Source of the DNA: a virus
DNA length: 64,000 bases
Strand: one strand, 5' to 3'
IMG/VR virus record: IMGVR_UViG_3300035698_012962
Span: 64,001-128,000 of that record
This document shows, piece after piece, positions 1 through 64,000 of the stretch (positions are counted from its first letter, which is position 1; the number at the start of each line of letters is the position of its first letter). A program made the position numbers and the translations under genes. Under the pieces are notes generated by a model. It saw only the letters and a program-made list of their open reading frames with translations, did no database searches and was not told the DNA's origin.

Positions 1-991
1 GTCTACCTTCTAAATCACCACCTAATTTAACCATATTGTATACTAGGGCGTGATTTGCAATATCAGTATCACCACTTGTCCATCCACCTGAAGGAACTAA
101 CACAGGAGCAACTTGCTCTACTCCATCAATATCTGCAACAGACCCTATTTTATCATGCATTGCAGTTGGATTAAGAATAATAATACCATGATCAGGATAA
201 AATAATCCAAATCCTCTACCAGCAGAATCAGTTGTATTTAAAACCACTGAATCGTTTTGTGTACCAAGTAATAAGTTTCCTTCTACGATATTAAATACTT
301 TACCACTTACACCCAATTCATTTTCAAATTTCATTCCGCTATCATCAATAAATTCAAAACTTCCTGATGAACCTGAAATCATTAATGATATATTACCCGG
401 ATCAACTCTTTCTCTGTATCTAGATCTTGATATATTGATAACATAAATATCATCAGAATCATACTCACCTAAGAACGTAAACTTATCATCTACTGGTTGT
501 AATAATAATGATTTATATTGACCATACGTAGTTCTAGTTGGAAATAATGCATCATCGTTAAAATTTAATGGTACAGAACCACTACCCACGCTATGTCCGT
601 ATGCTACTGATAATTGTGTTTCTGCTCCGTCATCATAAGAACCATCACCTTCATTTGGATTTGCTTGATATACGTTCCAATAATATTTACCTGAAACGGA
701 ACCTGTTTGTTCGGATGATGTGAAAAATGTTTCCAATGATCCTCTTCCACCACTCCATAATCCAGTAGTTACTACTTCTTGTCTACCTTCTACTTTATCG
801 AACTCATTAAATCGTTTGTAAATACCTGAAGCAGAAACACCAGAAACAGTTGTTAATTCATCTGCACCTTGTAGGTACTCATTAATAAGATTTTGTAATT
901 GAGCAGATGATAAATCACCTCCTGCTGAATCTAAATATTGTTGAAGTCTTGATGATAGGGATGCTCCCTGTTCTCCTGTTATTCTTGCCAT
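1..991 (-). CDS. Virion structural protein (partial, runs off the window start)
   Basis: Not in the ORF track. Open frame from ATG at 991 (MARITGEQGASLSSRLQQYLD...VTTGLWSGG...AYGH...YRERVDPGN), directly downstream of the structural cluster. Confidence 0.7.
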   Translation of the reverse strand, partial: MARITGEQGASLSSRLQQYLDSAGGDLSSAQLQNLINEYLQGADELTTVSGVSASGIYKRFNEFDKVEGRQEVVTTGLWSGGRGSLETFFTSSEQTGSVSGKYYWNVYQANPNEGDGSYDDGAETQLSVAYGHSVGSGSVPLNFNDDALFPTRTTYGQYKSLLLQPVDDKFTFLGEYDSDDIYVINISRSRYRERVDPGNISLMISGSSGSFEFIDDSGMKFENELGVSGKVFNIVEGNLLLGTQNDSVVLNTTDSAGRGFGLFYPDHGIIILNPTAMHDKIGSVADIDGVEQVAPVLVPSGGWTSGDTDIANHALVYNMVKLGGDLEGR

Positions 992-999
992 AATTAATT

Positions 1000-1632
1000 T
1001 TAGTTATTTTCTATATAATTTATTGTTATTGGAATAGTTACAGAACCTCCTGTTTCGTTTCCATAAACTGTTAAAGTAGTTTGTTTTGTCTTTGTGATAG
1101 ATGGGTTTGGAATAAATCTAAATTCTAAACCTGTCGTTACCTGTGCAGTTGAAGTAACTTCATCACCTAAAAATATTGGTGTAGTTCCTGCGGAAACATC
1201 TAATCCTTCACCTATGATAGTACCTACTTCTTTATTTGCTAGAACTGCGGTATAGCCAGCTGTTCTATTTCTTGTTGGATTAGTAGATGGTGTTAGTGCA
1301 ACTTCGCCAGAATTTTGATTTACTGTAATACTTTCTACACCTAATGTTACAATAGGAATTCTTGTTGTATTTTTTGGTAAAGTTACTAATTTATTTCTCA
1401 ATGATTGTGTTTCTATTGGAGATGCTTCTAAGATAGGTGTGGCTTTGATTGCTGCATCATAAAACGCTGAACCTTTTGGATGGGCTGGTTCATATAAAGT
1501 GTAATCAATTTCATCATCACTCAATGCGAATTGTGTAATTTCAATTCCCAATCCAGTTGCCAATCTCTCTCTTCCTTTTTTTGTAAGGATGGCATCTACT
1601 ATAATTTCTCCGTTTCCGTTTATATATCCCAT
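1000..1632 (-). CDS. Putative tail/baseplate structural protein
   Basis: DAILTKKGRERLA...ITQFALSDDEIDY N-terminus, recalled from large-myovirus structural clusters; late-type motif upstream at 1665-1672. Confidence 0.55.
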   Translation of the reverse strand: MGYINGNGEIIVDAILTKKGRERLATGLGIEITQFALSDDEIDYTLYEPAHPKGSAFYDAAIKATPILEASPIETQSLRNKLVTLPKNTTRIPIVTLGVESITVNQNSGEVALTPSTNPTRNRTAGYTAVLANKEVGTIIGEGLDVSAGTTPIFLGDEVTSTAQVTTGLEFRFIPNPSITKTKQTTLTVYGNETGGSVTIPITINYIENN

Positions 1633-1714
1633 ATCGTTGTTGTAATTTAATTAGTTGTATATACTATAAGTATAATAATTTTTAATTTTGATAATAATTT
1701 ACCATTTATATTTT

Positions 1715-4700
1715 TTATTCATCACTTACTATCAAGATTGGTTCTCCACTTCCACGTTCTGAATCACTTACACGTAACGTATTTGGATTAGTAACGAATA
1801 CTTCAACAGCAGTGGAACCATCTAATGTTGTTTCAGATGAATTGGTAGACCCCAAGTAATATGATCGTTCCAATCCAGTTGAAAGCCCATGTCTAAATTT
1901 ATAATGTGAATTTAAATATCCTTCAAGTGGTTTAATAGAAACAATACTTCCGTCTCCTGGTATTGAAGTTGGTGAAGAACCACTTACAGGTTGCGTGTTT
2001 AATTTATAAGAAAATTGCTCAACATCTACTAACTCACTACCACTTGGCATCAATACTATGTTTCTTTCTTTAAATAATTCTACATATAAACCTTCTCTTT
2101 TGATATTGTTAAATGAATCTCTGTATACTCTACTTACATAACCATTGTTACCAAATATTCCAAATCCTCCAACTGCTGGATTTTCAAATCCACCCATTCC
2201 AATTTGTGTCTGTGACCCAAATGCATCTACTTCACTTGTTATAGTTGGTGAAATAATACCATCAATTTCAGCAAATAAATTCTTATAATCACCTATCACA
2301 GTTGTTAAATCTTCTACATCTATTTTTGAAAGTAATTCTCTATAATCTACTTGTATTTCTGTAAAATCTTCTTCATTGATGATAGCTTCGTATGATGGAA
2401 GTGTAGTTAATATATTTACTTCTTCACTTGCATCAATTTCTACGTACCTCCCAATTTCTTCAGCAATAGTTTTAATAGTTTCACCCACTTCAACTTTCGC
2501 TTCATTTAAAGAAGATTCTGCTGTTGGTTTATCCCATCTTACTTTTGATCTTTCTAAAAAATGAGGTTCGATTAATAATCCTTTAGAGTATTTAGTTCTA
2601 GATGGTATTACATTCTCTACCATTTTGAATACAGACTTATCAATGTACCGTATTAGACGAATATACTCGTAGATATCCAAATTCAATCGTTGGAAATAAT
2701 ATTTTCTTATTTTTTTAAGTTCTTTGTAATCATCTCTGTACGTATCGGAAGGATCTCCAATATAATCATCAATATTAAAACTCCCGAATGATTTCACAAT
2801 ATCCATATTAACTTCTTTCATTGGAGAAAAGAATAACCCCAATCTATTTGAATCTACAGGCGCTCGATCAAATGATTTTTTTGTTGAGCGAGATTTAGAG
2901 GATAACTCACTTATAAGTTCGATATCTTCTATTCTTGTCTTATCACTGTATGTAAATCCTAACGATGGAATATCAGCGGTAACCGTTCTATCATATGTAA
3001 AATGAGAATATGGATATTCTGTAATAGAAGGGAATCCCACAGCGGTTCCGTATTCTCCATATGAGAAATTTGGAGAAACATTTTTAATTTCAGTATCTAT
3101 ACCTCTATTTTTAGGGTATTCAAAATCCATTCTAAATATTAAATCAATAGTAGAAGATTTAAATTGGTTCCCATCAATACTATCTGGAGATAATGTATGA
3201 TTATTAAATCTATCTTTATCTAATGGTACTTTCCATAATCTAAATTCATCTATATTACCAATAAAACCATCACCTATCTCAATTGTAGATGGAATACTTA
3301 CATCCCACATCGAATATTGAGTTGAAACAGAACCTGAACCATATGATTTTATTCTACCTTGATCTGCTTGCTGTCCATACACTGTAAATGTTTCATTTAA
3401 ACCAACCACTTCTCTATTTAACAATACAGAAAAATATTCATTATTGTATGCTAAAAATGGTTCGGATTGGAACGTTTCACTTCCTGATACTGATCCAGAT
3501 AGTGTATTTATTTCAAATTGTAAATATCCTAAATCTTCACTTCCTGTTGATGGTTCTAATGTCAAATTCCAATTAGTATCATATTGAACTAACGATTGTG
3601 AAGTTCTATTATCTGTTTTAACTCTTAATTCTATTCCGTTTGGTATACCATCTGTTACGTTGTATTCTTTCCAATCAACTTCTATTTTTGATGTACCATT
3701 AAATACTAAAGAAGCACTTAACTCATCATACGTAAATTGTGTTGTATTTGCATCGTTCGGATTTCTAGGACCTCCAAACTCTATAACAGTTAATAATGAT
3801 TGTGGAATCCCATATGTCGATAATATAGCGTGTATTGAACGTTTTGTTCCTTTATTTTTTAATAAATATGGAAGATTGTTTAATATACGTCTCCAAATTT
3901 GTTTTTGATAAGTAGAACCTGCAGAATTCTCCACTAATTGTTGTTCTGGATCAACTGCACCGAACGCAAGTTCCCAAAGTTGTTGTTTTGCTACTGAAGA
4001 GTTTAATTCCCAACCAAATGAAGACACCATATGATACACTAAATCATCAATGATACCATTATTCTTTTCAGCCTCAACAATTTTAGATTCTTTAATTGTA
4101 TTTATATACGACCACAAAATATCATAATGTTGCCCAATCATATCAAAGAATAATAAAAATTCTTCGTTATTTGTATCTATTTTAATATGGTTTGGTAAAT
4201 TATTGGATAGTTTGTTAGAATTATTCTTATCAAACTCTTTTGCAGATACTTCCATTCCATTATACCATGAAACAACTGTCGAATTGGTTGAATTTAACAA
4301 ATCACCATTTCCTTGTTTTGGATATGATAATGGATGAGTGTTATTATAGATGAAATTTTCAAACCCACTAAAACCACCTTTTATTTCATTTATTCTTGTA
4401 GTTAGACGTTTTACTTCATTATCTCTTTCAATACTTATACCAGTAACATTATCCTCTAACTCAGTTATCCGTTCCTCAACGCTCTCAATAACCTTTATTT
4501 TATACATTGAGTTAACAACTTGTTCTTCCGCAGATCCAAAATGTACAAAATTAGAGAATAAAATATCAGTATCATCTGCATATATAATTTCTAATTTTTG
4601 AGTATCAATGCCTGATTTATCAATGTACTTATTTATTAATTCAGTAGAAGATACCGAACCACTACCAATGATATCGTTAAATATTTCATATCCAAATGAA

Positions 4701-6271
4701 TCTCCGCTTACTACATCAAAGTTTGCGGGTTTCAACTTCATACAAGATTCAGTTTGATGTTCTGTTTTAACAACTTGATCTATATAAGGAGTTGATTTTA
4801 TTTTAGATATCCATAATTGTGAATTAGGTGTTATATCTGTAGGAAGTGGTTCATATAATTTAAGAACTAATGATTCTTCTATTTCTCCATTTGTAGGTAT
4901 CTCATTTCCTAGTTCATCTAAAGTAAACTCTGTAAATGTTACATCATCGGTATCCCAATTTGAAATAAGTGTAAAATCATCATTGTCAAACGATGCAATA
5001 TGAGTCAAATGTTTAGAATTGTATTCATCAAATATAGATAAATCTAATCTACGTTTGATCGTTTCATACATTCGATCTTCTGCTTCCTTACGTGTTAATT
5101 GTAATGGTGAACTTTCATACGTTATTTGAACGGTTTGTTGTTCACCTATACGATTACCATCTTTAGGTAAAAATTTAACCCAAAATGAAAAATCACTAGT
5201 ATTATTTGGATTTATAGAAAATCCTTTGTTCATTAAATCTTGAATATTGAAATTTAATGTATGTTGTGTACCAAATGTACCAAATTGTTTAAACTCTCTA
5301 CCTATACTAACATCTACAGTAGTTGCATGTTGTGAACTATATATTATTGAGAAATCAGTATTAAATCCTCTGTAATCGGCACCCATAATTTTATTTGGAT
5401 ATCTGATATTATCCATTATAGGTAATGGTGGAGGTGGCGGTGGTGGTGTAACCACAGGAGGTATCTCCGGCTCTGGTTCAGGTACTAAAGATGGTGGAAT
5501 ATATGGTGGTTTTGTATTTGGATCAATAGCATTAATAGTCAACCATCTATATCCGCCTGAAACATTAGGTTGTTCATTTCTATTTACCGCATTTAATAAT
5601 ACTTTGTGTTGCCCAATTCCATTTATAAAATCCGTTGATATAGTAATGTAATCTCCTTGTTTTACATTACTTTTACTATAGGTATGTTGTCCTTTTGGTT
5701 GATCAATTGGATTTGTAATATGAACTTGATCTGCTTTTGATAATTCCGTTAATTGGATTTTTAATTCTTGTCTATTCGTAATATCAAAATTAATCGAAGA
5801 TGGATTAATTTTTAGAGATGGTACATTAGATGAAGGTGGTGATTCTGCTTTTAAGGTGTTAAATTTAGCCACAGCCAATCTCGGTTGTATTATCCTACCA
5901 CTACTATCCAATTGATAAGCAGATGCCTCATACGTAGTATTTTGTTCTAATCCTACTAATGTATAGATACCTTTAGATCCTGTTCTATTGATACTATCAA
6001 TGATATCATTAGTTCCATCCTTTTTATATTGGATTTGGATATTTTTACTTGGAATATTATTAGTTGTATATTCTAAGTTAATAGAATTAGTAGTAGGTGA
6101 TTTAAATACTAACGAAGCAGTAGGTGTCGGTGGTGGTGGAGTGTTAAGTTCTAATTGAAAATCCAACACAATTTGAGCAGATCCATCGACATTACCAACT
6201 GGCACCTCTCTCCTTCCTATCTCATTACCATCTTTATTAAATGTTTGGACTAATATTTTTCCTAAACTCAT
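1715..6271 (-). CDS. Large baseplate/tail protein with FN3-like N-terminus, Pro-rich linkers, P2 gpI-like wedge segment and LamG/ConA-like domain
   Basis: 1518 aa; WRRILNNLPYLLKNKGTKRSIHAILSTYG (gpI/gp7-like wedge motif), FIGNIDEFRLWKVPL (LamG signature), poly-Pro linkers. Confidence 0.6.
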   Translation of the reverse strand: MSLGKILVQTFNKDGNEIGRREVPVGNVDGSAQIVLDFQLELNTPPPPTPTASLVFKSPTTNSINLEYTTNNIPSKNIQIQYKKDGTNDIIDSINRTGSKGIYTLVGLEQNTTYEASAYQLDSSGRIIQPRLAVAKFNTLKAESPPSSNVPSLKINPSSINFDITNRQELKIQLTELSKADQVHITNPIDQPKGQHTYSKSNVKQGDYITISTDFINGIGQHKVLLNAVNRNEQPNVSGGYRWLTINAIDPNTKPPYIPPSLVPEPEPEIPPVVTPPPPPPPLPIMDNIRYPNKIMGADYRGFNTDFSIIYSSQHATTVDVSIGREFKQFGTFGTQHTLNFNIQDLMNKGFSINPNNTSDFSFWVKFLPKDGNRIGEQQTVQITYESSPLQLTRKEAEDRMYETIKRRLDLSIFDEYNSKHLTHIASFDNDDFTLISNWDTDDVTFTEFTLDELGNEIPTNGEIEESLVLKLYEPLPTDITPNSQLWISKIKSTPYIDQVVKTEHQTESCMKLKPANFDVVSGDSFGYEIFNDIIGSGSVSSTELINKYIDKSGIDTQKLEIIYADDTDILFSNFVHFGSAEEQVVNSMYKIKVIESVEERITELEDNVTGISIERDNEVKRLTTRINEIKGGFSGFENFIYNNTHPLSYPKQGNGDLLNSTNSTVVSWYNGMEVSAKEFDKNNSNKLSNNLPNHIKIDTNNEEFLLFFDMIGQHYDILWSYINTIKESKIVEAEKNNGIIDDLVYHMVSSFGWELNSSVAKQQLWELAFGAVDPEQQLVENSAGSTYQKQIWRRILNNLPYLLKNKGTKRSIHAILSTYGIPQSLLTVIEFGGPRNPNDANTTQFTYDELSASLVFNGTSKIEVDWKEYNVTDGIPNGIELRVKTDNRTSQSLVQYDTNWNLTLEPSTGSEDLGYLQFEINTLSGSVSGSETFQSEPFLAYNNEYFSVLLNREVVGLNETFTVYGQQADQGRIKSYGSGSVSTQYSMWDVSIPSTIEIGDGFIGNIDEFRLWKVPLDKDRFNNHTLSPDSIDGNQFKSSTIDLIFRMDFEYPKNRGIDTEIKNVSPNFSYGEYGTAVGFPSITEYPYSHFTYDRTVTADIPSLGFTYSDKTRIEDIELISELSSKSRSTKKSFDRAPVDSNRLGLFFSPMKEVNMDIVKSFGSFNIDDYIGDPSDTYRDDYKELKKIRKYYFQRLNLDIYEYIRLIRYIDKSVFKMVENVIPSRTKYSKGLLIEPHFLERSKVRWDKPTAESSLNEAKVEVGETIKTIAEEIGRYVEIDASEEVNILTTLPSYEAIINEEDFTEIQVDYRELLSKIDVEDLTTVIGDYKNLFAEIDGIISPTITSEVDAFGSQTQIGMGGFENPAVGGFGIFGNNGYVSRVYRDSFNNIKREGLYVELFKERNIVLMPSGSELVDVEQFSYKLNTQPVSGSSPTSIPGDGSIVSIKPLEGYLNSHYKFRHGLSTGLERSYYLGSTNSSETTLDGSTAVEVFVTNPNTLRVSDSERGSGEPILIVSDE

Positions 6272-6720
6272 TTTACTTGTATATCACTGTTTATATTATC
6301 GTCTAATTCGGATGGATCGCTACCACCACCTCCACTTGTTCCACCACCGGACTTATTTGAAGGTTCGATGTAAGTCAATCTATAAGTAACATCGGGTGTA
6401 TATTTTTCCTTTCGCACTTCAGCAAGTGTACCATTTAATGAACGAATACTTATCGAATTTGTACCAATATTATTAGATATTTGTGTAGTTAAATTCCCTA
6501 CTTTTGCAGTATATCCTTTTTTATCTGTTTTAAATGTAATTGCTACTTTACCGATTGAATAAGTTGTACCACTACCACCACCGCCGCCTGAAGATCCCCC
6601 TGTACCACCACTTTGACTTTCATTACCTTCTCCGCTACCAGTTTCAATATCTGGATTACTATCCAGTCCCCGCTCATCGTTGGGAGAGTTAAAATTTAAA
6701 TTCGAATCTGCTGTTGCCAT
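6268..6720 (-). CDS. Gly/Ser-rich structural protein
   Basis: GGTGGSSGGGGGS tracts; ATGA overlap with the next gene; structural cluster. Confidence 0.5.
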   Translation of the reverse strand: MATADSNLNFNSPNDERGLDSNPDIETGSGEGNESQSGGTGGSSGGGGGSGTTYSIGKVAITFKTDKKGYTAKVGNLTTQISNNIGTNSISIRSLNGTLAEVRKEKYTPDVTYRLTYIEPSNKSGGGTSGGGGSDPSELDDNINSDIQVK

Positions 6721-6721
6721 A

Positions 6722-7600
6722 TTATATTTCTGTAAATGTTATTTCTGCCTTTTCTCTTATAGAAAATTTTGGAAGATGATAGTCAATACATTCTCTCATT
6801 TTTTGTAATGCTACATTATGAACGTTTAATGATATAGGTTCTTTTGTTGTTAATCTATTACCATATGTACTACTTCCTATTCTAGCATCTCTATGTTCTA
6901 TTATATAATTCATCACCTCTCTATAAGTATCTAAAATATCAATAAATGTTTTAGATAATTGTTGGGATGTAAAATACTGCTTTTTTAATTCATTTAAAAA
7001 CGAATTTCCATAATCATCTAATATTACTTTTTCTATATCATTAATATTAATTTTATCCAAATAAATCGGCATCATTTCTTTTATATCATCAAAAAACATT
7101 CCATTCTTTAAAAATGTTTCATATCGTTCTTTTAATTCCGCTTCACCTTCGGTATTATTTACTTTAATCGGTAGTACTCTTATCTCTGTTCTGGATGGAG
7201 ATACTTCATGAATCCACACCCTCATAGGTTGTTTATCAATTCCAACCCTATCATTAACTAACAAAACCTCTACTTTAAATATACCTGTGTTATACCCAGC
7301 TTCTTCTATTAACGCATCTACATCTAATTCATATTTAATAGTTTGGTTACTCCCTCTATCCGTATCCCTCACTTTTTTGAAATAAGTTGATAATTGGTTT
7401 GATGTTATGAAACGAACATTTCCATATTTCGTCTGGGGAAGTATATTATCATTTACATCATATAAAGAAAATCGAAGTACATCAGATGTACCACTTCCAT
7501 ATAAAGAAGGTTGTACTCCTTTTTCGTATACTTTACTATCTACATCATCAATAAAGTATCCTCTTTTATTTTCTATTTTTTTATATTTTTGTAATGACAT
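6722..7600 (-). CDS. Hypothetical virion protein
   Basis: 292 aa with WIHEVSPSRTEIRV motif; tightly packed in the baseplate operon. Confidence 0.5.
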   Translation of the reverse strand: MSLQKYKKIENKRGYFIDDVDSKVYEKGVQPSLYGSGTSDVLRFSLYDVNDNILPQTKYGNVRFITSNQLSTYFKKVRDTDRGSNQTIKYELDVDALIEEAGYNTGIFKVEVLLVNDRVGIDKQPMRVWIHEVSPSRTEIRVLPIKVNNTEGEAELKERYETFLKNGMFFDDIKEMMPIYLDKININDIEKVILDDYGNSFLNELKKQYFTSQQLSKTFIDILDTYREVMNYIIEHRDARIGSSTYGNRLTTKEPISLNVHNVALQKMRECIDYHLPKFSIREKAEITFTEI

Positions 7601-7603
7601 ATT

Positions 7604-8590
7604 TTATTTTGATTTTTTAATTATAGTTTCTATAGAAGAACGTTCTACATTGTTCACAAATATTAATAATTTACCTCTGTATGTTCGTGTTCCTCTAAAA
7701 CTTATTCCGTTTGCTGGTTTTAACTTACTGACTATTGAACCAATTGGTTCAAAGTTTAATGTTGTGCTCCCATTTGCAGGGACTATATAGGTAGGTTGAA
7801 ATCCTAACCATGCTCTCCAATTTTTAGAGTCTTCAATATGTTGAACTCTTATATGAACTGATTCTTTGTTATTATTCGTAATTGAAACAGAAAATGGTAT
7901 AGTTGGTTTGGTGTTTCTATTATCTGCACTAACTTCAAAAAGTCCGATCGGATCTATTTTTACTTTATTTAGAGAGAATTGATCTATCAAATCATCAATT
8001 GGATCATCTGTATCATCAGGCAGCGTTCCATCATCTGGCACATCAGGTAGATCAAATTCCGTATCAAATTTTGAATTTGTTAATATCTCTTTCATTTTAG
8101 AACTATCGCCAGATATACGTAATTCACTTTTTAACTCTTCAATTTCTTTATTTGTAATTTCAATCGCAACTCTAGCCACATCATTCTGAGCAGCAATTGA
8201 AACTTTATCAATACCATATTCAATTGCTTTTTGTATAGCTTCTTTTAATAACGTTTCTAACTTTAAAATTTCATTATTCAATATTTGAAGTTGTGAAATT
8301 GAATTGGTTTTACCTGTCATGCTTTCTTCCAATTCGATTTGAAGTTGTTCTATTGCGGAATTTAAATCTCCAATTTCTTGTTGTAATTGATCATCTTCAT
8401 TAACTAAATTATTTAACTCACCTCTTAAACTATCATTAGATAATAACTTTTCATTATATATTTCAGTTAAAACTAAATCAGAATTCACATTTGGAAAATT
8501 AGGCTTTAACTCTACTACATTCGTATCTATCGCCCTTTTAAGTTGTGATACGTCATATATAGGTTTTTCTAAATTAGTTTTAACATTCAT
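7604..8590 (-). CDS. Coiled-coil structural protein with C-terminal Ig-like beta domain
   Basis: Heptad-rich N-half, acidic linker, beta-rich C-terminus; paralogous N-terminus at 45400-46026. Confidence 0.5.
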   Translation of the reverse strand: MNVKTNLEKPIYDVSQLKRAIDTNVVELKPNFPNVNSDLVLTEIYNEKLLSNDSLRGELNNLVNEDDQLQQEIGDLNSAIEQLQIELEESMTGKTNSISQLQILNNEILKLETLLKEAIQKAIEYGIDKVSIAAQNDVARVAIEITNKEIEELKSELRISGDSSKMKEILTNSKFDTEFDLPDVPDDGTLPDDTDDPIDDLIDQFSLNKVKIDPIGLFEVSADNRNTKPTIPFSVSITNNNKESVHIRVQHIEDSKNWRAWLGFQPTYIVPANGSTTLNFEPIGSIVSKLKPANGISFRGTRTYRGKLLIFVNNVERSSIETIIKKSK

Positions 8591-8591
8591 T

Positions 8592-9575
8592 TTATTTTAC
8601 AACTTTAAATGTAAATTTATTTTTATAATATTTTGTATCGTTATTTATAATTGTTTTAATAACTAATTCGTATACTCTTCCACTTTCCCAATCATTAAAA
8701 TCTAATATAATGTAGTTTCCTTTTTCATCACAACTAACTTTAGAATAATCTGAAAATGGAATTATAGTATCTTTTGTGATAAAATCTTGAACAGAAAAGA
8801 ATGTTGATGTAGGTAAATATTTATTAACACTGAATCTAAAATACTCATCAAAATCTTTTATTGGGAATTGATCCCTTGCGTTTATTCTAATTGTATAAAT
8901 ATTATCTACTTTATATGAATCATCAAATAATATAACTATTCTACTTTCATCAATATCAACAGGTAGTAACGAACCAGTAACGTGAGTTTGGTCATCCCAC
9001 CCTATTCTCAATTTCGGTTGATGTATTGTGTGTGATTCTTTACTAAAGAATTTTAATACACCTGTTCCATTAGTAGATGTTTCACCAAACTCATCAAATT
9101 TAATTAAAAATCCATCGTTAATAATTGAACCACTTATTACTTCACCAACTAATGGTAAAATATCTAATGCTAAATCTGCAGTGGAATATTCAAATGTATG
9201 AGATCCGGAAATGCTTGAATAATAATCACTTCCACTTTCTGCCCATTGTACATTTTCACTTTTTTCACTCCAATTAACACCTGTTATATCATTTTGTTCT
9301 AATTTTTTACCAATTCCCATATCCCAACTTCCAGATACTAAATATCCTTCGATGGAATAATCTAATGGTATTTCGGTACTTTCCGTTTCAGATAACAATA
9401 AAGTAGCTTCTTCTATATTATTGATATCTTCTAAATTAAAATGAATAAGAATCCTGCTTACACCACCTTCATAGTGAGTACTCCCTATCTCTAATATAGA
9501 ATCTAACCCAGTGTTTGTATTAGGGTTATTTTGATATATAGTAGCATCTTTTGTTGATTTTAATAATTTATACAT
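8592..9575 (-). CDS. DNRLRE/CBM96-like domain virion protein
   Basis: KDATIY...NTGLDSILEIG...SRILIHF...FFSKES...PKL pattern. Confidence 0.55.
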   Translation of the reverse strand: MYKLLKSTKDATIYQNNPNTNTGLDSILEIGSTHYEGGVSRILIHFNLEDINNIEEATLLLSETESTEIPLDYSIEGYLVSGSWDMGIGKKLEQNDITGVNWSEKSENVQWAESGSDYYSSISGSHTFEYSTADLALDILPLVGEVISGSIINDGFLIKFDEFGETSTNGTGVLKFFSKESHTIHQPKLRIGWDDQTHVTGSLLPVDIDESRIVILFDDSYKVDNIYTIRINARDQFPIKDFDEYFRFSVNKYLPTSTFFSVQDFITKDTIIPFSDYSKVSCDEKGNYIILDFNDWESGRVYELVIKTIINNDTKYYKNKFTFKVVK

Positions 9576-11587
9576 TATAGTACTCGTCCTCGGATATCTT
9601 GGTTTGGGTATTTCAATTCAAACACACATGGATCTAATGAAGGGTAAATCATGCGGTTCTGTGTAGAATCTTTAATATTATATGAGTTAGGTGAATATAC
9701 ACCCCCACATTTATTTTTAATTTCTAAAGATGGAACAGCTGATACACCTTCTATTCTTGCTATCAATACTTCTATTTCACTTAAATTTATCGGCATGTTA
9801 AATGTCCAGTTATCAATATTGAAATAATCTTTTAGTTCTTCAATGGCCTCTAATAATACTTCTCTTTTATTATAGTTTGGATATACAATAATATCAAATT
9901 CTACTCCGATGTTTACGATAAACCCATCAGTAATATTAACACCATCTGTTAGCATTCGATATTCATTTAAATATGTTTTTAAATTTTGCTTGATTGCGGG
10001 ATTAATATTTGTTAAATTTTGATTAGAATCATAACCTAAAACATATAAGTTAACGGCAAACGGATTGTTTTTTTCATCATAGTTATTTTTCTTTCCAACT
10101 AAAAAGTTCTTAACACTTTCTTTCACTTCATTCTTATCTATATCAACGCGAGATGAATATTCCAATATCAAATTAGAAAATTCTTCTAATGAAGAAGGGG
10201 TAGATAGAATAGAAGCAGGTGAATTATTATCCAATTCTCCGTCTGCAGTAGCGTATGCCTTTGTTACACTTCCATATTTTGGTGGAAGTGATAATGTTCG
10301 AACTATATAATCTTTTTTAGTTACTGCTCTGTTCTGTGCTCCAAAATTTGCTAAAGAGTTTTCTCTTATTTCCTCTAATGATTCAGCTCCTCTCCCACCA
10401 ACTGCTGGTACTTCATTTTCAACTGCCACTGAAGATTGAATGGATGTTACTAATTGAACTTGTTGTGGAGATAACGTAGAAAAGTCCACATCAAATTCTA
10501 TATTCACGATTCTAGTCAGATCACCTACTGCTACGTTTGTTTCTAAACCACCTCCTTTAAGATATTTAATTGTTAATGTTGTGTTCGCAGGCGATAGACC
10601 GTATGATCGTGTTTTTAAAAAGTTTGTAGGATCGAATGAATCATTTACCCTACTGATTGAATTTCTTGAACCAAGACCTACATTTTTAAAGTTGGGAACT
10701 AATAATTCATCTCTATTTTCTGGGTTTCCTACTCCAAATGTCAATGTAGTTGTATTATTTTCATTAACCTTTGTTACAAATCTTCTTGGTGTTTTTAATA
10801 ATTTTAAAACGTATGGTACTGAATTTTTATACTGTGATAATGAAGGATCGTTTATCTCTGTATTAGGATAATCTATATATATCATTTCTTGTGCTAAATA
10901 CGGAACTTCATACCATTTTGTTCCATTTTCATCCCTAACATCTTCTATTGAGATAACATTTGTATCTGTTAAATTAATCGTATTAAATGGTGTTGGTGAA
11001 CCAAAATCAAATGATCTAGTTTCAACTGTAGCTGATATCGCATCTATGTATTTTTTAACCAAATAAAACTCTGGCACATCAGTTGTTTCATTAGTTTGAT
11101 ACACAGAAATCTCTCTGTCATATTCAACTGAAAAATCTAGCGATTCAGTAGTAACAAATCGAAGTTCGGAATTAGATTGTGATTCCACTTCCATTCCAGG
11201 TTTAATCTTTATAAAATATCGTTCATCAGGTACGTATTCTCCACTCTTTTCAATAGATGGTACTAACTGATATACCGTTAGTGTCGTTATTGCAGGTGAA
11301 GTTACTTTTGGTTTATATCCTAAGTATTGCGCTAATGATAAAACATTTCGCTTATCTTGTGCGTGAACCATTAATGATTCTTTTAATGTATCGTCAATAT
11401 AATATGATAGTACATCACCTACATAAGAACTCATTTCAATAAATAACATTCCCGGTGATGATTCATTAAAATCCGAAAATGTTTTTGGAAAGTATGTTTT
11501 AGAAAAATCAATAAGTTGTTCTCTAAAAGATGAAAAATCTTTATTTAAGTATTGAATATTTCGTTTTTGTATTTTTGGTGTTGCCAT
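9575..11587 (-). CDS. Baseplate wedge subunit (T4 gp6 / baseplate J-like)
   Basis: YLNKDFSSFR...DFNESSPGMLFIE...GDVLSYY, GGRGAESLEEIR, QNRAVTKKDY motifs. Confidence 0.85.
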   Translation of the reverse strand: MATPKIQKRNIQYLNKDFSSFREQLIDFSKTYFPKTFSDFNESSPGMLFIEMSSYVGDVLSYYIDDTLKESLMVHAQDKRNVLSLAQYLGYKPKVTSPAITTLTVYQLVPSIEKSGEYVPDERYFIKIKPGMEVESQSNSELRFVTTESLDFSVEYDREISVYQTNETTDVPEFYLVKKYIDAISATVETRSFDFGSPTPFNTINLTDTNVISIEDVRDENGTKWYEVPYLAQEMIYIDYPNTEINDPSLSQYKNSVPYVLKLLKTPRRFVTKVNENNTTTLTFGVGNPENRDELLVPNFKNVGLGSRNSISRVNDSFDPTNFLKTRSYGLSPANTTLTIKYLKGGGLETNVAVGDLTRIVNIEFDVDFSTLSPQQVQLVTSIQSSVAVENEVPAVGGRGAESLEEIRENSLANFGAQNRAVTKKDYIVRTLSLPPKYGSVTKAYATADGELDNNSPASILSTPSSLEEFSNLILEYSSRVDIDKNEVKESVKNFLVGKKNNYDEKNNPFAVNLYVLGYDSNQNLTNINPAIKQNLKTYLNEYRMLTDGVNITDGFIVNIGVEFDIIVYPNYNKREVLLEAIEELKDYFNIDNWTFNMPINLSEIEVLIARIEGVSAVPSLEIKNKCGGVYSPNSYNIKDSTQNRMIYPSLDPCVFELKYPNQDIRGRVL

Positions 11588-11588
11588 A

Positions 11589-12023
11589 TTATCCTGTTAT
11601 AGTAAATTGTATTGTATCTGTTTCTAGCGTCTTTCCCATTTTAAACTCTAACGTAACATCTATTCTATTTCTATCTATATTTTCTGGTGATAAATCTACA
11701 TCTATATTTTCTATTACGATATAAGGTAACCATTTTTTAATAGCACTATCTATTGAATCAAATACTCTATCTGAGAAATTTTCATCATTAATTTGTTCAA
11801 ACATTAATTTATGAAGATCTGTACCAAAATCAGAGTGTATTATTCTCTCACCCTTTCTAGTTTGTAATAAATTTCTTAAATTTGATTTGGCTTGCTCTAT
11901 TGTTGTGTAGTTAATATCGAAATATGAACGATTACCTCTTTCAATGGGAAGTTTTAATCCTAGTCCGTAATCACCAAATTCGGTAGTATCAACTACATTC
12001 TTTCTTCCTATTTCGTAAGCCAT
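11589..12023 (-). CDS. Baseplate wedge protein, gp25/GPW-like
   Basis: NLRNLLQTRKGERIIHSDFGTDLHKLMFE...WLPYI signature; adjacent to the gp6-like gene. Confidence 0.9.
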   Translation of the reverse strand: MAYEIGRKNVVDTTEFGDYGLGLKLPIERGNRSYFDINYTTIEQAKSNLRNLLQTRKGERIIHSDFGTDLHKLMFEQINDENFSDRVFDSIDSAIKKWLPYIVIENIDVDLSPENIDRNRIDVTLEFKMGKTLETDTIQFTITG

Positions 12024-12027
12024 TTAT

Positions 12028-12657
12028 TTATTTCTTTTTATTCATATGTTTCATTAATTCTGAGTAATCTCTTGTTAATGCCTTTATAACTGGCTGTGTA
12101 TTCGGATCGTTAATATCAACAGTCCTACCAGAGTGAGTTGAAGAAGGAATCATAGATGCTTTAGAAAACTCACCATATCCTAATTTTTGTGCTAAATCTC
12201 CCTGTCCATTTGAACTTCTACCTGCTACACTATTTACATTACTTGAATTTACACTAATTGTACGTTCATCTGTTTCAAACGGTATAGTAGAATCATACCC
12301 ACCCGCCATTTGTCCTGGTTTATAATTAGATGCAGTTTCATTTAACATTTTATTAATCATAGGATCTTTACTAAAATTCTTTTCCTGTTCTCTATGAGTG
12401 TTCAGTGCTGCTTCCGCTTTATCGAACGGATCTTCAATTTCATCTAATTGTGTTTGTTTAGATGGAGTAGTATTGCTTGAAGTTACAGTTACTTTTTTAG
12501 TTTCCTTCAAAATTCTCTTTTCTGCTTTCTTTACTTCAAATTTAACCACTTCTTTAACTAATTTTGGAAGATTCTTTTTAATCTCTTCTTTAATTAGTAT
12601 TTGTATAGCTTCTAATAACTTATCAGTATTAATTTTATTTTTTTTACCAGTATTCAT
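12028..12657 (-). CDS. Hypothetical late protein
   Basis: 209 aa ending TRDYSELMK; TATTTATA motif upstream. Confidence 0.5.
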   Translation of the reverse strand: MNTGKKNKINTDKLLEAIQILIKEEIKKNLPKLVKEVVKFEVKKAEKRILKETKKVTVTSSNTTPSKQTQLDEIEDPFDKAEAALNTHREQEKNFSKDPMINKMLNETASNYKPGQMAGGYDSTIPFETDERTISVNSSNVNSVAGRSSNGQGDLAQKLGYGEFSKASMIPSSTHSGRTVDINDPNTQPVIKALTRDYSELMKHMNKKK

Positions 12658-12681
12658 TTTATTAATATTTTGTTTGTACTA

Positions 12682-12689
12682 TATAAATA
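12682..12689 (-). promoter_or_regulatory. Candidate late promoter TATTTATA (also 1665, 14976, 21038, 47273, 48892, 55250)
   Basis: TA(T/C)TTATA recurs on the coding strand in intergenic gaps ahead of structural and lysis genes; a gp55-like sigma is present. Confidence 0.55.
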
Positions 12690-12714
12690 TAAAAAACATA
12701 AAAAATGGATAAAA

Positions 12715-13293
12715 TCATTTAACCATATAACCAGTCCAAAAAATAATACCTGGACCCGGAGTGCCAAATGGTGGATATAAAGAAGTAGTCGTTATTAATC
12801 CTGATACGGTTTGAAGATGTGCCTGTGCTATAATAATAAAATTATCTAACCATCCTTCAACATTTTGTGTAGGTAGTGTAGGTAAGTCAATTGTCCACTG
12901 TCCTGGATTGACTATTGTGTGTGAAATAATTCCTATATTGGAAAATGAACCTGGAGCTGGTATCCAAGGGATTCCTGTTCCTGGTGGTGATTTAGGTGAG
13001 GGAAATGTTGCACCAATTCCTCCTGTCCAATAACTCATAACTGCATTTCCTAAATTTCGTAATAAGGGTCCTTGGTTTGGATTTCGCTGTTGTATTAATA
13101 ATGTACCATTCACTATTGTAGACATTATTTCAGTATTTCCTTTTTGTAGTGGTACGTAGTTTACCATATCGTATCCTCTACGGATGCAACTATCATATTC
13201 ACTTACAAACTTACGAACATAATCATCTACTGAAACAGAATTTGGATTCTGTTGTAGTTGTGTCATTCGTTGTTTAAAGATTTGCCATGACAT
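12715..13293 (-). CDS. Pro/Gly-rich baseplate-associated protein
   Basis: 192 aa, directly downstream of the spike/hub-like gene. Confidence 0.45.
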   Translation of the reverse strand: MSWQIFKQRMTQLQQNPNSVSVDDYVRKFVSEYDSCIRRGYDMVNYVPLQKGNTEIMSTIVNGTLLIQQRNPNQGPLLRNLGNAVMSYWTGGIGATFPSPKSPPGTGIPWIPAPGSFSNIGIISHTIVNPGQWTIDLPTLPTQNVEGWLDNFIIIAQAHLQTVSGLITTTSLYPPFGTPGPGIIFWTGYMVK

Positions 13294-13294
13294 T

Positions 13295-14563
13295 TTAAGA
13301 AGTTTTATTCTGTTTACTTAACATTGTTCTTAATTTAGATTTTATATTTCTAAATTGTGTTTGATTTAATGGGGCAACGGATGTTGGCCCTGAAGGGGTA
13401 GCGTATGATTGTTTAAGAATAGCATCAATCATGTCCGACATCAAATCTAATAAAGTATCACCCAATACCACAGGTTCTAATCCCTTATTACCCAAATTGA
13501 TCTTACCGTTACCAGTATTAAGAAATATGTTTTTATCGTTTGTAATAATATCAATATTATCTTTTACTTCACCAAAAATACCACCTCTTAGATCAAATGA
13601 GAAATTGCTATCACTTATTATCCCTATATTCCCCTTTGAATAGAATAACGTTTCAGCACTTCTAGATGAAAAAATTAATCTACCAGATGAGAGGATAACT
13701 TGATCACCTTTCAGTGTGTTTGGGTAATTTTTAAATGAATTAGGTTTGGTTTTAAAATCACTATTGAAGTTTTTATCAACAGTACCAGGAATAAAATTAA
13801 CAATTCTACTTCCAGATGTTATCCATATAGAAGTACCATCTCTATTCACATCTTCTGTTGTTATATCACCTATTAGCTTATCATTTTTAGAAAGAGAACT
13901 TTCGCTATTTCTAATTAAGATAGATGGATTAAAATCTTTCTTTGATTTTCCACCTTCATACCCATTAAATCTAATTGATTGTCCAAATCGGCTTTCTAAT
14001 AAAACATCTCCTTCGAATAACTCCAATCTATGTATTTTTTCATCACCTTTAAACTTATCACCTAATACATTGTCTTTATTATTTTTTACTGGATTATTTC
14101 TTGGTATACCTGTTTTACTATTTTTTGAGTAAGATGGGATTGGATTTGGGGTAGGTTCATTAAATTCCTTTGCATCCTTTAATGATTCTAAAAGAGTAGA
14201 ATCTGCTGTAACATTTGGAGTATTGTGTGAGAAAATTACTTTATAGTAGAAATCTCCCGATACTTCAATTAATTCAACTATTTCGTTTTTTAAAGGTAGT
14301 CGAATGAAGTTTCTATCATATGGGAATGCAATGTCAAAGTTATTTTCATCAATAACTCCCTGTGATATGTGTGAGAATCGAATTGCTCCAATATAATTTG
14401 TTCCTTTTGGTAAGGTATCATTTTCTACGTCTAAATCTGGGATAATATCATTATACTCATCAATATTTAGAATAATATCGTTTACTACACCTAATTTATT
14501 AGATTTAGAATGAGAAGGAGTTTGGGATAGATTGGTAGATATATTTGAAATACTTTTTATCAT
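13295..14563 (-). CDS. Probable baseplate hub/spike (gp5/gp138-like)
   Basis: LPLKNEIV OB-fold-like segment, EGDVLLESRFGQSIRF, beta-repeat C-half, EPVVLGD and ATPSGPT near the C-terminus. Confidence 0.6.
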   Translation of the reverse strand: MIKSISNISTNLSQTPSHSKSNKLGVVNDIILNIDEYNDIIPDLDVENDTLPKGTNYIGAIRFSHISQGVIDENNFDIAFPYDRNFIRLPLKNEIVELIEVSGDFYYKVIFSHNTPNVTADSTLLESLKDAKEFNEPTPNPIPSYSKNSKTGIPRNNPVKNNKDNVLGDKFKGDEKIHRLELFEGDVLLESRFGQSIRFNGYEGGKSKKDFNPSILIRNSESSLSKNDKLIGDITTEDVNRDGTSIWITSGSRIVNFIPGTVDKNFNSDFKTKPNSFKNYPNTLKGDQVILSSGRLIFSSRSAETLFYSKGNIGIISDSNFSFDLRGGIFGEVKDNIDIITNDKNIFLNTGNGKINLGNKGLEPVVLGDTLLDLMSDMIDAILKQSYATPSGPTSVAPLNQTQFRNIKSKLRTMLSKQNKTS

Positions 14564-14955
14564 TATTCTATTTCAAATTTCTTTTTTAGGGAATTTACTT
14601 CACTTTCAAATACTTCTACTTCATTATTAATTCTTAATTCTTCAACACTATCGAGTAATTGCTTCTTTTCATCTTCTGTTAATATATTACTACCCTCATC
14701 TACCTTATTGGTAACAGATTGAATCTTTTGTGCGATTTGAGCTAATTTGATTAATTGCTCATCGTTTTTTACAGCCTCTTTCATTAAATCACTAATCAAT
14801 GGAAGTAAATTAAGTAAATCTGCTTTCTCTACTATTTTAAGACGTACCTCGTCTATAAAAGAATTGATTTTTATTTTTTTCTGTACTTGGTTAGTGTAAA
14901 TATCTTCGAATAAATCTGATAGTTTTTTTCCCTTAAATAATGTATAATCTTCCAT
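14563..14955 (-). CDS. Hypothetical helical late protein
   Basis: 130 aa; TATTTATA motif at 14976-14983 upstream. Confidence 0.5.
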   Translation of the reverse strand: MEDYTLFKGKKLSDLFEDIYTNQVQKKIKINSFIDEVRLKIVEKADLLNLLPLISDLMKEAVKNDEQLIKLAQIAQKIQSVTNKVDEGSNILTEDEKKQLLDSVEELRINNEVEVFESEVNSLKKKFEIE

Positions 14956-14999
14956 AATATAGTTATCCCTTTAACTATAAATATATAAAGAAATTATTT

Positions 15000-15743
15000 T
15001 CAGTACCAAAACCCGTTTTCTTCTGTATCGCTTATATCACCATTTTCAAAGAAGTCACTCATTATCTGTTGATTATATTCTTTCATTACTTTAATAACCT
15101 TTGTAATGTAGTGAGTTTTAACACCCGTCATTTCTCTGATAAGAAGATATAAATGTTTTTTATTGAAGTTTTCTACATATTTAGATCTTCTTAATAACTC
15201 TAATATAGAATCCGCGATTTGCATATCTCTCTTTTTGATAAAGATTGAGTTTAGATTTGCTTCCCAAAAATCTAATATAATGTGTTTTAGTTCTTGGTAT
15301 TCATCACTTAATTCTTGTTCATCAAAATCATTTTCAATATCCCAATACACCGGCATTTCCGATATATGAGTAAGTTTCTTGACCTTTTTATAGCCCTTCA
15401 TATTACTCATCGTTAAATGATTTCTTGCAATAACCGTGAAGTATGAAAAGGCCTTTCCCTTCCCCTCCTCATACATATGAATTTTTTCAATTAACTGTGA
15501 AACAATTTCTGCTTTACTGTCTTCAACATCCGTTTCTAAATAAGAAGTGGATGACTTGAATGTATGATATGCATTTTCTGCTAATTTTTCAAATGGGTAT
15601 TGAATATACTCATTATATATTTTATTTTTCTTAGCTCTATCATTTGTATTATTATACCGTATTATAGCTTCTTCTGTCTCTTTTGTAAAGTAATTTTTAC
15701 TCTTTTTCTTTTTCGTTTTCGTCATAAATTGTAGTATTTCCAC
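15000..15743 (-). CDS. Late-transcription sigma factor, T4 gp55-like (true start probably Met at 15724)
   Basis: KNYFTKETEEAI...FEKLAEN...KGKAFSYFTVIARN resembles gp55 region 2 (NPFAYFTQI); C-terminal HTH-like segment. Confidence 0.65.
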   Translation of the reverse strand: MEILQFMTKTKKKKSKNYFTKETEEAIIRYNNTNDRAKKNKIYNEYIQYPFEKLAENAYHTFKSSTSYLETDVEDSKAEIVSQLIEKIHMYEEGKGKAFSYFTVIARNHLTMSNMKGYKKVKKLTHISEMPVYWDIENDFDEQELSDEYQELKHIILDFWEANLNSIFIKKRDMQIADSILELLRRSKYVENFNKKHLYLLIREMTGVKTHYITKVIKVMKEYNQQIMSDFFENGDISDTEENGFWY

Positions 15744-15993
15744 TGATTAATTTGTAATAAAATTGAATCATCTCTTTAAGTTGTGTAAAGATAGTTCCAA
15801 CTTCATCGTCTTTTTCAAACATTTGTTGATTATCAATCTCTCGTAAGTCTGATAGTAATTTATTAATTAATACAAAAATTCGAATACGATCTTCTTCGTA
15901 CGTTTCTATTTTCTTTATAGAATTCCAACATGCATATGTTAGTACTAAATTAATTATCATTGAAATGATTAATACGATTACAATTGTTTCCAT
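15697..15993 (-). CDS. Single-TM coiled-coil protein
   Basis: Hydrophobic N-terminus followed by a helical soluble region. Confidence 0.5.
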   Translation of the reverse strand: METIVIVLIISMIINLVLTYACWNSIKKIETYEEDRIRIFVLINKLLSDLREIDNQQMFEKDDEVGTIFTQLKEMIQFYYKLISGNTTIYDENEKEKE

Positions 15994-16002
15994 ATTCTTT
16001 GT

Positions 16003-16557
16003 TTAAAGGTTAAATGAATATCCACTAAAGTTATGTAGATATTCTGTTATTGAGGTTCCATTTCCATCTTGTGATACTTCACCATATTGTAAGTATCTAC
16101 GTGTTCGATATGGTCCCAGTAAATGTGCTGCTGCCAATATTCCGCTTTTTGTTATTTGATTTCCGTTTATAACAGATCCATCATATTGGTAAATGAAATC
16201 TTCTAATATTTCTTTATTATGATTTAAAAGAGTGATCATTACTTCATCTTGCAATAAAGAATTATTAAGGAACTCGTATCGTGTAATATCATAACCTAGT
16301 CGTTTAATTAATGAAAAGGAAAACTGATATTTACCCATATACCCAAATCTATTAATTACATAATGTCTATTATTAGATTCTTTATATGCTATCGCTGTTA
16401 AAAAATCATTTAGACCAGGAGGTGGTGGCAACTCTTTTATTTCATCTATATATACCACTTTAGTTTCAGTTGGTATATAGTGATTAATCTTTTTTAATGA
16501 TATTCCTGATAAATTTGCTATTAAAAATATTAATACAAATGTTATTTTAGTTTTCAT
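16003..16557 (-). CDS. Lysozyme-like / lytic transglycosylase with N-terminal signal anchor
   Basis: AIAYKES (catalytic Glu-Ser), GYMGKYQF, LAAAHLLG motifs. Confidence 0.7.
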   Translation of the reverse strand: MKTKITFVLIFLIANLSGISLKKINHYIPTETKVVYIDEIKELPPPPGLNDFLTAIAYKESNNRHYVINRFGYMGKYQFSFSLIKRLGYDITRYEFLNNSLLQDEVMITLLNHNKEILEDFIYQYDGSVINGNQITKSGILAAAHLLGPYRTRRYLQYGEVSQDGNGTSITEYLHNFSGYSFNL

Positions 16558-17037
16558 TAGTTTTATATTAAGTTAGTATTAGTATAGATTATGCATCTCC
16601 ACCTTCACCCCAGTATAATTCAGAAATTTCAGATGGATCAGCTTTTTTATTTATTGATTTTTTTTCTTTAATCTTTTCAATTCGGTTTTTTAAATTAACA
16701 GAATATTCATCTTTATCAATAATATTATTAATATACAACATATCTAACAAAGAGTCAATTATTGCACCATAAAAAACTAAAGTTGTTTGTAATACTTTAA
16801 TTTGTTTCTCATCCATTTAATAAAAATTTGGTTTTTTCTACAAAATCTTCTTCATCCTCATCATCTCCAAATGATTTTCTTATACTTGAATTTGCATATC
16901 CTACTGAATACGCAAGTCGCATACACATCCTCTTAAATTCTTTTATATCCATATCAATAGGTACTTCAAATTTAATTTTCGTAGCTTCCCTGTTATCATT
17001 AGATTGTACCTCATATGATAGTATACATTTTTCTTCT

Positions 17038-17796
17038 TTATAATAATTCATAATTTCCTGTTTTCATTAGTTTAGTAGCATGTTTGTACTTTATATACAT
17101 CGTCGTATCATCATCCACATTTTTAATCATAACTTTTTCGTTTCTACCATAAGTATTAGTTTTTTCAATTTGTGGATTATAACGTACTAAATCATCTGTG
17201 ATTAACAACCCATCCAAATGCCCAATCTCATGTTGAACTACTACAGATTCAAGTAAACCTTCGTCCTTCAATAATTCATTTCCACCTTGTTTCCATTTAG
17301 TAGAATCTGGGCCGAATTCAATTATACCCAAATTATCTGTTTTAATAGTTATATGAGAAACCCTCATTGTTCGTTTTGGTTTTTTAATTGTCTTTGGTAT
17401 AGATAAGCAAGATTCTACATATACGATTCGCTCTCCAGCAGTATCCGTACTCACATGGCCCCATTTAACAATTGTAGGGTTAATAAGAACCAATGGTTCT
17501 TTTACGTTTACAATACATGCTCTATGTGGAACTCCTATTTGATTTGCTGAAAGACCTAACCCTCCTTCTTTTATTAAAGTAACAAACAACTCTGCAGTTA
17601 CCTTATCCATTTCATCTTTAGTCATTTCCGATTCTTCTACCTTTTGTTTTAGTATAGAAGTATCTGTTGTGATTTGTCTAGGTGTAGTATTTTCTACAAC
17701 TTCTTTTGATAAATACTCTAACCCTTCATTGGCTTGGTTAGGCACATTATCTGATATGTTTATATCTTCATCCATTTCTTGTATTTTATTTTGCAT
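17038..17796 (-). CDS. def: Peptide deformylase
   Basis: GLGLSANQIG, ESCLS and QHEIGHLDG match the three PDF motifs. Confidence 0.9.
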   Translation of the reverse strand: MQNKIQEMDEDINISDNVPNQANEGLEYLSKEVVENTTPRQITTDTSILKQKVEESEMTKDEMDKVTAELFVTLIKEGGLGLSANQIGVPHRACIVNVKEPLVLINPTIVKWGHVSTDTAGERIVYVESCLSIPKTIKKPKRTMRVSHITIKTDNLGIIEFGPDSTKWKQGGNELLKDEGLLESVVVQHEIGHLDGLLITDDLVRYNPQIEKTNTYGRNEKVMIKNVDDDTTMYIKYKHATKLMKTGNYELL

Positions 17797-17801
17797 ATTA
17801 T

Positions 17802-18371
17802 TTATTTTTGATTTAGTGCCTTTGCTATTTTATTTCCTAATTTTTTATATTCATCTGTTTGTTCCAATCCTACTTGTAAATGTCTAAGTGAATTTTTAGA
17901 TGGGTCTATACCTGTTATTTTCGGTGGTAATAATTTCCAAATAAAATCTTTTTGTTCTTGTGTAATTCCATCTTTATTTATCACTTCAGATGCTGTGATA
18001 GGTGGAGTTCGAGGCCAATTCCTCTCCGAGCCAACTCTTAATCTAGCTCTAATTACTTTTTTGTCTTGAAAATAATCATCTGTAGCTTTGTTGAATTCTT
18101 CAATTTCTAATAAGTTTTGTTCTAATATAGTATCTATTAATTTACCAGCTAGTTGTCTTCGTACTTCTTTTAACAATGCTTCTCTTTCATGTGGGTGATG
18201 GTGTGGATGATTCATTGTGTCATCTATAGTTACCTCTGCTACAATTTCGGTTGATTGTGGTTTTGAAGGTGGTTGATAGGTTGGACGATATACACCCTCA
18301 AAATCAGCTATTGATGCGTTGTAATTTTTAATCCACTCTTTATCTATATTGTTAAAATTTAAAAGTGCCAT
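17802..18371 (-). CDS. Hypothetical protein with HPHHHPH tract
   Basis: 189-aa ORF in an operon with thyA and def. Confidence 0.5.
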   Translation of the reverse strand: MALLNFNNIDKEWIKNYNASIADFEGVYRPTYQPPSKPQSTEIVAEVTIDDTMNHPHHHPHEREALLKEVRRQLAGKLIDTILEQNLLEIEEFNKATDDYFQDKKVIRARLRVGSERNWPRTPPITASEVINKDGITQEQKDFIWKLLPPKITGIDPSKNSLRHLQVGLEQTDEYKKLGNKIAKALNQK

Positions 18372-18379
18372 TGTTATAC

Positions 18380-19426
18380 TTAATTACTTAATGGGAATTT
18401 TATTGTAGGGTGTGGATTGTAATTTTCTAATATGAAATCACCTTCTCCACATGAGTGCATTCCATCTCTGATATGAAGTGTGGGAAGTTTTCTGGGTTCT
18501 CTTTCTAATTGTTCCAATACGCCTGAAATTTGATCTTCATAAATATGACAATCTCCAAAATTACCTATTAACATTTCTGGTACCATTCCTACTTCATCTG
18601 CTAACATAAGTAATAATATCCCATAACTAGCAATGTTAAACGGAATCCCCAATGGAAAATCACAAGAACGTTGATTCCATAATAAAGAGATACCCCGTCT
18701 TGGCGCTTCTTTATCTAAATCTACCTCACTCAAATCAATTTCTTCTTTACCAATAGTTCCCAAATCTCCTGTTAGTACTCTTTTTGCAAGATAATCTGCT
18801 CGTTCTTTACGTGTCAATTCTCGTGCCCACACTTGAAACCCATAATGACAAGGTGGAAGAACCATCTGTGATAACTGTTGTGGATTCCAAGCAGTAACCA
18901 TCAATCGTCTACTATCTGGATTTTCCTTTAAATCATTTAACAAGTTTTTTAGTTGGTCAATTCCTGTCCTTGTATATTTAAGTTCACTTGTAATAGAATT
19001 GAATGATTTATGACCATTCCAATGTCTCCATTGGAAACCATATATTTTTCCTAGATCCCATATTGAATCGTGGAATTTCTGGGAACGGTTCTTCTGTGTT
19101 CCCATTTTGATCATTTTTTCTAATGTATAAGGTACAGATGTAGAATTTAAGTAATTCTTGTACCAATCACCATCCCAGATGTGTACCTTGTTTTTCCATA
19201 AATCACGAATATCTGAGGAGCCTGATATAAACCACAATAATTCTTCTTTTACAATTCGGAACGGAACCCTTTTTGTGGTAAGGAGTGGGAATCCTTCTGC
19301 CATATTATGTTTAATCTGTTTACCAAATACAGAAAGTGTATCAACGCCAGTTCGATTTGTTTTCTTAACTCCATTTTCCAGTATCTCATTTAAGATTTCA
19401 AGGTATTGTTTATCTAAATTATTCAT
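18380..19426 (-). CDS. thyA: Thymidylate synthase ThyA
   Basis: NRTGVDT, FPLLTTK, ELLWF, DSRR, LPPCH, QRSCDFPLGIPFN, DCHIY. Confidence 0.97.
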   Translation of the reverse strand: MNNLDKQYLEILNEILENGVKKTNRTGVDTLSVFGKQIKHNMAEGFPLLTTKRVPFRIVKEELLWFISGSSDIRDLWKNKVHIWDGDWYKNYLNSTSVPYTLEKMIKMGTQKNRSQKFHDSIWDLGKIYGFQWRHWNGHKSFNSITSELKYTRTGIDQLKNLLNDLKENPDSRRLMVTAWNPQQLSQMVLPPCHYGFQVWARELTRKERADYLAKRVLTGDLGTIGKEEIDLSEVDLDKEAPRRGISLLWNQRSCDFPLGIPFNIASYGILLLMLADEVGMVPEMLIGNFGDCHIYEDQISGVLEQLEREPRKLPTLHIRDGMHSCGEGDFILENYNPHPTIKFPLSN

Positions 19427-19457
19427 ATATCAAATCGTATTATATTACTAATATAAT

Positions 19458-19486
19458 AATATACAAAAAAATATATAAAATGTCAA
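19458..19486 (-). promoter_or_regulatory. Sigma70-type early promoter for thyA
   Basis: TTGACA-N17-TATATT. Confidence 0.75.
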
Positions 19487-19503
19487 ATTAAATATATAAT
19501 AGT

Positions 19504-20817
19504 TTAATAAATCTTTGAGTCAAAATTATCTGGATATCTAGAGTTAATGCGTTTATCTCTAATGTTTGTAACCCAATAATTTACAGCGGCTTGGTCATCT
19601 TGCCACTGTGAAATGTTTGACCAATCAAAATCATTTCTCGTATAATATGGCTTTTTTGCATCCGCATACCTTCCTTTCATAGAATGTGTTGGTACGTCAA
19701 TTCTACCATCACCATCTGTATCATATCCATCAATTTCTTTTGAATTTTTGTCTATGTGAACGGGTACTCTGCCTATTTTCTTTTCTAAATTTGGAGTTTG
19801 TACAACTTCTTCTTTTACTTCTTCTACATCACTTTCCGGCTGTAGATGAGATTCTTCTATAGGGGGTTCTAATTCTTCTCCAGAATCATCTACTATAGGA
19901 GTACTACTACTATCATCTACTTTTTCATTATCATCCTTTACAACCGATTTTTGTGGTTTGGATTTTCGTTCACCATACACCTCATAGGTATTAGGAGACT
20001 TAACGGTGACCTTCGCATCTTTCTCTAATCTATTATAATAAAGAGATAAGTTAAATGCAATTACCAATGATATCGCCAATGGGTCGAATGTTATCATTAT
20101 AACAATTGCTATAATGTTTACTACTGTTGACATTGGTACATTTAATACATCAGCTAAGAATTGTAAAGGTCCGAGTTCATTTACTACATCGGTTTCGTCT
20201 CTTAGTTCATAAATTCGTTCATCAAAAGTAGTGATTGAATCAGTATATGCATCTATCCTTTCAGTAAGAAGATCTCTTCTTTCTTGAGCATTTTCTAATT
20301 GAGTGGTAAGAACATTACGTGTAGCGGATGAAGTGGTAGTAACTAGTTGTCCTGTTTCTTGATCTATATATTGAATGGTATTACCTGATAATCCTTCAGA
20401 TAATGTTAATATGGTAGATGTTAAATTACCTCTTTCTTCATTAAATGCATCTATTTGTTCATTGAACCTATCTTTTCTCAATTCAATAACTTCTACTCTA
20501 CGATCTAATATATTCAACTCATTCGATGATGACTGGAACGCTGAAGTTAGGTATCCATAAAACCCCATTGAAGTAATACATACTAATATTATTACTGCTA
20601 TAGTTAGATAAGTTTTCATAACAAATTTTACTCTATCCCAATATAAATATAAGAATGAAGCTGTTATGATTTTAGAAAACTCCATAACCCCTGCCATTAC
20701 CATTATTTCAGTTTTAGAACCTGAAAATAGTGCACCTAGCCCCTGTACGGAGAAGTATGCACCAACAATAGCCATAAGTAGTGCGGCTAATCCAATGAGT
20801 AATGTTCTAACGTTCAT
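19504..20817 (-). CDS. Multi-TM coiled-coil membrane protein (DUF4407-like)
   Basis: Three N-terminal TM helices, long coiled coil, ELGPL...FDPLA TM segment, acidic C-terminal tail. Confidence 0.6.
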   Translation of the reverse strand: MNVRTLLIGLAALLMAIVGAYFSVQGLGALFSGSKTEIMVMAGVMEFSKIITASFLYLYWDRVKFVMKTYLTIAVIILVCITSMGFYGYLTSAFQSSSNELNILDRRVEVIELRKDRFNEQIDAFNEERGNLTSTILTLSEGLSGNTIQYIDQETGQLVTTTSSATRNVLTTQLENAQERRDLLTERIDAYTDSITTFDERIYELRDETDVVNELGPLQFLADVLNVPMSTVVNIIAIVIMITFDPLAISLVIAFNLSLYYNRLEKDAKVTVKSPNTYEVYGERKSKPQKSVVKDDNEKVDDSSSTPIVDDSGEELEPPIEESHLQPESDVEEVKEEVVQTPNLEKKIGRVPVHIDKNSKEIDGYDTDGDGRIDVPTHSMKGRYADAKKPYYTRNDFDWSNISQWQDDQAAVNYWVTNIRDKRINSRYPDNFDSKIY

Positions 20818-20827
20818 CTGTTATTAA

Positions 20828-21016
20828 TTATTGAGTTGGTACTATTTCTATAATAGCCTTATTTGAATCTGATAAGTGTTTTACTTCTTTTACTAATTTA
20901 AGTATTTCATCATTTGTTAAAACACGATTTCCTTGTGCTACATCCATAATGATACCTAATCGTTTTTCCATTGCGGAAATATTGTCTAATACTTTTTGTT
21001 GATATGCTAATTTCAT
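20828..21016 (-). CDS. Small hypothetical protein
   Basis: 62 aa; tandem TACTTATA motifs upstream at 21038-21051. Confidence 0.5.
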   Translation of the reverse strand: MKLAYQQKVLDNISAMEKRLGIIMDVAQGNRVLTNDEILKLVKEVKHLSDSNKAIIEIVPTQ

Positions 21017-21059
21017 ATATATTTAGTTTGTTTGATTTATAAGTATAAGTATAGAAAAT

Positions 21060-21097
21060 AAAAAAAATGGTGATAAGGCTATCAACCCTACCACCAT
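21060..21097 (-). terminator. Rho-independent terminator
   Basis: AUGGUGGUAGGG-UUGAUAG-CCUUAUCACCAU forms a 12-bp stem (2 G-U pairs) followed by a U-tract. Confidence 0.85.
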
Positions 21098-21128
21098 ACC
21101 TAACCTAATATTTTAATTTCTACTTATA
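21060..21128 (-). ncRNA. Candidate ~70-nt small RNA with AUUAGGUUA seed
   Basis: Lies between a consensus promoter (21135-21163) and a strong terminator; the seed is complementary to the leader motif UAACCUAAU of several early genes. Confidence 0.5.
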
Positions 21129-21134
21129 ATATAT

Positions 21135-21163
21135 AATATACGAAAAAATATACCAATTGTCAA
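21135..21163 (-). promoter_or_regulatory. Sigma70-type promoter of the candidate sRNA
   Basis: TTGACA-N17-TATATT. Confidence 0.75.
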
Positions 21164-21696
21164 ATTAATATTATATTAATAAATGTTGAAACATCTATAT
21201 CACTTTCTCTATAATAAACCTGTACTTGCATTGTATCACCTCTCATTGCAAATATTGGTGCAATTAATCCTGAAAATTCACCACTATCTTTTGTGATGGA
21301 AACTGGATTAACAGTTGGTACTTCCATACCCTTAAATCCCTGTACATAAATAGTATCCACTGTTACCCAAGTACCTGTTCTACGAATATATCTCCGTACT
21401 TCAATACCAAGAGAATCACCTAATACCCATTTATGTGAAGATTCCCATCCTAATTTTTTTCTTCTATCTATTTGACCACCATCTTTTTCAATCATACCTT
21501 GGACACGATGAATGGTTTGGTTTGAATGTTCATTTAATTGAAGTTCATAGTAACCATTACTATCTTTGTTCAACCTACCGTCTAAATATATTTCATAATC
21601 AGGTAGATATTCTACATTAGATATATCATTGCAATTGGTAAATATAAATAAACTAATTCCTAGCCACATCCATAAATACTTCATACTCCACTCCAT
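21160..21696 (-). CDS. Putative lipoprotein
   Basis: Hydrophobic N-terminus ending FTNC, then a beta-rich domain. Confidence 0.5.
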   Translation of the reverse strand: MEWSMKYLWMWLGISLFIFTNCNDISNVEYLPDYEIYLDGRLNKDSNGYYELQLNEHSNQTIHRVQGMIEKDGGQIDRRKKLGWESSHKWVLGDSLGIEVRRYIRRTGTWVTVDTIYVQGFKGMEVPTVNPVSITKDSGEFSGLIAPIFAMRGDTMQVQVYYRESDIDVSTFINIILI

Positions 21697-21894
21697 TTAT
21701 TATTATCGTTTTGGGGTTAGGTGCTTCCTTTTTCATTTTTAAATCATTATACTCCTCTTCTGTGATCACTCTATATACAATTCTGTTTTCTATAGCACAG
21801 TCGATTACTATTAAATGGTCTTCTGCTAGTTCGTTTATTTCACCAGTATCCCATCTATCGAAAACTTCTTGTTTAAATTCTCTGTATGTTTGTG

Positions 21895-22602
21895 TCATGA
21901 CGCCGAAACTCTATCTGAAGTAATAATTATATCAAAATATCTATCTACTAACATTCTATAATAGGTATCGTTGGGTACTCCATAATTTCCAATTGACCAC
22001 ATATCATTAAACTCCACTACTACGTTTAGCTCATTTCTTAATATACCTACATCAATAATATATGTAGAAGGAAAATCTTTTTTATTTTCTTCTATTATAT
22101 CCTCTATAAATAATCTATGTGGTATCTGAAAAAGATCTCCACTATAATTATGCATATCCTTAATTTTATTTTTATGTACGTACACGCGTACATACGTATC
22201 ATCGGATATATTTGCTATAGAAGAATACACCATCTCATCAATAACAAATCCAGTAAATGATTTCAATTCAGTTGGTAATGGTTTAATAAAATACTTACCA
22301 CCTGCCTTTACTCTATTCTTTACTTCTCCTAATGTTAGAATTTCACTAAATCTATCAGAGTTTCTAGGTAATTGAATACAATCAAGTGTTATTCCAACTC
22401 GTCTAAATACCTCAGTCATAAACTCAACAGAACCTACGAATAAATTATTATCTATTACTAAATCATATTTACCTTCCTTTACTTCATCAAAAGTAACTAA
22501 TTTATATTTTAATACACCACTATCAAACGCTCCATAAAGAGCACTTGCAGCATCAAAGTGATGAGGTAGTATTCCATAATGGGATTTTTGAATAAATATC
22601 AT
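21895..22602 (-). CDS. ATP-grasp protein (R2K/DUF4343-like), possibly internally deleted
   Basis: VGSVEF, YFIKP, KSFTG, IDVG, VVEFND, GNYG motifs. Confidence 0.65.
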   Translation of the reverse strand: MIFIQKSHYGILPHHFDAASALYGAFDSGVLKYKLVTFDEVKEGKYDLVIDNNLFVGSVEFMTEVFRRVGITLDCIQLPRNSDRFSEILTLGEVKNRVKAGGKYFIKPLPTELKSFTGFVIDEMVYSSIANISDDTYVRVYVHKNKIKDMHNYSGDLFQIPHRLFIEDIIEENKKDFPSTYIIDVGILRNELNVVVEFNDMWSIGNYGVPNDTYYRMLVDRYFDIIITSDRVSAS

Positions 22603-22607
22603 ATTTG

Positions 22608-23030
22608 TTAAACTTTAAGTAATGGATCAACTTTCTTTTCTAACTTCTTTAATTCTTCATAAATTTCATTGGTGAAGTATCCATAAATCCGTAACGTTCC
22701 ATATTTCTCTTTTACATCATTAATAAGGATACCTTTTGCAAGTTTTCTATGGAGTTTATGCGCCCACCACCATCTGACCCTTACAATAGAATTATCATTT
22801 CCTACGAGGTGTAGTAATCTTAAAACTGTTTTAGGACACCACTTTGATCTCATTTGGGAATCTACATATTCAAAAAATGTATCTATATACTCATATCCTT
22901 CTGTTCCTTCTCTGAACAGATTGTATCCATATCCCATATATACCCATCTTCTTTGTTTGCCAGGGAAGATTGTATTCCAGAATGTTTTTGGTGTTAATTT
23001 ATTAAAATAATATTTCTTTTTTTTGTTCAT
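22608..23030 (-). CDS. Hypothetical phage protein (KEKYGTLRIY motif)
   Basis: 140-aa ORF with a motif common among phage hypotheticals. Confidence 0.5.
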   Translation of the reverse strand: MNKKKKYYFNKLTPKTFWNTIFPGKQRRWVYMGYGYNLFREGTEGYEYIDTFFEYVDSQMRSKWCPKTVLRLLHLVGNDNSIVRVRWWWAHKLHRKLAKGILINDVKEKYGTLRIYGYFTNEIYEELKKLEKKVDPLLKV

Positions 23031-23034
23031 TTAT

Positions 23035-23420
23035 CTATTGTAATACTCTTCGTAAGGTTTTTAATACGGTATTTAGCTCTTGAAGTTTTCTATAAGAATT
23101 ATATTTCATTTCAAAGAGATTATGGTATTGATCTGAATTCAGAAACTCTAATAATTCTTTACGGGTTTTGATCGTTTGAATTTCTTCTTCAATCTTTCTA
23201 TATTCTTCAAAAAACTTATTAGAATATTCTATTTTTTTCGAGGTATCATATATTAAGAAGCCCGCCATTACCCCGAATAGACTACCCACCGTTAATGCTA
23301 ACAAAAACAGATCCGGATTGTTATAATACATTACACTGAAAAATAGTAAGAAAATAAATAGAAACATATAAATAGATAACTTCGATGGAGAAGTGTTTTC
23401 AATTTTTCTAATAAATTCAT
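23035..23420 (-). pseudogene. Membrane protein gene with a probable 1-nt deletion near the 5' end
   Basis: ATG at 23420 (MNLLEKLK) joins NTSPSKLSIYMFLFIF if one A is restored; span 386 = 3n-1. The downstream ATG at 23367 may rescue it. Confidence 0.45.
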
Positions 23421-23427
23421 ATATTTT

Positions 23428-23649
23428 TTATCTATAAAGGGTTACAAAACTTCCAAAGTATTTATCGAACGTATCTACTAAGTGATCGTAACCACTTTCA
23501 GTCATTTCTTTTTGAACAGTTTCCCAATCTAACTCTAATTGATCAGCAAATCGCTTTGCCTTACCTAAAAGAGAATATGCATTCCCCTCTGGCCCAGTTA
23601 AATCAATTTCAATTCGTCTATTTTCGATTTCTTTTTTTGATTTTATCAT
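23428..23649 (-). CDS. Conserved small phage protein (IDLTGPEGNA motif)
   Basis: 73-aa ORF with a recognisable phage-hypothetical motif. Confidence 0.6.
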   Translation of the reverse strand: MIKSKKEIENRRIEIDLTGPEGNAYSLLGKAKRFADQLELDWETVQKEMTESGYDHLVDTFDKYFGSFVTLYR

Positions 23650-23650
23650 A

Positions 23651-24004
23651 CTAACTCTGATTTTGGGTTTGTTTTTTAATTGCTTCTTCTAACAGTTGTT
23701 TTTTATACATCATAATTCTTGGTCGATTCTTTTTACCTATCGGTCGTTGCCAGTAATCTATTTGTTTTGGGGTTAAAAACCCTCTTTTCATATAAAACTT
23801 TGCCATTGAAGTTCCAATCTCACCATGGGCACCTGTGAATCCAATACCGTTATTTCTGTTAGTGGTTTCGTAGATTTGTTCTTCTCTGGTCTGTCGATTG
23901 AATAAATGAACAAGAGCCTTACCAACTGCGTGAACTCTCATTGGTTCTTTACTCGTCAATACCGCCTCAATTTGTTCAATTAACTTTTTTTTATCAACTT
24001 TCAT
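23651..24004 (-). CDS. Hypothetical early protein
   Basis: RQTREEQ...NGIGFTG motif; first gene after the promoter at 24044-24072. Confidence 0.6.
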   Translation of the reverse strand: MKVDKKKLIEQIEAVLTSKEPMRVHAVGKALVHLFNRQTREEQIYETTNRNNGIGFTGAHGEIGTSMAKFYMKRGFLTPKQIDYWQRPIGKKNRPRIMMYKKQLLEEAIKKQTQNQS

Positions 24005-24008
24005 AATA

Positions 24009-24072
24009 ATTAGGTTAAGTTGTTGTTCTCATTCAACACCAGTAATATAGTGTATAGTATGATAAAAGTCAA
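24009..24072 (-). promoter_or_regulatory. Early promoter with degenerate leader carrying TAACCTAAT
   Basis: TTGACT-N17-TATATT; TAACCTAAT at 24009-24017. Confidence 0.7.
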
Positions 24073-24244
24073 GGATTATTTCACTCTTCGGAAATATTTA
24101 CTAATGACGAGTATACTTCCTCACTCATTTGATTTATTAAATCTGAAATTTCATCTACTGATAGTTTATGATGATTGGATAGAGTTACATCTACCTCGAT
24201 TTCACATTTATCTTCTATATCAAAATTAAATACGTAAGATTGTC

Positions 24245-24561
24245 CTAACATTGCTCTACCACCGTTTCTCCCAGTTTAGTTAATTTTAATGTGTAATGCC
24301 ATGCCATAGTATCAAAATCTAATAGATTTTTATCAAAAAGAGAGTTTGCGGTTAGAAGAGTGCCGTTTTCATTTCTTGCATTGAATCTTGATTCTTCTGG
24401 CATAGTATCCAATTTCGTTTATAATGTTCTGCATACTTTTCAAACGAATATGATCCGTCATCTCTATACTCCAAATATCCTTTTTCTTTAGCTCGTTTTA
24501 ACAGTGATACTTCATCATCTGTTAATTCTAATTCGATAGAAATTGTATGTTTATATTTCAT
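24245..24561 (-). pseudogene. Frameshifted small gene
   Basis: MKYKHT...AEHYK continues as KLDTMPEESRFNARN...AWHYTLKLTKLGETVVEQC in another frame; span 317 = 3n-1. Confidence 0.6.
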
Positions 24562-25571
24562 AATTTTCTAAATTCTGGTCTTATTAAAGCCCAAATTAAT
24601 TGTTTGTAAGATTTCCCATCTAACATTTTGAATAAGATAGCGGGTTTGTTAGTAGAGTTTATTGCATATTCAGCGAATAATTTTCTATCTTCAACAATAT
24701 CCCTTTTTTTTGCTTCTGCGAATAGAGATAAATAGAACTCTTTTGTTTCTAAATACTTCATTTTTAGTTCTTCTTCATATGATCTTATTTTGTCATAGAA
24801 TTCATCTGGAACATCTTCTAATATTTTAGTCATATCATCACCGTTCCGTAATATATCCCATACACCTAATGTAGATATTTCTGTCATAATTTTATGAAGT
24901 CTAAAGTACTCTTCGAATTTTACCTTTATAAAATCACCATTAGAAAATCTAACAACGAATCCTTCTGAATTATCCCACTCTAAATCTTTCAGTTCTTCCA
25001 ATTTTAAGTTAGGATACTCTTTAACTACGTCAAATCCAAATTCTCTGTAGTGTTGAATTTCTTTATACTCACCTGTAGTAAAATTTCGTTTACCTAACAT
25101 AACTAATCGCTCTTCCTCATATAACACCACAATACGATTCTCAGGATATATAATTTCCCACATGTACGTGAAATTTTTATCCAATTTATCTTTATCATAT
25201 CGTTCAATAAGTTCGTATGCCTTCATTGCTTGGTCTGAAATGAAGGAGCCACGTGAAGTAATAATTAATGTATCATTATAGTAAAAGGAAGAAATATAGG
25301 AACCATCTAACTTTTCATATACAGTGTAATCTTCAGTAGGTGTATGCTTATCTTCTTCAAGATTAAAGAATTTATCAAATCCACGAGATACAACATATCC
25401 AGTAGTGTTATCAGTAACCAATCCTCTACAAGCAATTGTTACTTCATCCCAATGTTGTTCGTATGTAGTGGAAAGTGAATAATTCCAAATTGTTAAAGGA
25501 AGAGTCGGATGATCTTGTGAAATTAACCAACCATCAGCTTCGTACAATCGTAATGTTTCTTCGAAATTCAT
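24558..25571 (-). CDS. RNA ligase, T4 Rnl1-like
   Basis: IWNY, CRGLV, FDKFFN, EKLDGS, SRGSF, EII, EGFVV, KVKFEEY. Confidence 0.9.
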   Translation of the reverse strand: MNFEETLRLYEADGWLISQDHPTLPLTIWNYSLSTTYEQHWDEVTIACRGLVTDNTTGYVVSRGFDKFFNLEEDKHTPTEDYTVYEKLDGSYISSFYYNDTLIITSRGSFISDQAMKAYELIERYDKDKLDKNFTYMWEIIYPENRIVVLYEEERLVMLGKRNFTTGEYKEIQHYREFGFDVVKEYPNLKLEELKDLEWDNSEGFVVRFSNGDFIKVKFEEYFRLHKIMTEISTLGVWDILRNGDDMTKILEDVPDEFYDKIRSYEEELKMKYLETKEFYLSLFAEAKKRDIVEDRKLFAEYAINSTNKPAILFKMLDGKSYKQLIWALIRPEFRKL

Positions 25572-25604
25572 TTATTCAATTAAATTAGTAATTATTAATA
25601 CTCT

Positions 25605-25633
25605 ATTATACATAAAGTTTTTATCAAAGTCAA
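25605..25633 (-). promoter_or_regulatory. Early promoter for the RNA ligase
   Basis: TTGACT-N17-TATAAT. Confidence 0.75.
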
Positions 25634-25636
25634 ATA

Positions 25637-26878
25637 CTAATTTTTTAAATCAGAATCATACCGATCTGGGATGTATTCGTTAATAAAATCCCATTCACTG
25701 TTAGAAAGTTTAAAGTACTTCTTTAATTTTCTATCAGACCATTTTTTTGAAAAATCTAAATATGGTACTGCTTTCAATTCACCACTTTCTAAATGTTGAT
25801 TAACTTTAAATAAAGATAAACAAAATCTTGCAAACTTAGTTAATAAATAAGATTTCCCATTTTCTAATTCCTTTTCATTTTTGAACGAAATTTCATTATA
25901 CGGTGTACCCTTTTTATTTTTACCAATTGGGGTTTGAGTTATTCTAGATGATATATCATGTTCGTGCATCTTTCCTAGAAATGTATTAAAATTTGGGTGC
26001 GGGGCTCCGTTATTAGGAATTCCCGTCGCTATTGTATTAACTCGTAGATAAACATTTCCACCCGTTGCGCCATTTCTATATGTATAATCCTCAAGTGATT
26101 GGTTCATCTTTTCAAAAATCTTATCTCTTATTGATAATACTATATCGTTACCATGAATGAATACATTATCAAGTGAATTATATTGAATACTATCATCAGT
26201 ATTGTAATGAGAATATATAACATTTATATTTTTATTCTCTCTTTTTATAACAGTTGTAATAGAAAGAGGTATTTCTTGTTGAACATTAAAGAAAGAGTTA
26301 CCATTTATAATTTTCAGTTCAGTTTCATATGTATTTATAATACTTTGAATCTTTTTTACCCTTCCTTTAAAGTTTAAAGGTTTTCTTGTTATAAACGGTG
26401 TTGCTGGATGTATACATACAATAGTTCCACCTTCTTTTAATAACTCAAATGCGTTATTAAAATGATTCATATGCGAACCATGGGAATATGATGGATTCAT
26501 TACAATTCCAGCGAATTTTATTTTCTTCAATTTGTTAAGGTCTTTACCAAACTTTTTAAAGTCGGCTTTTGTAATATTAACAAACCCCAAATTTATTCCA
26601 AACTTTTCCGATGTTGGTGATATATCGTTTCCGTAGATCATATTATTTATAATATGTTCATGTGAATGATATTTTATCAATTTTCTATAAAGGGCGATGA
26701 GAAACGAACCTGTTCCACTAGTTGGATCTAAAAACTTCGAATCTGGATTTTGAAATAACAATTCATCAAATTTTGAAATCATTTCATTTACTAATTCAAT
26801 AGGTGTAGGTTGTAATGAACCGGCCCGACACATTGAATATTTACTTAGTTGTATTTTTCTCTGTTCTTTTGTAATCAT
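25637..26878 (-). CDS. N6-adenine DNA methyltransferase (Eco57I/type IIG-like) with C-terminal TRD
   Basis: TPIELV, FLDPTSGTGSF (motif I), variant motif IV NPSY, VPYLDFSKKWSDRKL tail. Confidence 0.8.
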   Translation of the reverse strand: MITKEQRKIQLSKYSMCRAGSLQPTPIELVNEMISKFDELLFQNPDSKFLDPTSGTGSFLIALYRKLIKYHSHEHIINNMIYGNDISPTSEKFGINLGFVNITKADFKKFGKDLNKLKKIKFAGIVMNPSYSHGSHMNHFNNAFELLKEGGTIVCIHPATPFITRKPLNFKGRVKKIQSIINTYETELKIINGNSFFNVQQEIPLSITTVIKRENKNINVIYSHYNTDDSIQYNSLDNVFIHGNDIVLSIRDKIFEKMNQSLEDYTYRNGATGGNVYLRVNTIATGIPNNGAPHPNFNTFLGKMHEHDISSRITQTPIGKNKKGTPYNEISFKNEKELENGKSYLLTKFARFCLSLFKVNQHLESGELKAVPYLDFSKKWSDRKLKKYFKLSNSEWDFINEYIPDRYDSDLKN

Positions 26879-29130
26879 AAATAATAGTTTAGTTCAAATT
26901 CATTAATAACGTTTTCTGATAGTAATAATCGTACCGATCCTAAATTACAATGAGTATTTTCATATAATACATCTTCTTCCACTTCATTGAGTAAGTCTGA
27001 AACCGTAGCCACCTTATATAAATCGGCTAACATAGGAAATGAAGATACTATTGAAGCTACATTATCAAATGCCGTTTCAATATCCTTCTTATCTTTTTTA
27101 TTTATATCTCTTTTTTCTCTATTTTTTATTGTATAATTCTTCCCACCTTTCAATTCACTATCACTAAATTTAGTTGATACTGCTTTATTTTTTTTGAAGG
27201 TTTTATCAAGAAACTCACTGAGTACTTTATGTAGATTATCCATATTAATCCAAGATTTAGCAGTGGCATGTAATTTGTGTTCCCGGTAATCACCATTGTT
27301 GATTACACCCATTACATCTTCTATATCAACTTCTTCAAAATTGGGCCCAGTTCCATTTCTATAGATATTATTATTATCCAACCACTCTTTAATTATTTCT
27401 TTAGGATCTTTTTCACCTTGTATAATTGCTCTTGATTTTGCAAATTCAAACACCATTTCAAATGTTCTATTAGGAACAAAATCAAAAACATATGCTACGT
27501 CCTTTCCTTTTAATGGGGATGATGCTCTAAATATAAATTGGAAATAACGTTCGGGTGACGTTGTCTCAGATAATACAAAACAAGCGTTCCAAGGTTCAAC
27601 TGTAGTTCCTTCGATAAATCTACCAATAGTAACTGTTATTGATTTTTCAAACTTATCGACCGCTTTTAATACCTCACTTACAGCTTTCACATTATTTCCA
27701 GATGCGTTAATAATTTTTGTGTTTTCATCTGTTAATCTTTCTAGCATTTTTGATAGTGCTGTTGCAGATGCTACTGAATTTCCAGGCAGTAACCAAACTG
27801 TGTGATTTAAATTTGATACTATACGGTATGGAGAATATTTAGCCTTTCCATTTAATATTTGCGTCATCCAATGTTCCACATCTCCTTCAAATACAAATTT
27901 ACCTTTTTTATCAGTTGCTAATAATTTTGTTATTCTGAATTGTTCATCATCTTTAAACGAATTCTTTTTAATAATAGAATTAGGAATTGATGGAATATAG
28001 GTTTTAAGAGTCACTGCATCATTCGGGATTCCATTTTCAATATCTTTTCTTTTATCTTGTTGTTGGTCGATATAATCATAAAAATAACTATCTTCATCTC
28101 CAAATCCTCTATTAACATAAGTCTTTAATGGTGTTCCTGATGCCCATGTTCTATGATCTGATTTGATAAGTTTTATAAGTTTTTCAAAGTTCTCTGTGTT
28201 TGTTCCTGAATGGCATTCATCAATAAAAACATCAGTGAAGTGAAATTTCTCTAAAAACTTTTGAACTTCTGATCCAGATTTTTCATTATAGATTAGTTGA
28301 GTGGATATGGCAATAACAGTCGGATTACTATAGTTCACAATATCAGGAGTTCTATCTTCTTCTTTTTGTAATTCTATATAATCCCAATCCTTATAATATA
28401 CGTGTTTATTTATATCCTTTTCCAAAGAAGCAAATACATTGGGTTTAGAAGTCAATACAAGGAAAACACTTTCTCTGTTTAAATATTTATCTTCAATCAA
28501 TGTTCGATTTGCAGTTAACCATGCAAAATTCTTTCCCCATCTCATAATTGCGGCTAATAAGTAATCAGTTCCACCTGATTTCCGATGTTTCACATATCCA
28601 TTAATAAATTCAATTTGCCGATCTCTAGGCGGATATGCAAGACGTTTTTTACTACCATATAAAATATAATTCACATTTTCAATGATCCGTTCTGGTTCAC
28701 ACTCGTAAATTTCAGTACTCGTTCCATCTGGATATATCCCTACTCCCTCTGACAATAAAGTTCGTCTTACAACTTGTTCAATTACATACGGTTCTTTTTT
28801 AATTTTAACACTTGATCGGTTGAAATTAACAGCCCATAATATAATTACAAAATCTGTAGTTGTCCCAAGATACCCATCAATTGTTGATTGGGGTGTTGAC
28901 CCGTATTCTGCTTTGGTTCCATATTCTCCGAATTTGGGTACTAGTGGTTCAAATCCCCTCTCTGCGTTCATATAAGAAGTTCCCCAAACCCACATATACA
29001 ACCCCTTACCATTTTCTCTAAATACATCAAATTCATTTGGACTCATAGTGGTTTTAAATTTTGCACCACCTTTGTTGCTCATAGAAATCGTAGGTAGATT
29101 TTTTACATACCTTGCTACTTCATCAATCAT
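26875..29130 (-). CDS. SF2 helicase/translocase (restriction-subunit-like) with possible N-terminal GIY-YIG-like domain
   Basis: PRDRQ Q-motif, MRWGKN Walker A variant, FIDECH, ASGTP, YFQFIFRA, YVFDF. Confidence 0.75.
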   Translation of the reverse strand: MIDEVARYVKNLPTISMSNKGGAKFKTTMSPNEFDVFRENGKGLYMWVWGTSYMNAERGFEPLVPKFGEYGTKAEYGSTPQSTIDGYLGTTTDFVIILWAVNFNRSSVKIKKEPYVIEQVVRRTLLSEGVGIYPDGTSTEIYECEPERIIENVNYILYGSKKRLAYPPRDRQIEFINGYVKHRKSGGTDYLLAAIMRWGKNFAWLTANRTLIEDKYLNRESVFLVLTSKPNVFASLEKDINKHVYYKDWDYIELQKEEDRTPDIVNYSNPTVIAISTQLIYNEKSGSEVQKFLEKFHFTDVFIDECHSGTNTENFEKLIKLIKSDHRTWASGTPLKTYVNRGFGDEDSYFYDYIDQQQDKRKDIENGIPNDAVTLKTYIPSIPNSIIKKNSFKDDEQFRITKLLATDKKGKFVFEGDVEHWMTQILNGKAKYSPYRIVSNLNHTVWLLPGNSVASATALSKMLERLTDENTKIINASGNNVKAVSEVLKAVDKFEKSITVTIGRFIEGTTVEPWNACFVLSETTSPERYFQFIFRASSPLKGKDVAYVFDFVPNRTFEMVFEFAKSRAIIQGEKDPKEIIKEWLDNNNIYRNGTGPNFEEVDIEDVMGVINNGDYREHKLHATAKSWINMDNLHKVLSEFLDKTFKKNKAVSTKFSDSELKGGKNYTIKNREKRDINKKDKKDIETAFDNVASIVSSFPMLADLYKVATVSDLLNEVEEDVLYENTHCNLGSVRLLLSENVINEFELNYYL

Positions 29131-29163
29131 TGTATCTTTATTTTATATTATATGTCAAACTAT

Positions 29164-29952
29164 TTAATTACCAAACACTAATTTTACTTTATCTTCCACT
29201 TCATTCAATGGTGGAAAATGAACTACTTGAATCCTTGATCTTTCTACTACTAAATCTGGATTTGTATGTGCTTGGTGTTTTGGTGGGAGTGTATCTAATT
29301 CTTCCTTTGTGAAAGCTGATGATACAATACTTCGTTTTACGTATGTACCTTTCCTAAATTTATCAGGCAAATCCTTCCAATTTACACCTACAGAATGTAA
29401 CATCAACTTTTTCATTTCATCTCCGTTTTTGTTCTGTAGTTGTTTATGTGAAAAGAATGATTGTGCCAACATAGAAACTGAATTCTTTGTGGCATCGTTC
29501 TCTCGCCATAGTAATTGCGCAACAGCATCTTCTAATGTAGGTGTTTGATAAATTCTACTATCGAAGATTGCAATTTTATTGTGATTTGGTAAATGAATAT
29601 CAACCAATCTATTAAACTCAACAGATGCCTTAGAAGTTAATTTAGAAAGTATTTTTTGTTTTTTTCCTATATGATATAATGAAGAGTGTCGATTTGCTTC
29701 ATATAATACAAGTGTAATTTCATCTGATTGAGTATATCCTATTACTGCATTCGTTTCATCTACTAAATATTTAGTAAGTTCAATCATTATATCGGTTAAC
29801 TTTTCATCGAAAGGTCTTTCCAACCCATTTGTCCAATTATGAAAGTTGTTTCCATCTAATCTAATAATAACTGGAAGCGTTGGTATCATAATTTCTGGAG
29901 AGAAGCTCTTCTCTAACCATTTACACCAATCTCCTAATGTTTCAAATTTCAT
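29164..29952 (-). CDS. thg1: tRNA-His guanylyltransferase-like protein (Thg1/TLP)
   Basis: IIRLDGNNFH, YTQSDEITL, FDSR, WRENDATKNS, FSHKQL. Confidence 0.92.
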   Translation of the reverse strand: MKFETLGDWCKWLEKSFSPEIMIPTLPVIIRLDGNNFHNWTNGLERPFDEKLTDIMIELTKYLVDETNAVIGYTQSDEITLVLYEANRHSSLYHIGKKQKILSKLTSKASVEFNRLVDIHLPNHNKIAIFDSRIYQTPTLEDAVAQLLWRENDATKNSVSMLAQSFFSHKQLQNKNGDEMKKLMLHSVGVNWKDLPDKFRKGTYVKRSIVSSAFTKEELDTLPPKHQAHTNPDLVVERSRIQVVHFPPLNEVEDKVKLVFGN

Positions 29953-31139
29953 ATTTATTTATCCATGAGGTCTGTGATTAAAAGGTAAGCGCCTAATAAT
30001 GTAAATACAGGCCATAGTATTATTACTATTATTGTTAATGGAATTGCAACGGGTAAGGTTACATCATTACATCTATCAATGTATTTTCTCAATGAAAAAT
30101 CCATAACAATTCCTAAAAAAAGTATTCCTATTAGTAAATAAGTGATCATAATTAATAATGTTTATTTGTAAATTTACCTTGTCTAAAATTATATCTATAT
30201 CTATCATCTATGGATATTTGATGAAACTCATTTTCATTTACTTTCCATTTAAACGGAACATCTTTTTTGATATATCCAACTAAAATATATTGTGGAATTG
30301 ATTTTTCAATGAAATGTTTTTCAGTTACTTTTATATAAACTGTTTGAGATGTTCCTAATACATAATCACTTAGGGCAAAACTAATACTAATAAATATAAG
30401 TCCCCACCCGATGATACAAATTTGATAAAAAAGCCCAAAGTTCCAATATCGAACTAGTTTTAATATATACTTTTTCATTCACTATCTCCATTTTTCAAAC
30501 CATTCATATATATATATGGTACAGTGAAAGCCATACTACCAAACCATCCTACGAAAAATTCATCAAATTCCAAAGTTCTCATAATAATTACAACTATAAT
30601 GGCAAATAGAAATCCAACAGTAAATTGTTTTAGTGCATTTTTTAAACTCATAGTTCTCGTTTTCCCTTAAAAATTTCTAATTTATCATTAATGTTTTTAA
30701 TTATACGTCTACCCATTTCTAGTTTCGATATGTTAATATTATAATCATATAACGTATCAATCTCTTCGTTGACAGACGGTATAACCTTATCTAATGTGAA
30801 TTCTGCTAACAGTTTTCTAGCATAATCCTCTGTAGTACCAGCTTCTTCAACCAATAATGTTAATAGTGTATGTTCAACTACGTCTTTTCTTGTAATCATA
30901 ATTTTTCAGTTAAGGATTCTTTAATATTATTTCGAACAAACTCTTGTCCATTCAGACTTGACAACTTATATGATTTTTCAATGAGAGCTGATATTACATT
31001 TGGCGCACATAAATGATCTACACGGTTCATATTAATAGTCACTTGTGAACCAAATACATTACTGTGTGTTACTAAATCACCATCTACTCTCAATCCCATT
31101 TCTTTAAGAGAACGGATGCAGTAATCTTTATTTTCTTGT

Positions 31140-31451
31140 TTATCCATTTTTATCCTCTTCTATTGGTTCATCTGGTCTTCTGTTTAGTAATAGTTTTTCT
31201 TTAATATTTACTTCTACACCACTATGTTCAACAAAATCGTTTACTATCCAACCAGCTTTACCAATTAATAGTCCTGGTTTTCGTAACTCTACTGTAAGAG
31301 TGTTTGTTGCTTCATCGTATGATAAATCAGTAACGCCCATTGTAAAGGTATTTGAAACTCCCTCTTTCCCAGGATAATCATATACGCCATCAAAGTAAGT
31401 TGTAAATGAAGATTTCACTTCCCATTCTTTTACTGTTTTTTCTGTTTTCAT
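31140..31451 (-). CDS. Stand-alone KH-domain (type II, S3-like) protein
   Basis: VELRKPGLLIGKAG matches the RPGxxIGKxG loop of ribosomal protein S3. Confidence 0.6.
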   Translation of the reverse strand: MKTEKTVKEWEVKSSFTTYFDGVYDYPGKEGVSNTFTMGVTDLSYDEATNTLTVELRKPGLLIGKAGWIVNDFVEHSGVEVNIKEKLLLNRRPDEPIEEDKNG

Positions 31452-31482
31452 AGTTTAACATTAGTTTATCGTTTGTGTTGTT

Positions 31483-31511
31483 AACATACAAAAATACTCT
31501 ATCAATGTCAA
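31483..31511 (-). promoter_or_regulatory. Early promoter
   Basis: TTGACA-N17-TATGTT. Confidence 0.65.
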
Positions 31512-31769
31512 ATTAAAAATTTAAAACTACCATTTCATTTAGTTGTTGTTCAATATCCATTGATAAGTTATATACTTCCATCACTATAGACATTGATTCC
31601 GCATCATTGTATTGCTCATATAAAAGTTCTGCTTCTTCTTTTGATGTTGCATATATAGGATAATCTATATAATCAAACGTATCACATACAACCAACATAT
31701 GAGTTGCATTCTTTTCATCTTTTTTATGTAACCAATGTCTAATTTGATTTTCTAATGTCGTCATATTTT

Positions 31770-32846
31770 TTATTTATCAAGCCTCCACCCTACGAATACA
31801 GGAAATCTAGGAATACCATCATCTGTCCATTCAAAGAATCTTATCTCTGCTGTTTTTCCAATATGTTCTTTTTTGTTTCTCAAAAGTTCTTCACGCTCTT
31901 CATGTGATAGTTTTGGATTTGCTTTAAACGTTTTTCCATTTTCTAATTCACATACTACAACACCTTGTTCTGGTCTTGCATCTGAAGGTTCAATATCAAT
32001 TACTCTTACCGCTTCATCAATAAAATCTTTAAACTTTAATAAACTATCACATCTACCATTTACTTTATATCCTTTGTTACCATGTCGGAGAATAGTTCCC
32101 TCATATCCTTCAGAAAGTAATTGAGTGTGTAATCTATCCAATTCCTCTTTAGATTTTAATTCCACATTTTCTACTACTCTAATATGTTCTCGTGGATGTG
32201 TAGTTACGATACGAAGTAATTCATTGTACCTTTGGATAAATGGTTCTTCTGAAATAAGGTCATATAGATGGAACTTTACTTTTTCGGTTTTACCTTTTCT
32301 GTATTTCTTTATCATCTTCATATTTTCTTGAAAGGAATGCCCGTGAGCGTACAATTCTCCATCCAACACCACATCAGGCAACCCTTTCAAATCTTCTTTA
32401 ATATGATCTACTGTTTCAATTTCTACACCACCCCTCGATTGAAATTTCACTTTACCATTACGAATAATAGCCGTACATCTCATCCCATCTAATTTTGGTT
32501 GTCCAATAACAACACCATTCCAATCTATTTTCTTATAATGATCATCAAATGATTTTGCTAACATAGGTAATATCACTTCCTCATTTTCTGCCTCATCCTT
32601 TGTTTGGAAGTATCCCTTATCTATCTTTTTATTAATTGTAGATTCGGCTTCTGAAATTGCCTGCTCATCTGGCGTTGTTTCATTTGATCTACCAACGTTC
32701 TTTGCCTTTGCAACCTTTCTATGTTCAACAGGATTATCAGTTCCATCAATTCCACTTTGTTGAACTATCTCAGAACCTTCAGTAAATATTGTGAAGAATC
32801 TTATATTATCTTTTGAATCTTTTTTGTATAACGTAATCGGTTTCAT
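31770..32846 (-). CDS. ATP-dependent DNA ligase
   Basis: PMLAK, QPKLDGMRC, LDGELY, YEGTILR, LLKFK, PRFP. Confidence 0.93.
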   Translation of the reverse strand: MKPITLYKKDSKDNIRFFTIFTEGSEIVQQSGIDGTDNPVEHRKVAKAKNVGRSNETTPDEQAISEAESTINKKIDKGYFQTKDEAENEEVILPMLAKSFDDHYKKIDWNGVVIGQPKLDGMRCTAIIRNGKVKFQSRGGVEIETVDHIKEDLKGLPDVVLDGELYAHGHSFQENMKMIKKYRKGKTEKVKFHLYDLISEEPFIQRYNELLRIVTTHPREHIRVVENVELKSKEELDRLHTQLLSEGYEGTILRHGNKGYKVNGRCDSLLKFKDFIDEAVRVIDIEPSDARPEQGVVVCELENGKTFKANPKLSHEEREELLRNKKEHIGKTAEIRFFEWTDDGIPRFPVFVGWRLDK

Positions 32847-32871
32847 ATATTATTTTGTTTATTTATTTAGT

Positions 32872-33507
32872 TTAAAATGGTGCAAATAAAATCGTTGGAT
32901 TATTTTTCTGGATATCATCATTAGTCAATCCAAACTCCTTTATTGCAGGTAACTGTAAAAACTTTTTGATGTTGAACGGTTCCGTTAAAATATGTAATCC
33001 GTTCGGTGTTGGAATAGTTTCTAATCTTTGATATTTTTGATGTTGATCATTTGTATGTAACGTATCAATGATAAAACAAATACCATCATATACAGTTTCA
33101 AATAATCTATTAGAATCATAATCATCTCTATCTAAATCAATAATCCATCTTTTACGTGATTCAGATTGAGTCCTCCCACATGCTTTACTGAATGCCTTCC
33201 GTGTAAATTCAAACTGTTTATTCTTTAGAATATCCACCATTTGCTTTAACATTTCAACGTATACATCTTCCCAACTTCGTCTACTCATTCGAATATAGGC
33301 TCTTGCAGTAAAAAATGTACAGAGTTCTTTGATATGCTCTTCATGTGATTCTAAATAATCCATATTAGATACATAAAAATCCTTAATCGTTTTTACTGAT
33401 TTTGAATCTTTGTTCTCTTTTTTCCTGGCAAGTAACTGAATATAGTAGAATTTACTAGGATCGGTAAAATCCAAGAGTGGTTTGATAAGATTAAAATTAT
33501 CCGTCAT
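32872..33507 (-). CDS. Conserved phage protein, possible AEP/primase-like fold
   Basis: WIIDLD and TPNGLH resemble AEP motifs I and II. Confidence 0.4.
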   Translation of the reverse strand: MTDNFNLIKPLLDFTDPSKFYYIQLLARKKENKDSKSVKTIKDFYVSNMDYLESHEEHIKELCTFFTARAYIRMSRRSWEDVYVEMLKQMVDILKNKQFEFTRKAFSKACGRTQSESRKRWIIDLDRDDYDSNRLFETVYDGICFIIDTLHTNDQHQKYQRLETIPTPNGLHILTEPFNIKKFLQLPAIKEFGLTNDDIQKNNPTILFAPF

Positions 33508-34011
33508 TATCCTTTTTCTGTTTTAATTTTTTTAATGTGTACTCTAACTGGTCTACAATTTGATTATAGAATTTAGGAAATTCATCTCTTATTCGTTCCA
33601 TTTCTCCATTAAATGGATTAACATCTATTACTGTATTTCCAATGTGAACATATACAGTTTTGTCATCAGCGTGTCTTGTTCTATGAACTTTGGTTTGTGC
33701 TAGTGCATAATCAAACCGATCCATTTTACCTTTAGATATGTACTTGTCTATATCTTCTACAAATTCGACGGGGTTATCTTCTATTTCATGCCACCTATCG
33801 TTATATACTGTAATTGTTGTTAAGAATCCCATAATTATTTTAATATTTTATTGTTGTTTTCTTGCTTCTATAATTTTGGGAAGATGAGTATTAATATTAT
33901 TAGTTATCCCATCTTTCTTCCACCTAACATTATTTTGTATATGTAGTTGTTTTAGCTTGTATCTTAATCTGTTGTATAGTGATGGTGTCTGTGGCATGAT
34001 GTATTTATTAT

Positions 34012-34422
34012 TTAGAAATTGTAGTCGTGGAACTTATACGGTTTCTCAGTTGGTTGAAATACATTATATCCTGCTCCCCAATCATACACTTCATTGTATA
34101 TTCTGGTTTGAGTTGTATCATCCCATCCTTTAAATATCTTTCTTGGATTTTTCTTTTTCCTTAGTCTCACAGTCTTACCATTTGGGTTACTCTCATAAAA
34201 GTATCTCTGTGATCGTTGGTTGGAACAATGGGCGGCAAACCCACCAATATGAAAATCAGGCTTCCATGTTGGGTCAAGTTTGGATTTCATTGAACGTACT
34301 ACAACAGTTTGTTCTGATATCACTTCAACCGTTTCATACGGGAAAGCATCAGAACCAATAGGGAGTGTAAAATATTCGGGTACTTCAACTTCTTTTCCTT
34401 TTTTTGTTTTCATTGTTTTCAT
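34012..34422 (-). CDS. Hypothetical early protein
   Basis: GSDAFPYE...GGFAAHC...FHDYNF; follows a promoter-leader repeat. Confidence 0.6.
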   Translation of the reverse strand: MKTMKTKKGKEVEVPEYFTLPIGSDAFPYETVEVISEQTVVVRSMKSKLDPTWKPDFHIGGFAAHCSNQRSQRYFYESNPNGKTVRLRKKKNPRKIFKGWDDTTQTRIYNEVYDWGAGYNVFQPTEKPYKFHDYNF

Positions 34423-34432
34423 AACTACTTAG

Positions 34433-34489
34433 ATTAGGTTATCATTAACTCAACATTTATAATGTAGTAAGAATTTATATTAATGTCAA
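34433..34489 (-). repeat. Early promoter-leader repeat, copy 1
   Basis: TTGACA-N17-TACATT, then TGAGTTAATGATAACCTAAT. Confidence 0.9.
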
Positions 34490-34735
34490 GTTCTATTTAA
34501 TCTCTTAAATGATTTAAAGAAATCTGTGGTTCCATAATCGGATGAGATAATTCTGCTTTGGGGTGTTCCAATTTAGCTTCTTCAATTGAATCATAACTAC
34601 CCAAAAAGGATTTTTTGGATTGTCCTGCTAACACTGAACTCTTATGATAATAACTCCAACCATATACAACGTATTCAGTTTCCTTTTCTATAATTGTTTT
34701 ATATAAGTAACTCATTTATTTCACCATTTCTAAAC

Positions 34736-34786
34736 GTTATCATTAACTCACTACTATAATGTAGTGGTTATTTACCTTAATGTCAA
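34736..34786 (-). repeat. Early promoter-leader repeat, copy 2 (lacks CTAAT)
   Basis: TTGACA-N17-TACATT, then TGAGTTAATGATAAC. Confidence 0.88.
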
Positions 34787-34912
34787 GTACTATTTAGTGA
34801 GCAGAGTTTTAAATGTTTTGTTATACTCTGATAAAGTAGTACCATGCTCATACCAATCTAATGGTAATAAGATTAAATAACTAAATGGAATTAATATAAC
34901 ATAATACTAGTA

Positions 34913-35974
34913 TTAAAAAATTAATGTTTGTTTTAGTTTTTCTATTTGTTTTAAAGCTTTTGGTGTACGTGTATCATAACCACCTTCCAATGTTATGTAC
35001 TCAATATTCTTCATTCTTAAAATTGTTCGAAGTGTTCTATCAAGCTCATTCCTGTTTTTCTCAGGCATCCTTGTTCCATCTTGTTCCCATTTTATTCCGT
35101 TTGGTGAACAATAGATATACATATCACCTACTCTATAATTTTTCTGATATGCCTTCATATCAATAGGATTTTCATCAAAACAGTATATACCATATGACAT
35201 TGTCGTATGAACATCCGTATCCATAATTATAAATGGTGTTAGTTTCTTTCTAACACTTTGATACCGTTTATAATGTTTTTCTAAAATAGTATGTAACATT
35301 TTAAATTCAAAATCAGCTGAATCATCAACGAGTTCTCTTCCCACCTCACTTACCATACTTACTATATCAGTTCCGTACGAATGTAATAAGTTATTTACTA
35401 ATGTAGTTTTTCCTGTTGATTCAGTACCTACTACTACAATAGTTTTTTGAAGAGATTGTTTTACCGTATCTGGTAGATACTCCCAATTAGCTACCCAGTC
35501 AAATCGAATATCAGTTGATGAAATTGGAAATATTTTCCGTTCTTCATCGAACATTTCATGTGATATATTCATATACTCTGCAACGTAATCACCGTATTTT
35601 TCCGATGAAACTATTACATCCAAATCATTATATATGATACTATATCTACTTATTTCTTTTAACTTATTTGCCCACACTTTTGATACTTCACGTGAACTCT
35701 CGGTAGCAGAAACCAATCCATCTACACCTTCTTTGTATTCAAATATATCTACCCATAAATCACTTGGTTTGTAATCTAGGCTTCGTACCCACTCAAATCG
35801 TTCCCAGCCATCTATTGATTCAGATTCTTCCGAACATATTAGGACAATCGTTTCATCTGCAATACTTCTTGCATATTCAATTAATGCTACATGCCCTTTA
35901 TGTAATGGACAAAATTTACCAAGAACTAAAGCCTTCCTATATTTTTTTGTTTGTTCCATTGATATAGACCCCAT
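34913..35974 (-). CDS. nadR: NadR-like bifunctional NMN adenylyltransferase / nicotinamide riboside kinase (no HTH; start probably 35959)
   Basis: GKFCPLHKGH, SSEKYG, ISSTDIR, Walker A GTESTGKT, DTD, WEQDGTR. Confidence 0.9.
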   Translation of the reverse strand: MGSISMEQTKKYRKALVLGKFCPLHKGHVALIEYARSIADETIVLICSEESESIDGWERFEWVRSLDYKPSDLWVDIFEYKEGVDGLVSATESSREVSKVWANKLKEISRYSIIYNDLDVIVSSEKYGDYVAEYMNISHEMFDEERKIFPISSTDIRFDWVANWEYLPDTVKQSLQKTIVVVGTESTGKTTLVNNLLHSYGTDIVSMVSEVGRELVDDSADFEFKMLHTILEKHYKRYQSVRKKLTPFIIMDTDVHTTMSYGIYCFDENPIDMKAYQKNYRVGDMYIYCSPNGIKWEQDGTRMPEKNRNELDRTLRTILRMKNIEYITLEGGYDTRTPKALKQIEKLKQTLIF

Positions 35975-36507
35975 ATCGCGTTTATTAATAAAATTATGTA
36001 TTGAATAACTACTATATACATATCTACCATTAGATACACATAAATAGCTACAATATCAACTACTATCCATAATATCCACGATTCTATTCTCCGATATGCT
36101 AATAAAACCACAGCCATCATAGATCCCCACCAAATAAAAGAATCAAGATATGGATATTGTACTATTCCAAAAATTTCGGTTAAATATGTAGAGTTAGATA
36201 ATAAATAACCAAATACTATCGCTCCCATTATGGATACATAAAAAGAAAGAGCTATTGCATATTTATTTGACCATTTAATATGGTGGCCGTTATATGAACT
36301 ATCTCTCCATGTCCATAACCCAACAATAGAAACAATAATGAAATATAATTGAAGTAATACACTACCAACTAAACCTACACTATAAAATAAATAAGTGAAT
36401 AGTATTACACTTATTAAACTATATACCCATGTTACTTTATCGTTTAATCTAGCATACCATGCAGCTAATAGGCCAGTAATTACTGCAACTGTTTCAATAA
36501 TTAACAT
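35926..36507 (-). CDS. pnuC: PnuC-family nicotinamide riboside transporter
   Basis: Multi-TM; LQLYF, GLWTW, PYLDS, ESWILWIVVD motifs; adjacent to nadR. Confidence 0.9.
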   Translation of the reverse strand: MLIIETVAVITGLLAAWYARLNDKVTWVYSLISVILFTYLFYSVGLVGSVLLQLYFIIVSIVGLWTWRDSSYNGHHIKWSNKYAIALSFYVSIMGAIVFGYLLSNSTYLTEIFGIVQYPYLDSFIWWGSMMAVVLLAYRRIESWILWIVVDIVAIYVYLMVDMYIVVIQYIILLINAIWGLYQWNKQKNIGRL

Positions 36508-38486
36508 CAGAAGTTATATTTAACAGTTGTAAAGTAATTTCTAGGTGACTGAATATGATATCTTGGTTCACCATCAAACATATCCACATATCCATTTGTA
36601 AAGTATCTTTCATCAGTAACATTATTAATGTATAATGATATTGTTATATCTTTTACATCAAGAGATAATCTCAAATCAGTTACAAAAAATCCATCTATAA
36701 CCTCTGTATTAGAAAAATCTATATAGGATTCCCCTTGATACCTTAACGTAGTTCCTACGTTAAATTTGCCCAATCTAACATCAATTAAATTGTTTACAAT
36801 GAATTCTGGTGATAGAATAGGTTTAAATGAATTACCTTGATCTTTAATTCTATTATCACTAAAACTTCCGTTTAATCCGTATTGAAATCTATCACTATTA
36901 AACATATAATCAAATTCAACCCCACTTCGAACAGAAGTTTCTACATTTTGTGTAAGAGCTATTCCATTCGGACCGAATTGGCCGTTCAATGTAATTTCAT
37001 TTCGAAAATCCATATAATATCCATTCAAAGTAAATACATTTCTATCAGATCGTAATCGTACTCCCACTTCGTAATTGGTTACATACTCAGGTTGAGTTTG
37101 ATATACTTCAACTAAATTATCTTCACCACCGAACATATCATTTCTTGTTGGTTCTCTACCTGTGCTACCTACGCTAGTATACACATTAAATAATCCCAAT
37201 GTATAACTAGCACCAATTCTAGGATTAAAAAATAACCATGTTTGTTTATCCATCTGTACATCTCCTTCATACAAAAAGTTTGTATATCTTAATTGGAAAT
37301 CCCCAAATAAAGTAAATCGGTTAATATCATTTTCAATTCGTTGATGTACACTTACTTCGTTTCTAATACCCGTGTTTTGATATAACTCACCTAATTGTAA
37401 TTCGGACCCGACGTGTCTTCGTTCATAATTATTTAAATGAATACCAGTAACAGATTCTAAACCATTGTTAACGTAAATGAGATTTGTAAAAGTACCGATC
37501 CAACCTGATCGTAAGTCGTAATTATAAAATTCATTGGTTGCAAATTCAGTTCCACTCAATCCTAAGAAAGCATCTAAATCAAAATCGTAATTACCTTCTA
37601 AAAAGTTATAATAAAAAGCGTTTTGTAGTTGGAATCTATCAGATAGAGTTACATTAGTTTGTACAGATACCATTCCTTGTGTAAAACTATCATCTTCATT
37701 TTTAGTATTTACATTAGTCTGTGGTCTTTGATTTATTTGCTCCAATGGAACTCCTAACCAACCCATACCATTTCGTTGCCTTCCAATGAAGGAAACAAGT
37801 TTAATGTTATATGATGGTTTATAATAACCAGAAGAATAAAAAACAGATTGAGAATTATTCCATACATTATCTCTATAACCATCTGATTCGATATGGGAAA
37901 TACGTACATAAGTTCCTACCTCAGAATTAATTCCTGTGTTATGTTCAATAGAAAATCGTTTTGAATTGAAAGAACCCAATCCTATATTAAAGTTTGTATA
38001 TTTATCATCCCATAGAGAAGGAGACGATAACTGAACAGATCCACCATAAGATGCCGTACCATTCTGCGTCATTCCGGTTCCTCTTTGAATTTGTACTGAA
38101 CTTACAGAACTAAATATGTCAGGATAATTTGAAAAGTAAACACCCTGATCTTCAGGTTCGTTTAATGGCATTCCATCTAATGTCATATTTAATCTGGTTT
38201 GATCTATCCCACGTAATCTAAAATAAGAATAACCATTACCACTACCCGCATCCGAGTACGTAGTAAATCCTGGCGTATTCCGTAAGATAAGGGAAGGTTC
38301 TTGTCCATAATTCACCTTTTGTATTTCTCTCTGTGAAATAGTGCGGAAAGAGATAGGTGTAGTTGGTGTTGCTCGATATGTGATAATCACATCATCCATA
38401 GTATATAAACTATCTGGATTAACTGTTGATTGCCCATACAGAGATGTACTCACAAAGAGTGTTAGTATTAAAAATAACGATTTCAT
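36507..38486 (-). CDS. TonB-dependent outer-membrane receptor (vitamin-transporter-like)
   Basis: Signal peptide; plug motifs FRLRG, LDGMPLN and VQIQRG; NNVTDERY; C-terminal ...VKYNF beta signal. Confidence 0.92.
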   Translation of the reverse strand: MKSLFLILTLFVSTSLYGQSTVNPDSLYTMDDVIITYRATPTTPISFRTISQREIQKVNYGQEPSLILRNTPGFTTYSDAGSGNGYSYFRLRGIDQTRLNMTLDGMPLNEPEDQGVYFSNYPDIFSSVSSVQIQRGTGMTQNGTASYGGSVQLSSPSLWDDKYTNFNIGLGSFNSKRFSIEHNTGINSEVGTYVRISHIESDGYRDNVWNNSQSVFYSSGYYKPSYNIKLVSFIGRQRNGMGWLGVPLEQINQRPQTNVNTKNEDDSFTQGMVSVQTNVTLSDRFQLQNAFYYNFLEGNYDFDLDAFLGLSGTEFATNEFYNYDLRSGWIGTFTNLIYVNNGLESVTGIHLNNYERRHVGSELQLGELYQNTGIRNEVSVHQRIENDINRFTLFGDFQLRYTNFLYEGDVQMDKQTWLFFNPRIGASYTLGLFNVYTSVGSTGREPTRNDMFGGEDNLVEVYQTQPEYVTNYEVGVRLRSDRNVFTLNGYYMDFRNEITLNGQFGPNGIALTQNVETSVRSGVEFDYMFNSDRFQYGLNGSFSDNRIKDQGNSFKPILSPEFIVNNLIDVRLGKFNVGTTLRYQGESYIDFSNTEVIDGFFVTDLRLSLDVKDITISLYINNVTDERYFTNGYVDMFDGEPRYHIQSPRNYFTTVKYNF

Positions 38487-38520
38487 AACTTATTGTTGTT
38501 TTTTTTAGTTTTCTTTTATA

Positions 38521-38599
38521 TTTGTGTTACGAGTAACCCAAATTGGTTTGTATTTATATACACTGTTTAAGTTATCACGAATAGAAATTTCTTTGGGCT
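38521..38599 (-). promoter_or_regulatory. Structured leader or operator of the TBDR-pnuC-nadR cassette
   Basis: 22-bp near-palindrome at 38521-38542; alternative pairing AGCCCAAA (38592-38599) with UUUGGGUU (38535-38542). Confidence 0.4.
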
Positions 38600-38605
38600 C
38601 TATAT

Positions 38606-39616
38606 TCATAGTCTTTTGTTTCTAATAATTATTCGGGCATAAGGTACTTTAACTTCGCCATCTTTCATCATATATAAGTCACCATCAACGGCTCCTCTTT
38701 TTTGTACCTCTTTACGGTATTTTTTGTGATCATCTTTGTATGGTTCTACACCTATTTCTAATCCTGAACTGGATATTCCTAATCCAATTATCTCAAATTG
38801 ATCTGGATTATGTCTATTTAAAAAGGTTATCGGCACTCCCATATATCCCTCAAAATCTTTAGGTATATGTTTTGTTACATTAACATTGATGGCATCATAG
38901 TTATCATATTTCGGGTAGGCATCTTTATTTTCATTATAAGATTTGTAAAGTATAATATCTTCATGCCTTTTGGCAATGTCTAAGTTAGTGTACCAAAAGG
39001 ATCTTGCTGTTTCATACATTGAACCGTCTGGTCTTCCAAAATGCCTTACTGTATTGTAGCCAAGCCACATTTTATTTGATTTTATTTGTTCAAAACACTC
39101 TTTATAAGAAATGGCGTTGATGTTCCCAATTATCAAAAATTTCTTTTCGCATTCGACTAATTGGCTTACATATTCTCTGAAAAGTGAAAATGGTGGATTG
39201 GTTACAACAATATCTGCTTGTTTCAGAAGTTCAATAGATTCTTTCGAGCGAAAGTCTCCGTCTTCTTTTAACTCTTTAATTCCAATATCGTCAGGGTCTG
39301 GAATTTTGTTTCCTTTCTTATCACCATCATACTCAAGGAAGATTGCTTGTTCAGAATCGTGTTGACTGAACAAATTCATATCCTGCTTTTTATAGCAAGT
39401 TGTTATAAGTTTTTTAAGACCTAATTTTTCAAAGTTATAGGAGAAATAGTGGAAGAAATTACTTACTCTTGGGTCATCACAATTGCAGTAAACAACTTTA
39501 TTTTTAAAATATTCTCGGTAGTGTTTTAACTCTTTTTCTATATCTGAAAGTTGGGTATAAAATTCGTCCTTTTTCGCGTCTTTTGCTTTGTGTAGATTCT
39601 TATTATTGGTTGACAT
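38606..39616 (-). CDS. Adenine-specific DNA methyltransferase, EcoRI_methylase family (start corrected to MSTNNK at 39616)
   Basis: KKDEFYTQ, VYCNCDDP, GDFRS, VVTNPPFSLFREY, MGVPITFL, PYARIII. Confidence 0.88.
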   Translation of the reverse strand: MSTNNKNLHKAKDAKKDEFYTQLSDIEKELKHYREYFKNKVVYCNCDDPRVSNFFHYFSYNFEKLGLKKLITTCYKKQDMNLFSQHDSEQAIFLEYDGDKKGNKIPDPDDIGIKELKEDGDFRSKESIELLKQADIVVTNPPFSLFREYVSQLVECEKKFLIIGNINAISYKECFEQIKSNKMWLGYNTVRHFGRPDGSMYETARSFWYTNLDIAKRHEDIILYKSYNENKDAYPKYDNYDAINVNVTKHIPKDFEGYMGVPITFLNRHNPDQFEIIGLGISSSGLEIGVEPYKDDHKKYRKEVQKRGAVDGDLYMMKDGEVKVPYARIIIRNKRL

Positions 39617-39888
39617 TTTTAATCTCTTTATAAATAAATTTATTATACCAAATCCAATTACTAACGTGTTGATGTGACATCTTATCAATATCAACACGGT
39701 TACCATCGAATGTTTGAACGTATGATTTCATATCTTTTGTTTTTTACCTGTCCATTTATTATAATCTTCTTCGTTTACTTTTACCCATTGTTTTGTTTTC
39801 GGTTTGTAGATGAAGTATGTATCCATAATGTAGGTATTATTTATTATTAGTTATGTTATATTAATGTTTTATTTAACATTATGTAATG

Positions 39889-39917
39889 ATAATAGTAAAT
39901 TAATTTATTAATGTCAA
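39889..39917 (-). promoter_or_regulatory. Early promoter
   Basis: TTGACA-N17-TATTAT. Confidence 0.65.
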
Positions 39918-40159
39918 ATTTTAGTTCTACTAAATGTTTTTATGATACGTTTTCTTACAAATTTACGAAGTTTATTTAGTCGATGCTCCAGATCTTCGAT
40001 TTATTGGAGCATTTCTTTCACTTGTGAATTGTAAGGTCTTCCAAAAGATTCACGAATTTCAACACAATCCAAATAATTCATTTCAAGTTGATCATTAATA
40101 CTATCATATACAGATAGCCACCATTCTAGTGAATACGGGTTTGATTTAAATTTTCTCAT
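39914..40159 (-). pseudogene. Small gene with an internal TAA
   Basis: MRKFKSNPYSLEWW...KEMLQ*IEDLEHRLNKLRKF...KI*; TAA at 40001-40003; ATGA overlap with the upstream gene. Confidence 0.6.
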
Positions 40160-40384
40160 ATTATATAGCTTTGAATCAATTTATGACTTTCTTCGTTACA
40201 TAAATATATTTCATTATTATCCACGTCTACCCCACTTGCAGTAATCGGTTCGTCAAATGCATAGTGTTCTTCGTCGCCCAGCTCACCTATTGTTCTGTAA
40301 ACAACGGTATAATTACCCAATTCTTCTTCAGGTAATTTATTGACCCATTCTTTTAATTCTGTTAATTTCATAATATATAAACCC

Positions 40385-41497
40385 TCATATTGTAACGTTA
40401 ATTTTACGTATCCATCCACCACTCACAACGTCATCTCCTTCATAGGAAACTAAAGCCTGTCCAGGTGTTATTGCATCTCTCCCAACTGGAAAGTGAACGT
40501 GTAATTCTGTATCAGATACTTGTGTTATTTCAGAAGACGTTCCATCGTCATTATATCTGATTTTGGATATAGCTTCATATTTTTCAGTTGGTATTGAATC
40601 ATATTTCACCATATTCACCTCATCTACAATACAATCATAACTTACCAACTCTGATTTTTCACCTACTGTGATCGTGTTTGTTGTTGGCTCTATATGAGTA
40701 ACATACAACGGTTCGGTATTAGGTATATTTATCCCTCTACGTTGCCCAATTGTAAACTTATAGTAACCCTCATGCTCTCCTATTTTGGCTCCATCTGAGT
40801 TAATTATGGAACCACCAGATAGATCACCTGTTAATCTTCCACTCTCTTTGATAAACCTATGATAATTATTATCAGGAATAAAGCAGATTTCATAGGAATC
40901 AGGTTTGTCAGCAACATTCAACAATCCCCAATCCGTTGCCATATCTCTAATTTCTGTCTTATGATAAGACCCCAATGGAAATATAGTTCTGGCTAAATGT
41001 TTTTGTGACACACCCCAAAGTGCATAAGACTGATCTTTAGAATGATCCTTACCTTTAGAAATTACATACCGTCCATTTTCTTCTCGTAAATTCGCATAAT
41101 GACCTGTTGCAATAAAATCACATCCAAGATCATCTGCTCTACGTAAAAGTGCAGCCCATTTAATATGAGTGTTACAAAGTACACACGGGTTTGGTGTTCT
41201 ACCACTTACATAATCATCAACAAACCGATCAATAACAAATGCACCAAACTCGTCTCTAATGTCTACAATGAAATGTTTGAATCCATGTCGGACTGCAACT
41301 TGTCTAGCATCATTCATTGATTCAACAGTACAACATCCAACTTCTTTACCTGACTTCACATCTTCTGGGTTATGAGCCCAAGTTTTCATTGTGATACCTA
41401 TGATATCATACCCTTGTTTTTTGAGCATAACTGCCCCTACTGTGGAATCTACACCACCCGACATTGCAAATAAAACTTTTCCTTTATTCATTTTCAT
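40385..41497 (-). CDS. mnmA: tRNA 2-thiouridine(34) synthase MnmA
   Basis: AMSGGVDS, GRTPNPCVLCN, ATGHYA, KDQSYAL, DSYEICF, TIGQRRG, AITPGQ. Confidence 0.96.
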   Translation of the reverse strand: MKMNKGKVLFAMSGGVDSTVGAVMLKKQGYDIIGITMKTWAHNPEDVKSGKEVGCCTVESMNDARQVAVRHGFKHFIVDIRDEFGAFVIDRFVDDYVSGRTPNPCVLCNTHIKWAALLRRADDLGCDFIATGHYANLREENGRYVISKGKDHSKDQSYALWGVSQKHLARTIFPLGSYHKTEIRDMATDWGLLNVADKPDSYEICFIPDNNYHRFIKESGRLTGDLSGGSIINSDGAKIGEHEGYYKFTIGQRRGINIPNTEPLYVTHIEPTTNTITVGEKSELVSYDCIVDEVNMVKYDSIPTEKYEAISKIRYNDDGTSSEITQVSDTELHVHFPVGRDAITPGQALVSYEGDDVVSGGWIRKINVTI

Positions 41498-41632
41498 TAT
41501 CTACTTTTGACCAATCCACACTAACCACGTATACCGAATAAAACGTCTGTTCGTTTGGTGTTAGTCGATCACCACGATCTAATTTATCTTCCAACTTTCT
41601 GAAATGTATATCAGTATAGATTTCGTACTCAT
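41484..41632 (-). pseudogene. Small gene frameshifted at codon 3
   Basis: ATG AGT AC|GAA ATC...KVDNENE*; span 149 = 3n-1; overlaps both neighbours. Confidence 0.45.
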
Positions 41633-41906
41633 TTAATCACCATTGGTGTACCTTCCATGAACTGTAAATAACTCCCGTGTGAAGTTACGACCCACCAAAA
41701 AGTTTTCCCGATTTTCAGGGAACCTTTGATATCTGAAAATTCAAAAACTGCACATTCTTTGGTCGTATTTTCTACAACATTAAATATTTCAGCTTCAAAT
41801 GTTTTCGTATCATCATTAATTTCTGTGATATGACCTTTCCATATTAAACATACATCTTTATTCATTTAAGTATAGTTTTAAATTATTTAATCGGTGAAGA
41901 ATTTGA

Positions 41907-42110
41907 TTACCAAATCCGACCTGATCGTTTTGCTTGTTTTCCTATTTCTGATAACGTAGGGAATTCAAAAATATTCTCACATAGATTGCATTTAGCTTCC
42001 ATGACTACTATAAATGGTGAAACACCCTTTCGTTTTTCTGTGTTTGTAACTGTAAAATCTACTGATTCGCACTCGTCGCATTTTGTTATTCTTTCAGACA
42101 TAATATTCAT
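41907..42110 (-). CDS. Small zinc-ribbon protein
   Basis: CDEC...CNLC. Confidence 0.55.
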   Translation of the reverse strand: MNIMSERITKCDECESVDFTVTNTEKRKGVSPFIVVMEAKCNLCENIFEFPTLSEIGKQAKRSGRIW

Positions 42111-42336
42111 TGTGAAGTTTTATTATAATGCCCAGTTCTGATATAAGATATCCTAAGTGATTTTAATAAATCAAGTTGTGCTTCACTACGCCATATCTGA
42201 AACTGTGCAAAATCTGAAGTGTTTCATCATCATAATCCAAATGTGGTTCGTATTGTTTGATAATTTCTTTTATCTTATCTCTACGTTCATCCAAATCTTT
42301 TATTAATGATGTAAAAAGTTCTTGTTGATTATTCAT
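42107..42336 (-). pseudogene. Frameshifted small gene
   Basis: MNNQQELF...YDDE continues as TSDFAQFQIWRSEAQ...KTSQ* ending in an ATGA overlap; span 230 = 3n-1. Confidence 0.55.
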
Positions 42337-42700
42337 TTTCAATCAATTTTAATCCCTCCTCTAACGCCTTATCCATTGCTTCTTCATACGTTTTGTGTTT
42401 TGCTTTTGTTCTATCTAAATATTTCATTGTTTCTATTTGAGCCACAAACCGAAAAACATTTGTTCTTAAATAGTTAACAGGTAATATAGATATATGAATT
42501 TTATGTTCATCCCTCAACCATTTTTGAAGTAGTGATTGAGTTGGGGCGGGGTATAATATTTGCTTGTACCATCTTTCATCAACTTCATCTAATAAATCCC
42601 CATCTTCATTGTAATCGGTATAACCACCATATATGTTATAATCAAATCCCCGTTCTTTGGCTAATTTGGCTGTTTCAAAACTTATTAATTGATCATTCAT
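42329..42700 (-). CDS. Conserved phage protein (ISFETAKLAKE...APTQSLLQKWLR...TYEEA)
   Basis: Motif recalled from phages of Bacteroidota-related hosts. Confidence 0.55.
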   Translation of the reverse strand: MNDQLISFETAKLAKERGFDYNIYGGYTDYNEDGDLLDEVDERWYKQILYPAPTQSLLQKWLRDEHKIHISILPVNYLRTNVFRFVAQIETMKYLDRTKAKHKTYEEAMDKALEEGLKLIENE

Positions 42701-43001
42701 CTTCCCATTCTATTTTAGGACATCTCTTTTGTTTTTTTAGCGCTAATATATTCCTTTGCCATCTCAATTGTTTTAGTTGAATAAATTTACGGATGGTATA
42801 TTTCAATTACTTTTTCCAACCTTTTTGAAAATAATTTACTGATATAATCCTTTGCCGAATAAATAGTATTAAATTGGATAGTAACGTAATTACCGGTTTT
42901 ATTACATTCCAAATCCTTCCAAATACCTAACCAATTTTTTTGTTGTACTACATATTTTTTATCACTTATATTTAAACCAGTTCTGGATATTATTCGTGCG
43001 C

Positions 43002-43067
43002 TTTTATTCTTATTTGCTTTCATTTTTATTCTTATTTGCTTTCATTTTTATTCTTATTTGCTTTCAT
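43002..43067 (-). repeat. Perfect 3 x 22-bp tandem repeat of a gene start (ATGAAAGCAAATAAGAATAAAA)
   Basis: Copies at 43002-43023, 43024-43045 and 43046-43067. Confidence 0.95.
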
Positions 43068-43750
43068 TTATTTGAGTTTTACATCATTGGAATTTAAAAT
43101 ACAATCCATTACATAATTTCTAATTCCAATACCTCTAAATTCGTAGTTATTTGAATCTCGTGTATGTAGAGTATATTCTTTTGCACATATCTCTTTTTGG
43201 GTTTGGATTACATCATTCAATTTAGTGGTAGTACGCAACCATATCCACTCCATTAATTCTCTATCGGAATCAAGCGCATCCCAATTCATTCTTTCCACAT
43301 GAATGTTATACCTTGCGACAATCAATGTAAGTATTTCAATCCACCACTGTATAGTATATGGTGTAGATATTGTATAACGTTTTTTAACAGGTATATGTTT
43401 CATTGTAACATTTTTTCCATAGCCGCATTTACATTAACTAATACTTTTGTATAACCATCTTGCATTTCTGAAACATCTTCCCTTAATGATTTTACTTCTT
43501 TTTCCAGAATTTCATTTTTAACTAAAAGATCAGTAGTAAGTGCAGAAGTAATAGTAGCCTTATTTTCATTATCTTTAATATTATCATTAAATCTAATTAA
43601 TGTACTATCTAAATGTATTAATAAATCTTGTAATGCATAGAACGTTTCTCCAACTCCTAATGTAATTGGATTTTTGGTATCTAATTTTTCTATAAAATTT
43701 AACAGTTTATCAATTTCTTGCCTTACTTCAGTTGTGCTAATCATATAACA

Positions 43751-43807
43751 TAGGTTAGTTTAAAATGTTATTAATTATAATGTAAATATAAATTTAACTA
43801 ATGTCAA
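43751..43807 (-). promoter_or_regulatory. Early promoter with TAACCTA in the leader
   Basis: TTGACA-N17-TACATT; TAACCTA at 43751-43757. Confidence 0.7.
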
Positions 43808-44624
43808 ATTATTTTAATATGATTTATGAAATGAATCTGTCCATACCCCGTCATCTATATCATCCAACGCTAACGTATGTTTAATATACGGTTGCCTCTT
43901 AATAAGATACTCCCCCTCCATTTGTAATAACCATTGGTCTGCAGAATCTTCATTTACAAATTCTTTGGATTTTTTCATAAAAGTTGCTTTAATTTTTCCA
44001 TTATCTAATACTTCTTTGTGTTGTTTAATTTTTGCCATAGTGTAACCCCATTTTATTTATTGAACCCATTTAATAATCATTAACTTTGGAAAAGAGAAAA
44101 TACTACCTATAAATCCGAATGAAACATAATTTACTGAAAAGTTTCTATTACGTAAACTCCATATTACAAACTCAATATCTATAGTTCGATATTTGTTTTC
44201 ATCTATTATATGAACACAATATGTATATCCCAAATCTGCCATATTTCGAATCCTTTTATGTATAGAGAATATTAACTCATCACTCTCAGGCAATTCTTCA
44301 GGTTCATTATATATTTTTGCTATTTCCGATGCTTCTTTTGCTGTAATTAAATCTAAAGCCATTTATCTTTCAAATTTGTTTTATTTACTTCTGTATATTC
44401 TGTAATCTCTATTTTATGAATATTAATATTTTCTTTTTTTAGTTCATCCATATCCGAATTTAATTTTGTGTATTCAATAATATCATTAATTAAAAAAGGT
44501 TTTGGATATGAATTAAATAATTTAACCTTACTAATATTCAGATCCCACTTAATTTCTTTATAAAACGTTATCCCAATAAGGTATAATAATTTATCATTGG
44601 TTTTATATGATATGTAATATTGTA

Positions 44625-45101
44625 TCATTTAGATTTCTTAGGTCTACCACGTTTCTTACCAGTAGTTGTCTTCTTTTTAACAGTAGTTCCTTTTTTTGCT
44701 GTCTTCTTTTTACCAGTAGTAGTTTTCTTTGTAGTTGACTTTTTTTTCGTAACTTTCTTTTTTCTTTTTTTAGATGGTGGATCAGTTTCTCCATTCAACG
44801 GCTCCCATTCAATTGGATGTAACATAACCTCTTCAGGATATTTTGTTCTCCAAATTATCTCACCTCTTACTTGAATTTTCACATAACCATCAGTAACCTT
44901 TTTTACATATACTTTACTTGTTCTCGTATCATCAACCAACCAACATCTTGATAGAACGTGCTTTGGTTTTAACTTTCCTTCTTCTGGAATATTTTTGAAT
45001 ATAGGATATGTAATTTGGTATTCATTTGTTACGAATTCTGTATCAATTTGTTTCAACAATTTTCGTTTCGTTTGTGTCCAAGTTAATTTTCGTTTAGCCA
45101 T
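44625..45101 (-). CDS. Protein with a histone H1-like Lys/Thr tail and AT-hook
   Basis: C-terminal KKTTTGKKK repeats ending KKRGRPKK. Confidence 0.65.
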   Translation of the reverse strand: MAKRKLTWTQTKRKLLKQIDTEFVTNEYQITYPIFKNIPEEGKLKPKHVLSRCWLVDDTRTSKVYVKKVTDGYVKIQVRGEIIWRTKYPEEVMLHPIEWEPLNGETDPPSKKRKKKVTKKKSTTKKTTTGKKKTAKKGTTVKKKTTTGKKRGRPKKSK

Positions 45102-45369
45102 ATTATTTATTTTATTAAAACCATTTATTAGTTGATTGTTCTTTTTTATCTTTCTCTTTTCGTTCTTTTATAATTCCCAAAAAGTCTTCTCTATACTCTG
45201 GATACATTCCTAAATATATCAATTCAACTTCATCTCGGTTGGTTAATACATTATCACGTGGAAGTGTAGTATCCGCTAATTCAATATCTTTTTTAAATTC
45301 ATTTAGAATTAAATGTTTACTCATTATAAATGTTCCAAAATTGAACGATTAATATTAAATCTATATATT

Positions 45370-45398
45370 AATGTAATCATAATTCCAATCAATTTCAA
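45370..45398 (-). promoter_or_regulatory. Early promoter (variant -35)
   Basis: TTGAAA-N17-TACATT. Confidence 0.55.
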
Positions 45399-45399
45399 T

Positions 45400-46026
45400 T
45401 TATCTATTAATCAATTGTTGAATAGCTTGAGTTACTTGATTTTGAAACGTTTGTATTTGATGATTGATTTGTGCAACTATTGATTGAGTTTGTTCCGCAT
45501 CCCGTTGGATTGATCCTGCTAATAATTCTTGTTCTTCAACCCTACGATCTGTTTGTTGTAGTAACCCTTGTAGTGAATTTTCTATTTCTTTCAGTGTGTT
45601 AAATTCTGCACGCAACCCATCATTCTGTGATTGTAATGAAGTCATATCTATTTCTTCTTGAATAGCTCGTTGAAGTGCTTGTGTAAAATCTAAATTTAGT
45701 TTTATAAATCTATTTTGAGTAGTTTCCACTTTATTGGTTTCTATATTTTCTTCTACTTTAACATAATCTACTTTTTTATTAATCTCCTCAATAGTATTTG
45801 ATAGATCAGTTATAATCAAATTCTTTACTTCTATATTTTTAATCACTTTTTTTATTTCTTCATTGATGAGTCTCTCATCCTCTAATAATTCTCTATATAA
45901 CTCACCCGGGGTAGTATCTGGTTTCAATACCCTTTTGGATTTGATCAATTCAACTACGTTTGTATCTACTGCTTTACGTAATTCATCATCATTATATTTT
46001 GGTTTAAATAATGGTGTTCTATTCAT
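45400..46026 (-). CDS. Coiled-coil protein, paralog of 7604-8590
   Basis: KPKYNDDELRKAVDTNVVELI versus KPIYDVSQLKRAIDTNVVELK. Confidence 0.65.
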   Translation of the reverse strand: MNRTPLFKPKYNDDELRKAVDTNVVELIKSKRVLKPDTTPGELYRELLEDERLINEEIKKVIKNIEVKNLIITDLSNTIEEINKKVDYVKVEENIETNKVETTQNRFIKLNLDFTQALQRAIQEEIDMTSLQSQNDGLRAEFNTLKEIENSLQGLLQQTDRRVEEQELLAGSIQRDAEQTQSIVAQINHQIQTFQNQVTQAIQQLINR

Positions 46027-47269
46027 TTTCTTGTAAAGTTTGTTTACCTACTGCACCAACTACTATAACAAATTTACCTGTTGAGTTCCAACTTTCTACA
46101 GTTGTATTAACTCCAATATCCATATTCGTTTTACCGAACTCATAGTATGGGAAGGTAAAACTTGTTTGTCCAAATACATTTTTTGGATATGTGTTTGCAT
46201 ATGCTTGTAATATTCCTGTTTGATCTGTAGTTCCCGCCCAATAATTTATACTATTCGAATCAGTATTAAGTTTATTTAAATCTGTATCTCTGTTCCTTTT
46301 TAATATCTTATAAGTAAAATTTCCAAATCCGGACTTATTTAAATTGGATTTTCTTACTTGATCCAAGTCAAAATGTACTGAAACAAGTTTCTTATCTAGT
46401 GTAATCAGTTTACCTCTAGCAGGTTGTTGCTTACCTCTATCTGTTACGAACACATCCCAGTTGATAGGTTCATTAAAAAATTTATAACGTTGGTTATTTA
46501 AAAATATATCTACAGGTGTTCCTAATTCAAAATTCTTTGATAAAAATACCACTGATACTTGAGTACTTCCGTTAGGAAATGTAAATGGTTGATCTGCGGG
46601 TGGATAAATCTCTCCTGGAGCAGGATTAATATCCGTACCTGTATATTGTTTAGTATTTCTACTCCCACGCCTACCACTTCGACTACCACGTCTACCCTTA
46701 TTATTCACAAACTCACCAGAAGGTTTATCTGAAAAATTATAAGTCATAGTAAGCCCATCTACCTCTATATCCCATTCAGCGAAATCAGTTACAAGCGATT
46801 TAGATTTTTTACCTGTTGATGGGGATAGTGCCCAATTTATTTGTTTTACAATATCTTCTGGTACATCAAGATTGAGATTTTCTACATATGTTAGTTTGAC
46901 TCCTCTAATTTCTAGCGACCGCTCTTCTAACTTTCTTACTTCAATACTCTTCCGTAACTCTTCCATATCTACATTAATAATAGTTATAAAATCTATTGTG
47001 AAGAATGGGTTATTATTTTCCTCTGCTTCTTTTAAATCATCAACTAAGGATTTAGATGTATAATACTCATTATTTATATTCACAATAAAACGAAGTGTAG
47101 TATCTTCTACTGAAATTAAATCTTCGATTGTAACATGGACAATTTCTGGAGACTGGATGGATATTACGTTTCCTAATTGTGTAGATATATTTATACTATC
47201 ATCAGTCCGTGTAAGGTCAGCATTTTGTAAAATATAATCGTTTTGAAATGAATCTAATGTTTTGTACAT
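46019..47269 (-). CDS. Probable late/virion protein
   Basis: 416 aa, beta-rich C-half, RRGSRSGRRGSR linker; TATTTATA at 47273-47280. Confidence 0.45.
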   Translation of the reverse strand: MYKTLDSFQNDYILQNADLTRTDDSINISTQLGNVISIQSPEIVHVTIEDLISVEDTTLRFIVNINNEYYTSKSLVDDLKEAEENNNPFFTIDFITIINVDMEELRKSIEVRKLEERSLEIRGVKLTYVENLNLDVPEDIVKQINWALSPSTGKKSKSLVTDFAEWDIEVDGLTMTYNFSDKPSGEFVNNKGRRGSRSGRRGSRNTKQYTGTDINPAPGEIYPPADQPFTFPNGSTQVSVVFLSKNFELGTPVDIFLNNQRYKFFNEPINWDVFVTDRGKQQPARGKLITLDKKLVSVHFDLDQVRKSNLNKSGFGNFTYKILKRNRDTDLNKLNTDSNSINYWAGTTDQTGILQAYANTYPKNVFGQTSFTFPYYEFGKTNMDIGVNTTVESWNSTGKFVIVVGAVGKQTLQENE

Positions 47270-47839
47270 ATCTATAAATATAGTCTTTTATAGTTTTTGT
47301 ACATTTAATGATTTCTCAACATAATCTGCTATAGTAATAATTGTATCAGATGATATCCACAAAAAACCTATACCATTTACAGTTATAGAAAAATCACCAT
47401 CGAAAGGATCTAATTCTACATCAGTGAACGTAGAAATTGGATTATGTTGCTCTTGTCGTTTTTCAAATACAGCATTCCACCGATCTACCATACCTCCTTT
47501 ATAACCTTTTGCAAACTTTATTGGTTTATGTAATTCTTTATTATAAAATTGTATTGGTTTTTTTTGAAATGCACCTTGGATCGTAATCTCCAATTTTGAC
47601 CAATCATCTACCTTCTCCCAATTTTCTAATATGTAGAATTTTGCAGATTCAGCTATCATATTAGCTTCTCTAAATTTACGTAAATACTCTTCCATAAAAT
47701 TTGATGTTCTCCACCCTTTCTGAGCAGAATATCCTTCTCTCATTTCATCTTCATTTTCAAAACAAGGAGTAAATGCTCCATATTTTACTATATCGTTCAT
47801 TGTTTCGTCCGTTAAATCTATATAATCTTCAATTTCCAT

Positions 47840-48349
47840 TTAAATAAATAAATAAGGTTTCCATTCTTCTGGGATATGATCAAGAGTTTTCATCAACATC
47901 AAGAAGTGTGGGCGTTTCGGCTTCGGGTGGTCTCTTCCCCATTCTACAATATCCAAGTCTGCTTTTTCGGAATTGCACATTTGACAAGATGTTACTAAGT
48001 TTTCCCATGAATCTTTCCCACCCTTACTTCTAGGGATCACGTGATCTAAAGTAAGTTGTTTTCTACTATCACCTCCACAATATACACAACTATAATTATC
48101 TCTCTTATAGATGTTTGTTCGTGTAAGAGGAACTTTTGTATACTCTAATCGAATAAACTTAAAGATTCTAATAATAGATGGTTTAGGAAATGCTAAATTT
48201 TTATTCACAGTACGGAAAAACGTATCATGGGTTTCAACAACTTCGGCATTTCCTTTGTATGTGATTACAAATGCCCTTTCGGTTGTAATAACTGAACGTG
48301 GCATGTATGCAGTATCAATAACTAAACATTTCTTATCTGTGGATTTCAT
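47840..48349 (-). CDS. HNH endonuclease (McrA-like)
   Basis: PSIIR, RDNYSCVYCG, TLDHVIPRSKGG, WENLVTSCQMCN. Confidence 0.92.
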   Translation of the reverse strand: MKSTDKKCLVIDTAYMPRSVITTERAFVITYKGNAEVVETHDTFFRTVNKNLAFPKPSIIRIFKFIRLEYTKVPLTRTNIYKRDNYSCVYCGGDSRKQLTLDHVIPRSKGGKDSWENLVTSCQMCNSEKADLDIVEWGRDHPKPKRPHFLMLMKTLDHIPEEWKPYLFI

Positions 48350-48981
48350 TGTGTAACGTTTTTGTAACGGTTAGTATCATTATCTTAACAATTGAGATAG
48401 TTCACTATGTTTCATATCATGATACAATGTGATATTATCTCTATCGTACTTTAACAATGCTGTTTTTGGCTTGTCTTTTTGTATTAAATACTCAGCGCCA
48501 TCTGATTTAGATATCACTGATTTGGTGTTAGGATTTTTATTTAAAAAGTTCTTTTTAATTTTATCCCATTGATAAGGGAATACTTTTCCCTTTGCTCTAA
48601 AAACTGTTTCTGGTATTAAGTTTGTTAATTTCATATTTATCAATTTCTATATACGAACGGATATGTTATTGGTAGATTTGGATATTTCTTTTGCAATCCA
48701 ACTGCGATAATACTATCATTAATAGATTTCTTATAATCCATTCCGACTTTATCAATTATTTTCATTGCCATCAAAATCCCCAACTTATCTTGTGGGGATA
48801 TCCTGAAGTTATGTTTCTTAGATAAAGTTCTTACCCGTTCCTTCATTATGCTCAATAACTCACTATGCCTTTCGTTATTATCATTCATATATATAAATAT
48901 AAGAATTATTAATTAATATTCCAAATTTTTTTATCTTATCTTTAATTGATGATTTACATAATGTTTAAGTTTTACTTTTAA

Positions 48982-49716
48982 TTATATGTGTTGTAAATGG
49001 TGATCATTCATTAAGAACGAACCATATGGTTTTGCTTGTAATATTTTAACAACATCCATTAAGTTATATGGTTTAAGATCATTTCCGTCAATTCCTACAT
49101 CCATACACTTACCTGGAAACTTCAACTTCTCTTCAGATGAAGAATGTAGATGCCCAAATAAATGGAACCATCCCACGGACATTTTCTCCCAACTTAACAT
49201 TGGTCTGTGAAATAAATCAAAATTAAATGCCATGTTTGGATAAATGATTTTAACCCAGGGGTTTACAGTAACATACGTAAATAAATCTTGAGTTAGTACA
49301 TATGGTATACTCTTATGTTCAGTACGTTCCCACGGTATGTTCAATTTTTCTGCTATTTCAATATCTGAATTATCAATGTAAATTGGTTTTGAGTCTGGAA
49401 AAATATGGTGATCGTGATTTCCCCTAACTAACAAAATATTCTTGACATTTAATCTCTTGCGAAATTCCCAAATTTGTTCGATACCTCCAAATGATACATC
49501 TCCAAGATGAATTAACCAATCATCTTCATTAACTATCATATTGATGTTACCAACAATTTCAGTATTCATTTCATACCGAGTACCAAAATCTCTAACAGAG
49601 TTTGAGGCACGTTCCATATTCCATGAAGTTTCACCTTTCACAATATTCTTATGTGAATAATGAGAATCTGCTGTAGCAAAACATTGTTGCCCTTTTTCTA
49701 ATCTAATTTTAATCAT
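48982..49716 (-). CDS. Calcineurin-like metallophosphoesterase
   Basis: DSH, LGD, GNHD, HRP and GHLH motifs. Confidence 0.88.
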   Translation of the reverse strand: MIKIRLEKGQQCFATADSHYSHKNIVKGETSWNMERASNSVRDFGTRYEMNTEIVGNINMIVNEDDWLIHLGDVSFGGIEQIWEFRKRLNVKNILLVRGNHDHHIFPDSKPIYIDNSDIEIAEKLNIPWERTEHKSIPYVLTQDLFTYVTVNPWVKIIYPNMAFNFDLFHRPMLSWEKMSVGWFHLFGHLHSSSEEKLKFPGKCMDVGIDGNDLKPYNLMDVVKILQAKPYGSFLMNDHHLQHI

Positions 49717-49897
49717 TAGGTTTAATATTTAGTTTTTTAACTTCCATTGGGTATAATCCAAATACTTCATATCCCCTTTTAATTTTACATATAAACTCAT
49801 TTGTATTTTTTTGAATACTATGAATTGCTATCTTCCGTATTAATTCAGTATCAGTAATACTATCATCAGATAAATTTTTAATATCAATTATTTTCAT

Positions 49898-50110
49898 TTA
49901 ATCAAATACCAATTTTCCAATTTGTTTAACTTCAGTAATATCGTTTGATTCAACATATTGAGTAGTGTGCAACTCCGATCAAATTTCATTGTCCGGGTTG
50001 TGGTATCCTTTAGGTCCGATTGCAATGGAATACCCATTAGATATTTTAATGAACACATTTCCATTTGGAGCTTCCCATACATCATATATGTCTAAATCCT
50101 TTTCAATCAT
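49898..50110 (-). pseudogene. Small gene with an internal TGA
   Basis: MIEKDLDIYDVWEAPNG...DNEI*SELHTTQ...LVFD*; TGA at 49979-49981; abuts both neighbours. Confidence 0.6.
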
Positions 50111-50468
50111 CTCGTTCTACTACCAATTTAGTCTCAAATGCTGCAGGGAACTCGACAGTAGTTTGATAATCTGTTACTGATTGTTCTATATCTCTATATT
50201 CGTAGTACTCATTAGTTTCATCACTACGAATAATTAATTGATCGTTGTGACCAACAGTTATTTGAAGTCCCATGTCATCCATGAGTTGTTCTAACTTTCT
50301 TACTTTCTGAGTAACTGGGTGTTCTTCTTTTAATTTATAATATGCCATAGAATTATCCCAACCCAGCTATTAATATTCCCACTCCAACCCAAAAAGGAAT
50401 ACCTGTTAAAAATCCTACGATTAAATGTGTTTTATATTTTTTAATATCTTCAAACATAATATTTCAAT

Positions 50469-50528
50469 TTAGGTTAATAGTTTTCTTTATCACTTTTATA
50501 ATGTAATTATAAATTCAATGAATGTCAA
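50469..50528 (-). promoter_or_regulatory. Early promoter with TAACCTAA in the leader
   Basis: TTGACA-N17-TACATT; TAACCTAA at 50469-50476. Confidence 0.7.
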
Positions 50529-50925
50529 ATATTTAATTATCGTTTGAAAATTCCAATGGAAGAAGTGAAAGTTCATATCCATTTGAAATATAAAAACAAC
50601 CTTCTATTTGAATCACATCCCCGATTGAGAATGATGAATGTTGTGTGGTTAATTCCCCACTTCTAATTTTATCTGAAATCTTGGTTGGGTATGAACCAAC
50701 GTTATGAGAAGTTATAATTGATCGAAAAACCTCATTATTGGAAGTTTCTGGTTGAAATTCAACTGCGGAAACTTTTTCATAATGTTTAATTGATGGAGAA
50801 TGAAAAACAAACTCTACAAACTTACCATCTTCATCATACACCCTTTCAGTAATTTTACCTTTGAAGCGGAAATCAAAACCGGAAAAGTTTTCTTTAGGAT
50901 AAAAAACGTTAACTTTCATTTTAGA

Positions 50926-50988
50926 TTGGATTAGGTTATCATTAACTCAACACTTATAATGTAGTGATTAATTTACTTAATGTCAAGT
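50926..50988 (-). repeat. Early promoter-leader repeat, copy 3 (63 bp identical to 63560-63622)
   Basis: Direct comparison of the two segments. Confidence 0.92.
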
Positions 50989-51402
50989 CCTATTTAAAGA
51001 AGTTATTAATTAAAATCTTCTACGGCTTCACCAGTGTGTTCCAACCATTCATCTGAATCACCATCCGCCCAAATTATATTTTCAGTATCCCAACATTCAC
51101 TACATCCACCATTATCTGAATTGGATGCGTATGAATCATAAGCACCGCATGTTTTACAATAAGTCATTTTATTGCCTCAATTTTTAAGTTGTAATTTTGA
51201 TTTCTGATAATTCTCCCATTCTCTATATAATACCTCTATCATACCATCAGTGAGACCTTCGAAGTGAAGTTCCCCATCAAGATACATATTACTGAAATCA
51301 TCAACTCTTGCGATTCCATTATGGATAGTGGAGTAGAATGAATCTTCTACAATGTATTCAAATTTTTCATCAACAGTTAATTCAGCTTTCATATCGGTAT
51401 TG

Positions 51403-51458
51403 ATTAGGTTATCATTAACTCACTTCTATAATGTAGTTAGAATTTATATTAATGTCAA
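51403..51458 (-). repeat. Early promoter-leader repeat, copy 4
   Basis: TTGACA-N17-TACATT, then TGAGTTAATGATAACCTAAT. Confidence 0.9.
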
Positions 51459-51657
51459 GCACTATCTGTTTCTTTTTCTATCTTCTTTTGCTTTATTCTC
51501 TCTCCAATTTCTAAGTAATTGTTTTGAAATATCTAAGTGATCAGGTGGTACAACATAATCTTCACCTAATCTTCTAATTGCATATCCACAAGAATGGATG
51601 AATAGTGCTTCTTCATTATTTTTTAAATTTATTTTTTCCCACATATTATTTATTTAT

Positions 51658-52068
51658 TTAAGTTAAAATGTAAAATGTTAAAAGTAATTGTACGTAATGT
51701 AATACTTGATCGAAACCGATGGAAGTAAATGCTCCTAAATTTGGTATTGAACTTCCCAAATGGTTTTGTTCAAATTGTCTACTTACTTTCTTTGATGTAA
51801 AATAATCAGTTATTGTATGAAACACAAATGTTATTAATGGAAACAGTATTATTAAATTGAATAACAAATCAGAATCAATTGAATATATAATACAAAACAC
51901 CCCCATTACAAATACCCAATATAATGAATATGTTACTGTGTGTTTTAGTAAAGGTATAAGTGATTTAGATTTCCCAAGTGCCCATTGTTCGTCTTGAAAT
52001 ATAAAATCAGCTATCCAATGGTTAACTATAATCCATAATATAATCCATACTGTAGTTAAATCAATCAT
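51658..52068 (-). CDS. DUF3307-like membrane protein
   Basis: HWIADFIFQ, HTITDY, GFDQVLH. Confidence 0.7.
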   Translation of the reverse strand: MIDLTTVWIILWIIVNHWIADFIFQDEQWALGKSKSLIPLLKHTVTYSLYWVFVMGVFCIIYSIDSDLLFNLIILFPLITFVFHTITDYFTSKKVSRQFEQNHLGSSIPNLGAFTSIGFDQVLHYVQLLLTFYILT

Positions 52069-52071
52069 ATT

Positions 52072-52339
52072 TTATTTTAAATCTTCCTTTCTTACTAAAT
52101 CCACTGCCGTTAACTTAATCTTATGAATAATATCATCTTTGAAATTGTCTACTTCTACAAAAAATCGCATCGCAGGTTTTAACATCTTAATAGATTCCAG
52201 TGATTGGTTAATAGGTTTCAAATCTACGTATAACAAAAAACTTAATCGCATCAAATATCCAAAGAGTTTCCCCATCGGTTTTGATTCTATATGGCCAATT
52301 AATGGCGAAAAAATGCATGAAGTCTAATTTACTTTTCAT
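52072..52339 (-). pseudogene. Frameshifted gene, weakly BRO-N-like
   Basis: MKSKLDF...IKTDGETLWIFDAIK joins FLLYVDLKP... if one base (T6 or G4 run) is removed; span 268 = 3n+1. Confidence 0.5.
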
Positions 52340-53411
52340 TTAATAGAAATTTATTTGATATAACTTTGAATGATTCATTACCATTTTCTACATTTACGAA
52401 TACAAACCCCTCTTGATCAACTGTATCATTGAGAGTAGATTCAACATCGGCAATACGAATTAACTCTTCCATTCGTGAAGGAAGTTTTACATCATTCCAA
52501 ACAAGTGGAACCGTTTCCAAGTTCATCCATTTAATAGTTTGATAAAAATCAGAATACTCTACGTATGTGTACAAATCAATATCAAAAAGTGAAAAGAATT
52601 TAACAGTTTGACCTTTTAATTTGTACGGATTTCCTTGCACGCCCTCACCAATCAATTCACCCTGTATGGCGAAATTATTAATTTGGGATTCACTGTTCCA
52701 ACATTCCCTCATCTTTTCCTCAATCTCAAGATCACGAGCAACTTTCCAAAATGTATTATCGTCTGTTTCTAACAAATCAATATTTCTGGAACATACACCA
52801 AATTCACCATCACGTAAATAAAATGTTGCTGAACTACCATCTAACTTTTCTGTTGCGATCCATGTCTTTTTACGTAGATCCTCATATTCATCAACTAAAT
52901 TCTGTATCCGTTCTTGGTCAGTTTTTCTAATCCATGACGGGAAGTATCCTTTTGCGACACCTGATAAATTAGCAGGAATTGGTGGTTCGTATTTTACGAT
53001 CCCAAGTATATCCGATACATCCTCACCGATTAAATAATCATCAGTTTCTTTTGATTCATCTACCATATCAAACAATACTTCTTCTGGGATATTCTCAATC
53101 GGTAAGATCAATCCTTGCGACGTCTGCCCACGCATCCGTATCGTTTTCAGCCGGAATCCTTCAGTACCATCGGACATTTGTTTGTACGATGTTTTACGTA
53201 AAAACTCAAACTCCTCACGAATTGGTAAGAAGGAATCTACCTCACAGTAAATAATAATATCACCTATATTATATAATCCTTTTTTGATTACAACATCCCA
53301 ACCACGTACAGTTGCAACTTCAATGTTGTCTGCATTGGGAATCGGTCTAATATCTTTAATTTTTTGTATTGTTGCTAATTGTCGCATTGCGATTCTCTTA
53401 TTTTGTTCCAT
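52329..53411 (-). CDS. RNA ligase, DRB0094/Rnl2-like family (start probably MRQLAT)
   Basis: IPNADNIE, YCEVDSFLP, RGQTSQGL, KTDQERIQN, TEKLDGSS, QGELIG, EGFVF, FKVISNKFL. Confidence 0.92.
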   Translation of the reverse strand: MEQNKRIAMRQLATIQKIKDIRPIPNADNIEVATVRGWDVVIKKGLYNIGDIIIYCEVDSFLPIREEFEFLRKTSYKQMSDGTEGFRLKTIRMRGQTSQGLILPIENIPEEVLFDMVDESKETDDYLIGEDVSDILGIVKYEPPIPANLSGVAKGYFPSWIRKTDQERIQNLVDEYEDLRKKTWIATEKLDGSSATFYLRDGEFGVCSRNIDLLETDDNTFWKVARDLEIEEKMRECWNSESQINNFAIQGELIGEGVQGNPYKLKGQTVKFFSLFDIDLYTYVEYSDFYQTIKWMNLETVPLVWNDVKLPSRMEELIRIADVESTLNDTVDQEGFVFVNVENGNESFKVISNKFLLNEK

Positions 53412-53644
53412 CTTTGTATAATTGTTTTAATTGTTTTTTATAATTTGTGAAAGTTCGTCTACGATCTCATCAATATAATCGTCTCCACAATTTATATCAT
53501 CACTACCTACACTAATAGTAAAGTCCTTTCTAATAATTGAGTAATCAATAGCACTTATAATGTTTTCAGATTCGATATATGTTTTATCTGTAATGTTTTG
53601 TATACTCATAATTTTTATATTAAGATGTTATTTGGTTTTAATTT

Positions 53645-54028
53645 TCAATAGAACCCCTTCCATGTTTCTCCGTATGGAACTGCATAGCCTATTTTTAGTA
53701 AGTGTTCCCCTAATGAATCTCCCTCATCAAAATGAATATTATCAGGAATCCATAACCAAGCAATCCACCGACCATACTTACCCGTCTTCATAGTGTTGAT
53801 TATTACATCTTTACCTTTTATAATGGATCGGACATAATCTCCTACAATTAAACCATCTTCACGTTCATCACCTCGTAACTCTGGGGTATTAATATCTGCG
53901 ATACGATAAGAACGATTCATCACAGTCACCGACATCCCCAAATCCGTATCTGCACGGAATGTATCACCATCATATACACTAATCACATTTATTCGATAAT
54001 AATATAAGTTATTTCCTATTTTATTCAT
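53645..54028 (-). CDS. Thermonuclease (SNase-like)
   Basis: VYDGDT, RIADINTPE, GKYGRW, GYAVPY. Confidence 0.88.
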   Translation of the reverse strand: MNKIGNNLYYYRINVISVYDGDTFRADTDLGMSVTVMNRSYRIADINTPELRGDEREDGLIVGDYVRSIIKGKDVIINTMKTGKYGRWIAWLWIPDNIHFDEGDSLGEHLLKIGYAVPYGETWKGFY

Positions 54029-54084
54029 ACGTATTATTGGTTTAATTTATATTTGATGATAGTAGTTTACAGAATAGAATCGTA

Positions 54085-54801
54085 TCAATCCCACCAACTC
54101 ATTGAATGTTCACTCATAATCTTATATAACAAATCTACACAACGTTTTTGATTTGTGGTTGCAATATACGTTGCTATTTTCTCTTTATCTAATGGATTGA
54201 TTGGATCTAAATTCGGATATCTACTTCTTACTAGTTCATACTGAAGTGGATACAAATTAAAATATGAATCTAAATCTTCCCAAATAGTTTCAAATTCAAT
54301 CCGTGACATATCAGAATCTTTAATTGGAATTCCCCACATTTTTCTATCCATATAATCCATATGTTCTAATTCATAATAATCATTATTAATTCTATCAATC
54401 AGCTTACATGATACTCTCATCCACTTTACATTTTTATCCCACCCTTCATAATATTTCCTATCCTCATGGTAGATAGCCATGTTTTCAATTTTGTGTTTTA
54501 ACATAATAAACATATAGTGCCGATCCCAATCTCTATCATTCCAAATGATATAGAACCATGATTTGATACTTTTCAAACCTCTCCATATTTCTTTATGTTT
54601 AAAACTCCAATTATATTCCCAGTGTAAATTCATTCTTCGAAAAAAGTTAGGACGTTTTCTATCTTCATCGAAGAACAAAAATCTATCTTCAGTTTCACTC
54701 TCTTCATCTATATTCCCAATTGATTTCATATATTTAAATACATAATAAAAATAACCACATAAAAAAATAAAAACAAGTGAAGTAATTATATAAAATGTCA
54801 T
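54085..54801 (-). CDS. Conserved phage protein with N-terminal TM (WNDRDWD...WWD)
   Basis: 238-aa ORF after the promoter at 54845-54873. Confidence 0.55.
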   Translation of the reverse strand: MTFYIITSLVFIFLCGYFYYVFKYMKSIGNIDEESETEDRFLFFDEDRKRPNFFRRMNLHWEYNWSFKHKEIWRGLKSIKSWFYIIWNDRDWDRHYMFIMLKHKIENMAIYHEDRKYYEGWDKNVKWMRVSCKLIDRINNDYYELEHMDYMDRKMWGIPIKDSDMSRIEFETIWEDLDSYFNLYPLQYELVRSRYPNLDPINPLDKEKIATYIATTNQKRCVDLLYKIMSEHSMSWWD

Positions 54802-54844
54802 ATCACTTTTTCCTCTTCATATTTTACTATATACAAGCATATGT

Positions 54845-54873
54845 AATATAGATAATATTTATATCAAAGTCAA
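54845..54873 (-). promoter_or_regulatory. Early promoter
   Basis: TTGACT-N17-TATATT. Confidence 0.65.
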
Positions 54874-54886
54874 TAAACTTCCGGGA

Positions 54887-55228
54887 TTATTTGGTTCCAG
54901 TACGGCCAGCCATAATTACAGTGCCAGTTAAAATACTACCAAACGCTAAATGAAATAAACCACCACCCATTAAGGTTAACGGTTCATGCGTTCTGGTTAG
55001 TGTTTGTACTGTATATAAAGCTACTTCAGTTTCCATTCCCTGTGTAATGTTTACGATTTCTATAATGGATGGGCGAGAATATCCTACGAATATTGGTAGA
55101 ATAACGAAATCAAATAAACATATAAAGAAGTATAAAATTCCGGCAATGCCTTTCCAGCTATCATTAGAAACTAACCAATCTATAAATGTTCTCATTAATC
55201 TTTTCCGTTTTGGAGTTGTATTATTCAT
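54887..55228 (-). CDS. Holin (GTA 3TM-holin-like)
   Basis: WKGIAGILYFFICLFDFVILP...PLTLMGGGLFHLAFG; late motif TATTTATA at 55250-55257. Confidence 0.65.
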   Translation of the reverse strand: MNNTTPKRKRLMRTFIDWLVSNDSWKGIAGILYFFICLFDFVILPIFVGYSRPSIIEIVNITQGMETEVALYTVQTLTRTHEPLTLMGGGLFHLAFGSILTGTVIMAGRTGTK

Positions 55229-57218
55229 AACAAACTTTTTACGTGTATATATAAATATTATATTTTTAAGTTTAACTATAAATAATATTCCGTTTATCGG
55301 AAATTAATTAATCCATTCAAATTTCGTTTCTAAGAAGTTATAAATAAATTACACTGTACTTACCTAACCTACTGTAGTTGAATCCTCTGTGGTAAAATTT
55401 GCCCACTTACAATTGATTCTAAGTGTGATATAATAACTTTAATATTTCTTTGATATTATTATTTGCAGATTCTAAATTTATCTCTCTTCCTTCTTTATTT
55501 TTTTCTGTGTGGAAAATCTGGCATAGTAGAACTGCTTCATGAACGTTTTCAACGAGATCTATCAGTTCGTTATTCTTCTTTTCATTATAGTTTGCAAATA
55601 TATTAAAGTCTATATAGTCACCTATAGATGGGTGGTTGATTCTAATCTTATTCCACTCTTCTTTTTGTTTGGTTATATCTTTCATTTTATCTGCCACACT
55701 CCAGTTTCTCCTTTATTAGCTAATGAATGTTGTACCCATTCACTTACATTTTTCCATGTTTTATTTGCGGCTTTACATACGGCAATTGTATCTCCTTTCT
55801 TAAAGAAATGATCTTTATTCCAGTACCATTTAATTTCATTATGAAATGTATCACTATTCTCTATATTAGGATGGCATAAGTAAGAAGAACCTTCTTCTAA
55901 TTTTTGTAAAAATTCAGCTTTCATATTATAATGATTCTGTTTTGTGCCGTTCCGTAAAGTAGGCTACATTAATTAATGGTATCCATTTACTTTTTCCACT
56001 TATGATAAGTCGTAATAATCCACCTTCTGTTTGAAAATGCTCTACATTATCTATGTACTCAGGCGTAGGTGAATCGGTGTAGTATAAAACTATATCATAC
56101 GTTCTTTTAACTTTTGATTTCATAATTCGTTATTGTTTAATGTTTTAGGATCAGTTACGGAACCATCATCTGGCCACTCAAATGGATATACTCCTCTTGA
56201 TAGAAGGTACATCAAATCCTCAGTGTATCCTGCTGTATGTGGTAGATGTGTTTTTCTGAAACTTCCTATACCACCACTGTATAATTTATAAAATGATAGA
56301 TTCCGAACTTCCTCATCCGTCATATCCTCAATCCTACGTGCGATTAGGGTGCAGTCATCAACGCCTTTGCTTTCATAAAATGTGCCTAAGTCTATTGTGT
56401 GATTTCTCGGATGAATACCAAAAAACACTTCATCTTTCAATCCAAGAATAGTCGATACTTGAACTTTAAACATCCCATTTGCAAAAAGGTGTGGTACTTC
56501 TTTCCAGTTTTTCATTTTCTTATTGGTTTTTAATTCTAGTGTCTTTACAAACTTGCATTAATGTACGTTGTACCTGTTCGATTGCATCTGAATCCTTATA
56601 GTACCAATTATGTAATGTATCCACCGTGTGGTACGAACCAGTAGGTTTTAATGCCCATCTTTCAATATCAATCAACGATTCTAACATTCGTTCATAATTC
56701 TTTGCTATCTTAACATCAACAGGATACGACAGACCATCTATCTCAATATACGATTTTTTAGACGGATCGTTTATTTCTATTTTTGGTTTATATATTTTCA
56801 TACAATATTCGGTTTTGTGTTTTCTACTATCTCCATTGCCTTATGAAAACAAGATAAAATTAAAAGTTCATTATCCTTAAAAACCTCATTATCAGGTTTG
56901 TCCAATGACTTAACATACTTCTTTATTTTCTTTAAAATCATATCCGTTCTATCCTCACTTACTACACGAGCATATCCTTTCATAATTGTTATAATTTTTC
57001 GTGGAACCAATGGGTATTTTCAATCAGGTCAGCTATTACAAAAATGAGTGATACTGGGCCGGACAGTCCGGCTGAAATTAACTCCATTATATATTGGATT
57101 CGTGTTATATTTGTTGTGTTTCTGTGTACGATTATACCACAGAGTACTCCTATAAAGAGCCAAGTTGATGTAAGAATATAGATTGTCATAGTGATTGTGT
57201 TATTAGATTTATATGAGT

Positions 57219-57584
57219 TTAAAACCCATAGTGATTTTCAACTTCTGTTTTATATTCTTTACTACTATCATTATCAGTTTCAACCAACCGATCAATAATT
57301 TCAACTAGCTGATCAACATATACTTCATTGGTTTCAGATACTAAGTTGTAGTGAGAATTTCGAATTTCAACATTAAACAAATCCGGAACTCTATTATAAG
57401 TGATATCGACAATTCCTTTATGTTTGAATCCTTGCACCTTAAAGGTAAGTGCCTTATTAAAAAAATTAGTGAAATTATGTGCTCCCCATGACCATACTAC
57501 TGGCCCAGAAAAGAGATTTGATAATTGTTGAACATCAAATTCATCTTTGTTTTGAACGTATTCGTTGAATTTTATTTTACTCAT
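57219..57584 (-). CDS. Conserved early phage protein (WSWGAH...FKVQGFKHKG)
   Basis: 121 aa after promoter-leader copy 5. Confidence 0.6.
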   Translation of the reverse strand: MSKIKFNEYVQNKDEFDVQQLSNLFSGPVVWSWGAHNFTNFFNKALTFKVQGFKHKGIVDITYNRVPDLFNVEIRNSHYNLVSETNEVYVDQLVEIIDRLVETDNDSSKEYKTEVENHYGF

Positions 57585-57594
57585 TTGTTTGTTG

Positions 57595-57650
57595 ATTAGG
57601 TTATCATTAACTCAATACTATAATGTATTAATAATATTTATCAATGTCAA
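57595..57650 (-). repeat. Early promoter-leader repeat, copy 5
   Basis: TTGACA-N17-TACATT, then TGAGTTAATGATAACCTAAT. Confidence 0.9.
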
Positions 57651-57676
57651 ATATATTTATCAATTAATTGTTGTAG

Positions 57677-58255
57677 TTAAAATGTTGCATTACAATTTGA
57701 ACAAGGGCAAGATATATAACGAACACATGGCTCACCACGATTGGTAATACCTGTTCCATTGCACTTAGGGCATTGATAATGCATACATTGTTGGTTATCA
57801 TCCTTACCCATAAATCGTTTTGGAACATTAAATATTTTACTCAATTCATTTATCTGTTCCTTATAATCTTCTTGATTGTTATTCCTATTCATTTTTTTCA
57901 ATTTTTGTATTAATTTTTTATCTTCGTCACTCAATGGAGCCTTAAAAGTTAATGGAACCATAGTCTCATGTCTTCCATTTAAGAAAAATTCTACTGTTAT
58001 TTGTACTCTATTCACATATTTTATATAATGAACTCCAATTTCTTGGGTATCCTTTATATCAATTGCAAAAGTGATTTTATCATCACTATCTAATTTTCTT
58101 TCTATTTTCTTTCGTACTTTTTTAAGAAGCTTCTCTAATCCACCATTAAAGGTTTTATGATCTAAATCTAAACGATCAAGAACTTTCCATATTATGTGTT
58201 TTTTGTCTTTTTGGCTAAGTTCTTTTCTTCTTAATAGTTCTTTAAATTTACTCAT
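57677..58255 (-). CDS. Hypothetical protein with C-terminal Cys-rich zinc finger
   Basis: CMHYQCPKCNGTG...CVRYISCPCSNC. Confidence 0.55.
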   Translation of the reverse strand: MSKFKELLRRKELSQKDKKHIIWKVLDRLDLDHKTFNGGLEKLLKKVRKKIERKLDSDDKITFAIDIKDTQEIGVHYIKYVNRVQITVEFFLNGRHETMVPLTFKAPLSDEDKKLIQKLKKMNRNNNQEDYKEQINELSKIFNVPKRFMGKDDNQQCMHYQCPKCNGTGITNRGEPCVRYISCPCSNCNATF

Positions 58256-59121
58256 ATCTAGAACTCATAAACTCTACTATATGTTTCATACAATTTTGTT
58301 TGATGATCGTTTGTTGGTGTGTATACTCTTCAAACTGTTTACAAATAGATTCCAACTCTTCTATAGAATGATTTCCTTTCCCTCTATATATTGGCTTTGA
58401 TGCTTTATTACCTTTGTAAGAAATCGGTAAGTACATATCATCTGTTTTATATGCATCTGAATTTTTCATTATATGTAACCTTTATTATCGTTTTTGTATT
58501 CTTCTTCTGTAATTTTTATTAGTGGTTGGCGGTGTAATTCTGGATGTCCCATGTTTGGATACCAGCTTACCAATTCCCCATCTATAAATTTATAACCAAC
58601 TTCCCATTGGCCTGCATCTCTATAATAAACATCACCTCTTAATCTAAGAGCGGATATATTTAGTTTTACATATTTAGGTGGTTTCCATGTCCAATAATCC
58701 CCTTCTTCTTTGTCAACGGTTTTTACTGGTGTAGTAAGTACTTCACATTTAATATAGAGCCCATACTCAAACTCATAGTGGATATCCCCTACTTTTATAT
58801 CCTCTGTTTTGATATTTCCTTTTGTATGCATATATTATTATTTTTCTAATTGTGCTAATTCAATTTCAATCCTATTTCTATACCAATTCAGAAAACGGAT
58901 TACTTGCTTCCTACCAACGGTAAGTGATCTAAAGCGTTTTATCTCAACTGATCGACCCTTTACGTAATCATCCAAATACCCTAATTGAACAGAGTATAAA
59001 TGATAGTATCCATCATCTTCTTTTTGTGCTCGTATTGATAGATCTCCATATGTATAAAAATGATTCATCTATTCCTCATATTTTTCAAGTAAGTTTAAAT
59101 CTATTTCGTTTTGTTTTGGTT

Positions 59122-59173
59122 GGTTATCATTAACTCACTACAGTAGTGTACGGAAAATTTAAGTGAAAGTCAA
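59122..59173 (-). repeat. Early promoter-leader repeat, copy 6 (variant)
   Basis: TTGACT-N17-TACACT, then TGAGTTAATGATAACC. Confidence 0.85.
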
Positions 59174-59181
59174 GGATGAAC

Positions 59182-59541
59182 TTAAAATTTTTTCAAAAGG
59201 TAATCTATTTTAATTAATAACAATTCAGTGTTGATTGGCTTGACAAGATAATCAATAATCCCCAACTCAAATAGTTGAGTTGCCTCCTCTTTATCAAATT
59301 TCTTGGATACTACAATGATTGGAATGTCCAAATCATTTTCTTTCATATAGTATAATATCTGTCTTCCATCTGAAGCATCTAAAATCAAATCCAATACAAT
59401 TAAGTGAATAGGGTATGTATTTACAATAACGATTATCTCATCAACTGATAATGCAGTAAATATTGTGTATCCTTTTTTCTCAAGTATCCGTTGGATATAG
59501 GTTTGAACAAGTTCTTCATTTTCTGCTATTAAGATATTCAT
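59182..59541 (-). CDS. Stand-alone response-regulator receiver domain (CheY-like)
   Basis: ILIAEN, LIVLD (phospho-Asp), DG, PIIVVS, DYLVKP. Confidence 0.88.
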   Translation of the reverse strand: MNILIAENEELVQTYIQRILEKKGYTIFTALSVDEIIVIVNTYPIHLIVLDLILDASDGRQILYYMKENDLDIPIIVVSKKFDKEEATQLFELGIIDYLVKPINTELLLIKIDYLLKKF

Positions 59542-62500
59542 TCAATGGATTGGAGTTTTACTAACTGTCTCCTACACGCTTCTAGTCTTGGTTCCACCTC
59601 ATATAGTTCTGCGAAATATTCTGAGTTGTTGTCAAATGATTCAACAACGTAATGATCTTCCACGCCTAAAAATATCCGCCAATGTTGGTATATATCTACA
59701 CCTTTCTCGTTATATAATAGATTGCATAAACCTATATAGCCCTTTTTCCACTTTTCGGTATTTGATGATGCTAACCCATTGGTTTCTAAATAGTCTATAG
59801 TCCATTGTATAAGTTCTATATGTTCTTCTTTTGATAATTCGCGAAAGTAGATAAGTTTGTTCATCGTTATTGTTTTTGTTTCCATTTTATTTTAGGGCAA
59901 TAGTTATCCTTCCAAGAAACATATCTTGTTTGGACTATTTGATATGCTTCTGTTTTATTTACAGTAGTTAACGCAATTATTAATAGGATCACGAATAATA
60001 CTAATGCTACACCTAACGTTATACCAACCGCAATTAATACCTCATAAGGATTTAATATAATTTCTACTGCTAATGATCCAAAAGCAAATCCTAACAGGAT
60101 CAGTGTAGCATATGTTAGTACTGATACTACTATGTATATTAAGATTTTAAAAAGGATAGAATGAGTGTTGATATCATATTGATCGGTGAATTTTTCATAA
60201 ATAGCTTTTCCTAAAAAACAAGGAATAACTAAAAGTAATCCGATTAATAGTTGCCAAACGTAATCACAAAAGTTTTCAGTTGGTTCCTTACCCCACCACC
60301 ATACATAAAATTTTCTGTGAAATGAATTAGTTAATAGTTCCATAATTATTATTTATTGTTATTGTTTTTATATCTATATCTTGCAACAATTTTAGCACTC
60401 CATAGTGCTACCGATGTTCGAATGAACCCAATAGTTAATACGCCTATTAATCCGTCAAGTAATAAACAAAACGCACATAACCATTTTAGTAATTGTAATT
60501 TCATATTATTTATTGTTATTGTTTTTCGCCCATATAGCACCTGCTTTAAAGGCTTCGTATTGATACTGATATGTTGAACTTACATCATGTTCATGATGGA
60601 TAATCGCATAATCATCAGCCGCTTTGGCTAAAGATGGCGCAATTGGATATATCGTAATATGATTTTGTTCGTTCAGATGGATTCTATAATATTCAGGATC
60701 ATCATATTCCCATGTCGTTGATTGAGTAACCCCTTCGCATTTTAAATACACTTCATCCCCATCAGTTAAATTACCATCTGCTATATACTGTAATATTGGA
60801 TCTGAAAATTGCTCAGGTAATGCTAATATTTTTTTAACCCATTTGTTTTTATAATCTTCACTTACTTTAGAATCCTTTAACTGTAATGTAGATTCGTGAT
60901 AAATTTTCCCATAAAATGGATTCTTTTTATTTCCATCAACTTCTAAATTTAGATATTTATCACCGACTTCTATTTCTTCAGTTTCGGAAACAATCATAGG
61001 TTTTACTATATCATTACACCAATCAACGCCTGAAGTGATGGGTTCAGTATATGGTTCTTGAAGAACCAACTTTCCTTTAACTACATTTTTACCATTAATA
61101 GTTTCTATATTAGTTACTTTAGGTTGATATTTCATGATAGTTTATTAAATTCAATTACGTATTGATCGTATAATTCCTGTTTAGCAATAGCGTGAACATT
61201 TGAACCAAAAAATTTCATTCCCATTCCACCGTTCCCATCTCCGTTTGGAGCTTCTGGCTCATCACCGAATTCAACGATATCCATATAAAGTGCATCTGCA
61301 TCTTTCGCGCTTGATCGGAAAAATCCTGCAATTCCACTACCTGAAAATCTTATTCGTACATATAAGTTTTCAATTGGTAAGGGATTGAGGTCAGTAATCG
61401 GTTCCAACTGCTCTTCCGTATGAATGATTACGCCTGCTTTCTCCAATGTATTTAAGATAAAGGTTCGATCTAAACTTCCCATATTTTTCCACACAATAGG
61501 ATTACTAGCGATTCTTATTAAACCCTCAATCATATCTGGTACAGCGGATATGGCTTTTATATCATGTTCGTTGCCATGAAATTCCGTTCCACTACCTTGC
61601 GGGTGACTTAGTACATCACCAATGTTAAAATGCCCATCAGGTATATAACCTTCAAATTCGTAGTTTTTCGTTATGTTCGGTTTTTTCATATTTACCAACT
61701 ATTAACGAATCTTATAAATTTCACATCCTTTGGAAGTTTTGAAACGTCAACCTCATATCCCTTTGAAGATTCATTACCCCACTCTTTACATGCATCACCC
61801 AACTTTACTTCCATTACTGGTTTATCACCGGGTTCTTCATATTCAAAGAAATCAAAAACTTCATCAGGAATAGAAACATCTGCTCCCTCACAAGTTTCCC
61901 AAATCTCTTTCATCTTATTCCATTTGTCGTCTGGTGGTTTAAATCCCACTACATATGTACTCATTCCCATAATCTATTTTGTTTTATTATATTAAAATTC
62001 AATTCGTAAGTTTTTTGAGTGTTTTTTCTGATGCCGTGATTGTATATGTTATCTGTGATCGCTCACGTTCATTAAAATCTTCAGATAGAACTGTGTTACA
62101 GTTTTCTAATTGGAGTTTTGTCATTACTAACATATCAATTAATTCCCTAACATTCTCGGCTTCCTCTTTATATATAAACCCAAACTTAGGATTATCATCA
62201 ACGAGTACAACCCAATCTCCATGTTCATGCTTTACTTCTGTTTTCATATATCAACTCCTTGTTTTTTAAGTATCGTTTCAATTTCACTCCGTACAAAACC
62301 ACCTATGCCGTCTAAATAAGCATACGTTTCAATTAATGTATCCGTGATTTCTTTTTGATTAGATTCTAAGTGATTCACCCAATCAATGAGTTTGTAATAC
62401 TCATCTAATGCTAATCCTTTTTGGTAAGAGTTAAGGACCCAACCAGCCATTTGTGCTTTTAAATTTTCTATCTCAGGCTTTTTCATAACTCAACATCCAC

Positions 62501-62978
62501 ATCTACCATATACCATTTATCACCATAGTACACTTCAATCTCAAATTCATCTGGGTGGTGTTCTCTAGCAGTAGTATCTCCATATGGATGATCAGTATAA
62601 CCACCTCCTACTTGCTCCACACTTGCATCCAATTTAAATTCAGTAGGTATATGGGTGATTACCCATTCTTCAAATCCATTATCACAGAGCCATTCAATCT
62701 GCTCCCATGTTCTTTCCAACGCTCCGATTCTGTTAAGGAACCAAACGTGATTTTCGTTATCAGTTGTAAATAAAATTTCTCTCATTTTTACCTGTTTTTT
62801 ATTTGTTTTATATATTCATTGATTTCAGTTTCATCTGTAATTCGCTCAGTACGACTTGGCTTCGCACCATAATATTCTTCATAAAAGAAATACTCACCGT
62901 TTTCTATTTCATACCAAACATCTCTATATGTGTAGTCACCACCGTATGTATCAACAACTTGCCCTTCTTCTATATAGT

Positions 62979-63146
62979 TCATTTTATCTCTGGTGAGTAG
63001 TTGTTTCGTATCCAATCTTTAACCGCTTCAAATGCTTTAACTGTTTCGGTTTGGTCTGAAGTTGGTACGAATCTATACCATTGTATTCAATCATAAAATT
63101 CTTGATCATCTAATCGTTTATTTGCTTTTTCTAATTCTTTATTCAT
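62979..63146 (-). pseudogene. Small gene with an internal TGA
   Basis: MNKELEK...QEFYD*IQWYRF...SPEIK*; TGA at 63087-63089; ends in an ATGA overlap with MNYIEE at 62982. Confidence 0.6.
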
Positions 63147-63373
63147 AATGCTGTTGAATTATTTGAATGATCGTATATATGGTTTTTTCATTTCCCTTCT
63201 GATATCACCTATTCTATTATTCATGTCATCAATAGTTTCAGTTCTGATGTGTTCAAGATTTTGTTTGATGGTTTTCTTTTCACCATCTGTTAGGTCACCA
63301 AAGCAACCCCATGAATCTAATAGGTCAAATGTTCTTTCTACTTGTAGTTGTGAATTTGTCATTTTTCGTTTGA

Positions 63374-63553
63374 TTAGTAGTTACTGATTTCTGCGATCAT
63401 CTCTTTTGCGTTCTTACGTGCTACGGAAGTATCGTATTGATTTGGATAGTGATTTTTCAAATATCTCATCACATCTCTTACAGTTACTTTAGATGATTCC
63501 GCGATGGCTTGTCTGATTTTCATTTCGGAGAGTTGTTCTTTTTTATTATTCAT
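63374..63553 (-). CDS. 59-aa early protein (below the ORF-track cutoff)
   Basis: MNNKKEQLSE...EISNY*, directly after promoter-leader copy 7. Confidence 0.6.
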   Translation of the reverse strand: MNNKKEQLSEMKIRQAIAESSKVTVRDVMRYLKNHYPNQYDTSVARKNAKEMIAEISNY

Positions 63554-63559
63554 AACTAC

Positions 63560-63622
63560 TTGGATTAGGTTATCATTAACTCAACACTTATAATGTAGTG
63601 ATTAATTTACTTAATGTCAAGT
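63560..63622 (-). repeat. Early promoter-leader repeat, copy 7
   Basis: Identical to 50926-50988. Confidence 0.92.
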
Positions 63623-63860
63623 TCCTTATTTAATTTTCTTGTTCATATCCAACCCATTCATACGCCCGTTCTCTTAGTAACTCTGGATGTTGGTTCGGAT
63701 GTCTACCTACTAAGATTCCAAACAGTTCATTTGCATCTTCTTCGTTGTCGTGATCCATCTCCCATGAACGGAAGTTTGCTTTTAAATCATCAGTAAAATG
63801 TGATTGTGTTTTCATAATTGTTTTATTTAAGTGAATCCTGTTTTGAAATTGGTTTTTACT

Positions 63861-64000
63861 TTAGAATAATTTGCTATTGTCGAATCCTATTTCTTCATTG
63901 TCTCCTATTACGACACCATCTCCGATTTTGGAATTGTATCCTATTTCGGTATAATCTCCTATTACGACACCATCCCCTATTTCGCTATAGGCTCCTATTT
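63861..64000 (-). CDS. C-terminus of a hexapeptide-repeat (left-handed beta-helix) protein, partial
   Basis: IGAYSE-IGDGVV-IGDYTE-IGYNSK-IGDGVV-IGDNEE-IGFDNSKLF*. Confidence 0.75.
   Translation of the reverse strand, partial: IGAYSEIGDGVVIGDYTEIGYNSKIGDGVVIGDNEEIGFDNSKLF

What the first reader, a model, noticed from the sequence alone, without database searches (positions are those of the whole stretch)
21060..21163. Candidate phage sRNA antisense to a shared motif in early-gene translation-initiation regions
Seen: a consensus promoter (TTGACA-N17-TATATT, 21135-21163) lies only about 40 nt upstream of a strong terminator hairpin (12-bp stem plus U-tract, 21060-21097), which would give a ~70-nt RNA. 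Its unpaired 5' part carries AUUAGGUUA (21101-21109) just before the stem. The exact complement, UAACCUAAU, lies 4-10 nt upstream of the AUG in six early leaders (24009, 34433, 50930, 51403, 57595, 63564), with 8-nt and 7-nt matches at 50469 and 43751. Established: a seed region followed by a terminator is the usual layout of trans-acting bacterial sRNAs, and pairing near the start codon blocks initiation. Inference: one phage sRNA could switch off a dispersed early regulon as it accumulates, acting as an early-to-late timer. I do not know of this system being described.
Basis: partly seen in the sequence, partly recalled or inferred. Interest (0 to 1): 0.85.

Follow-up and report, generated by a model that had tools for sequence, protein, structure and literature searches.

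The report
Orphan promoter-terminator RNA unit in phage
At the boundary between the early and late genes of an uncultured large phage, an early-type promoter fires straight into the genome's strongest terminator and should give a roughly 67-base RNA; its free end matches, as an exact 9-base complement, a motif that sits just before the start codon of many early genes, but a regulatory role is not shown.

Summary
The window is part of a 136-kb uncultured phage record with all genes on the minus strand. The promoter at 21163-21135 belongs to a family of 16 promoters, all on the coding strand. Fifteen of the 16 are followed by an ORF start within 19-74 nt; this one runs into a hairpin plus U-tract after about 30 nt. 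That hairpin is the strongest terminator-like element in the record, and the first late-type promoter motif follows it directly, so it marks the early/late boundary. A short RNA of about 67 nt is therefore likely (about 0.65-0.7).

The antisense claim is weaker. The six "leaders" are copies of one promoter-leader cassette, not independent targets. One antisense copy of the 9-mer is what chance predicts genome-wide. Its position inside this 31-nt stretch is nominally unlikely (P about 0.0004-0.003). However, predicted duplex energy is matched by 10-13% of random controls. No relatives carry either motif and no RNA data exist.

For the hypothesis: the motif TAACCTAA survives in diverged leaders at a fixed 10-11 nt before the AUG. 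My odds for the sRNA regulon are about 0.3.

The parts
21158..21163 (-). -35 hexamer TTGACA of the orphan promoter; contains the TGA stop (21162-21160) of the upstream 178-aa ORF
   Evidence: member of the 16-promoter family
21133..21140 (-). -10 region TATATTAT (hexamer TATATT at 21140-21135), the same extended -10 as the thyA promoter at 19486 and two other family members
21098..21128 (-). predicted unpaired 5' segment (about 27-31 nt) of the short RNA; the start near 21127 is inferred from -10 spacing, not measured
   Evidence: fold; inference for the start site
21101..21109 (-). ATTAGGTTA, exact complement of the leader motif TAACCTAAT; the only copy on this strand in the 136-kb record
21067..21097 (-). 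terminator hairpin: 14 pairs (5 G-C, 3 G-U), 3-nt loop, -18.2 kcal/mol; strongest terminator-like element in the record
21060..21066 (-). run of 7 U after the stem
21038..21053 (-). two overlapping copies of the late-type promoter motif TATACTTATA; the first (most upstream) of 13 such motifs on this strand
20828..21016 (-). 62-aa ORF of unknown function, first gene after the terminator and late motif
21160..21696 (-). 178-aa ORF of unknown function, last gene before the unit
63564..63572 (-). leader motif TAACCTAAT, 10 nt before the ATG at 63553 (canonical cassette)
57595..57603 (-). leader motif TAACCTAAT, 10 nt before the ATG at 57584 (canonical cassette)
51403..51411 (-). leader motif TAACCTAAT, 10 nt before the ATG at 51392 (canonical cassette)
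50930..50938 (-). leader motif TAACCTAAT, 10 nt before the ATG at 50919 (canonical cassette)
50468..50476 (-). TAACCTAAA in a diverged leader, 10 nt before the ATG at 50457 (34-aa ORF)
43751..43757 (-). TAACCTA in a diverged leader, 6 nt before the ATG at 43744
34433..34441 (-). leader motif TAACCTAAT, 10 nt before the ATG at 34422 (canonical cassette)
24009..24017 (-). TAACCTAAT in a diverged leader (promoter TTGACT-N17-TATATT at 24072), 4 nt before the ATG at 24004

Best explanation
The locus is a composite promoter-terminator at the boundary between the early region and the late (baseplate/tail) region of a large uncultured phage.

The hairpin plus U-tract (21097-21060) is the terminator that stops transcription coming from the roughly 15 upstream early promoters. 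The first late-type promoter motif follows it directly.

The last member of the early promoter family (21163-21135) sits between the stop codon of the last early gene and this terminator. Its own transcripts should therefore mostly end after about 63-69 nt. This resembles the promoter-proximal terminators that give abundant short RNAs in the 5'UTRs of virulent Pseudomonas phages.

Shown in silico: family membership of the promoter, the uniqueness and strength of the terminator, and the position at the early/late switch. Inferred: that the promoter fires, the start site, and that termination is efficient.

On present evidence, the 9-nt complementarity of the RNA's free 5' part to the early-leader motif is somewhat more likely a coincidence than a regulatory seed. 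A trans-acting role remains a live possibility (see first rival).
For: Promoter family: the pattern TTGAC[AT]-N16-18-TA[CT]A[TC]TA[TC] occurs 16 times on the coding strand and 0 times on the other. This promoter shares its extended -10 (TATATTAT) and T-rich spacer with the thyA promoter at 19486 and two others.

Orphan status: 15 of 16 promoters have an ORF start (30 aa or more) 19-74 nt after the -10 region. Here the next such ORF is 116 nt away, beyond the terminator.

Terminator: it has the lowest energy (-18.2 kcal/mol) of the 65 U-run-adjacent hairpins at -9 kcal/mol or lower on both strands. Fold z = -3.26.

Boundary:
- All 13 minus-strand copies of [TA]ATACTTATA lie at or downstream of 21053, and 11 of the 13 have an ORF of 40 aa or more 17-52 nt after them.
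- Upstream genes are nucleotide and RNA metabolism. Baseplate genes lie downstream.

Precedent (PMC10914365, section 20 read): 42 terminators lie in phage 5'UTRs just after promoters. phiKZ P112/T102 gives a roughly 71-nt RNA with more than 90% termination, confirmed by northern blot.

Against a special seed:
- 1 antisense copy seen against 2.4 expected genome-wide, and 21 antisense 9-mers to the leader against 19 expected.
- Median duplex energy of -10.3 kcal/mol is reached by 104 of 1000 shuffles and 384 of 3000 real windows.
Against: - The usual order in phages is terminator then promoter. A promoter placed upstream of the terminator, when the downstream gene has its own late-type motif, has no obvious use except to make the short RNA.
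- For a 31-nt stretch, the chance of holding the exact core 9-mer is about 4e-4, and of holding any 9-mer complementary to the invariant 20-nt leader about 3e-3.
- The complementary motif is exactly the part of the leader that survives in diverged leaders, and it keeps a fixed 10-11 nt distance from the AUG in 8 leaders.
- In co-folds the seed pairing is part of the minimum-energy dimer in 10 of 10 leaders.
- There is no transcript evidence of any kind.
Confidence: 0.5

Rival explanations
1. Trans-acting antisense sRNA. The roughly 67-nt RNA accumulates from an early-family promoter. Through AUUAGGUUA it pairs with UAACCUAA(U/A) at about -19 to -11 of at least 8-10 early mRNAs, inside the 30S binding region of a host that does not use Shine-Dalgarno sequences. 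It lowers their translation or stability. This would be an RNA counterpart of the T4 RegA/RegB shut-off of early messages.
For: - The exact 9-nt complement lies in the predicted unpaired segment, 3 nt before the terminator stem.
- Nominal P is 4e-4 (core 9-mer) to 3e-3 (any leader 9-mer) for that 31-nt stretch.
- 10 of 13 sense TAACCTA copies lie 4-11 nt before an ORF start, 8 of them at 10-11 nt. Three of these are leaders that have otherwise diverged (50476, 43757, 24017), and one has no family promoter upstream (record copy 4.8 kb beyond the window's end).
- Module-B initiation regions rank 1, 2, 7, 8 and 10-14 of 178 by duplex energy.
- Co-fold binding energies are -7 to -14 kcal/mol, with the seed paired in 10 of 10.
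- No RegA, RegB or Q-type protein was found in the record.
- The genes lack Shine-Dalgarno signals: 24 of 178 against a 14.7% background. An upstream motif could therefore matter for initiation.
- The unit is the only orphan among 16 promoters.
Against: - The targets are one duplicated cassette, so there is effectively one match, not six.
- The duplex is short (9 bp, 2 G-C), and its energy is not better than 10-13% of random controls.
- Non-motif initiation regions score as well: 16557 at -12.9, 23367 at -12.8, 21696 at -12.0 kcal/mol.
- The whole 20-mer leader is invariant, not only the 9 nt, so other constraints act on it.
- An RNA made from an early-type promoter would be present from the start, which fits a damper better than a timer.
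- There is no conservation, co-variation or expression evidence.
- A fixed distance to the AUG is not required for an sRNA target. It suggests the motif has a role of its own in cis.
Confidence: 0.3
2. Terminator only. The hairpin ends early transcription, and the promoter-like sequence is inactive or too weak to matter, so no meaningful RNA is made.
For: - In this AT-rich DNA, generic sigma-70-like matches are at chance level: 97 found against 98.6 expected in 14000-30000.
- The host is unknown. If it is a Bacteroidota member, it would use different promoter rules (recalled knowledge).
- No RNA data exist.
Against: The specific family pattern is far from chance: 16 on the coding strand, 0 on the other, all intergenic. 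This site matches it fully, including the extended -10 it shares with the thyA promoter.
Confidence: 0.1
3. DNA-level operator. TAACCTAAT is a protein-binding site placed downstream of early promoters. The copy after the orphan promoter is the same site in inverted orientation, so the 'antisense' relation is a by-product.
For: - The motif lies 18-26 nt after the -10 hexamer in the leaders and 25 nt after it in the orphan unit.
- It accompanies 10 of 16 family promoters.
Against: - Distance to the promoter varies, while distance to the AUG is fixed: 10-11 nt in 8 cases.
- One copy has no family promoter upstream.
- The site is not palindromic.
- Five family promoters lack it.
Confidence: 0.07
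4. Small membrane peptide. The ATG at 21097, which lies 35 nt after the -10 region (the usual leader length in this family), opens a 24-codon hydrophobic ORF ending at 21023.
For: - The leader length of 35 nt equals that of the canonical cassettes, which are 35-36 nt.
- Read directly from the sequence, the frame is open for 24 codons and is rich in Leu, Ile and Phe.
Against: - The ATG is the first triplet of a 14-bp stem.
- The ORF runs through the U-tract and the late promoter motif, so a terminated transcript would have no stop codon.
- T-rich terminators give hydrophobic reading frames by composition alone.
- It is too short for a homology test.
Confidence: 0.03

Closest known systems
Promoter-proximal (5'UTR) terminators giving short RNAs in virulent Pseudomonas phages, e.g. 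phiKZ P112/T102, about 71 nt (PMC10914365, section 20 read)
   Same: A phage promoter followed almost at once by an intrinsic terminator upstream of a gene. The expected product is a short structured RNA of about 70 nt, and function is unknown.
   Different: In those phages the RNAs were mapped and confirmed by northern blot, and they are conserved within genera. Here nothing is measured and no relatives were found. Here the downstream gene also has its own late-type promoter motif, and the terminator doubles as the end of the whole early region.
c4 antisense RNA of phages P1/P7 (review PMC12197685, passages read)
   Same: A small phage RNA that pairs through short complementary stretches with the ribosome-binding region of a phage mRNA made elsewhere on the genome and blocks translation.
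   Different: c4 acts on one operon (ant) in a temperate phage's immunity circuit and presents its pairing bases in structured loops. The unit here would act on 8-10 dispersed early leaders through a linear 5' seed in what looks like a virulent phage.
T4 RegB endoribonuclease and RegA translational repressor (review PMC3014915, passages read)
   Same: A short motif shared by the translation-initiation regions of many early mRNAs is the handle by which the phage shuts them off.
   Different: Those effectors are proteins, and RegB's motif is the Shine-Dalgarno GGAG. No RegA or RegB homologue is found in this record, and the genes have no Shine-Dalgarno signal.
PeSL composite promoter/stem-loop cassettes of T4-type phages (PMC2839356, passages read; PMC4122927, abstract read)
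   Same: [quoted passage not shown] Promoter and terminator lie in one intergenic space.
   Different: In PeSLs the stem-loop is part of each cassette and usually lies between or over the promoter boxes, so the cassette's own transcripts escape it. Here 15 of 16 cassettes have no stem-loop. The one that has it carries it about 30 nt after the start site, so its own transcripts should be terminated.
Lambda oop RNA and the PR'-6S-tR' unit (recalled, no paper read)
   Same: A short promoter-to-terminator unit in a phage that gives an RNA of about 77-194 nt. For PR' it is placed just before the late genes.
   Different: oop is cis-antisense to cII. PR'/tR' depends on the Q antiterminator, and no Q-type protein is found here. 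The late genes here have their own motif.

Membership tests
Trans-encoded base-pairing sRNA | Own promoter | tested here: met
   In silico only. It matches the phage's promoter family in full: 16 on the coding strand, 0 on the other.
Trans-encoded base-pairing sRNA | Intrinsic terminator that forms the 3' end | tested here: met
   In silico only. 14-bp stem, 7 U, -18.2 kcal/mol, the strongest in the record.
Trans-encoded base-pairing sRNA | Discrete short RNA detected | not testable with these tools
   No RNA run is listed as holding the locus.
Trans-encoded base-pairing sRNA | Accessible seed complementary to target initiation regions beyond background | tested here: inconclusive
   The exact 9-mer has nominal P of 4e-4 to 3e-3, and the seed is paired in 10 of 10 co-folds. 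However, duplex energy is reached by 104 of 1000 shuffles and 384 of 3000 real windows.
Trans-encoded base-pairing sRNA | Conservation or co-variation of seed and target in relatives | not testable with these tools
   No relative with either motif was found. A strain-level contig is identical over 20000-21278.
Trans-encoded base-pairing sRNA | Regulatory effect on targets | not testable with these tools
   Needs reporter assays with compensatory mutations.
Promoter-proximal terminator / 5'UTR-derived short RNA (phiKZ type) | Terminator immediately downstream of a promoter, upstream of a gene on the same strand | tested here: met
   The stem begins about 30 nt after the inferred start, and the 62-aa ORF starts 43 nt after the U-tract.
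Promoter-proximal terminator / 5'UTR-derived short RNA (phiKZ type) | Short and read-through isoforms with the same 5' end | not testable with these tools
   No RNA data.
PeSL cassette | [quoted passage not shown] | tested here: met
   16 family promoters. Several copies are identical over about 65 nt, including the leader.
PeSL cassette | Stem-loop terminator as a regular part of the cassette, placed at or before the start site | tested here: not met
   Only this one of the 16 has a strong hairpin nearby, and it lies after the inferred start site.
Lambda-type Q antitermination unit | Q-family antiterminator encoded by the phage | tested here: not met
   No match to PF03589 or PF06530 at E <= 1 in the record, which is only 63% complete.
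T4 RegA/RegB early shut-off | RegA or RegB homologue | tested here: not met
   No match to PF01818 or PF10715 at E <= 1 in the record, which is 63% complete.
Known RNA families (Rfam 15) | Match at or near a family's gathering score | tested here: not met
   The only matches are two chance-level snoRNA hits (E 1.8 and 2.3) elsewhere in 20700-21500.

The most novel reading that the evidence does not exclude
A large virulent phage of a host that does not use Shine-Dalgarno sequences places a 9-nt element, UAACCUAA(U/A), exactly 10-11 nt before the start codon of its early genes. It also encodes, at the early/late boundary, a roughly 67-nt RNA whose free 5' end is the exact complement of that element. 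The RNA would mask the element on 8-10 dispersed early mRNAs and so damp or end early protein synthesis. This would be an RNA-only counterpart of the T4 RegA/RegB shut-off, and a phage sRNA with a regulon of the phage's own genes.
Probability: 0.28. Interest if true: 0.8.

Novelty: new member of a known kind. Interest (0 to 1): 0.5.

Why it matters
Short RNAs made by promoter-proximal termination are now seen in many virulent phages, but almost none has a known function. This one comes with a concrete, falsifiable target prediction. If it held, it would show that a lytic phage can time or damp a whole class of its own early genes with one small RNA, in a host group where translation starts without a Shine-Dalgarno sequence. 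It would also give a function to the conserved element at -19 to -11 of these leaders.

If the complementarity is a coincidence, the locus is still a clean marker of the early/late transcription boundary and of three regulatory motifs in an uncultured phage lineage: the early promoter family, the leader modules and the late motif.

Tried and rejected
**Relatives**
- Megablast of 19000-24000 against 50,697 phage records: no match.
- The 178-aa neighbour in IMG/VR: none.
- The 437-aa neighbour in IMG/VR and in JGI metagenomes: a single 47%-identity relative (L001/L053). It has no comparable intergenic unit and no repeated leader.
- Exact 15-mer of the leader in IMG/VR: 51 loci. 50 are chance contexts. 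One (L013) has a similarly built promoter and leader start but lacks the 9-mer.
- Hairpin 24-mer: 0 hits.
- Seed-plus-stem 16-mer: 3 chance hits.
- DNA-ligase relatives at 48-53% identity (L054-L060) carry none of the motifs in leader positions.

**Expression:** no RNA holder listed.

**Strain variation:** contigs of four DNA runs were laid on 20000-36000. One contig covers 20000-21278 with 0 differences, so this gives no information on constraint.

**Ribosomal RNA pairing of the leader motif:** in six Flavobacteriaceae 16S genes taken from 13 genomes searched, the longest complement to the motif is 6-7 nt, and 7 nt occurs in only 1 of 6. The host is unknown, so this is weak evidence.

**Host:**
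- The thyA-like gene's best cellular-collection hit is a 44-kb contig of a Flavobacteriaceae MAG. That contig shares no other protein with this phage.
- That MAG has no 16S match and no family-promoter match.

**Other checks**
- Lambda-type antitermination and T4 RegA/RegB: no protein-family matches.
- Rfam: nothing.
- PHROGs and Pfam give no function for the ORFs directly beside the unit or for the target genes tested.
- The 24-codon ORF reading is rejected as unlikely (see rivals).
- I did not use structure prediction, complex prediction, the protein atlas or the large protein searches. They would not bear on an RNA question.
- Supplementary tables of PMC10914365 (the lists of 5'UTR RNAs) were not seen.
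- Literature searches for a phage sRNA that controls a set of its own early genes in trans listed none. That covers only the held library.

Full report
**Setting.** The window is bases 64001-128000 of a 136,266-bp IMG/VR virus record estimated 63% complete. It is 31% G+C, and essentially all genes lie on the minus strand. Upstream of the finding (higher coordinates) lie small genes of unknown function and nucleotide/RNA-metabolism genes:
- two RNA ligases, a DNA ligase, a Thg1-like enzyme, QueC and a helicase.

Downstream lie thymidylate synthase, a deformylase-like protein and then baseplate genes. The genes carry no Shine-Dalgarno signal. SD-like tetramers occur at -20 to -4 in 24 of 178 ORFs, against 14.7% of random windows, and the upstream regions are A-rich and G-poor. 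This is the pattern known for Bacteroidota (recalled knowledge). The host is not identified.

**The observation.**
- The stem has 14 pairs, not 12, including 3 G-U pairs, and is followed by 7 U.
- The 71-nt stretch 21128-21058 folds as a 31-nt unpaired 5' part plus the hairpin: -18.2 kcal/mol, z = -3.26, with 1 of 200 shuffles as good.
- TAACCTAAT occurs 7 times in the window against 1.36 expected, and 0 of 100 shuffles reach 7. That is six sense copies and one antisense copy.

**What the leaders are.** The sense copies are part of a repeated promoter-leader cassette: cTTGACAtta, about 14 nt, TACATTATA, about 8 nt, then an invariant 20-mer GAGTTAATGATAACCTAATC. The first 19 nt of that 20-mer occur 6 times exactly in the record, all on the minus strand.

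The leader has two separable parts.
- The 5' part (GAGTTAATGATAAC) is kept in two copies that have lost the 9-mer (promoters at 59173 and 34786).
- The part TAACCTA(A) is kept in three leaders that have otherwise diverged (50476, 43757, 24017), and in one copy without a family promoter, 4.8 kb beyond the window's end.

Of 13 sense TAACCTA copies in the record, 10 lie 4-11 nt before an ORF start: 8 at 10-11 nt and 2 at 4 nt after the 9-mer position. The distance to the -10 hexamer varies from 18 to at least 26 nt. The 10-nt spacers differ in sequence but not in length. So the motif is real and is tied to the start codon rather than to the promoter. However, the 'six leaders' are one family, not six independent hits.

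**What the candidate unit is.**
- The relaxed family pattern TTGAC[AT]-N16-18-TA[CT]A[TC]TA[TC] occurs 16 times on the minus strand and never on the plus strand.
- The site at 21163 is a full member. It shares the TATATTAT -10 and a T-rich spacer with the thyA promoter (19486) and two others.
- In 15 of 16 cases an ORF of 30 aa or more starts 19-74 nt after the -10 region. Only here does the transcript meet a terminator first, with the next ORF 116 nt away.
- My scan of every run of five or more T on both strands of the record found 65 hairpins at -9 kcal/mol or lower. This one is the strongest.
- Directly after it come two overlapping copies of TATACTTATA. [TA]ATACTTATA occurs 13 times on the minus strand, all at or downstream of 21053. 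Eleven have an ORF of 40 aa or more 17-52 nt further on. Only 2 copies are on the plus strand. I read this as the late promoter motif (inference).

So the hairpin sits exactly where early transcription should stop and late transcription begin. That alone explains its presence. The family promoter 30 nt upstream of it should then give a roughly 63-69-nt RNA. Such promoter-proximal terminators and their short RNAs have been mapped in virulent Pseudomonas phages, for example phiKZ P112/T102 (about 71 nt, more than 90% terminated, northern-confirmed; PMC10914365, section 20 read). Repeated early promoter/terminator cassettes (PeSLs) are known in T4-type phages (PMC2839356 passages; PMC4122927 abstract). 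There, however, the stem-loop lies at or before the start site.

**Is the complementarity more than chance?**

Genome-wide it is not.
- ATTAGGTTA occurs once on the transcribed strand against 2.4 expected.
- There are 21 places with 9-nt complementarity to the invariant leader against 19 expected.

What is unusual is the place. For one given 31-nt stretch, the chance of holding the core 9-mer is about 4e-4, any leader 9-mer 3e-3, and any 8-mer 1.3e-2. These figures are post hoc.

Energetically the match is not special.
- The median duplex energy of the 31-nt segment with eight module-B initiation regions is -10.3 kcal/mol. It is reached by 104 of 1000 dinucleotide shuffles and by 384 of 3000 real 31-nt windows.
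- Among 178 initiation regions the module-B ones rank 1, 2, 7, 8 and 10-14, but unrelated ones (16557, 23367, 21696) score as well.
- Co-folding the 69-nt RNA with ten leaders keeps the seed duplex in all ten, with binding energies of -7 to -14 kcal/mol. So pairing is feasible but not selective.

**Evidence I could not get.**
- No relative carries either motif.
- The only syntenic relative (47% identity in the 437-aa protein) has no comparable unit.
- No RNA run holds the locus.
- A near-identical strain contig shows no differences over 20000-21278.
- No RegA, RegB or Q-type proteins are found in the incomplete record. This neither supports nor excludes a protein effector of unknown family.
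- Six Flavobacteriaceae 16S genes hold no conserved complement to the motif.

**Verdict.** I put about 0.65-0.7 on a discrete short RNA being made. I put about 0.3 on it acting through the 9-nt seed on the early leaders, about 0.07 on a DNA-level operator reading, about 0.1 on an inactive promoter, and about 0.03 on the 24-codon ORF. The physical unit is a new member of a known kind (a promoter-proximal short RNA). The regulon idea is the novel reading. It is testable and has a precise prediction, but it rests on one 9-nt match.

The closest mechanistic precedents are:
- the c4 RNA of P1/P7 (PMC12197685 passages), for an RNA acting in trans on a phage ribosome-binding region;
- T4 RegB/RegA (PMC3014915 passages), for shut-off of many early messages through a shared initiation-region motif.

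My literature searches listed no phage sRNA that controls a set of its own early genes in trans. That covers only the held library.

Noticed in passing
window 19486, 21163, 24072, 34489, 34786, 43807, 50528, 50986, 51458, 54873, 57650, 59173, 63620 (minus strand); three more in the record outside the window: A family of 16 promoters, TTGAC[AT]-N16-18-TA[CT]A[TC]TA[TC], all on the coding strand and none on the other. There are two subtypes, TACATTATA and TATATTAT. Several cassettes are identical over about 65 nt, reminiscent of the PeSL cassettes of T4-type phages but without stem-loops.
   Followed up: yes
window 21053, 21047, 1674 and ten more copies in the record to the left of the window (minus strand): Late-type motif [TA]ATACTTATA: 13 copies on the coding strand and 2 on the other. 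Eleven are followed within 17-52 nt by an ORF start. This is probably the late promoter of this phage lineage.
   Followed up: partly
L013 (= G001, fetched whole as L061+L062), minus strand at record positions 22187, 21942, 20713, 20001, 18486: A phage contig sharing only two weak protein matches with this phage (26.6 kb, 37% G+C) carries five promoters of the same build. Its leader start is the same (GTGAGTT.ATGATAA.C; one copy is identical over 15 nt), but it continues into a GGAG Shine-Dalgarno and lacks TAACCTAAT. The 5' leader module is therefore shared across phages and is separable from the 9-mer.
   Followed up: partly
whole record; window genes generally: There is no Shine-Dalgarno enrichment before start codons (24 of 178 against a 14.7% background). 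Upstream regions are A-rich and G-poor. This suggests a Bacteroidota-like host. The most similar cultured-phage proteins found were from Flavobacterium phages (33% identity).
   Followed up: partly
window 16567-16575 (minus strand), initiation region of the baseplate-hub-like gene 16003-16557: TAACTTAAT, a one-base variant of the leader motif that still pairs with the candidate RNA through a G-U pair. Its flanks extend the duplex to about 12-13 pairs (-12.9 kcal/mol), as good as the early leaders.
   Followed up: no
window 29309-29840: One contig of a lake-water run joins 29309 to 29840, skipping 530 nt inside the Thg1-like (tRNA-His guanylyltransferase) gene 29164-29952. A population variant therefore lacks most of that gene.
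   Followed up: no
window 24558-25571, 29164-29952, 40385-41497, 48982-49716, 52329-53411: A rich RNA repair/modification gene set: two RNA ligases (RnlA-like and another), a Thg1-like enzyme, QueC and a phosphoesterase. This suggests tRNA repair or counter-defence functions.
   Followed up: no
window 21023-21097 (minus strand): A 24-codon hydrophobic ORF starts at the first base of the terminator stem, 35 nt after the -10 region (the usual leader length of the family). It is probably a compositional artefact of the T-rich terminator.
   Followed up: partly
G002 contig C39 (L112-L114): A 44-kb contig binned in a Flavobacteriaceae MAG encodes a long thymidylate synthase 42-51% identical to the phage's. 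The MAG also has its own shorter thyA elsewhere. The contig shares no other protein with this phage.
   Followed up: partly
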